This document shows, piece after piece, positions 1-64,000 of a DNA stretch of 64,000 nt (its first letter is position 1; each line of letters opens with the position of its first letter). The stretch is from an uncultured virus (IMG/VR IMGVR_UViG_3300023237_000005) (taxonomy: Duplodnaviria > Heunggongvirae > Uroviricota > Caudoviricetes). Under the pieces are notes generated by a model. That model did no database searches. It was given only the letters and a program-made list of their open reading frames with translations, and was not told the origin of the DNA. The DNA is taken from the IMG/VR virus record IMGVR_UViG_3300023237_000005; one strand, given 5' to 3'. The position numbers and the translations under genes were made by a program.

Positions 1-89
1 CTGAAGACAAAGAAGGAGTGAAGAACTTTACATTGTCTAAGCACGGGAACCGTATTAGAACTCGTACAAGAAATTTAAATGAAGACTAA
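1..89 (+). CDS. 3' end of a hypothetical protein (partial)
   Basis: Open frame ...EDKEGVKNFTLSKHGNRIRTRTRNLNED* ends at TAA 87-89, abutting the ATG at 90. Confidence 0.5.
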   Translation, partial: EDKEGVKNFTLSKHGNRIRTRTRNLNED

Positions 90-494
90 ATGCCAGCAAC
101 TTCAAAAGCACAACAAAGACTAATGGGAATGGCTTACTCTGTAAAGAAAGGCGATTCTAAATTTAGTGATATTGACTCTTCATACAGAGATAAAGTAAAA
201 GAACTTGTTGACGGTATGTCATTAGAAGATCTTAAGGATTTTGCTGAAACTAAACATGATGATCTTCCTGATCATGTAGAAGAAATGGAAGCACATTTAA
301 ATCCTAATATAAATGTTCCAGGGATGGGGGATGTTTCTTTCCCAGGAGATCCTAGTTCAATTAATTCATTTGGCGACCAAACTCCCGGAAGCGGGGATAT
401 TCCTTTTGCACTTAGCAAAAAGAAGAAGAAAAAGAAGAAACTCAAATATGTTAAAACATATGAAAGTTTTACTCTAGGAAATAAACAATCATAA
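90..494 (+). CDS. Small phage protein with a copy of the major capsid protein N-arm and a poly-Lys tract
   Basis: HLNPNINVPGMG...QTPGSGDIPFAL matches the MCP N-terminal segment in this window; poly-Lys run; C-terminal KYVKTYESF motif. Confidence 0.75.
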   Translation: MPATSKAQQRLMGMAYSVKKGDSKFSDIDSSYRDKVKELVDGMSLEDLKDFAETKHDDLPDHVEEMEAHLNPNINVPGMGDVSFPGDPSSINSFGDQTPGSGDIPFALSKKKKKKKKLKYVKTYESFTLGNKQS

Positions 495-1451
495 GTGGCA
501 ATCACACCTAAATATCAACTTAAAGATCTTTTTCAAACTGGCGATCTTATAAGTCAGGACTCTATGACTAACCTTATAGACTCTGCTTATAATCCAGCAC
601 TTATAGCTGGATCAAACATTTTCATCACAGGCATAGATACACCATCTGGTAGACAGATTACGATATCATCACCCGGGGGAAGTGGAGGAGGAACCCCAGC
701 CGGGAGTACAAACGAAGTTCAATACAACGATAACGGAGAGTTTGCATCTGATGAGTTCTTTTATAGAGCCGAAGATAAGTTCTACGTTACTTCTGTTATG
801 AAAGCAGGCGATGAAATGGACGTTGGAGCTGGAAATTGGGAAAACCTTATTGGAACTCCAATTATAGGTTCAGGTCTTACTTACTTGAAGGGTGATTTGT
901 TTTCAGGTTTAATTGTTGGAGACGGTAGTGAGGTAGGAGCTGGAGTAGGGCTCTTTTCTCTTACCGAAGACGATGTAACTGGAAATACAGCAGCCTTAGG
1001 TTCAAACACTGATTCAATCTATTTTAACTTAGACAGAGAAAACGAATCAGCAAGCATTATTCTTGATGAGTTTGCGTCCAGTGTGGAGTTTGGCAACGCT
1101 GACTACAAAGCAGAACTTATTTTAGAGAACGCTTCAGCTGGTTTGTTTCTTAAAGACGAGAATGGTGGAGAAGAGAGATCCATTACAGTTGTTGATTCTG
1201 GTATAAGAATAGGTTCAGCTCTAGGTTTTTACACTTTACCTGATGGTGACGGAACTGCCGGTCAAATTATTGAGACCGATGGAAACGGAAACCTAACTTG
1301 GGAAACTCCAAGCATACCAAGCATCATCCCTGCATACGATAATGATGCTGTAGCAGGCACTGCGGGTTTAGCTACTGGTGATATTTACCAGACTACAGGT
1401 GCAGCTGTAAATCCATTAAATGTAGCTGGTATAATGATGGTTAAGCAATAA
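495..1451 (+). CDS. Putative virion fibre/structural protein
   Basis: GTG start; LKDLFQTGD..LIDS N-terminus, GSTNEVQYND and YTLPDGDGTAGQIIETDGNGNLTW segments typical of phage fibre proteins; Gly-rich. Confidence 0.55.
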   Translation: MAITPKYQLKDLFQTGDLISQDSMTNLIDSAYNPALIAGSNIFITGIDTPSGRQITISSPGGSGGGTPAGSTNEVQYNDNGEFASDEFFYRAEDKFYVTSVMKAGDEMDVGAGNWENLIGTPIIGSGLTYLKGDLFSGLIVGDGSEVGAGVGLFSLTEDDVTGNTAALGSNTDSIYFNLDRENESASIILDEFASSVEFGNADYKAELILENASAGLFLKDENGGEERSITVVDSGIRIGSALGFYTLPDGDGTAGQIIETDGNGNLTWETPSIPSIIPAYDNDAVAGTAGLATGDIYQTTGAAVNPLNVAGIMMVKQ

Positions 1452-1534
1452 GTCATTTGTTTTCGACTACACACGATTTCACTATAGTATTACTAGCATC
1501 TGATGAATAGTGTGGATAAATATGAAGAAAATGA

Positions 1535-1561
1535 AAACAAATCTGTTCATGTTCATATAAT
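1535..1561 (+). promoter_or_regulatory. Putative early/middle promoter AAAC-N17-TATAAT (representative of 8-9 copies)
   Basis: Same motif with 17-18 nt spacer at 1535, 8584, 15105, 15962, 20554, 23512, 41574, 62558 (GAAC variant at 32471), always just upstream of replication/metabolic genes. Confidence 0.7.
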
Positions 1562-1575
1562 CTCTAAACGACAAT

Positions 1576-2067
1576 ATGGCAAATACAGACAATAAGTGTG
1601 CAGATCTAGAAGTTAGAGATTATTATACTGAAAATGGATATGATGAAAAATCTTCTTTAGGTGACTTATACGAACTCCAAGGTAAAACTCAGGATATGTA
1701 TGCACAAAAACAAGGAAAGAAATCATTTGGCGAGTTCAACATCGGTGAAGTGATAGATTTTATGATGATGAATAACCACGCGCTAGTAGATGAGCTTCAC
1801 GAGATGGTAGATGCGGTTGGTGGAATTGATGATGGTGCTGGTAATGCAGCATGGAAGCCTTGGAAGAGTGCTAATGCTGAAATTAGAGAAAAGAAACTTT
1901 CTGACTTATCTGATAATGATATGAAAGAACTTAAGATGGAGTTTATAGATGCAATGCACTTCATGTTTAATAATGGGTTAGCTTTAGGCATTACATCTCA
2001 GGAGATTTACAATTATTACCTAAGTAAGAATGAAGAAAATTGGAACAGAGCCCGCACCGGATATTAA
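1576..2067 (+). CDS. Dimeric all-alpha dUTPase/dCTPase (T4 gp56-like)
   Basis: DELHEM, WKPWK, EFIDAMHF and YLSKNEENWNR motifs of the MazG-like dUTPase/dCTPase family. Confidence 0.8.
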   Translation: MANTDNKCADLEVRDYYTENGYDEKSSLGDLYELQGKTQDMYAQKQGKKSFGEFNIGEVIDFMMMNNHALVDELHEMVDAVGGIDDGAGNAAWKPWKSANAEIREKKLSDLSDNDMKELKMEFIDAMHFMFNNGLALGITSQEIYNYYLSKNEENWNRARTGY

Positions 2068-2116
2068 GTTATCATAGTTTTTTAGATATAATTAATAACC
2101 CTCATAAAAATAAAGA

Positions 2117-3532
2117 ATGCTATTAGATATTTCCCAACACGACAAGCAGATTTGGATTTCATATTACAATTTAGAAGGTAAGACAAGGTTTAAGACTTAT
2201 GATGTTCTACCTGAAGAAATGTATAATTGGGAAGTATGCAGGGAAGGTGATAAGAAAGCTGACACTAAGATGAAAAATTGGGATGGTCGCCCAGTTAAGA
2301 AAGTGAAAGCCATGAGACTCAATAAGCACAGGATGATCCAATACATATCAGATATTGGGTTCTCTGATCGTGAATTGATTTTTGGTTATCATTTTCCACG
2401 AACATACTTTGTAGATATTGAAGTTGAAGTAAATGAGAATAATGATTTTACTGAGCCGTCCAAGGCAGCCACTCCAATCACCGCTATCTGTGTAGTAACA
2501 CCCAACCGACAGTGCATAATATTAGCAACTAAACAACTTCCTAAAGGGGAGATTGCTAAAATTGAAAATCGTATCAACAATCACTTTAAAGATCTTGATG
2601 TCACATACCAATTTGAATTTAAGTGTTTCGATTCTGAATATGATATGTTATATACATTTTTGGATAAGTTCGTAAAGAACTTCCCAATGATGACAGGTTG
2701 GAACTTCATTAAATTTGACTGGGCATATATTCGAAACCGAGCACGGAAGATCAACATCGATCCAAGAATTGCTTCACCTATCAAGGAACTAGGACAGACT
2801 AACGATGAATTTCCACTTCATGTAGGAATTATGGATTACATGGACATCTATAAAAAATGGGATCACTCAGTTGACATCAAGGAAGACTTTAAACTTGACA
2901 CTGTTGGCGAAGCAGTTTTAGGAATTAGGAAAGTTAAGTACGATGGCACTATTCAGGACATGTATGAAAAGGAATATCCTAAGTACATCTTCTATAATGG
3001 AGTAGATACTATTCTTGTTCAGTTAATTCATGAAAGAATTAAAACGATGGAGATTGCATTAACAATATCTCACTTAAGCCAAGTAACAGTATTCAAAGCA
3101 GGTTCTCCGGTTGCGGTAACAGAATCTTTAATCTGCCGAGCATTATTGGGTAAGGATTTAGTTATGGCAAAGGATCCAGCTAAAGTATCAATTAAGACTG
3201 GGAAGTATGCAGGCGCATTTGTAAAACACCCTATTCCAGGACTTCACTCTGCTGTTGCTTGCTTCGACTTTGCATCGCTATATCCTTCGATAATGAGACA
3301 GATGAATGTATCACCTGAAAGTTTTATTGCTAAAGTGGCACCTGAAGAAAAAGATACTGAACTTGGACCAGATAGAATTGTAGCAATTAACGGTGCTGTC
3401 TATAGCACGGACACTTCTATTTTGAAAGAAATTCTAACTGATTTGTATGGCCAGAGAAAGACTTATAAGAAGAAATCGTTTGAGCTTCAGACCCAAGCGT
3501 ACGAGATGGAGAAAGCCATATCTAAGTCCTAG
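2117..3532 (+). CDS. gp43: DNA polymerase family B, N-terminal subunit (3'-5' exonuclease, motif A, first finger helix)
   Basis: ExoI DIEV, ExoII GWNFIKFDW, ExoIII YNGVD, motif A DFASLYPSIM; ends before motif B. Confidence 0.92.
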   Translation: MLLDISQHDKQIWISYYNLEGKTRFKTYDVLPEEMYNWEVCREGDKKADTKMKNWDGRPVKKVKAMRLNKHRMIQYISDIGFSDRELIFGYHFPRTYFVDIEVEVNENNDFTEPSKAATPITAICVVTPNRQCIILATKQLPKGEIAKIENRINNHFKDLDVTYQFEFKCFDSEYDMLYTFLDKFVKNFPMMTGWNFIKFDWAYIRNRARKINIDPRIASPIKELGQTNDEFPLHVGIMDYMDIYKKWDHSVDIKEDFKLDTVGEAVLGIRKVKYDGTIQDMYEKEYPKYIFYNGVDTILVQLIHERIKTMEIALTISHLSQVTVFKAGSPVAVTESLICRALLGKDLVMAKDPAKVSIKTGKYAGAFVKHPIPGLHSAVACFDFASLYPSIMRQMNVSPESFIAKVAPEEKDTELGPDRIVAINGAVYSTDTSILKEILTDLYGQRKTYKKKSFELQTQAYEMEKAISKS

Positions 3533-3614
3533 TAAGACATTTACTACAAACTTAAGCGGTATAAATATACTATAGATAATTTAACTCACGGAGACATTAT
3601 CTAGCACAATCTTG

Positions 3615-3663
3615 CCACTTAAATGTAGCTATATGAAGAAATTCAAAGCATACATTTAAGTGG
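3615..3663 (+). promoter_or_regulatory. Long hairpin in the ribonucleotide reductase leader
   Basis: CCACTTAAATGTA / TACATTTAAGTGG inverted repeat with inner pairing and a GAAA loop, downstream of TATAAATA at 3560. Confidence 0.5.
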
Positions 3664-3697
3664 TTATTTTAACTTTACCAAAAAGAAAATAATATAA

Positions 3698-5923
3698 ATG
3701 AAAATGAATGGAACGCGAATTTTATCTGACATTAAATTTTACAATGACTACTCGAAGTACAACGAGAAGTTAGAGCGAAAACAGACCTGGGATGAGAGGG
3801 TTGATAGTGTAATGGATATGCACCGTACAAATCCAAAGTTTAAAGAAGCTTTTAAGAACAAAGAATTTGTTAAGATGTTTGATAGTGCAGTTAGTGCATA
3901 TCAAGAGAAATTAGTATTAGCGTCTCAAAGATCTTTGCAGTTTAGCGGAGCACCTATTATGAAGCATAACGCCAAGATGTACAATTGTACTGTATCATAT
4001 TGTGATAGAACGGCAGTATTCCAGGAAGCTATGTATATGTTACTTTGTGGCTGTGGAGTTGGAATGTCATTCCTAAAACCGTATGTTGCTAAACTGCCTA
4101 CAGTATCTAAAAGAACAAACGGTACTAAGACATATGTAATTCAAGATTCTATTGAAGGTTGGTCAGATGCAGTTGGAGTATTAATGTCTTCATATTTTGA
4201 TGCTGACCGTACATTCCCAGAATATAAAAATAGCGTTGTTCACTTTGATTATAGTCTAATAAGACAAAGAGGATCTCTGATAGCTGGAGGATTTAAAGCA
4301 CCAGGACATGAAGGACTTCAGCAGTCTTTAGAAAGAATAGAACGTCTATTAGAATCTTATATTACAGTAGCAAGCATTAAGATGACTCCTATTATTGCAT
4401 ACGATATTTTGATGCATTGTTCTGATGCTGTGCTCAGCGGCGGAGTTAGGCGTTCAGCCTCAATTGCCTTATTCAGTCATGACGATGCGGAAATGATGAA
4501 TGCAAAGACTGGAAATTGGTTCATGTCTAATCCACAGCGGGCAAGATCAAATAACTCTGTTGTATTAGTAAAGGATGAGATTAGCAGAAGTGCATTTGAT
4601 GAAATATTCAATTCGACTAAAGAGTTCGGTGAACCTGGATTTGTATTTTCAGAGTCTATTGAAGTTGTCTATAACCCATGTGTAGAAATAGGAATGGTCC
4701 CACGCACAATTGAAATGGTTAGCGGATGGCAAGTATGCAATTTAACAGAAATCAATGGTAGGAAGTGTGCTGATGCAGATGCATTCTTTAGAGCCTGTGC
4801 TGCTTCTGCCTTCATTGGAACACTTCAAGCATCGTATACTGATTTTAAATATCTGGCTCCAGAAAGTAAGGAGATATGTGACAATGAAGCTCTTATCGGT
4901 TGTTCGATTACAGGATTTATGAACAGCCCAAAGATTCTATTTGATCCAGAAATTCTACAGCGTGGTGCAACTATCATTAAAGAAGTTAATGCAATCGTAG
5001 CTGAGATGATCGGGATCAACCGAGCTGCAAGAACTACGTGCGTGAAACCTTCAGGAAATGCGAGCATTCTCCTAGAAACTACTTCGGGTATTCATGGTGA
5101 ACATTCTCCTACGTATTTTAGGATTATGCAAATGAATAAAGATGAAGAAGTTTCTAAATATCTTATGTCTAAATATCCTGATCTTATTGAAGAATCTGTA
5201 TGGTCTTCTCAGAATACTGACTACGCTCTGTTTATTCCAGTTAAAGCCGATAAAAAAACAATATTCAAATCTGAACTACTTGGCACAAAGCAATTAGAAT
5301 ACGTTAAGCTGGTTCAGCAGAACTGGGTTGAGCCTGGAACTAACATAGATCTTTGTATTATTCCTGAAGTTCGTCATAACGTATCTAATACTATTACTGT
5401 TGATGACTGGGAAGAAGTAAGAGAATATATCTGGAATAATAAGAAATGGTTCTCAGGAATTAGTCTTTTACCATTTGTAGGAGATAAAGTCTATAACCAA
5501 GCACCATTTACTGAAGTGCTTGATCCTAATGAAATCATTGAAAAATACGGTCAACCTTCTATGTTCGTATCTGGGATGATAGTTGACGCATTACACTTAT
5601 TTGAGAACAACTTATGGAAGGCATGTGATTATTTAATGGATGCAGAACTTCCAATAGAAGGAACACGACAGTCAGTATTACTTAAGAAGGATTGGTTAAG
5701 TAAAGCCAAGAAATTCGGAAGACGTCATTTTAAAGGTGTAGATGAATTAGTCTTCTGTATGAAAGACGTTCACTTAGCACATAAGTGGATGAAGACAAGT
5801 AGATCTATTGCAAACTTGGACGTAACATCAATTTTAACTAAGATCAAGCCCAAATACGTTGAGGTGAACAAATTCTCTGCTGTTGCTTGTGCTGGTGGTT
5901 CATGTGAAATAGTAGCACTATAA
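3698..5923 (+). CDS. nrdJ: Ribonucleotide reductase, probably class II (AdoCbl-dependent RTPR type)
   Basis: YNC, NPCVEI, CNLTEIN, TCVKPSGNAS and C-terminal ACAGGSCEI; no small-subunit gene in this window. Confidence 0.8.
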   Translation: MKMNGTRILSDIKFYNDYSKYNEKLERKQTWDERVDSVMDMHRTNPKFKEAFKNKEFVKMFDSAVSAYQEKLVLASQRSLQFSGAPIMKHNAKMYNCTVSYCDRTAVFQEAMYMLLCGCGVGMSFLKPYVAKLPTVSKRTNGTKTYVIQDSIEGWSDAVGVLMSSYFDADRTFPEYKNSVVHFDYSLIRQRGSLIAGGFKAPGHEGLQQSLERIERLLESYITVASIKMTPIIAYDILMHCSDAVLSGGVRRSASIALFSHDDAEMMNAKTGNWFMSNPQRARSNNSVVLVKDEISRSAFDEIFNSTKEFGEPGFVFSESIEVVYNPCVEIGMVPRTIEMVSGWQVCNLTEINGRKCADADAFFRACAASAFIGTLQASYTDFKYLAPESKEICDNEALIGCSITGFMNSPKILFDPEILQRGATIIKEVNAIVAEMIGINRAARTTCVKPSGNASILLETTSGIHGEHSPTYFRIMQMNKDEEVSKYLMSKYPDLIEESVWSSQNTDYALFIPVKADKKTIFKSELLGTKQLEYVKLVQQNWVEPGTNIDLCIIPEVRHNVSNTITVDDWEEVREYIWNNKKWFSGISLLPFVGDKVYNQAPFTEVLDPNEIIEKYGQPSMFVSGMIVDALHLFENNLWKACDYLMDAELPIEGTRQSVLLKKDWLSKAKKFGRRHFKGVDELVFCMKDVHLAHKWMKTSRSIANLDVTSILTKIKPKYVEVNKFSAVACAGGSCEIVAL

Positions 5924-5954
5924 GATTGAATATATACTTCAAATAGATTAACGT

Positions 5955-6611
5955 ATGGAGCACATTTTAGAATTTAACGAGTTTATAACAGAACGATATG
6001 GTCGTAGTGGTCATTCTTCTATGTATAAAGATAATGCGAAAACAGAGTTTGGTACATCTATAATTAAATTTGTAGATTCTTACTTTCGTGGGACTAATGA
6101 TAATTCAACAGTAAGTACAGTTAAAAGCTATATCTATGACATTATTGAAGCAGAAGTAAATGATGAACTTAACGTTGTAGATTTAGATGACTGGGATGAT
6201 AAAGCATTCGATGATTTTCTAATAAGACTGATTAACGCAGTTGAAGATGGTGAACATATAGTAGCATCTAAAATTGAAGATTATCTAACAGACTTAAATG
6301 CACAAGACATAGAAGATAAAGTTGTTGACTTGGAGAGAGATCTTGAAGAAGCTGAGAGGGTACGAAAAGAAATGGATGCTGATATGGATATTGACGCTGG
6401 TTCAGTTATAGCTCAAGGTAAAGAATGGACTGATGCTGATGGTAATCGTTGGGGTGCTGAAATGAACAATGCAGATGAGAAGATCGACAGTCTTAAAGCA
6501 GAAATTGAAAAGGTAAAATCTCAAGGTCTAGATTCTAAAGTAATAAAGAACCTTGAGAAAGTTACAAAAAATGAAGTCAATTCTGTAATAAAATTAATCA
6601 ATAAGATATGA
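5955..6611 (+). CDS. Hypothetical protein with capsid-targeting-like N-terminus (candidate internal head protein)
   Basis: Starts MEHILEFNEFITE; late-type box AATATATA at 5929. Confidence 0.55.
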   Translation: MEHILEFNEFITERYGRSGHSSMYKDNAKTEFGTSIIKFVDSYFRGTNDNSTVSTVKSYIYDIIEAEVNDELNVVDLDDWDDKAFDDFLIRLINAVEDGEHIVASKIEDYLTDLNAQDIEDKVVDLERDLEEAERVRKEMDADMDIDAGSVIAQGKEWTDADGNRWGAEMNNADEKIDSLKAEIEKVKSQGLDSKVIKNLEKVTKNEVNSVIKLINKI

Positions 6612-6627
6612 AACACTTAAATAGTTT

Positions 6628-7368
6628 ATGAACAAATTTATATTAGGTCCTTGTTCTGTAGAGAGCAGGGACCTTTTTTATTCTATAGCAGAATCGCTAT
6701 ATCCTAAGATGCAAGGAAAGTCTTGGTATCTTAAAGGCTCTTTTGATAAAGCTAATCGAACATCTATACATTCTGATCGTGGACCTGGACTTGCAGCGTC
6801 TATTGAAATATTCGATGAAGTTAAACGTAACTTCCCTGGAATACAACTATCAACTGATGTCCATGAAACATGGCAGATTAATAGATTAGCAGGTCAAGTT
6901 GATATGATCCAAATTCCAGCATTTTTATGTAGACAGACAGACCTCGTTGTAGAAGCAGCACGTTCTTTCAAGGTTATAAATATCAAGAAAGGACAATGGA
7001 TGTCAGCAGAAGCAATGAAACATATCGTCAGTAAGGCTAAAGACGCTAATCCAGAATGCCACGTAATAATAACTGAAAGAGGAAGTCAATTTGGATTCGA
7101 TAGAGTTATAGTTGATTTTAGAGGTGTTGAAGTAATGAAGAAATTCGCAGATGAAGTCATATTAGACTGTACACATTCGACTCAAATGTCAGGAGATAGT
7201 ATGACTGGTGGTGATAGAGAGCTTGCTAAAAAATATACACAAGCAGCTGGAATATTTGGATACGACGGAGTATTTGTCGAAACACATCCTGAACCAGAAA
7301 AAGCTATATCTGACAAGGATAGTCAAATCGAACTATCTTGGGTTGAGGATTGGATAAATACTATATGA
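6628..7368 (+). CDS. kdsA: KDO-8-phosphate synthase
   Basis: GPCSVE, KGSFDKANRTS, QIPAFLCRQTDL, NIKKGQW, ERG, DCTHSTQ, ETHPEP..SD motifs. Confidence 0.93.
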   Translation: MNKFILGPCSVESRDLFYSIAESLYPKMQGKSWYLKGSFDKANRTSIHSDRGPGLAASIEIFDEVKRNFPGIQLSTDVHETWQINRLAGQVDMIQIPAFLCRQTDLVVEAARSFKVINIKKGQWMSAEAMKHIVSKAKDANPECHVIITERGSQFGFDRVIVDFRGVEVMKKFADEVILDCTHSTQMSGDSMTGGDRELAKKYTQAAGIFGYDGVFVETHPEPEKAISDKDSQIELSWVEDWINTI

Positions 7369-8012
7369 AAGCTAAAGAATCAGCTGGGTTAGCAATTGTC
7401 TTTGAAGGTAAAGTACTATTAGCTCACACTACTGGCCGAGGTTGGTGGGGAAGTTATGGTATTCCTAAGGGTGGAATAGATGAAGGAGAATCTAAATTAG
7501 ATGCTGCTATCAGAGAAACGTATGAAGAGGTTGGTATTAAAGTACCAATACATATGATTGATAAGACTGAGCATACTTACACTCTAACAGGTAAAGGACA
7601 AAGAGTTAATAAGATAGTCTATTGGTACATTGTAAAAATAGAAAGTTTATCAGATCTTAAAATTAAGGATTTGAAGATACCTAAGAAGGACCTTCAAGTT
7701 GAAGAAGTTGATTGGGCTGGGTTTATTCCTTATTCAGAAGCTATGAAAAGAGTTATGAAAAGTCAAATTAACGTAATTAACAACCTTAGGGGTAGTGGCT
7801 TAATTGAAAGTTACAATTCTTTAGGTGATAAATATAACAGATCAGAACAAACTATGAAACACGTAAAACTATTTGAAGAATTCATTTTAGATGAAGAAAG
7901 TAATTTAAGCGGTAAAATTAAATTTTTATCACACAAGAAACATGGGGATACAGAAGCAGCAGAAGATTACATCGAGGAATTTATTAAAGTTTGCAAAAAA
8001 ACATTAGGATAG
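7365..8012 (+). CDS. NUDIX hydrolase with C-terminal extension
   Basis: Nudix box PKGGIDEGESKLDAAIRETYEEVG; ATG 7365 follows GATAAATA at 7353. Confidence 0.85.
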   Translation: MKAKESAGLAIVFEGKVLLAHTTGRGWWGSYGIPKGGIDEGESKLDAAIRETYEEVGIKVPIHMIDKTEHTYTLTGKGQRVNKIVYWYIVKIESLSDLKIKDLKIPKKDLQVEEVDWAGFIPYSEAMKRVMKSQINVINNLRGSGLIESYNSLGDKYNRSEQTMKHVKLFEEFILDEESNLSGKIKFLSHKKHGDTEAAEDYIEEFIKVCKKTLG

Positions 8013-8393
8013 CATATAAACCCATTTGATGAATTTATCAGTATAGTAGAAGTCAATGAAAAGAGTAAATCTTTAACTTCAGTTATCTCTGATGCTAACA
8101 AGCTTAAAGCTGAACTTCAAACTCTTAAGGGTCAATTGAAAGGTACGAGTGGTAAAGTTAAGAGTTCTATTGAAACTAGCATTCTTAATACTGAAGAGAA
8201 GCTTCGACGCGTAGCTAAATTGATTATGAATTTGAGGGCTGATGAATCTCTTAACGAAGCCAAAACCTTAATGGCATTGCAACGTTCATTAGATAAACTA
8301 CAAAACGATTACGAAAAAGAACTGGATGATGAAGCTCTTGATGCTTTATCAGACTTTATAATAATTATAAACAATAAAATCAAAGAAAAGTAA
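8013..8393 (+). CDS. Hypothetical coiled-coil protein; frame continues the NUDIX frame after one TAG, start uncertain
   Basis: Frame is open from 8013 (HINPFDEFISIVEVNE...) to TAA 8393. Confidence 0.45.
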   Translation, partial: HINPFDEFISIVEVNEKSKSLTSVISDANKLKAELQTLKGQLKGTSGKVKSSIETSILNTEEKLRRVAKLIMNLRADESLNEAKTLMALQRSLDKLQNDYEKELDDEALDALSDFIIIINNKIKEK

Positions 8394-8395
8394 AA

Positions 8396-8572
8396 ATGGA
8401 AAAATTCGAAGAAATTAAAGCTCTTATTGCAAGCGTGGAAGAAGATGTAGACAAGTTCTACAAAAAGGGTAACAAGTCAGCAGCCGTACGGATTCGTAAA
8501 GGTATGCAAGATATTAAAACTCTAGCGCAAGAAGTAAGAGGACATGTCCAAGAGACAAAGAATAGTATGTAG
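8396..8572 (+). CDS. Histone H1-like nucleoid protein (Hc1 family), 58 aa, absent from ORF track
   Basis: MEKFEEIKALIASVEEDVDKFYKKGNKSAAVRIRKGMQDIKTLAQEVRGHVQETKNSM; KF..KGNKSA..R.RK is the Hc1/Bacteroidota histone-H1-like signature. Confidence 0.8.
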   Translation: MEKFEEIKALIASVEEDVDKFYKKGNKSAAVRIRKGMQDIKTLAQEVRGHVQETKNSM

Positions 8573-8629
8573 GCTTAAATTTTAAACCTATTTTAGAAAG
8601 TTCATATAATAGTTGTAACAGACTAATAT

Positions 8630-9838
8630 ATGAACTTTTTAGTAACTATGTCCGGAGGGACAACCCAGGTAATAAATTCTACCCTAGCCGGTGTAATAGA
8701 CGGAATACGAAAGTTCTATCCATCAGCAGAAATTTTTATCCCAAAGCCTGGCATAATCGGGTTACTTGAGGATAATATCTATAGAGTAAAATGGCATGGT
8801 GTTGACACTAAGTCACTTTCCAAATTGCCTGGCTCTTCAATAACTGGTACTACTAGGATTAAGATTTTAGACGATGATGAAATAGAAAGTCTTGAAGCTA
8901 AGCTAACGGAACTTAGAATAGGAACCTTCATTAACATTGGTGGGAGTGGTACTATAAAGCAATCGCTGCAACTATCTTCTAAATTTAAAGACATCGATTT
9001 CATTGCACTTCCAAAAACCATTGATAATGATTTAGGAGATAAAGAGTTCAAGCAACTTTCCTACACTCCAGGTTACTTGTCGGCAATCAGATACATCATA
9101 TCACATACATTCAACTTAATTCGTGAAAACGAAGGAGCATGTTCAAGTGATAAAGTTTTAGTATCACAAGTATTCGGTAGAGATACTGGACATATTGGCG
9201 CTATTTCTACACTTGTTGGGAACGACAGAGTTCTAACATTATTTCCAGAACGACCAGTATCTTGGGCGAATGTAAAAGCTGCAATAGAAGCCAAAATCAA
9301 AAAACATGGTGGCTGTGTAGTTGTAGTACCTGAAGGCTATCAGTTTGATGAACATCCTGAAGATGGAGAAGATTTTCAAAAAGAATATGATTTAAGTGGT
9401 CAAGTAATGTGGGGAAGTTCATATAGTAGTATCGCTCAGATTATTTCAAATCGTCTTAACGATGATGGTATACAATCAAGAATTTCAAATACTACAATTG
9501 AGCAGAGACAATGTTTCTCTCTTATGGATAGCAATGACATTAAACGATCATATGGAGTTGGGTATACCGCAATTAGTCACAGAGTAAGAGGAAGACGAAA
9601 CTTCTTTAACTCAATACAAATGAAAGAAGATGGTACTTACAAAACTGTTGCAATCGACTTGGCAGACATTAAAGATTTTAACAGAAAGCTTCCAACTGAT
9701 TGGATAGCTAAAGATGGCTTTGGTGTAACTAAAGAATTCTTTGCATATATCAAGAGTTTAAATTTAGGTGACGTTGTTACCGGTAAATACTACATGGACC
9801 CACTTACAATAATTGAAAAGTATGAAGTACCAAAATAA
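8630..9838 (+). CDS. Phosphofructokinase-family sugar kinase (divergent)
   Basis: SGG.TQVIN, GGSGT, PKTIDNDL, FGRDTG (MGR-equivalent), VPEG. Confidence 0.85.
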   Translation: MNFLVTMSGGTTQVINSTLAGVIDGIRKFYPSAEIFIPKPGIIGLLEDNIYRVKWHGVDTKSLSKLPGSSITGTTRIKILDDDEIESLEAKLTELRIGTFINIGGSGTIKQSLQLSSKFKDIDFIALPKTIDNDLGDKEFKQLSYTPGYLSAIRYIISHTFNLIRENEGACSSDKVLVSQVFGRDTGHIGAISTLVGNDRVLTLFPERPVSWANVKAAIEAKIKKHGGCVVVVPEGYQFDEHPEDGEDFQKEYDLSGQVMWGSSYSSIAQIISNRLNDDGIQSRISNTTIEQRQCFSLMDSNDIKRSYGVGYTAISHRVRGRRNFFNSIQMKEDGTYKTVAIDLADIKDFNRKLPTDWIAKDGFGVTKEFFAYIKSLNLGDVVTGKYYMDPLTIIEKYEVPK

Positions 9839-10694
9839 AGTTAACGTATTATCATTCTTGTTTAATCGCCCAAAGCATACTGCGGAAACGCTAGGTGCAT
9901 TGTTGGAGCAGAAAGAATTTATCAATGAAATCTTCTTTTATATAGATAAACCCACTAGAGAAGAAGATAAGAAATTACAAGATGAGGTTATCTCTATTCT
10001 CTTAAGTTTGATCCATAAACACGACCTTAAAAATTATCACATTATTCGTCGCGATGAAAATTATGGAATAGCAAAATCTATAACAACTGCTACTAATGAG
10101 TACAGCATAGCACACTCAATTCCGTTTGTAGTTATTGAAGACGATTGTAAACCACATTCGATGTTTATGTCATTTATGGCATATGTATTTGAAGAGTATA
10201 AAGAAGATGATAGTGTATACACAGTTTGTGGTTATCAATATGAAGAAGATGATGCTGACATAGCTAGAGTAGAATTATCACGAAGATTTAATCCGTGGGG
10301 CTGGGGTTCGTGGCCACATAAGTGGAACTTTGAATGGAGAGACCGAGATTTTACTGAAGAAGAAACTTCAACTTTACCAAATTCTGTTAAAAAATTCACA
10401 GAAGATAAGAGCTATATCAATGGCAAGATGGATATTTGGTCTACGACAGTAGTCATTAAGCAGTTTATAAATAAGCTAAATTCAGTAGTACCAACAAGAT
10501 CATTGATTGAAAATATTGGCAACGATGGTACTGGTGTTCATTCAGATGCAACTGACGTTTTTGATATTAGTAGTAGAGAATTCAAATTTCTTGAATTAAA
10601 CAATCCATATTTAAAGTGTATAAATAATAAGCGGGAACAAATTATAGAAGATTCTCTGGCTCATATTTTAGTTAAAGTCATGAATAAAAAATGA
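9822..10694 (+). CDS. GT-A fold (GT2-like) glycosyltransferase
   Basis: FNRPKHT, FYID, NYGIAKSI, VIEDD, WGWGSW, LIENIGNDGTGVH. Confidence 0.85.
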   Translation: MKYQNKVNVLSFLFNRPKHTAETLGALLEQKEFINEIFFYIDKPTREEDKKLQDEVISILLSLIHKHDLKNYHIIRRDENYGIAKSITTATNEYSIAHSIPFVVIEDDCKPHSMFMSFMAYVFEEYKEDDSVYTVCGYQYEEDDADIARVELSRRFNPWGWGSWPHKWNFEWRDRDFTEEETSTLPNSVKKFTEDKSYINGKMDIWSTTVVIKQFINKLNSVVPTRSLIENIGNDGTGVHSDATDVFDISSREFKFLELNNPYLKCINNKREQIIEDSLAHILVKVMNKK

Positions 10695-11692
10695 TAGATC
10701 TTCATACGCACCTTTACCCAGAGGCAGATGACCGTTGTCTTAGAGGTCTTGATGAATTACTTAATTACCATTATGTCCTCGGTGAGTTTTATACAGCATC
10801 TGGGAAGCTAAAGAGTGATATACAGTTATTCAATCGGAAGTCAAAAAGTGAGAGATCAGAGGAGATCTGGGATACTTTACTAAAGGGTAAACTATGGAAC
10901 CCAAAATATAATAGCGAACATGTAAATGGTATCTTAACGTGTGTTAATCAGTTTTCAGGTACTTGGCACTATGATTCATATGCCGATATTTTAGAAGGAT
11001 ATAAAGCTCCGACTATGAAAGAGGTTATGAAAATAATTGGATTAGAGAAAGTAGTTGCAACATACGAACCAAACGAAAAATATCTGTCTGACGATAATAC
11101 CATTCCTTCTATAAGAATTGATAAATACTCAGATGTTACTCGTCCAGCTGATACAAATGCACTATATTATTCATTTTCATGTGAGAGTAAAGAACTTCAT
11201 GTTTTTGATAGACTTAACGGTAATCTGTTTAATGATCTTACAGATAATAACATTCCGTTTTGGATAATGTTAGGAGTGAGGCGAGATGTAACCCCGTACA
11301 TGGGACTTGGTGGAGATTCAATTGGCGAATGTAATATTCTCAAGTTAGTTGAATTTGCAAATAACCACCCCGAACTAAAAATACCTTTCTCTATATTAGA
11401 TCCTTCAAAAATACATGAAGCTATAGTTGCGAGTCGAGTAACACCAAACTTATTTTTTGCTGGGCATTGGTGGTTTAATAATATACCATCAGCAATCAAA
11501 CAGAATATGCAAACTGCAGTTGATTTAATAGGGTATGAAAACTTTATTCATTATTATTCAGATGCAAGAGTTGTCGATCAATTACTTTATAAGTGGAGAC
11601 ACTATAATCAAACCAAACTAAATTTAGGATATGAATTACATCTTTCCGATGGCCGGTTACGGCAAACGCTCTTCGGAGCTAGGTCTGTTTAA
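10691..11692 (+). CDS. uxaC: Uronate (glucuronate) isomerase, amidohydrolase fold, Bacillus halodurans-type
   Basis: DLHTHL, GLDELLNYHY, GHWWFNN, SDARVVDQLLYKWRH. Confidence 0.8.
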   Translation: MIDLHTHLYPEADDRCLRGLDELLNYHYVLGEFYTASGKLKSDIQLFNRKSKSERSEEIWDTLLKGKLWNPKYNSEHVNGILTCVNQFSGTWHYDSYADILEGYKAPTMKEVMKIIGLEKVVATYEPNEKYLSDDNTIPSIRIDKYSDVTRPADTNALYYSFSCESKELHVFDRLNGNLFNDLTDNNIPFWIMLGVRRDVTPYMGLGGDSIGECNILKLVEFANNHPELKIPFSILDPSKIHEAIVASRVTPNLFFAGHWWFNNIPSAIKQNMQTAVDLIGYENFIHYYSDARVVDQLLYKWRHYNQTKLNLGYELHLSDGRLRQTLFGARSV

Positions 11693-12377
11693 GCCCTTTA
11701 TTAAAGTCGGAGAAAAAGAAATCTTCAAGCATTGTGTCGATGGTTTAGACATTAATGAAAACGATACTATCTTGTGTATAGTGTCAAAAGAAACAGCACC
11801 TAGTGATGCTACCGATGTTATAAGTCAATATTTTATGGATCTTGGAGTCAAGCTAGTAACTGTTGCTTTACTTGATAGTGTTCCTGATGGACCAGCATTA
11901 AGTGTAAGAGGTGGTATTATAAGAGCTAAAGAAATTGGACATCAATTCAACGATAGTCAGATTCATATTGTAAACATTGATCAAATTATTTCATATGCTA
12001 GTGTAGAATTATCTAAAGATGAATGTGCAATGCCATTATATTTTAATAATACTGGTGCTTCATGCTATGTAAATCTTTCAGATGATTTTAAACATATTAT
12101 TGACATTAAAGAAAAAGATCTAATTTCTCCGTTTGCATCTGCTGGTGTTTATATATTTGAAAACGAAGATCTTTTGCTTAGATGTATTGACTGGGGTGAG
12201 CATAATCCTGAAGCATGGGTAACAGCACCTAAGTATAATAGTAAAGAATTATTCATTGGGCCATGTATGAACTATGCACTCCTAGAAGGAAATACTTGTC
12301 ATCCAGTTTCAGTTATAAGTAAAATTGATCTTGGTAGTACACAAGCAATAAACAAAGTTAAAAAGACAATTCTATGA
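11631..12377 (+). CDS. Sugar nucleotidyltransferase (NTP_transferase family)
   Basis: PMAGYGKR...KPFI, GPALS, NIDQ, IKEKDLIS..ASAGVYIF, DLGS. Confidence 0.85.
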   Translation: MNYIFPMAGYGKRSSELGLFKPFIKVGEKEIFKHCVDGLDINENDTILCIVSKETAPSDATDVISQYFMDLGVKLVTVALLDSVPDGPALSVRGGIIRAKEIGHQFNDSQIHIVNIDQIISYASVELSKDECAMPLYFNNTGASCYVNLSDDFKHIIDIKEKDLISPFASAGVYIFENEDLLLRCIDWGEHNPEAWVTAPKYNSKELFIGPCMNYALLEGNTCHPVSVISKIDLGSTQAINKVKKTIL

Positions 12378-13666
12378 ACATAGGTTACGGTAAGTTTGGA
12401 AAAAGTATAGCCTTCAACGAAAAGAGGTGGGGCTTGCACGGTGGAGACGCTGCACCAGCTATAATGATAGTTGCTTTAGCAAAAGCTAATCCTGATGTAA
12501 CTTTCTATCTTTTAGGTAGAAGTGATTACAAAACGATAGAAACTAAACGAAGACTTGAATTATTTCCAAATCAGAATGTCATTAATGTTTGGGATAAAGT
12601 AAATAATTACAGCTTAACAGACTATAAGTTTGTTGCAGAGTGGCTAGTTAAAAATGAGGTTAAAATTGATGGTGCTATTTATATTAGTGGACCAACTGGC
12701 TCAATTTCTATTCCTGATAGCTTTGTACGCATTGATAAGAAAGGATCAGCAGAAGGGCTTATAGCTAAAACGATGGTGTTCAGTGAACGTTATGCTGGTC
12801 CAATGATTTACGCAACTAATGAAAATGACTTTCCGTTCATTACGTTATGTGAGGACCCAAGATACTATCCTCTTTTAACTCGTGATATGTTCAGAAGACC
12901 AACTTTCACTCTTGGTCAATTTAACAATGCAGAAAAAGAAGTTAAGCATCATACTGATTATACTGACCAAACTTTAGCATGGACTAAAGTTCCAGTTACT
13001 TATTCGTATGTTGAAACTATATTTGCAATGGGTGAAACTCCCTACAACTCAGAGGAATTGTTCAAGAAGAAATCGAAGCTAATGAATCTTTATCTAAATC
13101 AGGGTTTGGGTGCAGGTGGAATGGACCGTGGTCCAATTGTAAAAGAGTGGGTATTAGATCAATTTCCAAATAAAGGCATTATGGTCCATGGAAAATGGCA
13201 AGAACCATACTGCGACCTAGATGAGTTCACATCTAAGGGGATGTCTGAGTTGATAGAAGAAATGGAAGAAACTAAATACACACTTATTATCCCGGTTAAG
13301 AAAGGATGGGTTACTTCTAAATTCTGGAAAATGTTACACTTTGGCATTCTTCCGTTTATGCATCCTACTTACGATACTCAAAAATCGATTCCAGTAGACG
13401 ACTTCTTAAGAGTAGAAAGCCCAGCGGACTATAAGCGCAAAATTGAATACCTAGAAAGTAACCCGGATAAATATAAAGAACTATACGACTCAACGATGAA
13501 ATTATTCAGAGAAAATTTTTATTCAGGTAAGAGTTTAATAACAGAAGTTTATAATTCGTTATATGAATCAATGGGACTTCCCAGAGATTACCAATTTCCA
13601 AAAGAACCGCTTAACATTGACATCAGTTCATTTAAGACGGTCAAAAAATTAACACCGTTATTTTAA
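12374..13666 (+). CDS. GT-B glycosyltransferase resembling T4 DNA beta-glucosyltransferase
   Basis: CEDPRY (cf. BGT FTDIRL); YTLII...WVTSKFW.ML..GILPF...YDTQ....DDFLRVESPADYKRKIEYL parallels the BGT C-terminal domain as I recall it. Confidence 0.65.
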   Translation: MNIGYGKFGKSIAFNEKRWGLHGGDAAPAIMIVALAKANPDVTFYLLGRSDYKTIETKRRLELFPNQNVINVWDKVNNYSLTDYKFVAEWLVKNEVKIDGAIYISGPTGSISIPDSFVRIDKKGSAEGLIAKTMVFSERYAGPMIYATNENDFPFITLCEDPRYYPLLTRDMFRRPTFTLGQFNNAEKEVKHHTDYTDQTLAWTKVPVTYSYVETIFAMGETPYNSEELFKKKSKLMNLYLNQGLGAGGMDRGPIVKEWVLDQFPNKGIMVHGKWQEPYCDLDEFTSKGMSELIEEMEETKYTLIIPVKKGWVTSKFWKMLHFGILPFMHPTYDTQKSIPVDDFLRVESPADYKRKIEYLESNPDKYKELYDSTMKLFRENFYSGKSLITEVYNSLYESMGLPRDYQFPKEPLNIDISSFKTVKKLTPLF

Positions 13667-13667
13667 T

Positions 13668-15101
13668 ATGAAAAAGAAATTAAATTTTGGCTCTATTATT
13701 CCACTTGTTGGTGGAAATATTCTTGGTTGTACGAAATCTGCTGGAGAAGATCCGTCGTTTCATTTAAGTTATAGTGCTTTTGCTAACAATGAAAAACATT
13801 TACGTGAATATCAACCCAATGTCCCATTCTATTACATAGATGAACAAGAAGTACCAGATTTAGGTGAAGTCGATTACGTAAATACGACATGTCCATGTGC
13901 CGGGCTTTCAATGCTAAGTACAGCAGTCAAAGGTATTGACGCACCACAGAATGATTGGCTGTACGAATCTGCTAATTACGTACTAAGCCAAGTCAAACCT
14001 AAAGTAATGTGGGGAGAAAACGCACCAGGATTATTTACGGGTCTAGGTAAAGAAGTTGCTCAGAAGCTTATCGCAATAGGTAAAGAACATGGATATTCTT
14101 TCTCTATGATTAAGACGAACACTCAGCTTCATGGCATACCACAAAGACGGTACAGAACATTCTACTTTTTCTGGAATACTCCAACTGTTCCAATTTTAAA
14201 TTGGAAGAAAAAGAGCCATGGTACATTATTAGAATACCTTGCAGAAATTCCTGAAGATGCAACACATCAAGACTGGCATATAATTGAAAAGTCTTTGACA
14301 GATTATTACTTACCGTATCAATTCGTTCTTGATAAGTTAGGATTAACACATCCACAATACGCTAAAGAATATGCTGGGACGAGTATTGCTAAATACATTC
14401 ACGATAACAACTTAGTTGACGAATGTATAGAATGGCTTGATGCTAATCATCCTGGTGCTAGGAAATCGGATATGAAAGGTAAACAGACTTTCGAACATTC
14501 TTTGAGAAGGGAGCAAGCTAAAACGGCTGAAGGTAAAGGTTTCTGGGATTCGTCACCAAGATTCTACGGTGAGATTTTTGGACCAGTTATCAAAAGAAAC
14601 ATGAAGAGTGGCGGCCATCCAGTTGAGAACAGATTCTTGAACGTAAGAGAAGCACTTCACTTGATGGGAATGCCACATGACTTTCAAGTTGAAGGACAGC
14701 GTGCACTAAACCACATTGCACAGAATGTACCAGTAAATACCGCAGCTGATTGGGCTGACGAAGTTACTAAGTTTATTAATGGTGAATTGAAAATGTCAGA
14801 TAAGTCATTCTTAAAGCAAGATAATTGCGCTAGGAAAAATATAGATGATTATTCATACGAACCACAACCAATCTACAGAGTAGAAAGTGTAATTACTTTA
14901 GATGAAGCATTCATGGAAAGAGAGAAAGCTGCAAGAAAGAATATTGAAGAACTTTTTGCCAGACCTAAACCAGAATATAGAGTTGAAAGTTTAATCAAAC
15001 CAGGTAAGACATTCACTACACGATTATCTATCATACGAAAGAACATAGACGAACGTATTTCTGAAAGTAAAAAAGAATATAGAGTACAGAGTCTAATTTA
15101 A
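13668..15101 (+). CDS. DNA cytosine-C5 methyltransferase-like protein with atypical motif I and C-terminal repeats
   Basis: Catalytic PC (TCPCAGLS), ENAPGL, PQRRYRTF, RFLNVREALHLMGMP, NVPV. Confidence 0.85.
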   Translation: MKKKLNFGSIIPLVGGNILGCTKSAGEDPSFHLSYSAFANNEKHLREYQPNVPFYYIDEQEVPDLGEVDYVNTTCPCAGLSMLSTAVKGIDAPQNDWLYESANYVLSQVKPKVMWGENAPGLFTGLGKEVAQKLIAIGKEHGYSFSMIKTNTQLHGIPQRRYRTFYFFWNTPTVPILNWKKKSHGTLLEYLAEIPEDATHQDWHIIEKSLTDYYLPYQFVLDKLGLTHPQYAKEYAGTSIAKYIHDNNLVDECIEWLDANHPGARKSDMKGKQTFEHSLRREQAKTAEGKGFWDSSPRFYGEIFGPVIKRNMKSGGHPVENRFLNVREALHLMGMPHDFQVEGQRALNHIAQNVPVNTAADWADEVTKFINGELKMSDKSFLKQDNCARKNIDDYSYEPQPIYRVESVITLDEAFMEREKAARKNIEELFARPKPEYRVESLIKPGKTFTTRLSIIRKNIDERISESKKEYRVQSLI

Positions 15102-15156
15102 TCAAAACTATCTTATACATCTTTAATATAACAATAAATTTAACACTAACAATATA

Positions 15157-15906
15157 ATGAAAATAGATTTAGCAGAAATTAACGGGCACGAATTTTCGAG
15201 CTTTATTAAGAAACTTTTACCAATTGATAAATTTATATTTATGAAGGTCGGTAAAACGAACACTTTATCATCAGTGTATTTACCTGAACGAGATGCAGTA
15301 AAATTAGTAACTGTTAAAACTGAAGATCTTTTTGGTGTTGGCGTTATTGAAAACCCTGTAAAGGTTTCCTTCTATAACGGAACGAAAGTAAATGATGCCT
15401 TAGCACATTTTGGTGCATCAATTTATGGGAGTATAAATTCTGATGAAGTAGATGGAGAAAATATGGCAAGTGATTTTATGATTGGAAGTAATGATCTAAA
15501 GATTAACCTAGCATGTGCAGATCCTAGCTTGTCATTTATGGAAATGACAAAGGATGAAATGGTAAGAGCATTCAGTACAGATGATTCTATCTTTGAGTTT
15601 GATTTATTAACAACTCATGTTGAGAGAATGAAGTCATTATTCAGTCTTGATAAAGAAGAAGAAATCTTCACACTCTATATAGGTGAAAGAGGAGTAAGTG
15701 TTAAAGGTACATCATACGATGCAATCCTTTCTCAGAACTACGAAGGATCAGGAGGAGAAGGATCAAAGGTTACAGTCTACAAAAAATACCTTCAACTTCT
15801 TGACAAGGAAAACTACAGAGTTCTTGTTTGTGAAAACAAATTAGTCTTTAAATCTTTGGATACGAATACACAACTTACTGTTGCCGTTGCTATTACTGAC
15901 GAATAA
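15157..15906 (+). CDS. Putative DNA sliding clamp (gp45-like)
   Basis: 249 aa, acidic, beta-rich two-domain pattern with central ADPS linker; next to the polymerase C-terminal gene. Confidence 0.55.
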   Translation: MKIDLAEINGHEFSSFIKKLLPIDKFIFMKVGKTNTLSSVYLPERDAVKLVTVKTEDLFGVGVIENPVKVSFYNGTKVNDALAHFGASIYGSINSDEVDGENMASDFMIGSNDLKINLACADPSLSFMEMTKDEMVRAFSTDDSIFEFDLLTTHVERMKSLFSLDKEEEIFTLYIGERGVSVKGTSYDAILSQNYEGSGGEGSKVTVYKKYLQLLDKENYRVLVCENKLVFKSLDTNTQLTVAVAITDE

Positions 15907-15930
15907 GAATTCATATCATATCAATTTAAG

Positions 15931-15955
15931 ACACTCGCTTGGCCGAGTGTTTTTT
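15931..15955 (+). terminator. Rho-independent terminator
   Basis: ACACTCG-loop-CGAGTGT followed by a T run. Confidence 0.8.
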
Positions 15956-16021
15956 ATGCCTAAACAAATCTAGGAAAAGCTAATATAAAATATATGATAA
16001 TTGACTTAAATTCTAAACAAC

Positions 16022-17659
16022 ATGAGTGAAGATCTTGGAGCATTAGCCCTACAGAAACTTGAAGAAGTACAGAAAGAGGCTAGAAAATATTACTCATACG
16101 AACAAGCCGTCAAACTCACTCTTAATAGCATCTACGGGGCTTTTGGTAATGAGCATTTTTTTTTTTACAACGTAGATATAGCAGAAACTATAACACTTCA
16201 AGGTAAAGATGCAATTCTTTATAGTGAGGAACTAATCAACAAATACTTTACACATTATTGGCATAACGATACTATAGCACATGAAGCTATGGGAGTCAAA
16301 GTCAAAGTTAAAGTTAAAGATCCTGTTGGGATCTATATTGATACGGATTCTATTGTTGGAAATTCAACAATCAGATTAAGTGATGGCAGGGAAATTTCAG
16401 TAAAAGATCTATATAATGAAGGAGTAGAGGATATGGGATCTACTTTAAACGGCCACGAATCAGTATCGTGTAAAACTGGAGTACTAAACTGGTCCAAAGA
16501 AAAAGAACTTTATTACGTACCAGTAGCAAGAGTTATAAGACATAAAGTTTCAAAGAAGAAGTGGAAGCTTAAGACTAAGTCGGGTAAAGAAATCATTGTA
16601 ACAAATGATCACTCTATGATAGTATTTAGAGACGGTATACAGCTTGAAATTAAACCAAGCAATATATCGTATACTGATAAAATACTAACTATTCTAAAGA
16701 GATCCGAACTACTAAACGAAGAATATACTATAGAAGAAATTGATACGATAGAATGTATCGGAGATTTTGATGATGAATATGTATATGACATTGAAGTAGA
16801 TGATGATACGCACACATTTATAGCAAATGATATACTTGTTCATAATTCAATCTATATGAAATTCGAAGAAGTAATTGAAAGCACAGATTGGGAAGGTGAC
16901 GAAAAGACATTCATTCTAAAGCTATACAATGCTAGGTTAAAGGGATTTATCGAAAAGATAATGCAAAAATATGCAGACGATAATAATGCGGAGAACTTCT
17001 TGAGTTTTGAACTAGAATCAATTGCGAAGAATGCAATATGGTTAGCCAAGAAAAATTATATGCAGAATATAGTTTGGCATGATCCTGATCTCCACTACGA
17101 TGAATTGACTAAAATTAGTGCAAAGGGATTTGATATCATTAAAGGTTCGGCTCCGTTATTCGCTCGTGAGAAACTGAAAACTCTAATTACTTTTATATTC
17201 TCAAAGCCGAAGTTCCAAATGAAAGAGTTTGCTGAAATTCTTAAAGAAATGAAGAGGGAGTTCAAATTAGCAAACATAGATCATATCTGTATGTCAAAGA
17301 ATGTAAACAATTACCAAAAATACATTCTTAATGACTACGAAGAATTTGAATTTGGTTTAAGATGTCCAATGGGTGTAAGAGCAGCTGGGTATCACAATTA
17401 CCTTCTTAATAATTCTGAGCATAAGAAGAAATATCAATGTGTAGGTAATGGTGAAAAGCTAAAGATATATCATAGTACCGATAAAGCATGTGACATATTT
17501 GCTTACGCGCCAGGTGACTACCCATACGAAATTGCACCACCTATCGATTACGATGTACAGTTTGAAAAGACAATTCTGGATCCAATCAATAGAGTTCTCA
17601 AGGCTATGAGTTATAAGGGATTTAACCGCAATTTGATTTATGTGACTGGAGTATTTTAA
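16022..17659 (+). CDS. gp43: DNA polymerase family B, C-terminal subunit (motifs B and C, thumb), intein-containing
   Basis: KLTLNSIYGAFGN, ITLQG, YIDTD/S, KKNY, KGFDIIK. Confidence 0.92.
   Translation: MSEDLGALALQKLEEVQKEARKYYSYEQAVKLTLNSIYGAFGNEHFFFYNVDIAETITLQGKDAILYSEELINKYFTHYWHNDTIAHEAMGVKVKVKVKDPVGIYIDTDSIVGNSTIRLSDGREISVKDLYNEGVEDMGSTLNGHESVSCKTGVLNWSKEKELYYVPVARVIRHKVSKKKWKLKTKSGKEIIVTNDHSMIVFRDGIQLEIKPSNISYTDKILTILKRSELLNEEYTIEEIDTIECIGDFDDEYVYDIEVDDDTHTFIANDILVHNSIYMKFEEVIESTDWEGDEKTFILKLYNARLKGFIEKIMQKYADDNNAENFLSFELESIAKNAIWLAKKNYMQNIVWHDPDLHYDELTKISAKGFDIIKGSAPLFAREKLKTLITFIFSKPKFQMKEFAEILKEMKREFKLANIDHICMSKNVNNYQKYILNDYEEFEFGLRCPMGVRAAGYHNYLLNNSEHKKKYQCVGNGEKLKIYHSTDKACDIFAYAPGDYPYEIAPPIDYDVQFEKTILDPINRVLKAMSYKGFNRNLIYVTGVF
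16349..16846 (+). mobile_element. Contiguous mini-intein (166 aa) in polymerase motif C
   Basis: YIDTD|SIVGNSTI...VTNDHS...VYDIEV...ILVHN|SIY; no endonuclease domain. Confidence 0.93.
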
Positions 17660-17717
17660 GAACAGATGATAAGACCAGCTTTTAGCGAACATAAGTCAAA
17701 GTTATTTGTTCTTATAG

Positions 17718-18143
17718 TTGCTTTGTTTACAACTATTGGCCTTCCACTTATTATACAAGATTTATATAGCTTGTCAAGCGCTTGGAATACAATGTGGCAC
17801 CCCCTTTTTTATACTTTCGAATGCTATCATTTCATATTACATGTACTCAGCTCAAAAATGGAAGATCTCTGCTCTACTATTACTAGCATTAACAGCATTC
17901 TCTATTGAAATGTATAGAGATGTACATTATTTCGTTGCAGTATTATTCTTCTTAAGTTGTGTTAGACCAATCATATTAAATAAAAAACTACGCGTATATT
18001 CAATACCATACATACTATCACTATTCTTATTTGTATGGAACATTATGATAGCAGAAATAATTTCAATTTTAGTACTACTACTATATCATGGTCATTTGCT
18101 TTACTTAGCGTGGTCAATAAATAATAAAAGGCATCGGCGATGA
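17718..18143 (+). CDS. Membrane protein (start uncertain; overlapped by a second hydrophobic ORF 17666-17908, possibly one frameshifted gene)
   Basis: Several hydrophobic segments. Confidence 0.45.
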   Translation: MLCLQLLAFHLLYKIYIACQALGIQCGTPFFILSNAIISYYMYSAQKWKISALLLLALTAFSIEMYRDVHYFVAVLFFLSCVRPIILNKKLRVYSIPYILSLFLFVWNIMIAEIISILVLLLYHGHLLYLAWSINNKRHRR

Positions 18144-18748
18144 GATTACTATTTTTATTTTTACTGGTTCCAATGTTATCATTTAGCCAATGTATCGTAA
18201 CTGACAATGTTGTAGTTACACCTCTTCCGATTAGCGGAACTTATCAACCTGGACAGACTATAACGTTCACTTATACGATTACAGATTATAATGGCCTTTC
18301 AGTTAACTGGCTTCACGGTATTGTTCCTACTTTGGGTTCAGGTTGGAACGTAGGATCATTAGCACCAACAGGAATACCTACAAATGCAACTGGAAGTGGA
18401 GAATGGATCTGGGTTACTAATGTTACTTCATCTGCAACTGAGAATACAGTTGCTGGACCTGGATGGTTTTACGATACACCAAGTGGTGGTCCTCCTTTAG
18501 ATGGAGATCCTGGAAATAATTGGGGCGATGGATTAACTGGTCCTTGGACCTTCCAATGGGAGATTACTGTCGGAGATTGTCCACCTAATGCAAATGGAGA
18601 TGATCTAAGTGTTATTATAGAAAACTACGCAGATGGGGAGACTGGAAGCTGGATAAATTTAGACTGTCAGATGGATCCTAATGAAACTTTCTTAGCAACT
18701 GTTGAATGCTGTGTACCAGTTTTAACTCCACCGATCTTTCACAATTGA
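18140..18748 (+). CDS. Secreted protein with Sec signal peptide, Bacteroidota surface-protein-like
   Basis: MRLLFLFLLVPMLSFS|Q; Gly/Trp/Asp-rich body, DGDPGNNWGD. Confidence 0.75.
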   Translation: MRLLFLFLLVPMLSFSQCIVTDNVVVTPLPISGTYQPGQTITFTYTITDYNGLSVNWLHGIVPTLGSGWNVGSLAPTGIPTNATGSGEWIWVTNVTSSATENTVAGPGWFYDTPSGGPPLDGDPGNNWGDGLTGPWTFQWEITVGDCPPNANGDDLSVIIENYADGETGSWINLDCQMDPNETFLATVECCVPVLTPPIFHN

Positions 18749-18773
18749 TATATACTCTAAACAACTATTCTAT

Positions 18774-19328
18774 ATGAAATTAATTTATCAACCTCAGAGT
18801 TTAATTGACCGCGCATTGGCTCATGCCTTTATAACTAAGGCAGAATCAAAGTCTAAAGATGCAAAAGCCGCAGCTGAAGAGCAAGCAGAGGAAACATCAG
18901 CTAACTGGCCAGAAGGCAATGGATTCGGTTCATCTGATTTCACATACGAACTCAAAGGATTTTTAAATATGATGGGGAAGAAAACTGAATTTAAGAATGG
19001 TCGCCTCGTATTAGTTAAAGAATCTATCAATGAGCTTAAATCATTCGAAGAATTTATCAAAGAATCTTTAACTGAAGATGCCAAACTTGTAAACGAAGGA
19101 CGTGCCAGATTTTGGATCGAGACTTGGTACGATGGTGGAAAAACTCAATTCTTAGGTTCAGACGGAACTGGCTATACAACAAAGATGCCAACAGATAAAG
19201 ATTTTGATCAACGAGAAGTACATATCAGAAGTCTTGTAAAAATCAAACCATTCCTAAAGGGTAGTGTGATATTTAAAGTTACTAATTCTGATGGTAAGGT
19301 TTTAAAAACAAAAGAAGTAACGATATGA
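18774..19328 (+). CDS. Hypothetical late protein with internal capsid-targeting-like motif
   Basis: GATATATA at 18747; INELKSFEEFIKES. Confidence 0.55.
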   Translation: MKLIYQPQSLIDRALAHAFITKAESKSKDAKAAAEEQAEETSANWPEGNGFGSSDFTYELKGFLNMMGKKTEFKNGRLVLVKESINELKSFEEFIKESLTEDAKLVNEGRARFWIETWYDGGKTQFLGSDGTGYTTKMPTDKDFDQREVHIRSLVKIKPFLKGSVIFKVTNSDGKVLKTKEVTI

Positions 19329-19639
19329 TTTCCTTTAATGAATTTATAAACGAAATGGCCGTTTCGTGGGATAATATGAAATTCCAAGTTTCTATCAATG
19401 ACCAAAATGGTATGACTGTTTCATTTATTCCTGATGGTAAAACATTAGATGCTGCATCAAAAGATATCCTGGCTGAACGTATACACGATAGATTAATACA
19501 TTCTATGCCAATCTTAGCACAAGCTTTGGAATATGATTCAAGAGCATCAGGTGCAGGGATCGTATTCAAATTTGATAAGCACAACTACGCAGAAAGTCTA
19601 ACGAGATCACTCAAGTCTAACTATAAAAAGCCAAAGTAA
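19325..19639 (+). CDS. Hypothetical protein with capsid-targeting-like N-terminus
   Basis: Starts MISFNEFINE. Confidence 0.55.
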   Translation: MISFNEFINEMAVSWDNMKFQVSINDQNGMTVSFIPDGKTLDAASKDILAERIHDRLIHSMPILAQALEYDSRASGAGIVFKFDKHNYAESLTRSLKSNYKKPK

Positions 19640-19992
19640 TGAAAAACATACTTCTAATAATAGCATTTACAGTAATTGCGTCTTTCATTTCGACTGATGT
19701 ATTTTCACAAGCACTTCCATGTCCACACTTTATATGTGAATTGGATCCAAATTTAACTACTTACGCCGTAGCAAACACTCCAGGCTCTACGTATTTGTGG
19801 ACCGTAATTGGCGGTCTTATAGCTTCTGGTAACGGTAGTAGCAGTATCGAAGTTGATTGGTCAGCAGTTGTTCCTGGAATTTACGAAGTTGAAATAATTG
19901 AAACAGATGCAAATGGCTGTGATGGTGACCCGGTACTCTGCGATGTTACGATCAACCCAACTCCGATCACAGGTGTAATAACTCATGACTAA
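19639..19992 (+). CDS. Secreted PKD/Ig-like single-domain protein
   Basis: Signal peptide ...VFS|Q; GSTYLWTVIGG.I.SGNGSSSIEVDW; ETDANGC. Confidence 0.75.
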   Translation: MKNILLIIAFTVIASFISTDVFSQALPCPHFICELDPNLTTYAVANTPGSTYLWTVIGGLIASGNGSSSIEVDWSAVVPGIYEVEIIETDANGCDGDPVLCDVTINPTPITGVITHD

Positions 19993-20555
19993 TGTTCAAG
20001 TGGCTAATTGTATTTCTGTTCTTTCCTCTTTGGGCATCTGGCCAATTTTTTCATCAAATACCAGACTGCTATAATGATATAGAACCTGTTCAGTATAACA
20101 TTGAACAAAATCCAGTTTTAGAATATTCTTACGAAATTGTTGGTGGTACAATATTATCAACTGATGAAGGCGGAGTTTTAGTTGACTGGCTTTCAGCCGG
20201 CCAGCTTATCGTAATCAGTACTAGCGATTTAGGATGTGCTTCTAATTCAACATTGATCATGGAATTAATTCCATGCAATGAAACTACATTCTATGTACCT
20301 AACACGTTTACTCCGAATAATGATCTTATAAATGACAGCTTCACCCCTAAAGGTACTAACTACAAGTATTATGAAATGTCGGTTTACAACCGCTGGGGAG
20401 AGCAAGTTTACTTCACTCGTAGCATTATGAATGGATGGGATGGTACATTCAAAGGTAGATTATGTCCTAGTGATGTGTATGTCTATCTAATTGTCTACCT
20501 AGATTACAAGAATTACTATCAACCAATTAGTGGCAAGTTAATCCTTATGAGGTAA
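19992..20555 (+). CDS. Secreted protein with T9SS type-B (gliding motility-associated, CHU_C) C-terminal sorting domain
   Basis: Signal peptide ...ASG|Q; YVPNTFTPNNDLINDSF, VYNRWGEQVY, GWDGTFKG, DVYVY, GKLILMR. Confidence 0.9.
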   Translation: MFKWLIVFLFFPLWASGQFFHQIPDCYNDIEPVQYNIEQNPVLEYSYEIVGGTILSTDEGGVLVDWLSAGQLIVISTSDLGCASNSTLIMELIPCNETTFYVPNTFTPNNDLINDSFTPKGTNYKYYEMSVYNRWGEQVYFTRSIMNGWDGTFKGRLCPSDVYVYLIVYLDYKNYYQPISGKLILMR

Positions 20556-20596
20556 ACAAAGTACCCAACTTTCCATATAAAACAAAAACTACTTAT

Positions 20597-21550
20597 ATGG
20601 CAGGTAAACAATACTCCTTCACCGAATTGAATAAAGAGATGAACAAAATCTCTGAATATGGTGATACAATGGATAAGTCAACTATTTCAGAAATTGACCA
20701 CTACATCCCAACAGGCAATTATATGTTAAATATGTGTTTGACTGGATCCTTATTTAAAGGCTATCCAAACAACAGAGCCGTGGCTCTCGCTGGCATTTCA
20801 GGAGCTGGCAAAACCTTTTTGACACTTAATGGTGTTAGAGAAGCACAGCAAATGGGTTACAGTGTAGTATATTATGACTCAGAAAACGCAGTAGATAGGA
20901 CCCTTGTTGAAAAGTTTGGAATTGACACAAAGTTATTCAGATACGAACCGTGTAATACTGTTCAGGAATTTAGAACTTCTGTAACTGCTATTACTGATGT
21001 TCTAATTGAACAGAAGAATAAGGGCATTGAACTACCAAAGATCATGATTATTTTAGATTCAGCTGGTAACTTAGCAACCCAGAAAGAAATTGATGATGCT
21101 AAATCCGGAAGTAATAAAGCAGATATGACAAGAGCAAAGCTTCTGAAATCAACATTTAGAATTCTAATGACCAAACTCGGAATTTGTAAGATTCCTCTCA
21201 TATTCACAAATCATACTTATATGACTACTGATTTATTTGCTAAGCAGGTCGGAGGAGGAGGCTGTCTTGTTCCTGGGTCTCTAGTTCTAATGGCAGATGA
21301 CACATATTCAAAAATAGAGAATATCAACGATGGTGATTTAGTTAAGACATTATCTGGAGATAAGAAAATTGAAAAGACATGGACCTTTGATAAACCTACT
21401 TTTAATGTAGAATTTGAAGATGGTAGTGAACTTACATGTTCAGAAGATCACAGATTCTTTATTGGCAATGCTGATGATGATCCGTTGGATGATAACAACT
21501 GGGTTTTTGTAAAAGATCTAAACAAAGGTTCAGAAATATCTCAATATTGA
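20597..21550 (+). CDS. uvsX: UvsX/RecA recombinase N-part fused to split-intein N-half (IntN 21263-21547, 95 aa)
   Basis: Walker A GISGAGKT, YDSE, ILDS, DMTRAK, TNHTY, then GGGG|CLVPGS...CSEDHRF. Confidence 0.92.
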   Translation: MAGKQYSFTELNKEMNKISEYGDTMDKSTISEIDHYIPTGNYMLNMCLTGSLFKGYPNNRAVALAGISGAGKTFLTLNGVREAQQMGYSVVYYDSENAVDRTLVEKFGIDTKLFRYEPCNTVQEFRTSVTAITDVLIEQKNKGIELPKIMIILDSAGNLATQKEIDDAKSGSNKADMTRAKLLKSTFRILMTKLGICKIPLIFTNHTYMTTDLFAKQVGGGGCLVPGSLVLMADDTYSKIENINDGDLVKTLSGDKKIEKTWTFDKPTFNVEFEDGSELTCSEDHRFFIGNADDDPLDDNNWVFVKDLNKGSEISQY

Positions 21551-21560
21551 GAGGTTAGTA

Positions 21561-21578
21561 GTGGAGGGATCCCTCCAC
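21561..21578. repeat. Perfect GC-rich palindrome
   Basis: GTGGAGGGATCCCTCCAC between the IntN stop and the late box GATATATA at 21583. Confidence 0.8.
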
Positions 21579-21606
21579 CACCGATATATAATCTAAACAT
21601 CTTAAT

Positions 21607-22611
21607 ATGAGTCATTCTTCCTCACGACATATAAATTCTACACGTACTATAAAAGAGTTTAAAATTGTTTTACATGAATGTTTTAAAAACGTTAACTTAC
21701 AGAATTCTGCTTTTATTGAGGATTTATTTTTATATATGTCTAAACTACAAATTAAAGGTCATGTTCATTTTATAGATACATGTTCTGCTTATTTTAAAAC
21801 TAGACGAAATGGGAAGGGTGTATCTAAAATATCTAAAGACTATTGGTTATCTATGGGATGGTCTCTCGATGAAGCAATTAGATTTGTATCTGATCTTCAG
21901 AAGAAACGATCGCACTTTAATATAGATTATTGGTTAAACAAGGGGCTTACTCTCGAAAGGGCTAAATTAGAAGTCAATCGAGTACAATCATATAATTCTA
22001 ATAAGAGATATGAAAAATATACAAAGGCAGAGATATCCGAGCAGTCGGTATGGTCTAAGAAGCATTGGCTAAATAAAGGTTTATCAGAAAAAGAAGCGGA
22101 TTATGAAGTGAGTAAACGCAACTATAGCAAACGAGAATTTTGGAGTAGTGATTCTGAGTACGAAGAAATAAAAAAAATCATAGGCAAAAAAACTTCAGAC
22201 TTTATAAAAGAAAATCCAGAATTATATAGCTCTTTTTTTGGATCGGTTTCAAAGGAAGAGATAGAATTTTTTAAATACACCAAGTTAAAAATTCCAGGCA
22301 TATTGCATAAACAGTTCATAGTTAATGTAAAAAAATCAAAAGAGTTAAATCCGGGTATTGTCAAATACGATGGGTATATTAAGACCAGCCTTGGTATAAT
22401 ATTGATTGAATACGATGGCTTATATTGGCATAACCAAACCTATGATGAAATAAAAGACTCTGTTACGCTTGGCATACGAGATGATATTCTAGGAATACTA
22501 CGAATCTCATGCAAACAATACAAAACTAATAAGAAAAACATTATAAAATTAATTAATCATGGAATTGAAAAAATTAAAAGTAAAGAAAGTAACAGAATTA
22601 AAATCTACTAA
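21607..22611 (+). mobile_element. Free-standing homing endonuclease (Vsr/DUF559-like) between the split-intein halves
   Basis: Repeated (Y/H)WLxxGxS/TxxEA helices; C-terminal KYDGY...IEYDGLYWH...ILRIS. Confidence 0.8.
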
Positions 22612-23227
22612 AGTACACGATTTAACTGTAGCAGATGTTCAGCATTATATAACTAACAACGGAGTAATACATCATAACTCTGGACCTGAGTATGCAGCAT
22701 CTATTATATTATTTCTAGGTAAAGCTAAATTGAAAGATAAAGCTGAAGGCGATGGTAAAGAACAAACTGGAATTATAGTTGCAGCTCGACCTAATAAGAA
22801 TAGATTTGCAAAACCAAAAACAGTAAAATTCCACATTTCCTTTAACAAGGGTATGAATCCTTATGTAGGGTTAGAAGAGTATATCAACTGGGAGAACTGT
22901 AAAATTGGAAGAGGTAAATTTCTAACTCCCAATGACTACAAAAAACTTACTGAAGCAGGAAAAGAAGAATGTATAGAACATATTTATACTGAAGATAGTA
23001 CATCAAAGACATTATATTTCCAGGCTAAAGAAACATCCCGTCAAATATGCGTAGCTCATTTGAATTGCATGGTTCCTACTAACGAATTGTTCACGTCTAG
23101 GGTTATAACTCGAGATGTTTTAGAATTGCTAGAACCGATTATTGCAAAAGATTTTAATTATGGGACAGACGAACTTAGCCAAGAGGACTTCAGTGATATG
23201 TTAGAAGATGGTGTCGAAACAGATTAA
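22559..23227 (+). CDS. uvsX: Split-intein C-half (40 aa, 22559-22678) fused to UvsX C-part
   Basis: MELKKLKVKKV...VHDLTV...GVIHHN|SGPEYAASIILFL, KNRFAKP, GMNPYVGL. Confidence 0.92.
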   Translation: MELKKLKVKKVTELKSTKVHDLTVADVQHYITNNGVIHHNSGPEYAASIILFLGKAKLKDKAEGDGKEQTGIIVAARPNKNRFAKPKTVKFHISFNKGMNPYVGLEEYINWENCKIGRGKFLTPNDYKKLTEAGKEECIEHIYTEDSTSKTLYFQAKETSRQICVAHLNCMVPTNELFTSRVITRDVLELLEPIIAKDFNYGTDELSQEDFSDMLEDGVETD

Positions 23228-23513
23228 CAAAGACAAGCTAAAAGTAAAATACGTCATTGGTAGTTATGCAGTACTACCAAAGTACCCAGACGCTGGTGAC
23301 GTATTCTATGAATTTTTTACGAACTATTGCTCGCGTAAAGGCGATAGGCGTATTAAGTTCACAACCTCTTCTATTGAGAAAAAATATCCAACGATGTCCA
23401 AAGAACGAATGGAGCACATTATCGAATATTTGGTTATGCATGAACTGATAGAAGAGGTTAGTCAAGCAGCAGCTTATACTACGTACAAGATTATAAAAAA
23501 TCCTTACGAGTAA
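23208..23513 (+). CDS. Hypothetical protein, possible winged helix
   Basis: ORF overlapping the uvsX end; helix-helix-beta-hairpin pattern. Confidence 0.5.
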   Translation: MVSKQINKDKLKVKYVIGSYAVLPKYPDAGDVFYEFFTNYCSRKGDRRIKFTTSSIEKKYPTMSKERMEHIIEYLVMHELIEEVSQAAAYTTYKIIKNPYE

Positions 23514-23550
23514 ACATTTACACTTATTAATGTATAACTATTAAAAATAT

Positions 23551-24837
23551 ATGAACACACCAGTAGATCACGAAAAAGCATTCTTTAATTTCTTTTTAGC
23601 TAAACCTTCTTATCTTAGGTCACTTAATAAGAATTTCTTTGCTAATCCTGACATTGATGTTTTAGCTCAGGTCGCAAAGGAATTTTACATTAAGTATAGT
23701 GAAGCACCGTCCGTGGACCAGATGAAAGCTCTAACTAAAGATTTAAGACAAGAAATTTCAGATGATATTACTAATTCTATCTACAGTATTAACATTGCGG
23801 AGTATGAAAAGGAATGGTTAAAGAGAACTGCAGAGGCATGGATCAAATGGAGACACTTTGATAAGAAACTAATTAAGACTATCGAATTTGTAAAAACTCA
23901 AAATGTATCACCTGAAAACGTGGAAGATGTTGTAAACAGAGCCATCACTATGATAGCAGATGAAGCTTCTATAAATTTTGATGCAGATTTAGGAATAGAC
24001 TTCTTTAATGCAGATAGCCACCGCCAAAGGAAAACTAAAAAGATAGAGACTGGGTGGTCATTTGTAGATAGAATTTCAAACGGTGGTTATGATCCAAAAA
24101 CCCTAATAATTTACGCCGGGGAGCAAGGGGTTGGGAAAAGCATTTGGCTTGCTAACGACGCTGCTAACTTTGTACGCATGGGACATAATGTAGTATTCAT
24201 TACTGCAGAAATGTCTCAAGAGAAAGTATTAAAAAGAATTGGTTCTAATCTTTTAAACATTCCAATGAGTGAATATGATGAAAAGTCAGCCAACCGAGAT
24301 CTAATTAAACGGAGACTTGATATTGTCTCAAGAGGTATACTTCCACCTGGAAGATTATTCATTAAGGAATATCCTACAAGTAATGCATCAGTATTAGATA
24401 TAGAAGCATACTTGAAAACATTAGAAGAAACTCAAGATCATAAAGTAAATGTACTTATTGTTGATTATATTAACATCCTAGCTAATTATAGAAATCCAAA
24501 CACTGAGAATACATACATGAAGATCAAGCAAATCGCAGAAGATCTACGTGCACTCGCAGTAAAGCGCAATCTATTAATTATCTCAGGGACGCAGCTAAAT
24601 CGTGGGGCTTGGGATTCTACAGAAATTAAGATGGAGAATATCGCAGAGTCAGCAGGCTTGGCACACACCGCAGATGTAATGTATGCACTTATACAAGATG
24701 CAAGTATGCATGTCAATAGAGAATATTGGCTTAAAGTATTAAAGATAAGAGATGGACACGGAAAGGGTTCAAGATGCAGATTTAATATTGATTACGAACA
24801 TATGAGATTAACCGAAACTGAAGATATAACACACTAA
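23551..24837 (+). CDS. gp41: Replicative DNA helicase (DnaB/gp41-like)
   Basis: GEQGVGKS, ITAEMS, IVDYINIL, AEDLRALA, TQLNR, IAESAGL, KIRDG. Confidence 0.93.
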   Translation: MNTPVDHEKAFFNFFLAKPSYLRSLNKNFFANPDIDVLAQVAKEFYIKYSEAPSVDQMKALTKDLRQEISDDITNSIYSINIAEYEKEWLKRTAEAWIKWRHFDKKLIKTIEFVKTQNVSPENVEDVVNRAITMIADEASINFDADLGIDFFNADSHRQRKTKKIETGWSFVDRISNGGYDPKTLIIYAGEQGVGKSIWLANDAANFVRMGHNVVFITAEMSQEKVLKRIGSNLLNIPMSEYDEKSANRDLIKRRLDIVSRGILPPGRLFIKEYPTSNASVLDIEAYLKTLEETQDHKVNVLIVDYINILANYRNPNTENTYMKIKQIAEDLRALAVKRNLLIISGTQLNRGAWDSTEIKMENIAESAGLAHTADVMYALIQDASMHVNREYWLKVLKIRDGHGKGSRCRFNIDYEHMRLTETEDITH

Positions 24838-24842
24838 TCATA

Positions 24843-25277
24843 ATGGCAATAGACAAAATATTTAATAACACCTATGGCGAACAAGAGTTCGATAACAGTA
24901 CGATGTCATTTAAGGTAGAAGCTTCATACGAAGATACTACTGATCCAGAAGATAAAATACATTATGAGATATTAATGGATCAGGTTGACTCCTTAATTAA
25001 AAAGAGCGAGTTTAAAAATCTAAGTAAAGTAACACATGCTGGTGTAACTAAGAAATTGAATAAAGTTCAGATTAACCAAGTCTTCTTCTTTATTATTAGT
25101 AAGATCGGTAAAAATTATAAACGAGTTGAGTTATTCGGTGCACTATCAGATTACTTCGATGTATTTCCGAATAAGTTCTACAGTTCACTCTCAAACAAAT
25201 TTAAGGATGAACTGATCCAAGAATTAGATTCTAAGTATGACATTATCGCAAAGAAAAATATAAGAAAATTGTTCTAA
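24843..25277 (+). CDS. Hypothetical protein
   Basis: Clean ORF coupled to the helicase gene. Confidence 0.6.
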   Translation: MAIDKIFNNTYGEQEFDNSTMSFKVEASYEDTTDPEDKIHYEILMDQVDSLIKKSEFKNLSKVTHAGVTKKLNKVQINQVFFFIISKIGKNYKRVELFGALSDYFDVFPNKFYSSLSNKFKDELIQELDSKYDIIAKKNIRKLF

Positions 25278-25278
25278 G

Positions 25279-25380
25279 ATGGCTAAGCGCATATGGATGG
25301 TCTCGGATTCGCATTTATTTCATAATGTATCAATATATACATTATGGGATATACATTTAAGGATATTAGGAACATTATAA
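25279..25380 (+). pseudogene. Orphaned 5' end of gp47 (MAKRIWMVSDSHL...)
   Basis: The first 13 codons duplicate the Mre11 motif I of the downstream gp47 (KRIWLLSDTHL). Confidence 0.75.
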
Positions 25381-26306
25381 TTAAATCTAACGGTAGACCA
25401 TATTCTTTAAATTCTAAAGTATATACTGACATTGTTAAGACTTGGATTTTAGAAAATATAATTGGAAACTCTACTATAAACGGTAAACTTTGGTGTATTG
25501 CACATCATTTAGAATACGTTCCAACATGTGCAAATGTTAAATGTAATAAGTACACTAGGTATCATAATAAATTTAAAGAGGGTTTTAGAAAATTTTGTGG
25601 AGATCCAAGCTGCAGTGCTAATCATAAAGAAACGAAAGAAAAATATAAGAAAACTTCATTGAAAAACTGGGGTACTGAAAATCCATTAGAAAATAAAGAT
25701 TTCCGGGAAAGATGCAAGTCTATAGTAGAAGCAAAATACGGTAGTAAGTATGCAATGCAATCTAAAGCATGTAAAGAAAAATATAAGAAAACTTCATTGA
25801 AAAACTGGGGTGCTGAAAATCCACTACAGAATAATGAAATTAGAAAGCACTGTAGAAATACATTGCTTAAAAATTATGGAGTCGATGTTCCAGCCAAAAA
25901 TATTCATATCATGAAAAAAATTATGAATAGTAGGAAAATTAGAACCATAGCGTTTAAAAATAGTGGCATATATTATCAAGGATCTTACGAATTGCATTTT
26001 TTAGAATTAATGGAACAGCATAATATGTTAGCATTAGTAAGTAATGGTTTGAGTTTTAAATACGATTATTTAGATAAGGTAGATAGACTCTATGTTTCAG
26101 ATTTTTTCATCAGTAATTTGAATGAAGTGATAGAAATAAAGTCTAAGTGGACATACAATAGAAGGGGATCTGATATGGTTTTAGAAAATCAAAATTTAGC
26201 AAAAATGGCAACTGTAATTAATGAAGGTAGGAATTTTAAGTTTCTAATTGGTAAGGTTAAAATTGAAGAGTATGTAATATCCTTAAATGTACATTATGCA
26301 AAGTAA
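25344..26306 (+). mobile_element. Free-standing putative homing endonuclease (Cys-rich N-terminus, K..SLKNWG.ENP repeats, PD-(D/E)XK C-terminus)
   Basis: YQGSYE..F, YVSDFF, IEIKSKWT; own late box AATATATA at 25332. Confidence 0.75.
25635..25823 (+). repeat. 51-bp direct repeat (25635-25685 and 25773-25823, one mismatch)
   Basis: AAAGAAAAATATAAGAAAACTTCATTGAAAAACTGGGGT(A/G)CTGAAAATCCA twice, 138 bp apart. Confidence 0.9.
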
Positions 26307-27396
26307 AGATACAAAACGAATTTGGCTTTTAAGTGATACTCATTTAGGCTGTAGATCAAATTCAGTACTATGGTTAGGCATAATTGAAGATTACTTCTTT
26401 AATTTTTTTATACCGTTAGTTAAAGAGGAATACAAAGATGGTGATGTATTATTTCACCTAGGTGATGTTTTTGATAATCGTCAAAGTATTAACCTAGCAG
26501 CACAAGATTTGGGCATACGAGTATTTGAAGAATTGTCAAAGATATTCCCAGAGATACGAGTTATAGTTGGCAATCACGACATTATGAAAAAGAATAGCAA
26601 CGACATTACGTCTGTTGACTGCTTAAAGTATATTCCGAATGTGAAGGTTCATAAAGAACCACATATCGAAAGATATGGCGATGTTAAATGTTTGCTGATG
26701 CCTTGGCGTAGAGATTCTGCACATGAGGCAGAATCATTAGCAGAAATTGATGAGGAGATAGACTATATGTTCTGTCATACAGAAACTCAAGGTGTTCAAG
26801 TTAGTCCTAGCACTAGGCATCTTCACGAAGGTGGTAATGATGTTCATATCTTCTCAAGATTTAAAAGAGTCTATAGTGGACATATTCATTATCGTCAGGA
26901 GAAAGAGAATTTCATTTTAGTTGGTAATCCATATCAGATGACACGTTCTGATAGAGGTAATAGAAAAGGAATCTATCTATTAGATCTTGAAAGTGGTGAT
27001 CATACATTTTATGAAAATGATTACTCTCCAGAATTTGAAAGGTATTATATGCCAGATATTATGGAACGTACGATGGGTGAATTAGCAATAGAAATCAAAA
27101 ACAATTTTGTAGATCTATTTATACCTTCAAATATTCTAGGTAAGTATGACATTAATGCTTTCATGGATCATTTGGATGGACTTGCTCACCAACTTGAACC
27201 AAGAGTATACGATGAAGAAAGTATGGCTCAAATTGAAGACGGGAGCATATCAGACTTTAAAGGTGAAATAGATTTGATGCAGATAGCAGAGGTTTATATT
27301 GATGGAATGAACATAGAAGAGGATCTGAAGCAGAAATTAGTTAAGTCTGTGATATTACTATATAAAGAAACATTAGCACCCTCACACGAAAATTAA
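26287..27396 (+). CDS. gp47: Recombination endonuclease subunit (Mre11/SbcD)
   Basis: SDTHLG, LGDVFD, GNHD, SGHIH metallophosphoesterase motifs. Confidence 0.93.
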   Translation: MYIMQSKDTKRIWLLSDTHLGCRSNSVLWLGIIEDYFFNFFIPLVKEEYKDGDVLFHLGDVFDNRQSINLAAQDLGIRVFEELSKIFPEIRVIVGNHDIMKKNSNDITSVDCLKYIPNVKVHKEPHIERYGDVKCLLMPWRRDSAHEAESLAEIDEEIDYMFCHTETQGVQVSPSTRHLHEGGNDVHIFSRFKRVYSGHIHYRQEKENFILVGNPYQMTRSDRGNRKGIYLLDLESGDHTFYENDYSPEFERYYMPDIMERTMGELAIEIKNNFVDLFIPSNILGKYDINAFMDHLDGLAHQLEPRVYDEESMAQIEDGSISDFKGEIDLMQIAEVYIDGMNIEEDLKQKLVKSVILLYKETLAPSHEN

Positions 27397-27399
27397 GAC

Positions 27400-29565
27400 A
27401 TGAAGCTCCACTCGATAGAATTTAAGAACTTCGCAAGTTATGGCAATAGAGTCCAAAAAATAGACTTTGAAGATGTTGGCAATTTGTACTTAGTGCTAGG
27501 AGAAAATGGAGCTGGCAAATGTCTTGCAAAAGATACTTCCATTAAAGTTAGCATCGATGACCCAGTTCTTCGAAATCAGTTTTTAGAGTTTATTAAGAAT
27601 AAGAAAGAATGTAAAATAGAAGTACATAAGTACTTTAAGCCAGACTCAAAAACAGAATGTAATATAGGTGATCTGTATGAGTTTAACATGCTTAATAATA
27701 GTGTAAGTGATGGAGCATTTGAAGTATGTACACGGCATGGTAAGAAAAAAGTCTTGGGCGTTGACATAACGGCGTACGATAGCATTCAGCACAAACTAAC
27801 AACTGATACCGGCAAAACTATAGCAAGTTCGCCAGATCATCTGTTCTTTTTTAATGACTGGAAAAAAGCCAAACTATTTAAAGTCGGAGATTGTATAGAG
27901 ACTGAAGATGGTATAGAGCATATAGTTGAAAATAAAATAATAGATGGTACTGCCGATCTATATGACATTGAAGTAGATGAAGTTAAAGAATTTTATGCAA
28001 ACAGATTTGTTTCTCATAACTCGTCCCTTGCTAAAGTCATAACTTATCTCTGTTATGGTAAAACTGAAGGTGCAAATATTAAAGATTTACCTAACCGTGT
28101 TAATGGTAGTATGTGGGGTAGAGTCATTATGACTTGTAAGAACAACCGAGTTGAGATTGAGAGAGGTGTAAGTCCAAGTATATTCACAGTCAAAGTTAAT
28201 GACGTTGAATATGATGTAGCAGGCAAGACTAATCTTCAAGACTTCTTAGAAACTGAAATATTCGATATTCCATACCATGTGTTTAAGAATGTAATTATAT
28301 TATCTGTAAACGACTTTAAGTCATTTATTACAATGTCCACAAGCGACAAGAAGCAAATCGTTGATAGAATTTTTGGGTTCTCTGCTATTAACGAAATGAA
28401 AGAGCTTGTTAAGAATAAGAGGAAGTTAATAGTTGAAGACATTAAAGTATTTGAAGAAGAGATCAAAACGCTCACAGATTCTATTGAGTCTGTAAAGCTG
28501 AAGCTTGATGAATTTGAAAAAGCTACTAATGATAAAAATACTGCGGAGATAAAGACTCTGAAGACTAGACTATTTGAACTTAATGAAAATAAGAAAAAGC
28601 TAGTAACAGCAAATGAAAGGGTTAGATCTATGATCGTTTCATCTACAGAAGAAGCTAAACGCAAAGTTCAAAAGCAACAAGATATTAAGAACGATATTGC
28701 TTCTCACAACAGAGCATTAAAGTTATATGAAAACAATTCGTGTCCAACGTGCAATGCATCTTTAGAATCTGAATTTCACGAAAAAGAAGAAGATAAACAC
28801 AAGTGTGCAATAGCCACACTTGGAACTAATCAAGAAACTATTAAAGCAGAAGTATTAATTGCTGAGGAAAATCTACAAACTGCAAGAGATAACAATAGAA
28901 AGATTATAACTCGTGCTGCTCAGCTTGATACTCAAATGGAACAGATTAAAACTGAGCTTATAAAGATATCAGAAAATAAAGGTCAAAATTCTATACATTT
29001 ACGTGATCTAATTGATGACTTTGATGTTAAGAAAGAATCAAGCCTAAGTGGTAAAACTTCTATTGAAGGAAAGAATTATTACCTATCATTACTTGAAACT
29101 ATTGTAGGTGAGGATGGTATTAAGAACCTAGCTGTCAAATCTATATTACCATCACTTAACAATCACGTAATGCTGATGGGTAAAGAGATGGGTATACCGT
29201 TTGGGGTAGTATTTGATGAGAAGTTTAATTGTGTACTCTATCATTTGGGCGAGGAGATAAATCCCAAGACACTATCAACAGGTGAGAAGAAGAAAGCAGA
29301 TTTCGTAATTATTATGGCATTAATAAAAATGATAAAGACAAGATTCCCTGGATTGAATATTCTGTTTTTGGACGAAATATTTTCATCTATAGATTCTTCT
29401 GGCATATACCATATCATTAATATCCTTCATCAGACCATCAAAGAAGCTAAGATCAACACATTTGTAATAAATCATACAGTATTACCATCAGAATATTTTG
29501 ATAAAAGACTTGAAATTAGCAAAGACTCCGGCTTTAGTGAATTTACTGTTGAAGACATTGGATAA
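27400..29565 (+). CDS. gp46: Recombination ATPase subunit (Rad50/SbcC), intein-containing
   Basis: GENGAGK|S, CPTC zinc hook, LSTGE signature, LDEIFSSID. Confidence 0.93.
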   Translation: MKLHSIEFKNFASYGNRVQKIDFEDVGNLYLVLGENGAGKCLAKDTSIKVSIDDPVLRNQFLEFIKNKKECKIEVHKYFKPDSKTECNIGDLYEFNMLNNSVSDGAFEVCTRHGKKKVLGVDITAYDSIQHKLTTDTGKTIASSPDHLFFFNDWKKAKLFKVGDCIETEDGIEHIVENKIIDGTADLYDIEVDEVKEFYANRFVSHNSSLAKVITYLCYGKTEGANIKDLPNRVNGSMWGRVIMTCKNNRVEIERGVSPSIFTVKVNDVEYDVAGKTNLQDFLETEIFDIPYHVFKNVIILSVNDFKSFITMSTSDKKQIVDRIFGFSAINEMKELVKNKRKLIVEDIKVFEEEIKTLTDSIESVKLKLDEFEKATNDKNTAEIKTLKTRLFELNENKKKLVTANERVRSMIVSSTEEAKRKVQKQQDIKNDIASHNRALKLYENNSCPTCNASLESEFHEKEEDKHKCAIATLGTNQETIKAEVLIAEENLQTARDNNRKIITRAAQLDTQMEQIKTELIKISENKGQNSIHLRDLIDDFDVKKESSLSGKTSIEGKNYYLSLLETIVGEDGIKNLAVKSILPSLNNHVMLMGKEMGIPFGVVFDEKFNCVLYHLGEEINPKTLSTGEKKKADFVIIMALIKMIKTRFPGLNILFLDEIFSSIDSSGIYHIINILHQTIKEAKINTFVINHTVLPSEYFDKRLEISKDSGFSEFTVEDIG
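27520..28020 (+). mobile_element. Contiguous mini-intein (167 aa) in the gp46 Walker A
   Basis: GAGK|CLAKDT...SSPDH...LYDIEV...FVSHN|SS. Confidence 0.92.
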
Positions 29566-29582
29566 ATACTAAAAGGTAATTT

Positions 29583-30506
29583 ATGTCAAGCTATAACGAG
29601 GAGTTCAATACAGACAACGTAATACTACGTTACATCTTAGTAGCAACACTTGCGGAGCTAAAAAACAAAGTCTATTTCTACAATCAAATAGATGAAGATA
29701 CGAATGTAAAGATAAACTTGCCATTCTTACCGTCTATTACTGGAAACGAAAGAATGTTAATGGACTTATTTAAGTTCAATGCAGAGGAGGCTGGTAAAGC
29801 TATTGGTGATTACGAAGTAGTTCCACGTGGAATGTTACAGTTGACTGGGCTAAATGTAGATGCTGGGAGTCAGACTAATAAATATGTTCGTTCAGAATTT
29901 GTTAGAGAATATGATGGGCAACTTAAAACCTTTTCACTTCAAACTGCATATGTTCCAATTAATATGTCATTTGATGTAACAGTAATATGTTCAAATCAAT
30001 TGGAGATGTTTAAAGTTACTGAAGCAATTATAAGTAAATTGTATAAGACTAGTTATTTTCAAGTAGATCTTGGTATGATGAGGATTGAAGGTTCACTTGA
30101 AGTACCTGAAGATTATGCCCAGAATAGACTATACGAATTTGGATTAAGTGATAAGAAAGAATTTGAAGTTACTTTCCCACTAGAAGTTAAATCATTTATG
30201 CCAGTATTTGAAGGTGGTATTCTATTAGCAGAGCTTATTACACTTATAAAAGATACTCCAGACAATCCTAACCGGGATGGTATTGGGATGTTAAGAGATG
30301 GTGAAATACGATTTGGTGGTGTAATTCAAAAGGCTATTTACACTGTTGATGACTTAAATAAGGCGCCAGGAATAGGAATATGGAGTAACTTAGAAACACC
30401 TCCAGATCCTGATAGTGTTCCATTTTTAGACGGTGAAGTAGATTCAGCTGTAGATCCACATGAAAATGATAAAAGTAAACAGTTCAGAAACGATGATACT
30501 GAATAA
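29583..30506 (+). CDS. Tail completion/sheath stabiliser (gp15-like)
   Basis: ILRYILVA, VVPRG, YVPINMSFDVTVI..NQLEMFKVTEAI; late box at 29561. Confidence 0.6.
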   Translation: MSSYNEEFNTDNVILRYILVATLAELKNKVYFYNQIDEDTNVKINLPFLPSITGNERMLMDLFKFNAEEAGKAIGDYEVVPRGMLQLTGLNVDAGSQTNKYVRSEFVREYDGQLKTFSLQTAYVPINMSFDVTVICSNQLEMFKVTEAIISKLYKTSYFQVDLGMMRIEGSLEVPEDYAQNRLYEFGLSDKKEFEVTFPLEVKSFMPVFEGGILLAELITLIKDTPDNPNRDGIGMLRDGEIRFGGVIQKAIYTVDDLNKAPGIGIWSNLETPPDPDSVPFLDGEVDSAVDPHENDKSKQFRNDDTE

Positions 30507-30556
30507 GAAACAAACTCATAATATGTCCTTGATATATAAACCAAATCAGTCACTTA

Positions 30557-32434
30557 ATGAACAAGCTTAACGAAGGACAGACTCAAGTATATGCAGACGG
30601 GCATGTTGATCCACAGTATGGAGTCAATACCGGAGCGCCATATTTGAATAATCCACCACAACAACTTCTAGACATTGCCACCGAATTCTTTAAGAGCGGT
30701 AAGTCTGAAGCACAAGTATTAGCAATCTTAGTAGGGATGGGCACTAAACAACAACTTGCTCTTTCTGCAATTCAAGCATTAAGAGGGCGGGGGCCAATGA
30801 CAGAAACACAACAAAAAAATCATACAAATATGAAATTCACACTCGTTGATCTATACGAAAATGTGGTGAACACAATCGATAAGCTTGAGACTTTATCTGC
30901 AGATAAGTCTAGAGTATCTTATTCAACTAAGCAAGCTAAAGATCTTCTTGAAAGCGCTTTAGGTATGTTCCCAGAAATGACTATTAACTCTAATATCATT
31001 GCTAAATTAACTACGGAAGAAATTGCGACTATAAAAAGTCAAGATGATCCAAGAGCAACTTGGCTAACTTTAGTAGATGAAAAAGTTACTCCAGTTTTAA
31101 AATACAATATCGCAAAGGCTATTCATAACACTTCTGCTATTCACGATTGGGTAAAGCCAATCAGTGAACTAAGAGGATATATTGATAATATGTATGCAAC
31201 CCATACTTTTTCATTTAAAGTAAATGAAGCTGTATTAAGTATTGGAACTCGTAACAATCCGCTAGATGGCAAATTAGCTGTTGAATTAACAACACTTCTT
31301 AACGAAACTGAAGATGTAATTAAAGCTGGCTTTGAAAGCATAGCTGCTAAGAATCCTTGGTCAGCTGAGTGTAAAGCAATCCTCAACGAAATGAAAGCTG
31401 AAGCGCAAGGCGCAGACCAAGCAAGAGCAGTTGTTCTAAAAACATTTACACCAATCCTTACGGAAGGGACCACTGTGATTTTTAATCTTCACGGTTCAAC
31501 CTTTGGATTTGATGGAACTGAAGTAACAGAAGCTAACGTTACCGATTCGCGATTCGGACAAGTAAGAGAAGGATTGGAAATGTTTAAACAATCAGGAAAT
31601 TCATTAGTACTATTCGGTGAAGCTGAAAGCGCACTTAAAATTGACTTAACAGAAGGCACAATTGGTTTAGGTAAAATTGATCTATCTGAGAAAACATCCC
31701 AAGAAATTAAAGAATCATTACTTGCGAGTAAATTCTTTAGTGCACGTAACGCTTGGGAAGCAGATAAAGTTGCAGCTATGATAGAACATTTAGACATGGT
31801 CGCTGAAATGGACACAGCATTATCACTTACAAGTACAGAGTTCTTAAATGTGTATCTTACTATGTTAGCTGTTGAAAGTAACGGTGGAGTATGGATGCAC
31901 AAGGTAAACCCAGCAATGAGTTTAAACGAAATGAAATTCTATCCAACTGCAACTAAAGCACTAAAAGAAGCTAAAGACTTTATTGGATATGATGCAACTT
32001 CATATCTATCTAAAAGTTTAATAGCAGAAGGTGAGGCTTCAGCAATCGTTGAACACAAACGAACTGTTATTGATAGCGAAATAAGCTTCTTAGAAGAAAA
32101 GAAAGAAGTTATTACTGCTGCTATTAAACGAATTGGTATAAGCGAAGAGCTAACTGAAGCACTTGGACTTGTCGAAGGAGCTCTATCTAAAAAAGAACAA
32201 GAACTTCAAGCAACATATATCGTTGAAAAAAAAACTAAGCGTGATTATCTAAACGATGGTTATGCGGAAGCTATAATGAGTATTGATAGTGGAGCGTTTA
32301 AAAAAGGCCAAGAGGTTATGGTAAATGCTGAAGAATATTCTTCATTGGGTGATGATGGTTTGATTGATGTAGTTGATGCAAATACTATGGAATCAGAATA
32401 CATTGAAAGAGGAAAGCTTAAGGTTAAAATTTAA
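30557..32434 (+). CDS. Large hypothetical late (probably head) protein
   Basis: Late box at 30531; many (L/I/V)xE sites; coiled-coil C-terminal part. Confidence 0.55.
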   Translation: MNKLNEGQTQVYADGHVDPQYGVNTGAPYLNNPPQQLLDIATEFFKSGKSEAQVLAILVGMGTKQQLALSAIQALRGRGPMTETQQKNHTNMKFTLVDLYENVVNTIDKLETLSADKSRVSYSTKQAKDLLESALGMFPEMTINSNIIAKLTTEEIATIKSQDDPRATWLTLVDEKVTPVLKYNIAKAIHNTSAIHDWVKPISELRGYIDNMYATHTFSFKVNEAVLSIGTRNNPLDGKLAVELTTLLNETEDVIKAGFESIAAKNPWSAECKAILNEMKAEAQGADQARAVVLKTFTPILTEGTTVIFNLHGSTFGFDGTEVTEANVTDSRFGQVREGLEMFKQSGNSLVLFGEAESALKIDLTEGTIGLGKIDLSEKTSQEIKESLLASKFFSARNAWEADKVAAMIEHLDMVAEMDTALSLTSTEFLNVYLTMLAVESNGGVWMHKVNPAMSLNEMKFYPTATKALKEAKDFIGYDATSYLSKSLIAEGEASAIVEHKRTVIDSEISFLEEKKEVITAAIKRIGISEELTEALGLVEGALSKKEQELQATYIVEKKTKRDYLNDGYAEAIMSIDSGAFKKGQEVMVNAEEYSSLGDDGLIDVVDANTMESEYIERGKLKVKI

Positions 32435-32460
32435 GTTGCATATTTATACATAATGAATTG

Positions 32461-32488
32461 GGCCGGGAAAGAACTTCTCGGCCTTTTT
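32461..32488 (+). terminator. Rho-independent terminator overlapping a middle-type promoter
   Basis: GGCCGGGAA...TTCTCGGCC TTTTT; GAAC-N17-TATAAC at 32471-32497. Confidence 0.7.
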
Positions 32489-32526
32489 GCATATAACTAG
32501 TATATTAACATTAAACTTTAACAAAG

Positions 32527-32892
32527 ATGGCACGTAAACGAAACTATCTAAATAACAAAGATCTTGTTGCTGAGATTATAGCATCTAAAGAGCAAGACGA
32601 ACTAACGCCTAAGGCACTGAAAATGTTAATGATGTTGGCAGACAGATCTTCAAATAGATTACCGTATAATAATCCTGACGATAAGCAAGATTGCATAGCA
32701 TGGGCTTATATGGATCTATATAAATATTGGAGGAACTTCAATCCTGAAAAAAGTACTAACGCTTTTTCATATTTCACAGAGATATGCAAACGTGGTTTTG
32801 CTAAAGGCTGGAATGCACTTCATCCAAAAAAGTACAAAGGAACTATTTCAATTAACGGTTCAGTTGATGGTGATGGGCTTTATTCATTTTAA
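32527..32892 (+). CDS. gp55: Late-transcription sigma factor (gp55-like)
   Basis: NYLNNKDL, NFNPEKSTNAFSYFTEI...F. Confidence 0.85.
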   Translation: MARKRNYLNNKDLVAEIIASKEQDELTPKALKMLMMLADRSSNRLPYNNPDDKQDCIAWAYMDLYKYWRNFNPEKSTNAFSYFTEICKRGFAKGWNALHPKKYKGTISINGSVDGDGLYSF

Positions 32893-32894
32893 AC

Positions 32895-33386
32895 ATGAGC
32901 ATAAAAAAGGTTAAACCTACATCCAAATCGAAATTCAAGCAGGGGTATTACACTCCTAAGTTTATTACTAAGTATAACGGTGTTATGCCGATTATTTATA
33001 GGAGTAGCTGGGAACGTAAGTTCTGTCATTGGTGTGATCATAATGAAGATGTTATATCTTGGATGAGTGAACCTTTCTCTGTTAAGTACTTCGATATTCT
33101 CACTAAAAAATTCCGCAACTACTATCCTGATTTTTACATTAGAATGAAACGAGGGGAAGAGAATGGAGTTCCGATAATTCAGAACTATGCAATAGAAGTA
33201 AAGCCAAAGGCACAACTTAAAAAACCAAAAGAACCAAAGCGCAAGACTCCAAAAACTATGGCTAACTATAAGTGGATATACGAACAGTATGTCAAAAACT
33301 TATGTAAGAACGATGCACTACAGAAAGCTGGCAAATTGGCCAACTTCAAAGTAATGCTGATTACAGAAGATTCTAAAATATTCTAA
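32895..33386 (+). CDS. gp4: Head completion nuclease (gp4-like, TnsA fold)
   Basis: QGYYTPK...KY.G, YRSSWERKF..WCD, YYPDF, EVKP, ITE. Confidence 0.88.
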   Translation: MSIKKVKPTSKSKFKQGYYTPKFITKYNGVMPIIYRSSWERKFCHWCDHNEDVISWMSEPFSVKYFDILTKKFRNYYPDFYIRMKRGEENGVPIIQNYAIEVKPKAQLKKPKEPKRKTPKTMANYKWIYEQYVKNLCKNDALQKAGKLANFKVMLITEDSKIF

Positions 33387-33955
33387 TGGCTGATAGTCTT
33401 AAGGAAAGCATATCTGACTATACGAAGGCAAACGGTGGAAAATCTGGCGCATCTAAAGCTAGCCAATCTCAACTTAACATCCTTGGTGACACTTATTCTG
33501 GAAGATTCCAGTACGGAAAGATGTATTCGTTTCGGTACTTTACACCTAAACCAATATCCTATGACTCCAATCCAATTGTAATAGGCCTAGGCCCAAGCAC
33601 AGATGGAAACGAACTGGGTTTGAATTTGCATTATTTACCTTACGCTGTAAGGAAAACATTCCTAGATAGAATCTGGCAAAGTTATTCTAATGTGATAGAA
33701 TCAAATCTTGCTTACTCAGGCAAGCCTAGAAATCAATCACCTCTCCCAGGATTTAATTGGAATAACTTAAAGAATGCTTATGGTAATCATATCAATTTAG
33801 AACACTGTGTTCATCAATATAAACTTGGACGAATACGAAATATGAGAATGTTAGGATACGAAGATTGGTATATCGCCGCTGCTAACGATGAAAATAGATT
33901 TGTCGGAAAAAGTATTAGTCAAGCTCAAGCGCTTTATTACAACACTGATATATAA
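33386..33955 (+). CDS. gp2: DNA end protector (gp2-like)
   Basis: GKMYSFRY, YDSNP, GLNLHYLP...R. Confidence 0.75.
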   Translation: MADSLKESISDYTKANGGKSGASKASQSQLNILGDTYSGRFQYGKMYSFRYFTPKPISYDSNPIVIGLGPSTDGNELGLNLHYLPYAVRKTFLDRIWQSYSNVIESNLAYSGKPRNQSPLPGFNWNNLKNAYGNHINLEHCVHQYKLGRIRNMRMLGYEDWYIAAANDENRFVGKSISQAQALYYNTDI

Positions 33956-33972
33956 CTCAAGGAAGGAAACAC

Positions 33973-35607
33973 ATGGCTGGATTTACAAATAGAAAGGGAC
34001 CTCTAACAGGAGGCAATCCTGTTACTAAGGCATTGAAAGATTTATCTAATCTAGGCATGGCTTACGATGACATGGTCATACGTAATTCACGCGCAGTCGG
34101 TTTTACTGAAAACCAATTCGGATATACGATGAATCCGATGGGTAATGATGCAGATGACATTTATTCACCGTTCGCGGCTATGTCATTAACTGATACAACA
34201 CTTAAAAAGAATATCTCATTCTTTGATAAGCAATACGCTGAAAAGATAAAAAAATATAGAACATTTGCAGTTCAAGATGAGTTAGAAGAAATCTTAGATG
34301 TTTTGTGCGACGAAGCAATCGTATTTGATGAATCTAATTACTGTGGGTATGGTAACTTCAGTGGTCAAATTTCAAATGCAATAGAGGAAGAAATAGGAGA
34401 TGTATACAATAATATATATAACTATTTTGGATTTAATGATGCACTAAGTATTTGGAACTACTTTAGAAAATGGTTAGTCGATGGTTATATTGCATTTGAG
34501 ATTGTTTATAACGATGATCAAACAGAAGTAATCGGGTTTAAAGAATTAGATCCTCAGTCGTTAGTGCCAGGGATTGATACAACCACGGGAAAGAAACAGT
34601 GGACTCAATATCCTGGCGGAGGTGTAAAAGAAAAGCAACTGTGGGACTCTCAAGTAATCTATATATCTTATTCCCAAGTAAACTCACCACAAAGAACATC
34701 ATATATTGAAAGACTAATTAGATCATTCAATATGTTGAGGATTATGGAACATACCAGAATTATCTGGGCTGTTACTAACGCATCCTTTAAAACCAAATTT
34801 GTAATACCAGTTGGTGGTAAATCTAAAACGAGAGCTAAGCAATCACTTGCATCTCTTATGAATAGTTACCGAGAAGTTGTTGACTTCGACTTCGATAGTG
34901 GTGAAATGAATACGAATGGAAATCCAATGATGCCATTCAATAAGGAATATTGGTTACCCTCTAAAGATGGCGAGCAACCTGAAATTGAAAACATTGGCGG
35001 TGACGGTCCAGATCTTGGCGATACAGAATCTTTATCATATTTCTCAGATAGATTAAAACTAGCTTCAAAAATTCCATTCTCTAGATTTGACAGAGAAGGT
35101 GGTTCTGTTTGGGACTTGGAAGCAAGTGGTATGATGAGAGATGAAATTAAATTTGCTAAATTTATTAACCGTTTACGATCAATCTTCCAGGAAATATTAG
35201 TTAAGCCGCTTTATATTCAAATGTGTCTTAATCATCCTGAACTTCAGAAGGATGTGTCTTTTAAATCTGGGCTTGGTTTAAATTGGGTAAAAGATAATGT
35301 ATTCGAAGAATTAAAAGAAATGGAATTAATGACACTCCGAGTTGACTTTATCGGTAACGTTAAGACTCAATTGAGTGAAATGGATGCAGAAATGACAGAA
35401 ATTCCATATTTCAGTTTGCCTTGGTTAGTGAAACGATACGGTGGATTTACTCAGGATGATCTAAAAGCTAACGCTAGATCAATGACACGAATTGATCTAG
35501 AGAAAGAAGGGTTTGCAGAACAGGACATAGAAAAGATACTGCTAGGAGCTAATAAAAAAGATTTTGAGGCCGAATCTGAACCTGACCCTATGGATGAATT
35601 TGAATAA
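33973..35607 (+). CDS. gp20: Portal protein
   Basis: WLVDG, ELDP, SYIERLIRSFNMLRIME, EYWLP, KIPFSRF, RDEIKFAKFINRLR. Confidence 0.93.
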   Translation: MAGFTNRKGPLTGGNPVTKALKDLSNLGMAYDDMVIRNSRAVGFTENQFGYTMNPMGNDADDIYSPFAAMSLTDTTLKKNISFFDKQYAEKIKKYRTFAVQDELEEILDVLCDEAIVFDESNYCGYGNFSGQISNAIEEEIGDVYNNIYNYFGFNDALSIWNYFRKWLVDGYIAFEIVYNDDQTEVIGFKELDPQSLVPGIDTTTGKKQWTQYPGGGVKEKQLWDSQVIYISYSQVNSPQRTSYIERLIRSFNMLRIMEHTRIIWAVTNASFKTKFVIPVGGKSKTRAKQSLASLMNSYREVVDFDFDSGEMNTNGNPMMPFNKEYWLPSKDGEQPEIENIGGDGPDLGDTESLSYFSDRLKLASKIPFSRFDREGGSVWDLEASGMMRDEIKFAKFINRLRSIFQEILVKPLYIQMCLNHPELQKDVSFKSGLGLNWVKDNVFEELKEMELMTLRVDFIGNVKTQLSEMDAEMTEIPYFSLPWLVKRYGGFTQDDLKANARSMTRIDLEKEGFAEQDIEKILLGANKKDFEAESEPDPMDEFE

Positions 35608-35680
35608 TTTTAGAATACGAACTAGCACAATCTAGTTTCAGAGAAGACTACATAATATATAAAACAAATAATAAACAAAC

Positions 35681-37414
35681 ATGGGAGTTAAGAACCTACT
35701 TATACTAGAAAGATCTACGGCGGATTTAGCCGCAACTACAAATTCTGACGGTAGTGTAATTTTAGAAGGTATATTCACAGAGCTCGGAGTTAAGAATAAG
35801 AATAACAGGATTTACGAAGTTGAGGAAGTGTTACCACACATCAAAGAACTACAAGCTAAAGTTAAGACAAAAAAGCTTCTAGGTGAACTTGATCATCCAA
35901 AAGACTTTGATATTAGTTTATCAAACGTATCTCATGTTATCGAAGAGTTAACTTACGATGAAGTGAAGAAACAAGTACGAGGTAGAATTCGACTTTTAAA
36001 TACTACTAAAGGCAAGGAAGCAAAAGCACTTATCGAAGATGGTATTCCGCTTCACATTTCCTCAAGAGCAGCAGGAACAGTTGGTTCAGATAACCGAGTT
36101 AAAATCAAGAGATGGTTTACTTACGACTTAGTTGCAGATCCTGGATTTGAAAATGCAGAATTATCAAGAGTAAACGAGTCATATGGTTTTGACAATGACA
36201 ATTTATTTATTTACGAAATAGACAAACCGATATATAAAATAGAAGAAACAAAATCAGAAGAAATGACTGGAGATGAAAAATATGTACTTGCTGAGGATTT
36301 TAATAAGTATACAGAATACTTAAAGGATAAAATCACAAAGTTAGAGGAAGCAGCAGCTACCGAAGATAATTCAAAATTAGAAAAACTTATTCAATATTCT
36401 AACACTATTGCCGAAAAGGTTAATGGGATTGTTGAAAGTATAGAAGGTCTTGATGAATCTCAAGAGAAGAATGTAACTTATTCTAATTACCTCGCAGAAA
36501 ACTTAAGGCTGATTAAAGAATACACAGGATACCTTGGAGAAGAACTAGATTTAAGTATTCAATACACTGGACATGTAGCAGATAAAGCTGATAAAGGAAT
36601 TCAGTATTCTGAGGAAGTTGCAGAGAAAGCTGACCAAGCAATACGATTTGGTAATTACCTTGCAGAAGGACTTAACAAAGGAATTTTATATGCTGAGCAT
36701 CTTGGTGTAAAACTTGATGAAAGTATAGCATACGCTGAATACCTTAAAGAAGGAGTTCAACGAGGAATTAATTACGCTGAGTATATGGCTGAGCAGATCA
36801 ACGAAGAATACGACAAAGCACTATTGGAAAAGAATGGTACTAAAGTTACAGCATTAACTGAATCTGTTCAATTTACAGAAAAAGCTGAAGAATATAAAAA
36901 TTCATTGACTGAAAGTATTGATTCTTTAATTGCAAAGGCAGAAGCTAAGAACGTAAGTGAATTGGTGTTTTTAAACTTCTTAGGTGAAGGTAAGAAAAGA
37001 GAGTTCGAAGCACTAACGGAAGATGTTAAAGGTAGAGTAATCACTAAGATGAATGAATCTACGATTATGAGTTCTATTGATGCACATAACGTTTGGGAAT
37101 CATGTTTCATGGTTGCAGAAAACAAACCAAGTGTTATTGATGATATGCCAGCGAAGTATCATGATAAATGGAATAAACTATCTGAAGCTAGAAAAACTCA
37201 AATTATCGCAGAATCTAATTTCTATCCTGTTGATACGTCATATCAAATTAATAACTTCTGGGCAACGCGCGATTTGAGAGATAAGCAAATGATAAGTGAA
37301 AAACTTAATGAAAATTCAACTGCAGTAGGTGGAGAGGTTAAAAACCAATATGCAATTTCTGCTGAACAAAGAGCTGATATTGTTAGCAAAATGAAATTTA
37401 GCTTAAATCGTTAA
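35681..37414 (+). CDS. gp21: Prohead protease fused to a scaffold/core coiled-coil
   Basis: NKNNRIY, LGELDHP, VSHVI, ISSRAAG, YDLVADPGF; then 14-residue Y.EY..E..D..I repeats. Confidence 0.88.
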   Translation: MGVKNLLILERSTADLAATTNSDGSVILEGIFTELGVKNKNNRIYEVEEVLPHIKELQAKVKTKKLLGELDHPKDFDISLSNVSHVIEELTYDEVKKQVRGRIRLLNTTKGKEAKALIEDGIPLHISSRAAGTVGSDNRVKIKRWFTYDLVADPGFENAELSRVNESYGFDNDNLFIYEIDKPIYKIEETKSEEMTGDEKYVLAEDFNKYTEYLKDKITKLEEAAATEDNSKLEKLIQYSNTIAEKVNGIVESIEGLDESQEKNVTYSNYLAENLRLIKEYTGYLGEELDLSIQYTGHVADKADKGIQYSEEVAEKADQAIRFGNYLAEGLNKGILYAEHLGVKLDESIAYAEYLKEGVQRGINYAEYMAEQINEEYDKALLEKNGTKVTALTESVQFTEKAEEYKNSLTESIDSLIAKAEAKNVSELVFLNFLGEGKKREFEALTEDVKGRVITKMNESTIMSSIDAHNVWESCFMVAENKPSVIDDMPAKYHDKWNKLSEARKTQIIAESNFYPVDTSYQINNFWATRDLRDKQMISEKLNENSTAVGGEVKNQYAISAEQRADIVSKMKFSLNR

Positions 37415-37436
37415 TAATTCTTAACTATTTATACTT

Positions 37437-37466
37437 AAAGTGGATCTTAATCGATCCACTTTTTTT
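37437..37466 (+). terminator. Rho-independent terminator
   Basis: AAAGTGGATC-loop-GATCCACTTT plus T run. Confidence 0.8.
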
Positions 37467-37496
37467 ATGCTTTAGAAAAAAGGTCAATAAACCATT

Positions 37497-37504
37497 GATA
37501 TATA
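37497..37504 (+). promoter_or_regulatory. Late promoter box RATA(T/A)ATA (representative of more than 20 copies)
   Basis: GATATATA/AATATATA/GATAAATA just upstream of portal, protease, MCP, sheath, tube, endonucleases, tmRNA and other genes. Confidence 0.8.
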
Positions 37505-37575
37505 ATTCATAATCACAACTGTTAAGAAGCAAAAGACAGTAGGTTAAGAAAATAGCGAAAAAAATAAAAATTAAA

Positions 37576-39273
37576 ATGTACGCTAATCAACTTATAAACG
37601 AGGCCGAGGTACAAAGTATTTGGGGACCGATTATTGAGGAGTCAACTGGAATTACTTCAAAGTCTAAGCTAGTTTGGATGTCAAAGTATTGCCATTATCA
37701 CAACCTTAATGAAAGTGTCTACAATACTGTTCACCTTAACCCGAACATGAATGTTCCTGGAATGGGAGCAACACAATTTCCTGATCATCCAGGAACAATG
37801 AATAAGTTTACTGGCCAAACTCCCGGTTCAGGAGACAGACCTTTCTCACTACTTCCACTTGCTATGCAGGTTGCAGCACAGACAGTAGGACTTGATCTTG
37901 TACCAGTAGTACCAATGCAAGGACCTATGGGAGTTCTTACATATTTGGACTTTGTATACGCTGGTGGATCTGTTATGGCAGCAGCTGGAGGATTAAATTC
38001 TAAAGCAGCACCATTAATGATCAAGGCGCCATTAACACTTAACAGTGCACAGCCTGCTCTTGCAGCAGACCAAGTGTTTTACGCTCAGGCAGCTGACGGA
38101 ACACAAGCATCATACAAGCTTACCTTTGTAGGTCTATCTCGTATTGATGGTTACCCAATCTTCAGAGTAGAAGGATGGACTGGAAGCGCATACGCACAAG
38201 GTGGTGAAAACGGATCGGAAGCAATCTACCAAGCAATTGTTGCTGGCGAAGATTTCTGGTTAGATGACCGATCACTTGTATCAGCCGGAACATGGGATGG
38301 TGGTGCAGAACTTGTAAAAGCTCTTGAAGATCATATTACTGGATTCTCTGGATCTGGATTTGAACTAAGTAGCCGTGGCGATGGATCTGTAGCATCAATT
38401 GACCCTTATGAAAGAGAAGTTGGTGAATCTACACCAGATAACCTTATTGGTCTATCATTGTTCAACAAATCAGTATCTGCTAAGACTTACCAAGTTGCAG
38501 CCGCTGTTACACGTGAGCAAGTCCAAGACCTTAAGCAATTTGGAATTGATGCAGTAGCTCAAGTTGAGGCAGTTCTTGTAAATGAACTTACTCAGGATAT
38601 TAACAAACTGATTCTTGACAGAATCTTCAAACTAGGTTGTACTAACGCAGCTCAAATTGAAGCTGTTACTGGAACAGTTCTATCTGCAGCATTCAACACC
38701 GCAGTTGTTCCTGGAACAACAGCAATCACATTGGGCCAAGATAACACTGGAGCAGTAGTAACTGTTAATGCAGGAAACGTTACAGTTGGAGCAGGTGGTG
38801 AAACACAAGGAACATTGCAAAGAAGAATCCTTACAAAGGTTCTTGCTGCAACTAACCTTATTGGTACTCGTGGAAGACGTGGTCCAGCTGACTTCGCCGT
38901 AACTGGTGGAAAAATGGCAACTGCTATCCAAGATGTATCTGGGTTTGTACCTTACCCACTATCAAATACTATTAACCAAGCAGGTGGATCACTTTATCCA
39001 ATTGGCGCAGTAAGTGGAGTTACTATCTATGTTGATCCAAACAGAGACTTCAATGATACACGTATCGCTGTTGGACGTAAAGGTGACGGAAATTCACCAG
39101 GATTGGTATTCATGCCGTATCTAATGGCTGAGTCTGTAGAGACTATCGCTGAAGGTACAATGGCACCGAAGATTGCGATTAAATCACGATTTGCATTGGT
39201 TGAAGCTGGGTTCCATCCTCAGACTATGTATTACACTATGGACTTTAAACTCACTAATGTAGACATTATCTAA
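37576..39273 (+). CDS. gp23: Major capsid protein
   Basis: LVPVVPMQGPMG, VTREQVQDLKQFGIDA, ELTQDINK, VYVDP-like IYVDP, GLVFMPY, PKIAIKSRFAL. Confidence 0.93.
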   Translation: MYANQLINEAEVQSIWGPIIEESTGITSKSKLVWMSKYCHYHNLNESVYNTVHLNPNMNVPGMGATQFPDHPGTMNKFTGQTPGSGDRPFSLLPLAMQVAAQTVGLDLVPVVPMQGPMGVLTYLDFVYAGGSVMAAAGGLNSKAAPLMIKAPLTLNSAQPALAADQVFYAQAADGTQASYKLTFVGLSRIDGYPIFRVEGWTGSAYAQGGENGSEAIYQAIVAGEDFWLDDRSLVSAGTWDGGAELVKALEDHITGFSGSGFELSSRGDGSVASIDPYEREVGESTPDNLIGLSLFNKSVSAKTYQVAAAVTREQVQDLKQFGIDAVAQVEAVLVNELTQDINKLILDRIFKLGCTNAAQIEAVTGTVLSAAFNTAVVPGTTAITLGQDNTGAVVTVNAGNVTVGAGGETQGTLQRRILTKVLAATNLIGTRGRRGPADFAVTGGKMATAIQDVSGFVPYPLSNTINQAGGSLYPIGAVSGVTIYVDPNRDFNDTRIAVGRKGDGNSPGLVFMPYLMAESVETIAEGTMAPKIAIKSRFALVEAGFHPQTMYYTMDFKLTNVDII

Positions 39274-39295
39274 TCGTAGGATTAAATAATTATCT

Positions 39296-39330
39296 AAAGA
39301 GGGTTCCTATTATAGGAACCCTCTTTTTTT
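39296..39330 (+). terminator. Rho-independent terminator after the MCP gene
   Basis: AAAGAGGGTTCCTAT/ATAGGAACCCTCTTT plus T run. Confidence 0.88.
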
Positions 39331-39365
39331 GTTTCAATATATAATACAACAACAATAACTCAACT

Positions 39366-40241
39366 ATGAGCAGATTACTAAACTTCGAGACCTTTACTAT
39401 AATTTCAGAATCAAATGAACATTACTCTAATGAGTTAGATTCATTAACTGAAAGACTTATTGATGCAATTACAAGTCCACTTAAGTACCGTAAAGTAAAG
39501 GCTGCTGGGAAGAAACTGCAAAAGGCACTCGCTACTAAGGCGATGGTCGATGTTGACTTTATAAAGAAAAGCAAAGGGCTTCCAGTTGAAAAGAAGAATC
39601 TTGTTAAAGCTGCCGGCGATGCAAAAAAAGCAGCATACGATGAAACTATAAGTGCATTAAATCAATCAATCGATGATGCTGCAACTACGGATGGCCTAAA
39701 AGCAATGGCAGCAGTTACTAAAACTACTGCAAGGTTATCAGCTGCAGAAGTTACATTAAAGGGTGCAAGTAAGGCAGAGGCAAAAGCAATTAATAAACAA
39801 GTTAAGAAACTACAAAAAGCTAAACAAGAAGCTACAAAGGATTTAGCAGCACAAGAAGCTAATCCTAAAGAGGATAAAGAAGCAGCTGCAAGTATTGATA
39901 AAGAGAAAAAAGTAAAAACAGACGCAGAAGACACAGCAAAGAGTGATGCCAATAAAGAGAAAGTCGAAGATACACCAACAGATAAAGAATCTCAGATAGA
40001 AGCAAGTATTGCAGCTATCAATAAAAATATTGAATCTGAAAGATCAAGAGTCACTTCTTTGAAGAAAACACTAGAAGCAGTAGAAGCGGATCAAGCTAAG
40101 TCAACTGATGCAAGTACTTATGATACGAAGATTGCTAAGATTAAGAAAGACATTGAAGATAGTAATGAAGATATTAAAGAGCTGAACGCCCAAGAGGGTA
40201 AGTTAAAGAAGCAGCTGTCAGCTGAATCAACTGATGGCTAA
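39366..40241 (+). CDS. Lys/Ala-rich coiled-coil protein with capsid-targeting-like N-terminus
   Basis: MSRLLNFETFTIISES; late box at 39336. Confidence 0.55.
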   Translation: MSRLLNFETFTIISESNEHYSNELDSLTERLIDAITSPLKYRKVKAAGKKLQKALATKAMVDVDFIKKSKGLPVEKKNLVKAAGDAKKAAYDETISALNQSIDDAATTDGLKAMAAVTKTTARLSAAEVTLKGASKAEAKAINKQVKKLQKAKQEATKDLAAQEANPKEDKEAAASIDKEKKVKTDAEDTAKSDANKEKVEDTPTDKESQIEASIAAINKNIESERSRVTSLKKTLEAVEADQAKSTDASTYDTKIAKIKKDIEDSNEDIKELNAQEGKLKKQLSAESTDG

Positions 40242-40779
40242 AAAGAAAAACCGAGGTTGGCGCAAATCAGCTGGCAAATTTAACCTCTATGACGTACAGG
40301 CTATCAACTTCGGTTGGTTTAATCGTAAACACGGCATTCTATTAGAAAACCTCCCAAGAGAAAAGCAAAAGCTGCTTAAGGAGAATGGATTTATGAAATT
40401 CATTAAAGCTGATCCACAAACATACGAAATCATATTCATGGTTGAGGATATGAATAATTGGGGCAAGGTTAGAGAGAAGTCTTATTGGAACCCTTATACA
40501 GATGACTTTTCTACATTAAGAGAAATGGAAGCTGACGCTGGTCTAATAGATTGGAAATGCGCAGTATGCAAATCAGACATTAAGTGTAGAGTTGATTCTC
40601 CAAATAAAGTAGAAAACTTTGTTTGTATACAGTGCACTAAAGCACACAATTCTAAAAACAACATAATAGATCGTAAGATTGTTGATTCTTCTAGGAATCT
40701 AACTAAGCATATGAAAACACTTCTGACTCAAGAACAGAAGGAGTTTATGAAGTATGCAAGTAAATCAAGTAAAACTTAG
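40234..40779 (+). CDS. Hypothetical zinc-finger protein
   Basis: CAVC...CIQC. Confidence 0.55.
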   Translation: MAKKKNRGWRKSAGKFNLYDVQAINFGWFNRKHGILLENLPREKQKLLKENGFMKFIKADPQTYEIIFMVEDMNNWGKVREKSYWNPYTDDFSTLREMEADAGLIDWKCAVCKSDIKCRVDSPNKVENFVCIQCTKAHNSKNNIIDRKIVDSSRNLTKHMKTLLTQEQKEFMKYASKSSKT

Positions 40780-41550
40780 CCCACGCTGTAGACTAATTTT
40801 TGGAAAGGCGAATAAGTTACTCGTTGGGCAAGCATTCCAAACTTCAATTTTTTCCTTCTTTAGATCATCAGCTAATTGTTGAAACCCAGGAATAAATTGC
40901 TTTTCATAAATGTCATGTGAAGTAGCCTTAATTGGATAGCCATCATGGTAATGACTTTCACCCTTTACTATTCCCATATCATATCCAAGTAAAACTATTT
41001 TCTTGGCACCTAAATGATATGCTAAATTGATAGCAGCATACCCACTATTATTACCATGTGCTAATGTATCAGTCCTAGTTTCTAGTCCATATCTTCTTCC
41101 ACGCGTTAGTAAATTAATATCTCCAGTATAATTATTGCTATGTCTTATAGTGTACTTCAATCCTTTGAATTCGTTCACTTTCTCTGTGTACCAAGAATAG
41201 AATCTGCTATCCGTCCAATATAATACATCAGCATTAGGATAGGTAATGAATGATTTATTTATTGCAATGGTCTTTTTCCCAGCTAACTTATTCCATTCTG
41301 CAGTTTTAAGTGATGGGCCTCCACCGATTACGAACACCGTTTCACCGTTCCAGATTCGTTTCACTGAAGTAACTGGAATTTGTGGGTTACGTTTAGGAAA
41401 TGATAAACCTTTCTTAGGTTCTATCGTTGGCACGTGCTTATTTTGAGTAATGGGTACTCTCCTGAATATTTTCGTAGAACGTTCAACTCTGGATTTAACA
41501 GAAGTCGTTGGAAGTATCTTGAGCTTATTATGCTTTCTATTAGGTATCAT
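40765..41550 (-). CDS. Rossmann-fold glycosyltransferase-like protein (DUF115/Maf-like)
   Basis: VFVIGGGPSL, IAIN, NSGYAAINLAYHLGAKKIVLLGYDM, VWNAC; late box GATAAATA on the minus strand at 41557-41564. Confidence 0.7.
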   Translation of the reverse strand: MIPNRKHNKLKILPTTSVKSRVERSTKIFRRVPITQNKHVPTIEPKKGLSFPKRNPQIPVTSVKRIWNGETVFVIGGGPSLKTAEWNKLAGKKTIAINKSFITYPNADVLYWTDSRFYSWYTEKVNEFKGLKYTIRHSNNYTGDINLLTRGRRYGLETRTDTLAHGNNSGYAAINLAYHLGAKKIVLLGYDMGIVKGESHYHDGYPIKATSHDIYEKQFIPGFQQLADDLKKEKIEVWNACPTSNLFAFPKISLQRGLSFT

Positions 41551-41621
41551 GTATAGTATTTATCTAGGTCATAAAACTACTATAAGAACTTACTATATAA
41601 CTATTGAATATAACTTTGATA

Positions 41622-41861
41622 ATGAAGAACATAGAAAACTTATTACTAACAGAAAAATACCGCCCACAAAATATAAATGATCTCGTTACTCCAAAAAGAG
41701 TAAGAGCTAAACTTGAGCAGGGTGTATATCAGCATCTATTGCTCCATGGAAGTCCAGGAACAGGGAAATGTGTCATTGGCGATAGTCTAATAGAAGTAAA
41801 AAACAAAATCACAGGTAAGATTGAAACAATGTCTATTAGGGATTTTCATACTATGCTTTAG
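41622..41861 (+). CDS. gp44: Clamp loader large subunit N-part fused to a 30-aa split-intein N-half (41769-41858)
   Basis: TEKYRPQ, HLLLHGSPGTGK|CVIGDSLIEVKN... Confidence 0.9.
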   Translation: MKNIENLLLTEKYRPQNINDLVTPKRVRAKLEQGVYQHLLLHGSPGTGKCVIGDSLIEVKNKITGKIETMSIRDFHTML

Positions 41862-41919
41862 GCCAATATCCCGGCTTCCCATAAAACATTAGAAGTTTTG
41901 AATATATAAAACAAAACAT

Positions 41920-43047
41920 ATGAAATACTTTTACAAAGCAAAGACATTTACTTCAGACATTACACCCAAGTGTAACTTATGTAAGGCCGAACTCCAGATA
42001 AAGAGAGGATATAGTAGAAATACTATTATCGACTGTATTAATGATAATTGTGTTACTAATAAACCTGAAGTTAAACGCATAGATAGATTTAATGCGTTTT
42101 TACCACCCGCATTAGTTGAAAGCTATATCGCAGCTATGAAGTTAAACTTTAAGTATAACAGACCAAATTCAATTCATTATTGGTTGAAGCGAGGTTATTC
42201 TGAAGAAGATGGGTATAAGCAAATGTCCATTGTCCAATCTGGTATTGCAAAACAAGTCAAAAACCATTTTAAAGGGACGAAAGAAAATCTACTAGCACGT
42301 GGGTTCTCAGAGGAGGAGATTTATAATATGCGACTTCTGCCAAATAATGTTGATTTTTGGTTGAAGCGAGGTCATTCTATAGATGAAGCCACAGCTGCTG
42401 TGAAGAAGCACCAAAGCAAAGCAGGTAAAGCATTTGCAGATAAACGTAAAGCAAATCCAGAAAAATATGATGCCATGAGTACTACGCAGTTTAAATACTG
42501 GATGAAATTAGGACACACTGAAACTGAGGCTAAAGCATTAGTAAAAGAAAGACAAGCTACTTTCACTTTAGAGAAATGCATCAAACAACACGGTGAAGTA
42601 GAAGGTACTAAAATTTTTGAAGAACGGCAAAGAAAATGGAAAATCGCATTACAAAAGAATTTTGAAAACTATGGAGATGGACGTTCACCGTCAAGTCAGT
42701 TTGCTTCTTCCATGATAGAATCTATTTGTAATGAATTGCAAATGGACATTCCTAAAAAAGAAAGGTGGATAAATGGAGGAGATATTAAATGTTCTTATGA
42801 TTTTACTCATAAAGAAAAGAGAAAGATCATAGAATTTAATGGAGATTATTGGCACTGTAATCCTACCATGTATAATGAAACTGACATTATTAGAGGCGGT
42901 AAAACTGCAACTGAAGTATGGGATTACGACAAAAGAAAAGCTAAATTGGCTAACGATAAAGGTTATGAGGTCCTTGTAATATGGGAACACGAATGGAATG
43001 ACTCAAAAACAGAAGCATTAGAGAAATGCATGAACTTTTTAAACTAA
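41920..43047 (+). mobile_element. Free-standing homing endonuclease (Vsr/DUF559-like) between the split-intein halves
   Basis: YWLKRGYSEE repeats; SYDF, IIEFNGDYWHCNP, VLVIWEHEW; late box at 41901. Confidence 0.85.
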
Positions 43048-43053
43048 AATAAT

Positions 43054-44217
43054 ATGAAAAAATTTATAGAGAGTAAAAAAATTAATGATTATCAAGTACT
43101 ATCAGATAGCGGCTGGGAAGATATAGCAACTTCGCATAAGACTATACCATACGAAGTATGGACTATTACTACTGAAGATGGGCTTAAACTAAGCGGTGCA
43201 GATAATCACATTTTGTTTGATGAAAATTACAATGAAATTTTCATAAAGAATTTGAACGTTGGTGATTGCATAGTGGTAAGCGAAGGTAGATCTATCATTA
43301 AAGATATCTATAAGGACGGTACTTCTGAGGAAATGTATGATTTAGAGCTACCTGCTGGTACAAATCATAGGTATTATACAGACAGCATATTATCACATAA
43401 TACTTCTGCCGCAAAGGCTCTAGTGAAACACTTCGAACATCCATATATGTACATCAACGCTTCAACTGACACTAGTGTTGATGTAGTAAGAAACAGAATT
43501 ACTGACTTTTGTGCTAACCGAAGTATTATGGACAAGCCAGGAAAAATGAAAGTAATTATATTAGATGAGATAGACGGAGTATCTGACCAATTTTTCAAAG
43601 CACTCCGAGCAACTATGGATATGTTCTCAAAGAATGCAAGATTCGTAGCAACGTGTAATTACATCAATAAGGTTCCTGATCCAATTAAGTCAAGATTTGA
43701 AATGATCGACTTCGATTTTGGTAAAGATGAGGAGACTGAGATTATGAAAGGCTATATTGTTAGAATACTTGAAATTTGTAAAGCTGAGGATATAACAATA
43801 GAAAAATACGCAGCAGTAGAATTAGTGAAACGAAAATTCCCAGATCTTCGTAACATGCTAAATACACTTCAAGGCTTTAAGTCAGAAGGTAAAGAACTTA
43901 TAACAGTTGAAGATATTAAGAAGTTCAGTTCACTATTCTCTGATGTGTATGATCTTGTCATTGATGGGACTGACCCAGTAAAAAGCTATGAGTATATGGT
44001 ATCGAACTATTCCAACCGATGTGATGACATTCTATCATCTTTAGGTGGGGAATTTATTGACTTCATAAAGAAGGAAAGACAATCGTCCATTCCATTAATT
44101 CCTCAGATAGTTGTTACAGTATCTAAATACCAATCACAACGCCTACAGGTCATTGACCCTGTTATATCTATGTTGGCGTGTATTTACACCTTGCAAACTA
44201 TAATAAAGGAAGGATGA
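43054..44217 (+). CDS. gp44: Split-intein C-half (116 aa, 43054-43401) fused to clamp loader C-part
   Basis: ...ADNH...MYDL...ILSHN|TSAAKAL, INAS, ILDEIDG, TCNY..K..DPIKSRF, FPDLR. Confidence 0.92.
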   Translation: MKKFIESKKINDYQVLSDSGWEDIATSHKTIPYEVWTITTEDGLKLSGADNHILFDENYNEIFIKNLNVGDCIVVSEGRSIIKDIYKDGTSEEMYDLELPAGTNHRYYTDSILSHNTSAAKALVKHFEHPYMYINASTDTSVDVVRNRITDFCANRSIMDKPGKMKVIILDEIDGVSDQFFKALRATMDMFSKNARFVATCNYINKVPDPIKSRFEMIDFDFGKDEETEIMKGYIVRILEICKAEDITIEKYAAVELVKRKFPDLRNMLNTLQGFKSEGKELITVEDIKKFSSLFSDVYDLVIDGTDPVKSYEYMVSNYSNRCDDILSSLGGEFIDFIKKERQSSIPLIPQIVVTVSKYQSQRLQVIDPVISMLACIYTLQTIIKEG

Positions 44218-44381
44218 AAATGACAAAAATATTTTTAGACTGGGCAATAGCTAAATTTCCAAACGATGCTGAATTAGGTAAAGTTTTCAGAGAATTTTAT
44301 AGCCTAGCAAAAAAAGGTGGAAATACTGGAGAATCAGGCCGAGAAGCTGAGGAACAAATAATGACAAAATATTTCAATTAA
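44178..44381 (+). CDS. Small hypothetical protein (start uncertain)
   Basis: FPNDAELGKVFR motif. Confidence 0.45.
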   Translation: MYLHLANYNKGRMKMTKIFLDWAIAKFPNDAELGKVFREFYSLAKKGGNTGESGREAEEQIMTKYFN

Positions 44382-44422
44382 CATTGTTTTTGTTATATTG
44401 TTATTGAATAAAGTATATAAAT

Positions 44423-45646
44423 ATGAATAAGAACAAATACACATTAATCGTAGATGGGAACTATTTTTTGTTTAGAACATTACACGTTCTCCCAAGTAGT
44501 TTTAAAGGTGGTGACATTTTAGGTACAGATGAAGATGTTGAAGCATATATCAGAAAATTAGCAACAGACCTAACATATCAAATCCGTCTTTTTGATGGAG
44601 CAATTGATACAGTAATCTGGACACTTGATTCAAAATCTTGGAGAAAGGATTTCTACCCAGAGAAAGAATACAAAGGAACACGTAAACAGAATAAGTTAAT
44701 CAACTGGGAGAACTTTACAAGTGCAACCGCAACATTCAGTGAATTGCTCCAGAAAGCAGGAGTGACAATATCTAAAGTAGATGGTGCCGAGGGTGATGAT
44801 TTAATATACGCATGGAATACAGAGGTTCTATCAAATGATAAGTCTGTAGTTATTCTGACTGGAGACCGAGATATGATCCAGCTCGTGGGTCAAAATGAGA
44901 ATAATGCACATACAGTGTTCTATACTCCAGCGCATAATAAGCTATATGTCCATGAAGGATTTACACAGTGGTTAGAAAAACCTGTAGAAGTTGAAACTGA
45001 TTTCTTTTCTGCTCTAAGATCGCATGGAGTAGGTGCTGGGCAAATGTGTAAGTCATTACGAAATGTAATCACTACAAAGAATCTTGAAGTTATAGAACAG
45101 AACCCAGATGAATTTATGTTTAAGAAAGTTCTAACTGGAGATAAGGGTGATAACGTAGCTCCAGCTTATTCTAAGATTATGACAACAAAGAGTGGCAAGG
45201 AACGTACTTACGGCGTGAGTGATAAGATGGCTGCTACTATTTACGAATCGTTTATAACTCTACACGGACCTTTCAATTATATGTACTTGTTTGAGGACGG
45301 GTGCCTTAATGACATGGCAGACCTTCTAATACGAGAGCTAAAAATAGTTGATGTAAGTAAAGAACTTCTTTTAACGAATATCAGAAGTAATATCAACTTA
45401 ATGATTTTATCTTCAAAGACTATTCCTGAAGGAATCTTAGATGAAATGTTCAAATCTATTGAGTTGCAGATTGGTAAAGATACGATAGATCATAAGAAAG
45501 TAACTTCTATGCAAAAACTATTAGCTGGAACAAAATGGATCAAAGATAATAATCCTGGAATGTCTTCATCGGTATTCGGAAAAGAAAATGTTGATACTGG
45601 GATGTCATTTATCTCAGATCGTAAACAAAAAGGAACATTATTCTAA
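44423..45646 (+). CDS. rnh: RNase H / 5'-3' flap exonuclease
   Basis: IVDGN, SWRKDFY, YKGTR, AEGDD, TGDRDMIQL, GDKGDNV. Confidence 0.88.
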   Translation: MNKNKYTLIVDGNYFLFRTLHVLPSSFKGGDILGTDEDVEAYIRKLATDLTYQIRLFDGAIDTVIWTLDSKSWRKDFYPEKEYKGTRKQNKLINWENFTSATATFSELLQKAGVTISKVDGAEGDDLIYAWNTEVLSNDKSVVILTGDRDMIQLVGQNENNAHTVFYTPAHNKLYVHEGFTQWLEKPVEVETDFFSALRSHGVGAGQMCKSLRNVITTKNLEVIEQNPDEFMFKKVLTGDKGDNVAPAYSKIMTTKSGKERTYGVSDKMAATIYESFITLHGPFNYMYLFEDGCLNDMADLLIRELKIVDVSKELLLTNIRSNINLMILSSKTIPEGILDEMFKSIELQIGKDTIDHKKVTSMQKLLAGTKWIKDNNPGMSSSVFGKENVDTGMSFISDRKQKGTLF

Positions 45647-45657
45647 TAACTATATAG

Positions 45658-46068
45658 ATGGCATTAAAATTATTTGATTATCTAAAAGTCGTATTTGGTA
45701 CCGATGAACAATGGGATAAACTAACTGCTTACGACAAAAGCAAAAACTCATTTATGTTAAACCGAATGTTTAGCTGTAAGTTTCCAGTCCAAGCTAATAT
45801 GTTCAATGCTCTCAAGACCGATCCTGTTGGGACCGCTGAGTGTTGGAGACTAGTAGGTTCTAAATTTAATAGAGTTCCTGGATTTATTTACACGAAAGTA
45901 TCAAAGAAATCAGTTAAGAAGAAATGGGATCCTAATCAAGAAGTGGTGAATGAATATCTAAAGCTCAATCAAATTGGTAATCGTGAATTTCAAGAAGCAC
46001 TTAAATTCAATCCTAAAGAAGTAAAGAAATCAATAGATAATCTAGAAAAACAAATGGGTTATGATTGA
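45658..46068 (+). CDS. Putative clamp loader small subunit (gp62-like)
   Basis: LFDYL, FMLNRMFS pattern; size and position. Confidence 0.5.
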   Translation: MALKLFDYLKVVFGTDEQWDKLTAYDKSKNSFMLNRMFSCKFPVQANMFNALKTDPVGTAECWRLVGSKFNRVPGFIYTKVSKKSVKKKWDPNQEVVNEYLKLNQIGNREFQEALKFNPKEVKKSIDNLEKQMGYD

Positions 46069-46717
46069 AACTGAAGATTTTGAACTAGGCATTCCAACAC
46101 ACATTAAGTTTACATTATATCGTTATGATTATATTGATGGTCTTCTAATATCAACACTCACAAGAGAATGTGAGAATATTTCTATAGAAGATAGTGTTTA
46201 TACGATTACTAAGAATTCTTTTGAGTACGCAATAAAGAATTCATTAAGACTTAAAAAGATTGCGACGAAAGCAGAGTCATTCCGTCCAGGCGATAAGACT
46301 GCTGTTAATTCATTGTTCTTTCTTTGGCAAATAGTTAAAGGTTTACCTAACATAGAATTCCTATCGTTTAATACTTCTAAAGAAAAGGAGTTTACTCGTG
46401 TTGTTAAAGTTGGTACAGCTGAGGTTGTTAACTTCATATATTACATTGAAGAAGGTTATTTGGATATGACACAGATATTACTTAGAGAAGATCTTGATCT
46501 ATTTAATAAGCAGGCTATCAAGATGGGAATGCTAACTAATCGTTATCTTAATCGCTCACCATATTTCTATGGAACAGCTGCTCGAATCTTTAATGTAGTT
46601 GAGGCAACAGCTTTGGCTGGTTCAGAAGACGCACATATGTTGCTTGAAACGCTTGACTCAAAACTTGAATCAGACAATCCAATTCTATTAGTAAAGACTG
46701 ACTATAGTTCATACTGA
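46061..46717 (+). CDS. Hypothetical protein
   Basis: Coupled ORF of 218 aa. Confidence 0.55.
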   Translation: MIETEDFELGIPTHIKFTLYRYDYIDGLLISTLTRECENISIEDSVYTITKNSFEYAIKNSLRLKKIATKAESFRPGDKTAVNSLFFLWQIVKGLPNIEFLSFNTSKEKEFTRVVKVGTAEVVNFIYYIEEGYLDMTQILLREDLDLFNKQAIKMGMLTNRYLNRSPYFYGTAARIFNVVEATALAGSEDAHMLLETLDSKLESDNPILLVKTDYSSY

Positions 46718-46742
46718 TTAAATTCGTACATATATTTTACAA

Positions 46743-46773
46743 AAAAACGAGGTGCTATTAGCACCTCGTTTTT
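46743..46773. terminator. Rho-independent terminator, possibly bidirectional
   Basis: AAAAACGAGGTGCTA-T-TAGCACCTCGTTTTT. Confidence 0.85.
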
Positions 46774-46804
46774 ATTTGCACTAGAGTCAGATATATACAT
46801 TGTA

Positions 46805-47230
46805 ATGACCGGAATTTTTAGAAGATGCTGTGACTCCAAACGAGAGTGTATGACATACCTAGTAATGTTACTTTGGATTGGACTGGGAGTCTTAGGCTTC
46901 TTTTTCGATACGAACTATACACACTTAGCTGCGTACTTCCTTTCACTTACTGGCTTTATCATGAGTTATATGTTTGGAGAATCATATCGTCAAAGTAAAG
47001 ATTCTTCAATCTTTACGAGTGGTAAGACAAGTAAACGTGAAGCAATAATGTATCTGACTATAGTAATGTGGACAGCAATTGGAGTTTACGGTGTGATTGA
47101 AACGAAAGATCTTATGGCACTTAGTGCATACTTCGCAGCACTTACGCCTTTCGTTGGTGCTTATGTTATAGCAGATAGTGTAAAATCTGAAGGTGGAAGT
47201 ACTGGAGATTCACAACAACTTAATTCATAA
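46805..47230 (+). CDS. Four-TM membrane protein with internal duplication
   Basis: KRE..Y....W..LGV.G......LAAYF..LT.F...Y...S occurs twice; late box at 46790. Confidence 0.65.
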   Translation: MTGIFRRCCDSKRECMTYLVMLLWIGLGVLGFFFDTNYTHLAAYFLSLTGFIMSYMFGESYRQSKDSSIFTSGKTSKREAIMYLTIVMWTAIGVYGVIETKDLMALSAYFAALTPFVGAYVIADSVKSEGGSTGDSQQLNS

Positions 47231-49176
47231 TGGTAGAGGGCACAAAGACAGATGAAAACGGAGATGCTATACTAATCTCATTACAAGAACCTTACAATAA
47301 CGTAGTAGAAGTAATTGGATTTACTGACGAAGTTCTCGGTGAGGATACTTCTTGTTTTTATAACAAAACTTTCAGGTGGGGTACAGACGGTATTTCGTAT
47401 TCTGACTGGGTAGAGTTATCTGACCTTAATTTGCAAGGCATACAATTAAATCCAACTGAACCGTTTTGGATCGAGTATAAGTATGAACAGTTCGGAAATT
47501 GCGATTTAGAATTCGTTTCTATTGCACTTGAGATAGTTACTGATGGCGGAGTAATATGTAAGGTACCACAGATTGACTGTTGTGATAGTGGTGCACAGTC
47601 AGGTGCACAGAACTTGGTCATAGATTGCTGTGGTTCAACTTGGAACCCGTACGACGTATCAAGAGCAGTGCAGACTTATAATCAAATGAGTGCTGTCGTT
47701 TCAGATATGTTTGGTTTTTGTGTTAAGTATTATAAAACAAAGGCAGATCAAAGAGCGGCAGATGTTATCCTAACAGAGTACACTCTATTCGATGTGATCC
47801 AAGCATCTGAAGTAAAGATATTAGTTCCTGATAATGAATTACCTACGAGGGAAATTCAATTTAACCCAATGCAGATGGACTTCCCAGTACAATTTGAGGT
47901 TCATATAGTTAAATCAGCATTTGAAAAAATATTCGGCATTGGTTCGCATCCTGAGATGAGAGATTATCTTTATTTTGAACAGTACATGAATAAGATGTAC
48001 GAGGTAGATGCAATAGCAGAGGCTGACGATTTTTTATATAGTGGTTCATATTGGAGAGTAAGCCTAGTTCCATACCAAAGAAGGACTGCAGTTCAGTTCC
48101 CAGATAAAAATATTGAATTAGAAGTTGACGGACTAATCTCAAGTGTAGAAACTGAGCTAGGTGCTGCTAGGGATATTGAATATGAAGATACTCGAAAGCC
48201 AAATCAGTACAATACTATTGGTACATTAGCTAATGACTATGTAAGACGTATACTTGATAGAAAGCTTTTAATTAGAGAAGAGAATCTATATAACCGCTGG
48301 ACTATCATTTCTAAATATCATTACAACCTTTCGTCTATGAATTTGGGTGAAGAAACTATAGAATATAGATATAAGAAAGGATGGGACTTAGATGAAAGTC
48401 GAGCATTCACTTCTTGGTTTAGACCTAAGTACCTTACACCAGTTGGAAGTAACATTCTTATTACTGGAATAATTGATGCTGGCGGAAAGGCCGTTATTCA
48501 AACTGCTGGGCTTCCAACTGATCCTAGAACACTAATAAGTATTGGTGATTATATTGTAATTTCTAGAACTCAAGACTATAACGGTATACATAAAATTACA
48601 TCTATAGCTGGAAGTGACATTACATTAGCAACAGATTATACGAGTTCAGTTTTATTAGGAACTCCAAAATTCAACAAAGAAGTAGGTAATACTTCATTAG
48701 TATATGATTCTGATTCTGATAGACTATTTAGTATTACGCAAACTCTAAATTGGTTCATTATTCTTATAGATGGTGTTCAGCATAGTTACGATTTATCTGC
48801 TCAGGGGCTTCAGCTCCTTTCAGACGAATGGTACGCTTTTGTTATTAATATTAATAATAAGTCAAGACAGCTTAGCTTATTTATATATAGCCGTGGTGAA
48901 ACATCAGGTACAATCAACCCAGAAAGAACAGCGGAATTATCATTGGCATATTCTAAGACAACTGCAAACATTCAAACCATACTTCCCAATGACGAGAAAT
49001 GGAAGCTTATCGCTTGTCAATCTGATATTACAAACATCAGAATTTGGAATACTCCAATTGAAGTTGAACTTCATGATCTAGTTTTAAGCCAGTATGTTGT
49101 AAGAGATACCCACTTGACTGAGCTTATAGATAACGCCTCTCCAGAATTACTCACTACTGTGATAACTAATACTTAG
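47230..49176 (+). CDS. Neck/head-closure protein (gp14-like) with additional beta domains
   Basis: FGFCVKYY, DVILTEY, FEVHIVKSAFEKIFG..P..RDYLYF...KMYEV; C-terminal LamG-like WYAFVIN...NIRIWN. Confidence 0.55.
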   Translation: MVEGTKTDENGDAILISLQEPYNNVVEVIGFTDEVLGEDTSCFYNKTFRWGTDGISYSDWVELSDLNLQGIQLNPTEPFWIEYKYEQFGNCDLEFVSIALEIVTDGGVICKVPQIDCCDSGAQSGAQNLVIDCCGSTWNPYDVSRAVQTYNQMSAVVSDMFGFCVKYYKTKADQRAADVILTEYTLFDVIQASEVKILVPDNELPTREIQFNPMQMDFPVQFEVHIVKSAFEKIFGIGSHPEMRDYLYFEQYMNKMYEVDAIAEADDFLYSGSYWRVSLVPYQRRTAVQFPDKNIELEVDGLISSVETELGAARDIEYEDTRKPNQYNTIGTLANDYVRRILDRKLLIREENLYNRWTIISKYHYNLSSMNLGEETIEYRYKKGWDLDESRAFTSWFRPKYLTPVGSNILITGIIDAGGKAVIQTAGLPTDPRTLISIGDYIVISRTQDYNGIHKITSIAGSDITLATDYTSSVLLGTPKFNKEVGNTSLVYDSDSDRLFSITQTLNWFIILIDGVQHSYDLSAQGLQLLSDEWYAFVININNKSRQLSLFIYSRGETSGTINPERTAELSLAYSKTTANIQTILPNDEKWKLIACQSDITNIRIWNTPIEVELHDLVLSQYVVRDTHLTELIDNASPELLTTVITNT

Positions 49177-49230
49177 TCACTTTTGAATATAACTTAGTTC
49201 CTAACATAATATATAATACAAAGGATTAGC

Positions 49231-49854
49231 ATGAAGGAAGAAGACAAGGAAGAGGTTCGTTCAAGTTTGGATGATTTGCTAGGATACGATTTACCAGCAG
49301 AAGTCCCAGGTTTAAGTGAAACACCACAGCTATCCAGAGTAAAGGAAGAACATCAAGTTACTCCAGCAGAAGATAAAGCTAAGAAGAAAGCCAAGAAAAT
49401 CATGGACAAGCTTCTTAGGTTCTACTTAAGTGAGGAGATCATAGAAGAACAAGAATACATTCAGGCTAAAGCCGAACTTGATAATCAAGCGTTAGGTGCT
49501 CTCATCAAGCAAATGGATAACAGTGAACGTGCCATCAATAAGCTGATGGATACGATATTTGAAGGTGATGTTGCTCCAAGGATGTTCGAAGTATTAAGTG
49601 ATCTTCAAAGAACCATGTTAGACATAATTAAGAGTCAAACTATGTATATGGTCGCAATTGAAGAAAATGCAAAGAAGATGGCTCGTGAAATCGACATCTA
49701 TCAAAACAATGGCTCAGCGGCTACAGATTCTCAAAAAGCACAGGGTGGTGCTAAGTCACGTGGTACTAAAGATCTCATGAGAGCACTCCAGAATACTATT
49801 GCAGCTGAGGATGCCCAAGATGTTGAAAGCAAAGAAGATGATGGAAATGACTAA
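49231..49854 (+). CDS. Putative terminase small subunit
   Basis: Helical; PRMFEVLSDL and GTKDLM motifs; upstream of the large terminase. Confidence 0.55.
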   Translation: MKEEDKEEVRSSLDDLLGYDLPAEVPGLSETPQLSRVKEEHQVTPAEDKAKKKAKKIMDKLLRFYLSEEIIEEQEYIQAKAELDNQALGALIKQMDNSERAINKLMDTIFEGDVAPRMFEVLSDLQRTMLDIIKSQTMYMVAIEENAKKMAREIDIYQNNGSAATDSQKAQGGAKSRGTKDLMRALQNTIAAEDAQDVESKEDDGND

Positions 49855-50086
49855 TGATTTTGTTCTTCTTAAGGAGTTACCAAAAGAAGAACAAACTAAA
49901 GGTGGTATTATAGTTACTTTAGACAAATGGGGCAGAAGATGTAAAGTAATATCTACACCAAAAGAGTGCCAAGTTAGTATTGGTGATATTGTTCTACGAA
50001 ATGTTGGTAAAGGAACTAGCATTGAATTAGATGGGGTAGAATTTGAAATTTTACACACGAATTGGCTGATAGCTGTATCAGATTGA
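49838..50086 (+). CDS. groES: GroES-like co-chaperonin
   Basis: NDFVLLK...EEQTKGGII, VSIGDIVL, GTSIELDGVEFEIL...LIAV. Confidence 0.8.
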   Translation: MMEMTNDFVLLKELPKEEQTKGGIIVTLDKWGRRCKVISTPKECQVSIGDIVLRNVGKGTSIELDGVEFEILHTNWLIAVSD

Positions 50087-50125
50087 CAAGAATGTATCTC
50101 ATAAGACACTATACACAAAACAACA

Positions 50126-50722
50126 ATGGCTAAACCACAAGCAGAACCGGCAGGATTTGAACTAAAGGTTAGTAAGCAACAAGAATCCAATATTTGGACC
50201 TCCAAAAAGGTAGAGCAGCTTATGATTGCTATTGATGATGGGTACAAGAGTAAGTCTACACCATTTCACGACAGCAATCCAAACTTGCGCAAAGGCAACA
50301 TTGTTTTTGAATATACCCAGATGGAGATTTCAGAAATTAAAAAATGTGCAAAAGACATAATTTATTTTGCTAATAACTATTGTACTGTAATGACCGATAA
50401 CGGTCTTATGACGATAGAACTTCGAGATTACCAAGAGAAGATGCTGAGGCAGTTTGCGGCAGAACGGTTTTCTGTTTGCCTAGCCAGCCGGCAAGTTGGG
50501 AAATGTTTTTTACATTCAACTGAAGTTCTAATTTTAAGAGATGGCACCGCCATTAAAACAACACTTGGTAGACTTTATTTTGAGTCATTAAAACTTCACC
50601 GAAAGCTTACATTTTTAGAAAGAACAAAATATTCTCTGTGGAAGCTGTATGAATGGGAATTAGATTGGAACAAAGATCCAAAACAAACATTAAAAAAATG
50701 TATCAAGTTTTTAAATGATTAA
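50126..50722 (+). CDS. gp17: Terminase large subunit N-part fused to split-intein N-half (50504-50719)
   Basis: KCAKDIIYFANNY, LRDYQ, ASRQVGK|CFLHSTEV. Confidence 0.92.
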   Translation: MAKPQAEPAGFELKVSKQQESNIWTSKKVEQLMIAIDDGYKSKSTPFHDSNPNLRKGNIVFEYTQMEISEIKKCAKDIIYFANNYCTVMTDNGLMTIELRDYQEKMLRQFAAERFSVCLASRQVGKCFLHSTEVLILRDGTAIKTTLGRLYFESLKLHRKLTFLERTKYSLWKLYEWELDWNKDPKQTLKKCIKFLND

Positions 50723-52592
50723 AACTCTCAAACATATCATTCTTCTATTAATAAGTTTCATTGAAGTTATAGAGTATCGTAATATAGATCTTGACCAAGA
50801 TGACGTCTCAAAGAAAATACTAAACTCTATTGAATTAAACAATATTAATGTTTGGACTGATACTGGATGGGAGCCATTATCACATGTACATATTACTCAG
50901 CCATATACAATATGGAAGATAGATACAGATGATGGTTTATCCTTAGAGTGTGCTGATAAGCATAAGGTCTTTGACATAAATTTCAATATTGTTTTTGTAG
51001 AAGATTTAAAACTTGGAGATTTAATACAGACTATCAACGGATTAAGTAGAATATCAAACATTGAAACCTCATTGCATAAAGTAAGTATGTTTGATGTTAC
51101 GGTTGATCATGATAATCATCGCTTTTATTCTAATGGTATATTATCATCGAACACGATTTGTTCCTCGATCTTTATAGCGTGGTACATATTATTTAACTTT
51201 GATAAGAATGCACTAATCTTATCGAACAAAGGTGCAACTACCACAGAAATATTAGATAAGGGTAAAACTATACTTGAGAATCTACCGTTCTTTATGAAGC
51301 CTGGAGTTCTAAAATACGATGTATTTAATTCAAAGTTTGACAATGGCTGCAGAATTATCGGTCAGACAACCACTAAAAAGGCAGCGATTGGATTTACGAT
51401 TCACTTATTATTCATGGATGAGTTTGCTCATATTCCACATCAATTTATTGACGTCTTCTATGAAAACGTTTATCCCACGGTATCAGCATCCAAGAATTCA
51501 AAAGTAATTATAACGAGTACTCCATGGGGGTTCAATAAGTTTTATGAAATATACACCGCAGCCGAGAAAGGCCTAAGTGAATATAAACCATTTAGAATAG
51601 ACTGGTGGGATGTTCCTGGTAGAGATGATGAATGGATGGAGGCTGAAATTCAAAATCTTGGAAGTGAAGAAGCTTTCAACAGACAGTATGGAAATCAGTT
51701 CATCTCAAGCTCATCATTATTATTAAGCCCAGATAGCTTAAAGCGATTACAACAGAACCAAATAGAATATGTACATAGAGACATCCCAGAACTTGATGAT
51801 GAATCTCTAATATACTCAGATTTAAAATGGCATCCTAATTTCAGTATTGAAGATGAAGCCGGAGAAGATAGTAAGTACTGGCTATTTTCTATTGATATTG
51901 CCGAGGGTAATGGTGGAGATTACTCTGTCATTAATATCTTCCAAGTAAATAGCATGGCACTAAAGGACTTGAAGAAAGTAATTTCTCCAGGTAGTATGGT
52001 AGACTTCTTTGGGCTTTATCAAGTTGGAAGATTCAGAAGCAATGAACATAGTATAGACGACTTTGCAAAGGTTTTATATGTATTAATATGCGATGTATTT
52101 AACCAGGAGAATGTAAAACTCTTAATTGAGTGGAATGTATTTGGATCTGAATTAATGAAAAGACTTGAAACGGTTTTCCCACAGCGTAATGACTTTGATG
52201 AGGAATCTGTAACAAAATTCAAACATCGTATTGATGCTAGGACCTCATCTTATGGCCTTAAAGTTAAAAGTGATAATAAGCCAATCTTCTGTCAAAATTT
52301 TAAGAAAGGTGTAGCACAAAATAGAATTATACTTAATGACAAAGATACTGTAAAAGAATCATCTACCTTTGGGAAGATGGCAAATGGCAGATATTCTGGA
52401 CAAAACGGAAATGATGATTTAGTTATGACTGCAGTTAATGCTTCTGAATTCTTAAATACTGTGGATTTCACAGAGTATGTCGAAGAGCTTTATGACTTTA
52501 TCGATGAAGCAGTCCAGGCAGAAATAGAAAATATCTTAGAGCGGGACTTAAGAGATGAAAATCTTAATTATGATATTTATGATTTAGTTTAG
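50715..52592 (+). CDS. gp17: Split-intein C-half (146 aa, 50715-51152) fused to terminase large subunit C-part
   Basis: ...ADKH...MFDVTV...GILSSN|TICSS, MDEFAHI, TSTP, WWDVPGRD, IDIAEG.GGDYS, NDDLVM. Confidence 0.92.
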   Translation: MIKTLKHIILLLISFIEVIEYRNIDLDQDDVSKKILNSIELNNINVWTDTGWEPLSHVHITQPYTIWKIDTDDGLSLECADKHKVFDINFNIVFVEDLKLGDLIQTINGLSRISNIETSLHKVSMFDVTVDHDNHRFYSNGILSSNTICSSIFIAWYILFNFDKNALILSNKGATTTEILDKGKTILENLPFFMKPGVLKYDVFNSKFDNGCRIIGQTTTKKAAIGFTIHLLFMDEFAHIPHQFIDVFYENVYPTVSASKNSKVIITSTPWGFNKFYEIYTAAEKGLSEYKPFRIDWWDVPGRDDEWMEAEIQNLGSEEAFNRQYGNQFISSSSLLLSPDSLKRLQQNQIEYVHRDIPELDDESLIYSDLKWHPNFSIEDEAGEDSKYWLFSIDIAEGNGGDYSVINIFQVNSMALKDLKKVISPGSMVDFFGLYQVGRFRSNEHSIDDFAKVLYVLICDVFNQENVKLLIEWNVFGSELMKRLETVFPQRNDFDEESVTKFKHRIDARTSSYGLKVKSDNKPIFCQNFKKGVAQNRIILNDKDTVKESSTFGKMANGRYSGQNGNDDLVMTAVNASEFLNTVDFTEYVEELYDFIDEAVQAEIENILERDLRDENLNYDIYDLV

Positions 52593-52636
52593 TTGTATGA
52601 TGGTAGAGATATATAAATCAAATAAACAAAAAACAA

Positions 52637-53020
52637 ATTAACATTAAGTATATTGACTCATTTAAAGTATTCGAAAATAAATCATACAAAGCTATTAATG
52701 AAACACTAAGCTTTACCATGGCTGACGCTGCAGAAGAACATGGTGGTGTCGATATGGTAAAACTAAATAAAACATATGCTAAGTATTTCAAGCATATTGG
52801 AGCTAAAGACGCAAGCCAAGTATATCTGCTTAGCATTGATGATTGGTATGTAGAGGAAGATGAATGGAATGAAAAAGAGCCAGCTTCTAAATTGAATGAT
52901 AAACAAATGTATTTTGGAACAATACAATTAGGTGATATTCATGGTATACCTGCATTTAACATTAGCAACGAAGCTGATGAGTATTTCTTCGTAGGACCTA
53001 AAGGCGCGAAGGAATTTTAA
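52637..53020 (+). CDS. Hypothetical protein; frame open upstream of ATG 52718 with a capsid-targeting-like motif
   Basis: In-frame INIKYIDSFKVFEN...INE before the first ATG. Confidence 0.5.
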   Translation: MNIKYIDSFKVFENKSYKAINETLSFTMADAAEEHGGVDMVKLNKTYAKYFKHIGAKDASQVYLLSIDDWYVEEDEWNEKEPASKLNDKQMYFGTIQLGDIHGIPAFNISNEADEYFFVGPKGAKEF

Positions 53021-53057
53021 TAGCATACTATTCTAAACATTCGTATCGTTATAATCT

Positions 53058-53090
53058 TTGGGCTGGATCATATTATATGATCCAGCCCAA
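53058..53090. other. 15-bp perfect hairpin with no U-tract
   Basis: TTGGGCTGGATCATA-TTA-TATGATCCAGCCCAA. Confidence 0.75.
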
Positions 53091-53156
53091 GAAGTATAAT
53101 TAGTTGTATGATGGTAGATATATAAATCAAATACACAAGCAAAATAATATTATATA

Positions 53157-56100
53157 ATGGCAATAGATCCAAAAATCGCCTCTATTAAAACATCTGGTAG
53201 CTATAGATTTGAATTCGATAAGAGCCAGGTAGTAGGCATCCCATCAAATCAAATTAGACTTATAGTAGGATTCTCAAGAACAGGACCATTCAACACTCCG
53301 GTGTTTTGTCCTGATACTGGATTCTTCAAGCAAGTTTTCGGTGATATAGACCGTACATTAGAAAGAAAAGATTCTTACTTCCATAGAAGCTGTCTATCAG
53401 CTTTGGAAAGAGGACCAATTCTAGCACTTAACTTGTTATCATTAGACTCTCAGGATGAAGTACAATACCGTAAGTTCTCTGCAAGTTCAATGACATATAA
53501 TGAGGATAATAACGTAGCTAAAGACGGAGAGTACGCAGGGTTCTACAACAAAGATAAATTCTGGTACCCAGAAGATGAAAGCTTCTTATCATTAGTAGGA
53601 GCACCAGATACATTTAGTTCATCGCAATCAATCACAAACGATTTAGTTGACTTTACTAATCTTGGTCAAAATCCTGTTTCTGTTATTATTAGAAAAGCAG
53701 CCGCAGCGAACGTCAATGGATTTAATGTTACAGCCGAAGAATGGTTTGGACCTGCAAATGTTCCTGGCTATCTAAATAAAGATAGTTTAATGTCTGACTT
53801 TATGGTAGACGTATTCTTTATTGATGGGAACTACGGAGGAGACTTCGGAGCTGTTAATCCTTATGAAAGATTCAACGCTGATCCAACTTATCAAAAATAC
53901 TTTGACAAGTCAAGAGGTATTGAAAGAAAAAGAACTTCAGCAGATGTTGGAGATACTTACCTAGAACAGTTCTTCAACGAACCTGAGGTAAATGTTATCT
54001 CACAATACACTGTTTCACTTCTACCTAACTTTATTGATCAATTAGGAAATAACCTGTTTATCGAAACTCTTATTAACGCTGACACAGCCTCAACTGGTAT
54101 GTTCTGCGCTGTAAACCAAGATCTATTTGATGGTGACAAAATCATTGATGGTGTTATGGGAGGTATTGATTTAATTGGACATGATATTGAAAAGCAAGGA
54201 CACGATACTGTAAACTTCCTTTCATATGAAGGACCTATTACTTCTGATTTGGCAGACTGCAGAAAATTCATTTCTGCCAATCAAGAAGTAATAGCTACAC
54301 AGGCACCAGTCACTATACAGTTAACATCTGGTGATTTTGAAATTGCATACAGTGGAACTACAGGAGATCCACTATATGACGCTTTAGCTGCAATGACCGC
54401 AAATACTCCAACGAATGTTGGAAGTTTCATTCTTGGTTCAATTGGAGCAAATTACATACCAGTAACTGGTGTGAATGTAACTGCAGGTTCTGTTTCAATA
54501 ACAGTTTCTGGATTTGGCATTACATCATTAAACCTAGCATGGGTATCTACAGATGATTTCTATTGGGTTGATCCTTTAGACCTTGACCAAGTGGTTCAAG
54601 AGAATATTCTTGGTTCAGATAATAGTTCAAACATTATCGGTGGACCAGCAAGTACATTATATAGCAGATTCACGTCAGGGATTTATACTGATGGTGACAT
54701 TGCAGTTTATGAAAACTTAACGAATCCTGATGAGTACGTATCATCTCTTATATTTGATGCAACAACATACGGATATATTCATACTGGCTTTGCTGCATTT
54801 GTACCAATCTCTGACCCTGCATATAACCTACCAGCAGTAAGAGTAACACCTTATACTGATGATACTTATACAACGCCGGTAGCTAATACAAGCAAGTTCA
54901 GTCTCTATAACACTAATAGTAGTACTGGAGAATTTGGTGTATTCTTAACCACTACAGGAGCTAATGCAGATCCACTGTGTTTAAATACACAAACACTAAC
55001 TGGTGCTAACAACGTAACATTCGATATTATCGCTGATTCTACAACTGCTGGCTCTGGACTGTTTCCTAACCAAGTAATTATAGATGTTACAGATCTTAAC
55101 ATCGGAGCTGTTACTGTTGGCAATTACTTAGTACATAATGAAGGAGCTATAACTGGACATTCACGATTAACTCGTATTAATGAGGTTCAGGGTGGGCAAA
55201 CATTCTCTACTAACGCTACGATCCCATTGGGTGTCACTGCGGTTCTTGTAACTTGTCAATCATCAATTTCAGTAGATACGGTTGGAATTCTTCCAAATCC
55301 AATTGTCAAAAAGGTAGAATTATATTACCCAATTGATGAATGGATAGATTATTTGAATATCTTTACATTCGAAGGATTTAATTTAGATCCAACGAAACAT
55401 GTTCCAAATGGTACTAACGAAAGACAAAATGATATTCTTAACGGTACATTAGGTGGAACGAATCTGTCTAAAGCACTTACAGATAGAGAGGTTATTAACT
55501 TCAGATATATCGTTGATACTTTTGGAAACGGAATTGAGTCTGGATCAAAATCAATTTATACCCAATTATGTCAAAATAGAAAGAACGCATTCGCAATTAT
55601 AAATGCGCCTTCTGCAAAAGACTTTAAGGATAATAACAATCCAAAGTTCAGAGATCTAACTGGAGCACTATCAACAAGATTTATTTCTACTGGTGGTGAT
55701 TTATCACTCAATCCTACAATACGATATTCACTTCCTTCAATGACAGAAGGAGCGAGTTGGGGAGCATTTTACTTCCCATATATTTCTGTAAGAGATCTTG
55801 GACGAAATATAAACGTACCACCAGCTGCATACGTTTCTAATAACTTTATTGCAAAATATGAAAATGCATTACCGTGGTCATTGGTAGCTGGAGTTAGAAG
55901 AGGGGTTGTTGGAGGAACTGGAGTTGTTGGACTTGAAATTAATCTTGACAAAGAAGACAGAGGATATTTAGAACCATTCGGAATTAATCCTATTGTATTC
56001 CAAGCAGGAACAGGTCCGACTATCTTTGCAAATAAAACTGCACAACAAAGTCCAAAATCTGCATTGAGTTCAATTAACGTAAGAGAAGTTGTAATTTACA

Positions 56101-56393
56101 TACAAGATGGAATTGAGGCAATCCTTAAAAACTATCTGTTTGAATTTAACACAGCTCAGACAAGACTTGAGATTAAAACATTAGCGGATAATTTCCTAAC
56201 CACTGTACAAGATGACGATGGAATTTATTACTTCAGAAACATCATGGATGAAAGTAATAACCCATCAGTTATTATCGATCAGAACATCGGTATCTTAGAC
56301 AGCTATATTGAACCAGTGAGAGGCATGGAAATACTTGTACAGCGGACCACAATCCTTAAGACCGGTGCAATTAGTACAGGAAACTTTCAATAA
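53157..56393 (+). CDS. gp18: Tail sheath protein with large insertion domains
   Basis: GFSRTGPFNTP, VPPAAYVS, PWSLVAGVRRG, GINPI, ANKT, LSSINVRE, FEFN, IEPVRGME. Confidence 0.92.
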   Translation: MAIDPKIASIKTSGSYRFEFDKSQVVGIPSNQIRLIVGFSRTGPFNTPVFCPDTGFFKQVFGDIDRTLERKDSYFHRSCLSALERGPILALNLLSLDSQDEVQYRKFSASSMTYNEDNNVAKDGEYAGFYNKDKFWYPEDESFLSLVGAPDTFSSSQSITNDLVDFTNLGQNPVSVIIRKAAAANVNGFNVTAEEWFGPANVPGYLNKDSLMSDFMVDVFFIDGNYGGDFGAVNPYERFNADPTYQKYFDKSRGIERKRTSADVGDTYLEQFFNEPEVNVISQYTVSLLPNFIDQLGNNLFIETLINADTASTGMFCAVNQDLFDGDKIIDGVMGGIDLIGHDIEKQGHDTVNFLSYEGPITSDLADCRKFISANQEVIATQAPVTIQLTSGDFEIAYSGTTGDPLYDALAAMTANTPTNVGSFILGSIGANYIPVTGVNVTAGSVSITVSGFGITSLNLAWVSTDDFYWVDPLDLDQVVQENILGSDNSSNIIGGPASTLYSRFTSGIYTDGDIAVYENLTNPDEYVSSLIFDATTYGYIHTGFAAFVPISDPAYNLPAVRVTPYTDDTYTTPVANTSKFSLYNTNSSTGEFGVFLTTTGANADPLCLNTQTLTGANNVTFDIIADSTTAGSGLFPNQVIIDVTDLNIGAVTVGNYLVHNEGAITGHSRLTRINEVQGGQTFSTNATIPLGVTAVLVTCQSSISVDTVGILPNPIVKKVELYYPIDEWIDYLNIFTFEGFNLDPTKHVPNGTNERQNDILNGTLGGTNLSKALTDREVINFRYIVDTFGNGIESGSKSIYTQLCQNRKNAFAIINAPSAKDFKDNNNPKFRDLTGALSTRFISTGGDLSLNPTIRYSLPSMTEGASWGAFYFPYISVRDLGRNINVPPAAYVSNNFIAKYENALPWSLVAGVRRGVVGGTGVVGLEINLDKEDRGYLEPFGINPIVFQAGTGPTIFANKTAQQSPKSALSSINVREVVIYIQDGIEAILKNYLFEFNTAQTRLEIKTLADNFLTTVQDDDGIYYFRNIMDESNNPSVIIDQNIGILDSYIEPVRGMEILVQRTTILKTGAISTGNFQ

Positions 56394-56401
56394 ACTAAAC
56401 G

Positions 56402-57049
56402 ATGATGAACATTAACACATACGCTGAGTTTGTAAACGAATCTAGCAAACACATGAAACATTTTAAAACATTCACCGCATTTGTCAACGAGTCATTAAAT
56501 GAAGGTAAGTATATTACGACAAAAGAGATTTTGAAAATTTCTAAAAAGGCAGCCGATATGGTTCCTGATGCTAAATATGATTTAGAGGATTTAGCTGTTG
56601 CGTATGGCGATAAAATTCCATTGACTCGTGTTAAAGATATTTTAGATAATTACGATATGTCAGATCTACTAGAATCAGTTAATGAAGGTAAAGAATCTGA
56701 TTTAAAAAAAGAACCTATAACGGATGAACTTTCATTGGAAAGTTCATCCGATGCTTGGTATTACGCGCAGGTATCCGGACCTCCTGAAAAGGCAGATTAT
56801 ATAGGCTTCATATCTAGTATGGCTAGCTTACCTGAAAGATTAAAGATGGGTTTGGGTTTATGTTATGATGGGGCAATACCCCGGGATCGGTTATCGGGGT
56901 TTTTGTCTACTTTGAGTGATATGAGTGGAAAGCACCCATCAAAACCCGGCCGTAGTCTACGGTTAACAACAAAGACTATTCACGGTATGCTAAAGGCTCA
57001 TGATAATGCAGAAGATGCATATGAAGAGTTTGCAGAAGTATACAAATGA
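56402..57049 (+). CDS. Hypothetical protein with tandem capsid-targeting-like motifs
   Basis: MNINTYAEFVNES then MKHFKTFTAFVNES. Confidence 0.55.
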   Translation: MMNINTYAEFVNESSKHMKHFKTFTAFVNESLNEGKYITTKEILKISKKAADMVPDAKYDLEDLAVAYGDKIPLTRVKDILDNYDMSDLLESVNEGKESDLKKEPITDELSLESSSDAWYYAQVSGPPEKADYIGFISSMASLPERLKMGLGLCYDGAIPRDRLSGFLSTLSDMSGKHPSKPGRSLRLTTKTIHGMLKAHDNAEDAYEEFAEVYK

Positions 57050-57158
57050 ACGGATTAATGGTGCTTTTGCACTGTTAAACCACTCATGAAGGAACTAACA
57101 TTTAAAAGATAAATATCTAGTTTGCACAAGCTTGATATATAAAAAAATAAGATAAGAC

Positions 57159-57722
57159 ATGGCTTTACCGCATTATACACAGAGTCGTACCAGTAATAAT
57201 AAGAGCGAACCAATTTACCAAAGTTTATTTGAGGTAACTTTGTTCACTCCAAATGGTGACGATACACAACTTACACTTGAGCACATCAAGTCAATAGGTG
57301 GACTTAACAACTTTAATCCATCTGTAGATGCAGTTGGCCAGAAGTACAAATTCGCAGATAGGTCCTTTGCAGGTATGCCAACGCAAACATTTGTAGATCT
57401 TACGATTAATTACACTCTTAACCTCAACGATGCAAATGAAAACTTCATTTACAATTCAATGAGGAATTGGTATAAGTTAATCTATAATCCTTCAACGGGT
57501 GAGATGGGACTTAAGAAAGATTATGTAGGAAGTGGTATTATTGTTATGTACAACAGAGCAGGAAGTATCTTTAGAAAGATTACAATTAAAGATATCTTTC
57601 CAACTGGGCAACCTGATTTCATAGATGAACTTAGTTATGAGACTAACGATCCAGCAGAATTAACAATGACATTCCGTTGTGATAATTTTGTAGATGAAAA
57701 TGTAGGAGACGGACAAATTTAA
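57159..57722 (+). CDS. gp19: Tail tube protein
   Basis: EPIYQSLFEV, RSFAG, WYKLIYNP.TG, KKDY, IFPT, LSYE, F.CD; follows the sheath gene. Confidence 0.85.
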   Translation: MALPHYTQSRTSNNKSEPIYQSLFEVTLFTPNGDDTQLTLEHIKSIGGLNNFNPSVDAVGQKYKFADRSFAGMPTQTFVDLTINYTLNLNDANENFIYNSMRNWYKLIYNPSTGEMGLKKDYVGSGIIVMYNRAGSIFRKITIKDIFPTGQPDFIDELSYETNDPAELTMTFRCDNFVDENVGDGQI

Positions 57723-57740
57723 AACTTAATATTTTTAGAT

Positions 57741-57762
57741 GAAGGTACTTCGGTACCTTTTT
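57741..57762 (+). terminator. Rho-independent terminator with C(UUCG)G tetraloop
   Basis: AAGGTAC-TTCG-GTACCTT plus T run. Confidence 0.85.
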
Positions 57763-57815
57763 CTATGCTTCGTCCTTGATATATATATTATGTAGTATGA
57801 AATACATATTCTAAA

Positions 57816-58274
57816 ATGGTAATATTTAAAGTTAAACATAAGGGAAACAAGAAGGTTTATGTAGGTTACTCTATGAACGATAATGATTCTTATATGGGCT
57901 CAGGTATTTATATTACTCGGGCACTGAAAGATTTTGGTAGAGACTCTTTCCATAGAGAGGTTCTAGAGAAGTTTGAAGACGGTGTAGAGTTATCCGAAAT
58001 TATGAGTAGGTTAGAATATTGGATTGACAATTTTAAAGCTGATAATCCTTCATATGGGTATAACGAAAGTATAGCCGAACTGATTCCTACTAAGAAAAAA
58101 TTAACAAGGAAAATTCAAGTATTGCTATCTCCACATGACGAGGTAGTTCTTAATTCAATAATCATTGAAAAATCTATGGAAAGTAAAAGAACGCCAGCGT
58201 CAATTTCAAAGTACGTTCGGCAATTGATACTTGAACATATCGTAAAAGAAACAGAAATAATAAAACAAATATAA
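57816..58274 (+). CDS. GIY-YIG (Seg-like) domain protein with ribbon-helix-helix-like C-terminus
   Basis: VIF...VYVG, YMGSG, FHREVLE, GYN; then RKIQVLLS...SISKYVRQLI. Confidence 0.65.
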   Translation: MVIFKVKHKGNKKVYVGYSMNDNDSYMGSGIYITRALKDFGRDSFHREVLEKFEDGVELSEIMSRLEYWIDNFKADNPSYGYNESIAELIPTKKKLTRKIQVLLSPHDEVVLNSIIIEKSMESKRTPASISKYVRQLILEHIVKETEIIKQI

Positions 58275-58276
58275 AG

Positions 58277-59254
58277 ATGAATACAGATCACGAAGAAAAT
58301 GTTAAAAAAGAATTTGAAGAATCTGAGGGAATACTCGAAACTTCTAGCAAGGTTGTAGATCTTGGGGAAGTACAACCTCACAAAACCCAAAGAACAACAG
58401 TAGATGATCCGGAAGTTAAGCGTCTGAATGAGCTTATTGGATATTTAAAACTAGATTTGGCCTTAATGCCATCTGGTGGTAGATTTTATAGAGATGATTT
58501 GGAAATTCATATTCGCCCAGCCAGAACTGGAGAAATTAGAGATTTCTCAATGATGGATGAAGCAAGTATACATGACGCAGATTCAAAGTTAAATGATATT
58601 CTATCGTCATGTACACGAGTGATGTTCGGTACACAGCGAGGATCGTATAAAGATATTATTGAGGGTGATCGTATTTATATTATTCTTAGTATCAGAGAGT
58701 TAACATTTAAAGAAGGCGAGTTTAAACTAATGATGCCAGTTAAAACTGGATGTGACACTGCAGGATGTGAAAGCCAAGAATCTATCGAACTAAGAACAGC
58801 AAATCTTCAGTTTCATGAAGAAGTAGAAACCCTAGGAAAATATTATGATCACGAAAGTAAAGGTTATGTTATTCAAACTAAGAACAATGGGAACTTTACA
58901 ATGGCACCACCGACCATCGGTGTAATGCGAATAGTAAGTGAGTATGGCCGAGAGCAGTTAGAATCTGGTGCAAACTGGGATAAGTCTTTAGTAGCTATTC
59001 TACCATATTTGCATCGAGAGTGGAGAGGACTTACTAGTACAGCAATCTTCTCTCAGATTACTAACCTGCAGGGTTGGGGGAGTACTAAATACAGCATCGC
59101 TTACCGATTAGCTGAAAGAATGACAGTGGCTGTAAAGCCTGAAATGATATATCCATGTGATAGCTGCGGTGCCGAGGTCACCGTTCCACTTACATTTCCC
59201 GGCGGCATCAAAGGTCTGTTCGTTATTCACGATATCGATTCTGAACTTCTTTAA
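58277..59254 (+). CDS. Baseplate hub/tail assembly chaperone (gp26-like)
   Basis: PSGGRFY, IRP, DRIYIILSIRELT, C..C zinc motifs, CDSCG near the C-terminus. Confidence 0.65.
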   Translation: MNTDHEENVKKEFEESEGILETSSKVVDLGEVQPHKTQRTTVDDPEVKRLNELIGYLKLDLALMPSGGRFYRDDLEIHIRPARTGEIRDFSMMDEASIHDADSKLNDILSSCTRVMFGTQRGSYKDIIEGDRIYIILSIRELTFKEGEFKLMMPVKTGCDTAGCESQESIELRTANLQFHEEVETLGKYYDHESKGYVIQTKNNGNFTMAPPTIGVMRIVSEYGREQLESGANWDKSLVAILPYLHREWRGLTSTAIFSQITNLQGWGSTKYSIAYRLAERMTVAVKPEMIYPCDSCGAEVTVPLTFPGGIKGLFVIHDIDSELL

Positions 59255-59480
59255 AGCCAGAGTAATACTTATGGAAAAATTGCACATTCAGCCATCTGAG
59301 CTAGATGCTCTTCCTTACTTTGAATTTGAATACATTGTTTCTATCTATAACGACATATTAAAAGAGCGCAAGGGACAAGAAGCCGATTCTTATGAAGCCG
59401 AGCGCGATAAATACAATATGAAGGGAATGAGTGGCATGAAAATGCCTAAGATGCCTTCTATCAAGATTCCAAAATTATAG
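59223..59480 (+). CDS. gp51-like hub assembly protein (start uncertain; first ATG at 59271)
   Basis: ISILNFFKARVILMEKLHIQPSELDALPYFEFEYIV resembles the gp51 pattern. Confidence 0.55.
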   Translation, partial: LFTISILNFFKARVILMEKLHIQPSELDALPYFEFEYIVSIYNDILKERKGQEADSYEAERDKYNMKGMSGMKMPKMPSIKIPKL

Positions 59481-59487
59481 TAGATGA

Positions 59488-62400
59488 ATGGCTAAAGTAC
59501 AGCTTGCAGACCTAATGAACCCGCTGACTAAAATTGAACAGTCTACGCGGGAAACTGCAAATAAGTTAGATGCGTTAGTCGATATTCTAACTAGTAATAA
59601 TACAAAACCATCTGGTACTAAGCCAGTTGATACGCCTCATCAAAAACAGTTAATTTCTACAATTACTGGTGCTGCAAGTTTAGCAGAATCATTAAATCGT
59701 GCAATTCTTATTGAACTTACTAATCATGGTAAGCAGTTGTCAAGGATGGTACTGCTTTCTACAAGTATGTTTAGATTAGCGTATATGAATAGAAAAAAAG
59801 AAAGTACTACAGAAACGGATGAGGGTTTACTTAGTAGTAAAAAAGGTAAAACAAAAAGTAAAGGTGGAGTGAAGGCTGGCGCGGAAGCATTATTGCTTCT
59901 AGGTGTAAGTGCGATGCAAATGGCAAAGGCACTTATGGTATTTACATTCGTGCCAAAGAAGTCAATTATAAAGTTTCAATCATTTATAGTTGACATATTT
60001 ACTAAGCTAGATGAATTCGATCAAAAGAAAATTAAAAAAGGTGCTGAAAACCTCATACTTATGGGTGATAGTATCATGAATTTCTCTAAGTCTCTTGCCA
60101 TTTCAGCATTGTTAATCCTTCCAGGCTTAATTGCAATACCATTCCTGATCGTTACTATTGGCATCATGTCAAGCGTAATGTACTTAATTGGAACCCGAAG
60201 TAAGCAAATCGGCAAAGGTGGTAAGGCTTTAGAGAAAGTAGGAGATGGACTTAAATCGTTTGGAATTGGACTTGCTGTGTTTGCACTTACAACCCTATTC
60301 ATTATGATGGAACCTAAGATTTTACTTGGAATGGTAGCTTCTTTAGTACTTATTAGTGGAACTGTAGCTCTTATCGGATTAGTAAGCAAACAAGTTAAGA
60401 AAGGCGCGCTAGCTCTAACATTATTAGGCATTGGTTTAGCCTCGTTTGGTATAGGCTATGCGATATTTGCATTAGCAATACATAGTGCTGACCTTAAGGA
60501 TGGTGCCGTCTTTGATCAAGTTGGGGTATTGCTCGGGTTAGGTTTGGCAACAGCATTATTGGGTATGGCTTGGTCATATATAGGATTAGGTGCTCTTGCA
60601 TTAGGGTTGATGGGTATCGGTTTATTCGTATTCGGTTTAGGATATACTCCGTTTGCGGAAGCTACTAAAGATATTGGAGAAACAGAGGTTATTACCCAAG
60701 GTGCCATCTTACTAATGTTAGGATTAGAGTTTGCTGCTGCTGGTTTAGGTGTAGCTTTCATTATTCCTGGTGCGGTTGCATTCGCTACTATCGGTGGTGC
60801 CCTACTATTATTAGCACCAGGTTTAGATGCAATTAGAAAGGTGGCATTCACTCCAACTGATTCTATGAATTTAACATTAGCCTTATCTGGCATTAAAGCA
60901 GCATTCTTAGGAACAGATAGCAACGCAACAGGTGTGGATGGGTTCTTTAAAAACGTAGGTAGTGCGCTATCAAGTACAGTGAAGGGACCAATGATGATTT
61001 CCTCTGCCGCTGGCTTCGCTGCAGCTGGAATGGCACTTAGTAAATTATCGGTTGGGCTTACATCGTTTACGGCAGTAAATTGGACTCCTACGAATACTAT
61101 AGCACTAACAGAAACATTAGGTGTAATTACTAGCGCATTTGCACATGCCGGTGGTGAGCCATCTTCCCCAGGCGGCGTGTTTGGTGCTATTTTCGGTAGT
61201 ACATTCAGCCCAAACGCAACAGAGCGTGGTATTGATTCTGTAATGAGTGCAGGCAAAGCACTTACAAATATCACTAAGGGTTTAGTTGACTTTAATAATT
61301 TTGCAAATAGTGGTGTTAAGTTCGGTAAGGAGGATGGCTCAGAGCCAGGAACACTCGCATATAATGTTACTAATACACTTGGATTTATACGAACTGCCTT
61401 TGCTGCAATTGGTGAAGGTGGTGCAACTGTAGAGTCTGGTGGGTTTTTTAGTTCTTTGCTTGGGATTAAATCAACCGCAGTAGAAGAAGGCATACGAAGT
61501 GTAATGGATACAGGTAAAGCTTTAACTGGTATAACAACAGGCTTGATTGAATTCCAAAAATTAGCAGATAGCAAAATTGACATTGAACTATTAGCTCCTA
61601 AAATCAAAACAGTCATTAGTACTGTTATGAGTGCTTTTGGCGCTCTTGCAGATGATGGTACAGATGTTGAATCTGGTGGATTTTTTAGTTCTTTGCTTGG
61701 TATTAAATCAACTAAAACAGAAGAAGGTATTAGAAGTGTAAAGGGTGCAGGCGACGAACTAACTAAAATAGCTGCATCATTATCTGCATTTGAAGGTTTG
61801 AAAGATCCTGGAGGAATTACTCTGAAAATTGAATCCGCCTTAGGGCTTGTTATGGGTGCTTTTTCTACTATAGGTGGAGCAAAGGTTGAAGGTTGGTTAG
61901 GTCTCAAATGGGATAACGATAGTGTAGAAGAAGGCATAGCTGCAGTTAAAGGCGCAGGAGAGGAACTAACTAACATTGCTAATGGGCTATTAGCTTTTTC
62001 TAACATAAAAAAACCGGATAAAGTCGCCGAAACTATTAAGACACTATTAGAAAGCATGTCTGGGACATTTGTTTTATTTTACGATAAGCCAACATTTTCT
62101 ACAAGAGTTAATAACTTTGCTGGGTTCGTAACATCTCTTGCTAAAGTCGGTGCAGATGGTAGTTTGATGAAAGCTGCAGATGGCTTTGAAGCAATAGCAG
62201 AAGCAATCAACTCTGTAGATATTGATAAAGCTGCAGCATTCAGGGGATTATTTGAAGCATCTGCATCATTGACTGAAAGCGGTAGGAATCTTGCAGCATT
62301 AGAGGCGATGGTCGAAGCCATAGAGGATGTAAAAGATACACTTAATAGTCAGGGTGGTGGAGGAGCAATTGATAGCATTAAGACAGCGCTAGGATTTGGT

Positions 62401-62559
62401 AATGCTAAAGAAGCAGTTGTAGAACCTTCTACAACTGCAGAACCTTCAACTGCAGAATTATTTAAAACATTACAGCTTACATTAAATCAGATTAATGCAA
62501 CTTTGTCAAATCTTCCTGGTGATATAGCAGCAATTGAGATTAAACTTCCTAGAGATTAA
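59488..62559 (+). CDS. Tape measure-like protein
   Basis: 1023 aa, Ala/Gly-rich, central hydrophobic stretch, repeats such as VESGGFFSSLLGIKST; follows tube and chaperone genes. Confidence 0.75.
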   Translation: MAKVQLADLMNPLTKIEQSTRETANKLDALVDILTSNNTKPSGTKPVDTPHQKQLISTITGAASLAESLNRAILIELTNHGKQLSRMVLLSTSMFRLAYMNRKKESTTETDEGLLSSKKGKTKSKGGVKAGAEALLLLGVSAMQMAKALMVFTFVPKKSIIKFQSFIVDIFTKLDEFDQKKIKKGAENLILMGDSIMNFSKSLAISALLILPGLIAIPFLIVTIGIMSSVMYLIGTRSKQIGKGGKALEKVGDGLKSFGIGLAVFALTTLFIMMEPKILLGMVASLVLISGTVALIGLVSKQVKKGALALTLLGIGLASFGIGYAIFALAIHSADLKDGAVFDQVGVLLGLGLATALLGMAWSYIGLGALALGLMGIGLFVFGLGYTPFAEATKDIGETEVITQGAILLMLGLEFAAAGLGVAFIIPGAVAFATIGGALLLLAPGLDAIRKVAFTPTDSMNLTLALSGIKAAFLGTDSNATGVDGFFKNVGSALSSTVKGPMMISSAAGFAAAGMALSKLSVGLTSFTAVNWTPTNTIALTETLGVITSAFAHAGGEPSSPGGVFGAIFGSTFSPNATERGIDSVMSAGKALTNITKGLVDFNNFANSGVKFGKEDGSEPGTLAYNVTNTLGFIRTAFAAIGEGGATVESGGFFSSLLGIKSTAVEEGIRSVMDTGKALTGITTGLIEFQKLADSKIDIELLAPKIKTVISTVMSAFGALADDGTDVESGGFFSSLLGIKSTKTEEGIRSVKGAGDELTKIAASLSAFEGLKDPGGITLKIESALGLVMGAFSTIGGAKVEGWLGLKWDNDSVEEGIAAVKGAGEELTNIANGLLAFSNIKKPDKVAETIKTLLESMSGTFVLFYDKPTFSTRVNNFAGFVTSLAKVGADGSLMKAADGFEAIAEAINSVDIDKAAAFRGLFEASASLTESGRNLAALEAMVEAIEDVKDTLNSQGGGGAIDSIKTALGFGNAKEAVVEPSTTAEPSTAELFKTLQLTLNQINATLSNLPGDIAAIEIKLPRD
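61429..61713 (+). repeat. Internal repeat in the tape measure gene (79-codon spacing)
   Basis: VESGGFFSSLLGIKST encoded at 61429 and 61666. Confidence 0.85.
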
Positions 62560-62630
62560 ACAAACTTCCTCAACTGTGGTATAACATCCATGATTGAACG
62601 AGGAAGAAGAGTTTAACTAGAATTTACAAA

Positions 62631-63422
62631 ATGGAAAAAGACATCATTTGGTTTGACTTAGAGTCAACTGGAATTAACACAGCTACAGATCGGGTCATTG
62701 AAATCTGTATGATTAAGAAAACATCTTTAGGCAAGGAAATTGAGAGATTTCAAAGTTATGTTAATCCTGAAGGAATGGAAAGTAGACCTGAGGCTATTGA
62801 TAAACATGGTATAACTCCAGAGATGTTAGCAGATAAGCCAACGTTTAAAACAATAGCAAAGAAGGTTAACGACTTTATTGGAGATTGCGATCTAGGAGGT
62901 TATAATATCTTATATTTTGACATCCCACTACTTACACAAGAATTATTTAGAAGTGGTATTCCTTTCAATCATAGAAGTAGAAAGATCATTGATCCATTCC
63001 TTATTCAAACTGCATACGAACCAAGAGATTTATCAAGCACTTATAATCGTATGACAGGTAAGGTTCTTGAAAATGCCCACGCAGCTGAGGCAGACATAGA
63101 AGCTACTATTGAAATATTTGAATGCCAGAAAACTAAATATGGCCTGCCAGTAGCTCACGCTGAAATAGAAGAATCTTCCATTAAGAATAGAAAGGATCAA
63201 GTTGACTTAGCAAATAGGTTTAAGATTGCTGAAATCGACGGTAAGAGAGAAATCGTTTTCAACTTCGGTAAGAACAAAGGTAAAGTTTTTAAAGATGTTT
63301 TCTCTGAAGACGCTAGTTATATTGACTGGATGATTAATAAAGGTGACTTCCCACTGGAGACTAAAATCATAGCTAAAAAACTGGTAGATAGAATGCAAAA
63401 AGAATCATTTGTAGATATATAA
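62631..63422 (+). CDS. DEDDh 3'-5' exonuclease (DnaQ-like)
   Basis: FDLESTG, GYNILYFD, AHAAEADIEAT; C-terminal FNFGKNKG...YIDW. Confidence 0.88.
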   Translation: MEKDIIWFDLESTGINTATDRVIEICMIKKTSLGKEIERFQSYVNPEGMESRPEAIDKHGITPEMLADKPTFKTIAKKVNDFIGDCDLGGYNILYFDIPLLTQELFRSGIPFNHRSRKIIDPFLIQTAYEPRDLSSTYNRMTGKVLENAHAAEADIEATIEIFECQKTKYGLPVAHAEIEESSIKNRKDQVDLANRFKIAEIDGKREIVFNFGKNKGKVFKDVFSEDASYIDWMINKGDFPLETKIIAKKLVDRMQKESFVDI

Positions 63423-63434
63423 ATAGAATTATAT

Positions 63435-63765
63435 GGGGGTGAGTAGTATTTGACAGCAGATGAATACTAAGAGTACAGCATGGGTGATGACCTACATCAA
63501 AACTAAGTGGAAACACTGAACTTGCAATTGCCGCCTAATAGTTAGGTACTAATGCATGCCATACTACAGAGTATACTTGTATGTAGGTTAGGCATTAAAG
63601 GAAGTAAGAACGGCATAAGTATTGGCCCAACTAATACAACATATCATTTGGCAGAATTGATCGAAAGCTGCATATTTTTGGAGTCATAAGAAAATGACTA
63701 TCCTAAGCTGTAAAATATTCTTTTTACTAATCTGTATGGACGAGGAGTCGCTTCCTCCACCTCCA
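63435..63765 (+). ncRNA. ssrA: tmRNA; tag GNTELAIAA at 63509-63538
   Basis: 5' GGGGGTG pairs with 3' CACCTCC-A with the G3:U70 Ala determinant; TTTGAC after the D-loop; tag ORF ends LAIAA TAA TAG; GGAC-GAGGA..TCCTC T-arm. Confidence 0.9.
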
Positions 63766-63789
63766 CATTGATATATAAACATATATCGC

Positions 63790-64000
63790 ATGGAACATAT
63801 TTTAGAGTTTGAAGAGTTTAAACAAAATTCTCAACCACTTGACGAATCAGTTCATTCTGCTGCATCTGAGTTGCTAATGTCAATGATGAGACAATATCAA
63901 CCCCTAATGGCCTTCTTGAAATGGGAAGATACTATAATTGATAAGTTTGACATTGATCCAAAGACAGCTAAGGAGATTAGCAATAAGTTGTATGATAAGA
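63790..64000 (+). CDS. Hypothetical protein with capsid-targeting-like N-terminus (partial)
   Basis: MEHILEFEEFKQ...LDES after late box at 63770; runs off the window. Confidence 0.6.
   Translation, partial: MEHILEFEEFKQNSQPLDESVHSAASELLMSMMRQYQPLMAFLKWEDTIIDKFDIDPKTAKEISNKLYDK

Follow-up and report, generated by a model that had tools for sequence, protein, structure and literature searches.

Two split inteins of one family at the Walker A sites of gp44 and TerL in a T4-like phage: separate ancestry and predicted orthogonality

Results

The window analysed in this study is a stretch of 64,000 nucleotides from an uncultured virus (IMG/VR IMGVR_UViG_3300023237_000005), a T4-like salt-lake phage. 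Two genes on its plus strand are split at the Walker A motif. The first encodes the clamp loader gp44, as assigned by PHROG and Pfam. Its N-extein (41622..41768, ATG at 41622; 49 aa) ends with the Walker A GK and matches PHROG 168 (E 1e-9); four or five short N-genes are homologous to it. A 30-residue IntN of the plain type follows, ending past helix alpha1 (41769..41858), and its start is backed by the empty-allele joint 41768>43402. A weak hairpin (41895..41917) with a late-promoter-like box in its loop (41901-41909) lies 2 nt 5' of the ATG of a free-standing endonuclease gene (41920..43047; 375 aa), whose product has a putative Vsr-like C-terminal domain. PHROG 3339/559 identified this protein as a homing endonuclease (E about 1e-5); its match to Vsr TIGR00632 was below the cut-off (E 0.004), and the best PDB match, 3r3p, was weak (E 0.22). 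The IntC (43054..43401; 116 aa) has the block B His, the block F Asp and a His-Asn end before Thr+1, and the C-extein (43402..44217) comprises the AAA+ body and lid (Pfam AAA and Gp44_lid; PHROG 168, E 4e-52).

The second gene encodes the terminase TerL, again by PHROG and Pfam, and the window holds no intact copy. The nearest late-promoter-like box upstream of TerL-N (49208..49216, plus strand) precedes two intervening ORFs, presumably in one operon. The N-extein (50126..50503; 126 aa; PHROG 5989, E 2e-26) also ends with the Walker A GK. The whole IntN (50504-50719) has 72 residues. Its core, with block A, two strands and helix alpha1 (50504..50602), has a start backed by the joint 50503>51153. 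It is followed by a helix of residues 34-51 with an invariant Lys42 (50603..50656), here termed the clasp helix, and by a remnant of an endonuclease 3' end fused in frame (50657..50722), whose stop codon lies within an 8-nt overlap with the beginning of IntC. The IntC (50715..51152; 146 aa) carries the block B His, block F Asp/His and Asn before Thr+1, and it has its own clasp helix at residues 2-20 with invariant Ile13 and Glu17 (50718..50774). The C-extein (51153..52592) contains the rest of the ATPase and the nuclease (Pfam Terminase_6N; PHROG 2). A frameshift or assembly error at the 8-nt overlap was rejected, as the overlap is identical in three IMG/VR contigs, some of which may share a sample with the window, and as dozens of relatives carry split members of the family too.

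The endonuclease gene is gone from the TerL locus, with 21 codons left fused to IntN. This tail is identical to the tail of the gp44-locus endonuclease at 10/21 positions (z 8), and it matches the endonuclease ends at loci L074, L114 and L122. A TerL-N 89% identical to that of the window has, after the same Trp, a different tail of the family type. By these alignments, TerL IntN ends in 21 codons left behind by a homing endonuclease gene that was deleted, and through this deletion it now overlaps the start of IntC. An endonuclease-sized gap was present in 42 of the 54 distinct related split loci.

In both pairs, the intein runs from Cys1 to Asn before Thr+1 and sits straight after the Walker A GK, and thus the original prediction of two Walker A inteins with Thr at +1 is confirmed by both sequences. 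Both have the class 1 signature residues (Cys/Ser1, block B His, terminal Asn, Cys/Ser/Thr+1). The window IntCs match gp41-1 and CatC by sequence, and the model of a natural contiguous relative (L009) has the HINT fold when compared with VidaL 6vgv (Z 18.1, rmsd 2.1, 135 residues aligned). By residues and fold, both pairs are class 1 inteins, and they are predicted to splice. The penultimate residue of TerL IntC is Ser, where at least 90% of 45 relatives have His; the block F His and all other catalytic residues are kept. The penultimate His of class 1 inteins is common and not universal, and relatives ending in Ser-Gln or Leu-Asn exist.

The splits had been placed just after block A. Instead, both lie past helix alpha1, which is the S2 site in the accessible text of PMC13014065. 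The gp44 pair agrees with the S2 type as described there (split at helix alpha1, IntN within 15-37 aa), whereas the 72-residue TerL IntN lies beyond that range, as do the IntNs of 46-72 aa across 48 clasp pairs; a short IntN is therefore found in the gp44 pair only. Charge complementarity was ruled out as a discriminator between the two pairs, since each IntC has a net charge of -10. The order described by Dassa, with N-gene, free-standing endonuclease and C-gene on one strand, was found at the gp44 and UvsX loci.

The UvsX intein (21263..22678, plus strand) is the third split intein and was correctly predicted to have a conventional split. Its IntN (21263-21547) has 95 residues and a net charge of -12, its endonuclease gene lies at 21607-22611, and its IntC (22559-22678) has 40 residues and a charge of +3. 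A third Walker A intein, inserted at GK|S in gp46/SbcC (27520..28020, plus strand), is a contiguous mini-intein and not trans-splicing. The window also contains a contiguous PolB intein.

RATATATAM boxes occurred 19 times against 7.6 expected, a count reached in 0/100 shuffles. All except one (18/19) are on the plus strand, ahead of structural genes and of all three endonuclease genes. The boxes originally predicted before the endonucleases are confirmed. No consensus box was found just upstream of gp44-N. The fold of the gp44 hairpin around the box was no better than that of shuffles (z -0.78) and is therefore not significant on its own; the hairpins of the other two endonuclease genes gave z about -2. 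Late transcription of gp44-C from the box in the predicted hairpin loop is plausible. Scans of the window for sigma-70 promoters (39 vs 53.9 expected) and terminators (5 vs 4.8) were at or below chance.

We examined how closely the two inteins are related. The IntC cores had been aligned at about 40% identity, and this figure was reproduced (46/115, z about 33 vs 500 shuffles). The IntNs showed no significant similarity in local alignment (z -0.2). However, the view of gp44 and TerL as a specially related pair did not hold, as 40% is the family background. The TerL of the window ranked only 49th among 88 neighbours of gp44 IntC, and terminase inteins from the unrelated Ackermannviridae and SCTP-2 reach 40-43% identity to this IntC; mean identity between gp44 and helix-bearing TerL members was 41% over 186 pairs. 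In a tree of IntC cores (89 rows), built without the clasp helices, the window TerL lay inside a 66-row clade (SH-aLRT 98), and gp44 grouped with other gp44 and ClpB-site inteins (SH-aLRT 97). Sisterhood of the two was rejected by the AU test in a 36-row subset (p-AU 0.0014). Tree and test also reject a recent intragenomic duplication of one intein. These results indicate that the gp44 and TerL inteins have separate ancestry. Both are members of the family that includes the fractured terminase of Dassa 2009. At least six ATPases host this Walker A split-intein family; besides gp44 and TerL these include gp41, gp46, ClpB and another AAA protein.

Contig joints from other runs skip precisely 41769-43401 and 50504-51152. 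They represent empty alleles at both sites and independently back both element boundaries, and neither element is therefore needed. Among 30 distinct relatives in which both genes are visible, gp44 and TerL were both intact in 28, split together in 2 and split singly in none. The Fisher p of 0.002-0.006 for co-occurrence reflects two events in rows that are not independent, and was given no weight. Co-residence of family members recurs in 4 other records. Plain and clasp members, 36-44% identical, are found at gp44 and TerL in G004 and at gp41 and TerL in G002 and G008, and G003 has two plain members at gp44 and ClpB (55% identical) and no clasp. G004, an independent-looking lineage, keeps co-residence after loss of both endonucleases.

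The original prediction posed a choice between orthogonal pairs and chimeras, which is a logically sound alternative, and also raised a post-translational link between replication and packaging. Such coupling could run through gp44/TerL chimeras or through late gp44-C that titrates TerL-N. The same junction chemistry and the joint splitting in 2/30 relatives with no single splits are in its favour. However, precise empty alleles exist at each site, 28/30 relatives have neither element, G002 has a split TerL beside an intact gp44, and the partner host varies among gp41, gp46, ClpB and another AAA protein. Judging from AAA+ and terminase architecture, a chimera would fuse unrelated ATPase folds at the P-loop. 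We consider such a link hardly credible, and a natural orthogonal set is the likelier of the two.

The conflict between the pairs might be rare or absent, either because the TerL pair is decaying or because the elements are mostly in separate genomes joined by assembly. The lost TerL endonuclease, the foreign tail and the change of the penultimate His to Ser agree with decay. In run X5, the TerL element contig had a depth of 9.4 and the empty joint one of 17.9, and the two sites were never spanned by a single piece. The lack of coverage of the TerL element in run X15 was given no weight. However, single contigs of run X9 pass unbroken into both elements, with no empty joints among those listed, and IMG/VR contigs of 16 kb and 25 kb hold both. 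The absence of an intact TerL, the otherwise complete catalytic residues and the relatives with Ser-Gln or Leu-Asn ends also make this explanation improbable.

Both TerL halves, IntN and IntC, have one additional amphipathic helix, which is conserved among relatives and absent from the gp44 pair. Lys42 of the IntN clasp was present in 40/40 aligned relatives, and Ile13 and Glu17 of the IntC clasp in 45/45; one clasp-clade locus (L128), with an IntN of only 27 aa, was omitted from the IntN alignment. The IntN clasp helix had a pN/pS of 0.14 (6 pairs), and pN was lower than pS for the IntC head in 5/7 aligned pairs; pooled values for that head, which take in one misregistered pair, were set aside. 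The IntC helix is present in the AlphaFold model, and a profile search with the clasp IntN gave 58 clusters at 50% identity. Naturally contiguous alleles (L007-L010, L086, P0134, P0137, P0142) put both helices side by side. The model of a re-fused relative (pLDDT 95) has helices at 34-48 and 52-69; structural matches to it cover at most 146/195 residues, and IntC positions 1-26 had no match among PDB intein sequences. From adjacency and conservation, we infer that the clasp helices pack on each other, and the clasp probably acts as a private zipper of the TerL pair. Clasp TerL was the only strong family match in 7/10 records, including the 96%-complete G007. An origin of the clasp for orthogonality is therefore unsupported, as it occurs in genomes without a second family member.

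Discussion

We favour, with moderate confidence, the prediction that these are two independent selfish elements that are functionally orthogonal in vivo. Two elements of one widespread family of Walker A split inteins would have entered gp44 and TerL independently, each fracturing its host gene into N-gene, endonuclease and C-gene, with the host protein rejoined by class 1 trans-splicing (Cys1, Asn, Thr+1). Cognate pairs would win inside the cell. For TerL, the two-helix clasp would form a second interface, likely with a Lys42-Glu17 salt bridge, that the gp44 halves could neither supply nor bury. The IntN halves and the facing IntC strand have also grown apart, plain members showing mostly Phe/Phe where clasp members show Leu/Ile. 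The endonuclease deletion left the stop of TerL-N inside the beginning of TerL-C, so that the two proteins are probably synthesised next to each other at close to 1:1. The UvsX pair would be set apart by its other split position and opposite charge polarity. Chimeras would be non-functional P-loop hybrids, selected against rather than used, and since both elements are dispensable parasites, mix-ups probably have little consequence.

In the accessible text of PMC12707363, a split-intein pair that is 35% identical, with a conventional split, was strictly orthogonal, and PMC7090010 likewise describes 15/16 inteins as orthogonal. However, most cross-talk in PMC7090010 was due to atypical splits, and the accessible part of PMC11766414 reports that the IntNs of GOS-TerL and AceL-TerL are interchangeable and that such inteins bind via hydrophobic clusters and the N-extein. 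Both window N-exteins end in GK, which also counts against orthogonality. These points agree with the main, though less likely, alternative, leaky and tolerated cross-splicing, mainly of TerL-N with surplus late gp44-C, whose groove would be unobstructed. The chimeras would be inactive waste, and their cost would help to maintain empty alleles. Identical GK|T junctions, the polymorphism of both elements and a late box placed ahead of the endonuclease and gp44-C rather than just before gp44-N are consistent with it. On the other side, the IntN halves show no relation by alignment, the 40% core identity is close to that of the orthogonal pair in PMC12707363, and co-residence has lasted in G004. 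It is very unlikely that a late promoter carried by the gp44 endonuclease drives an excess of orphan gp44-C, which captures TerL-N to give hybrids or titrate the terminase, such that the parasite tunes packaging onset; the TerL clasp would in that case be a counter-adaptation in a conflict of the two co-resident split inteins.

Orthogonal split inteins are limiting in protein engineering, and those with short IntN are the most prone to cross-talk. This family, with the same GK|T/S junction throughout, provides natural test sets within single genomes, namely clasp with plain (40%, this window) and plain with plain (55%, G003). If the clasp is a portable module for affinity and specificity, it would be a new, graftable structural element of inteins. 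The TerL locus also captures a step in the life cycle of fractured genes, in which an in-frame endonuclease deletion hands the coupled start codon to IntN; empty alleles still circulate alongside it.

The literature covered, with few subscription papers, described no phage clamp loader interrupted by a split intein, and neither co-resident members of this family nor extension helices. The closest system is the gp17-like terminase locus in the accessible text of Dassa 2009 (PMC2677866). As in this study, N-gene, free-standing endonuclease gene and C-gene lie on one strand, the endonuclease end overlaps the IntC start, and endonuclease loss is known (gp41-7). The endonuclease there is Vsr-like and is preceded by a late box in a hairpin, features that the gp44 locus may share. 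The 122-residue IntC lacks motif N1 only, like the IntCs here, and in the supplement its motif series is by eye that of our plain family. Unlike the window TerL, it has no N-terminal helix; the clamp loader is not among the hosts ('clamp' is absent from the main text), and neither co-resident family members nor an in-frame endonuclease remnant were seen in that text.

AceL-TerL, GOS-TerL and the consensus Cat (PDB 6DSL) are also phage terminase inteins of class 1 split at alpha1 (accessible parts of PMC13014065 and PMC11766414), and 6DSL matches our IntC profile (E 5e-9). Their IntNs are short (25-37 aa), whereas the window TerL IntN (72 aa; relatives 46-72) exceeds the published 15-37 aa, and their IntCs (104-115 aa) are described without the extra helix. 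They have Cys+1 in the table of PMC11766414 and both window inteins have Thr+1; their insertion site is therefore other than GK|T. Terminase inteins of Ackermannviridae (CBA120, VPALA) share the GK|T site and are 40-43% identical to gp44 IntC, but are in one piece, with neither endonuclease gene nor clasp. The archaeal RFC-S, DnaB and MCM P-loop inteins likewise occupy the Walker A of clamp loaders and helicases, although they are cellular and contiguous (accessible text of PMC4760082). Because inteins cluster in Walker A, as described there, the GK|T site shared by gp44 and TerL would require no functional link.

Anatomy of the split inteins

The stretch, with a GC content of 35%, comes from a large T4-like phage and includes capsid, portal, sheath and late sigma factor genes; it was present in 20 public runs, mostly labelled 'salt lake metagenome'. 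We found five inteins in the window: those in gp44 (clamp loader), TerL (terminase) and UvsX are split, in agreement with the original prediction of three split inteins in one phage, and those in gp46 and PolB are contiguous. At the gp44 locus, the N-gene encodes a 49-aa extein and a 30-aa IntN (N-terminal intein half), the C-gene a 116-aa IntC (C-terminal half) and the AAA+ body, and a 375-aa endonuclease lies between them. The TerL N-gene encodes a 126-aa extein and a 72-aa IntN and overlaps by 8 nt the C-gene, which starts with a 146-aa IntC. Both inteins begin with Cys1, end in Asn and are followed by Thr+1, and their predicted location at the Walker A GK|T was confirmed. The hand count of 46/115 residues common to the two IntC cores was reproduced by alignment; the remaining nine pairs among the five inteins were 19-31% identical, and the gp44 and TerL IntN gave no significant alignment.

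The gp46/SbcC intein is a contiguous 167-aa mini-intein (27520-28020) that sits in Walker A at GK|S and has extra sequence inserted behind block A; two relatives (G002, L027) have a similar match. The family B DNA polymerase is encoded by two genes (2117-3532 and 16022-17659) with 12.5 kb between them; no split intein was found at this break in the window, and the second gene carries a contiguous Ser1/Ser+1 mini-intein (16349-16846) with a cysteine-independent junction. A GroES-like co-chaperonin gene (49799-50086; Pfam Cpn10, E 3e-7) lies directly 5' of TerL-N, and the sole long minus-strand gene of the window (40765-41550, MptE-like domain) directly before gp44-N.

Ancestry and optional presence

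The gp44 IntC search returned 320 phage records; the 60 listed matches were 40-43% identical, and the annotated proteins among them were terminases or hypothetical proteins. We compared 89 distinct IntC cores, collected from IMG/VR and from phage records. Window TerL was the 49th of 88 neighbours of gp44, and gp44 ranked 75th among the 88 neighbours of TerL. Window gp44 shared 63-64% identity with other gp44 inteins. Judged from sequence, the approximately 40% identity is thus family background. In a quick IntC tree (116 columns, extensions omitted), window TerL fell inside a 66-row clade (SH-aLRT 98), with four rows of that clade tagged 'plain' (lacking the clasp helices described below) by regular expression being in fact helix-bearing, one of them partial. 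The gp44 intein shared a group (SH-aLRT 97) with two further gp44 inteins and one from the ClpB site. Forcing the two window inteins together as sisters cost 65 log-likelihood units (p-AU 0.0014, 36-row subset), and this grouping was rejected. Family members occupy the Walker A sites of TerL, gp44, gp41, gp46, ClpB and another AAA protein; P-loops are a known clustering place of inteins (PMC4760082, excerpt). The best TerL-C match in the annotated collection was LR756500, a 462-kb record. In this record a conventional intein breaks gp44 in two at Walker B, two unrelated genes separate the resulting halves, and a clasp-type TerL is also present (L236, L237).

Four sequencing runs, not marked as possible sources, were aligned to the window for joints. 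A joint omitting exactly 41769-43401 (gp44 element) occurred in X5 and one omitting exactly 50504-51152 (TerL element) in X5 and X7; joints at 85% likeness may derive from other organisms. The X7 contig (1,729 nt, just 3 differences) stops at 50503 plus 30 more letters. The X5 element contigs formed clean bubbles, with per-contig depths, which are not cell shares, of about 16 vs 6.7 for gp44 and 9.4 vs 17.9 for TerL, and X9 contigs continued without a break into each element. No piece from the four runs bridged both sites; contigs of 16 and 25 kb carry both elements. Among the best 80 of 121 gp44 loci (39 distinct), both genes were intact in 28, both split in 2, and TerL not visible in 9. Both elements are optional, and we regard them as parasites of a known kind that were acquired independently of each other.

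A deleted endonuclease and a probable helical clasp in TerL

The final 21 residues of the TerL IntN resemble the gp44 endonuclease tail (10/21, z 8) and match the ends of endonucleases located between relatives' TerL halves. An 89%-identical TerL-N continues differently past the same Trp, and 42 of 54 distinct related split loci have an endonuclease-sized gap, 12 a short one. The tail likeness, divergent continuation and gap sizes together indicate that about 1 kb was lost by in-frame deletion of an endonuclease, so that the IntN now ends on a stop overlapping the IntC start. The TerL halves are probably translationally coupled. Endonuclease loss is one step in Dassa's model, as given in the excerpted text of PMC2677866. 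The plain TerL loci L038-L043 parallel the window remnant: between their halves lie degenerate remains of an endonuclease, either fused or overlapping.

The TerL IntN has an amphipathic helix beyond helix alpha1, and the IntC starts with a strongly hydrophobic one. Lys42 was invariant in 40 aligned IntN (of 50 found; near-copies removed, at least 45 aa required), and Ile13 and Glu17 in 45 aligned IntC (of 59); none of the three was in the search patterns. The IntN helix had a pN/pS of 0.14 over six close pairs. In naturally contiguous alleles the helices lie directly end to end; AlphaFold2 modelled one such allele (L009) with helices at 34-48 and 52-69 (pLDDT 95) and the window IntC with a helix at 2-20. 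Structural matches spanned at most 146/195 residues, and IntC positions 1-26 had no sequence match to solved inteins. The helices probably pack together as a clasp with a Lys-Glu bridge. Since the clasp also occurs in genomes without a second family member, and locus L128 has a clasp-type IntC yet a 27-aa IntN, orthogonality is disfavoured as its origin. Three loci (P0101, P0102, P0127) have a clasp-type IntN right after an intein C-terminal motif, not Walker A.

Timing, co-residence and specificity

The box RATATATAM is strand-biased, lies 5' of structural genes and was enriched by a shuffle test that is generous because the pattern was picked after sites were seen. It precedes all three endonucleases, as predicted. 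The third (25344-26306), free-standing and flanked by intact genes, follows a strong hairpin (z -2.2) with the late box and start codon inside. The proposal that IntC fusions are made late holds as plausible for gp44-C, from the box ahead of its endonuclease; TerL-N with gp44-C would therefore be the risky combination.

We somewhat favour functional orthogonality of the gp44 and TerL pairs, in which divergence, the clasp helices and coupling of the halves would keep pairing cognate; the benchmark is a 35%-identical split-intein pair that was orthogonal (PMC12707363, partial text). Leaky cross-splicing is the less probable alternative. In its favour, the junction residues are the same at both sites, atypical splits show the most cross-talk in the available part of PMC7090010, and AceL and GOS IntN swap freely according to an excerpt of PMC11766414. 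A gp44/TerL link between replication and packaging is highly improbable.

Among 15 records searched, mostly fragments, G004 has gp44 and TerL elements with the endonuclease gone from both, and G002 and G008 have gp41 and TerL elements. G003 has plain gp44 and ClpB elements with 55% IntC identity (L015 4989-6605, L069 34-3348) and a broken ClpB-site endonuclease; this pair is the hardest natural test of orthogonality. A clamp-loader host, a helical clasp and natural test sets were not found in the literature searched. By eye, the motifs of a terminase IntC in the part of the Dassa 2009 supplement available (PMC2677866) are those of the window family, which is therefore the one first glimpsed there. 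The gp44 endonuclease box lies in the loop of a weak predicted hairpin, no stronger than in shuffled sequence, and in this the locus may resemble Dassa's loci, as far as that text describes them.
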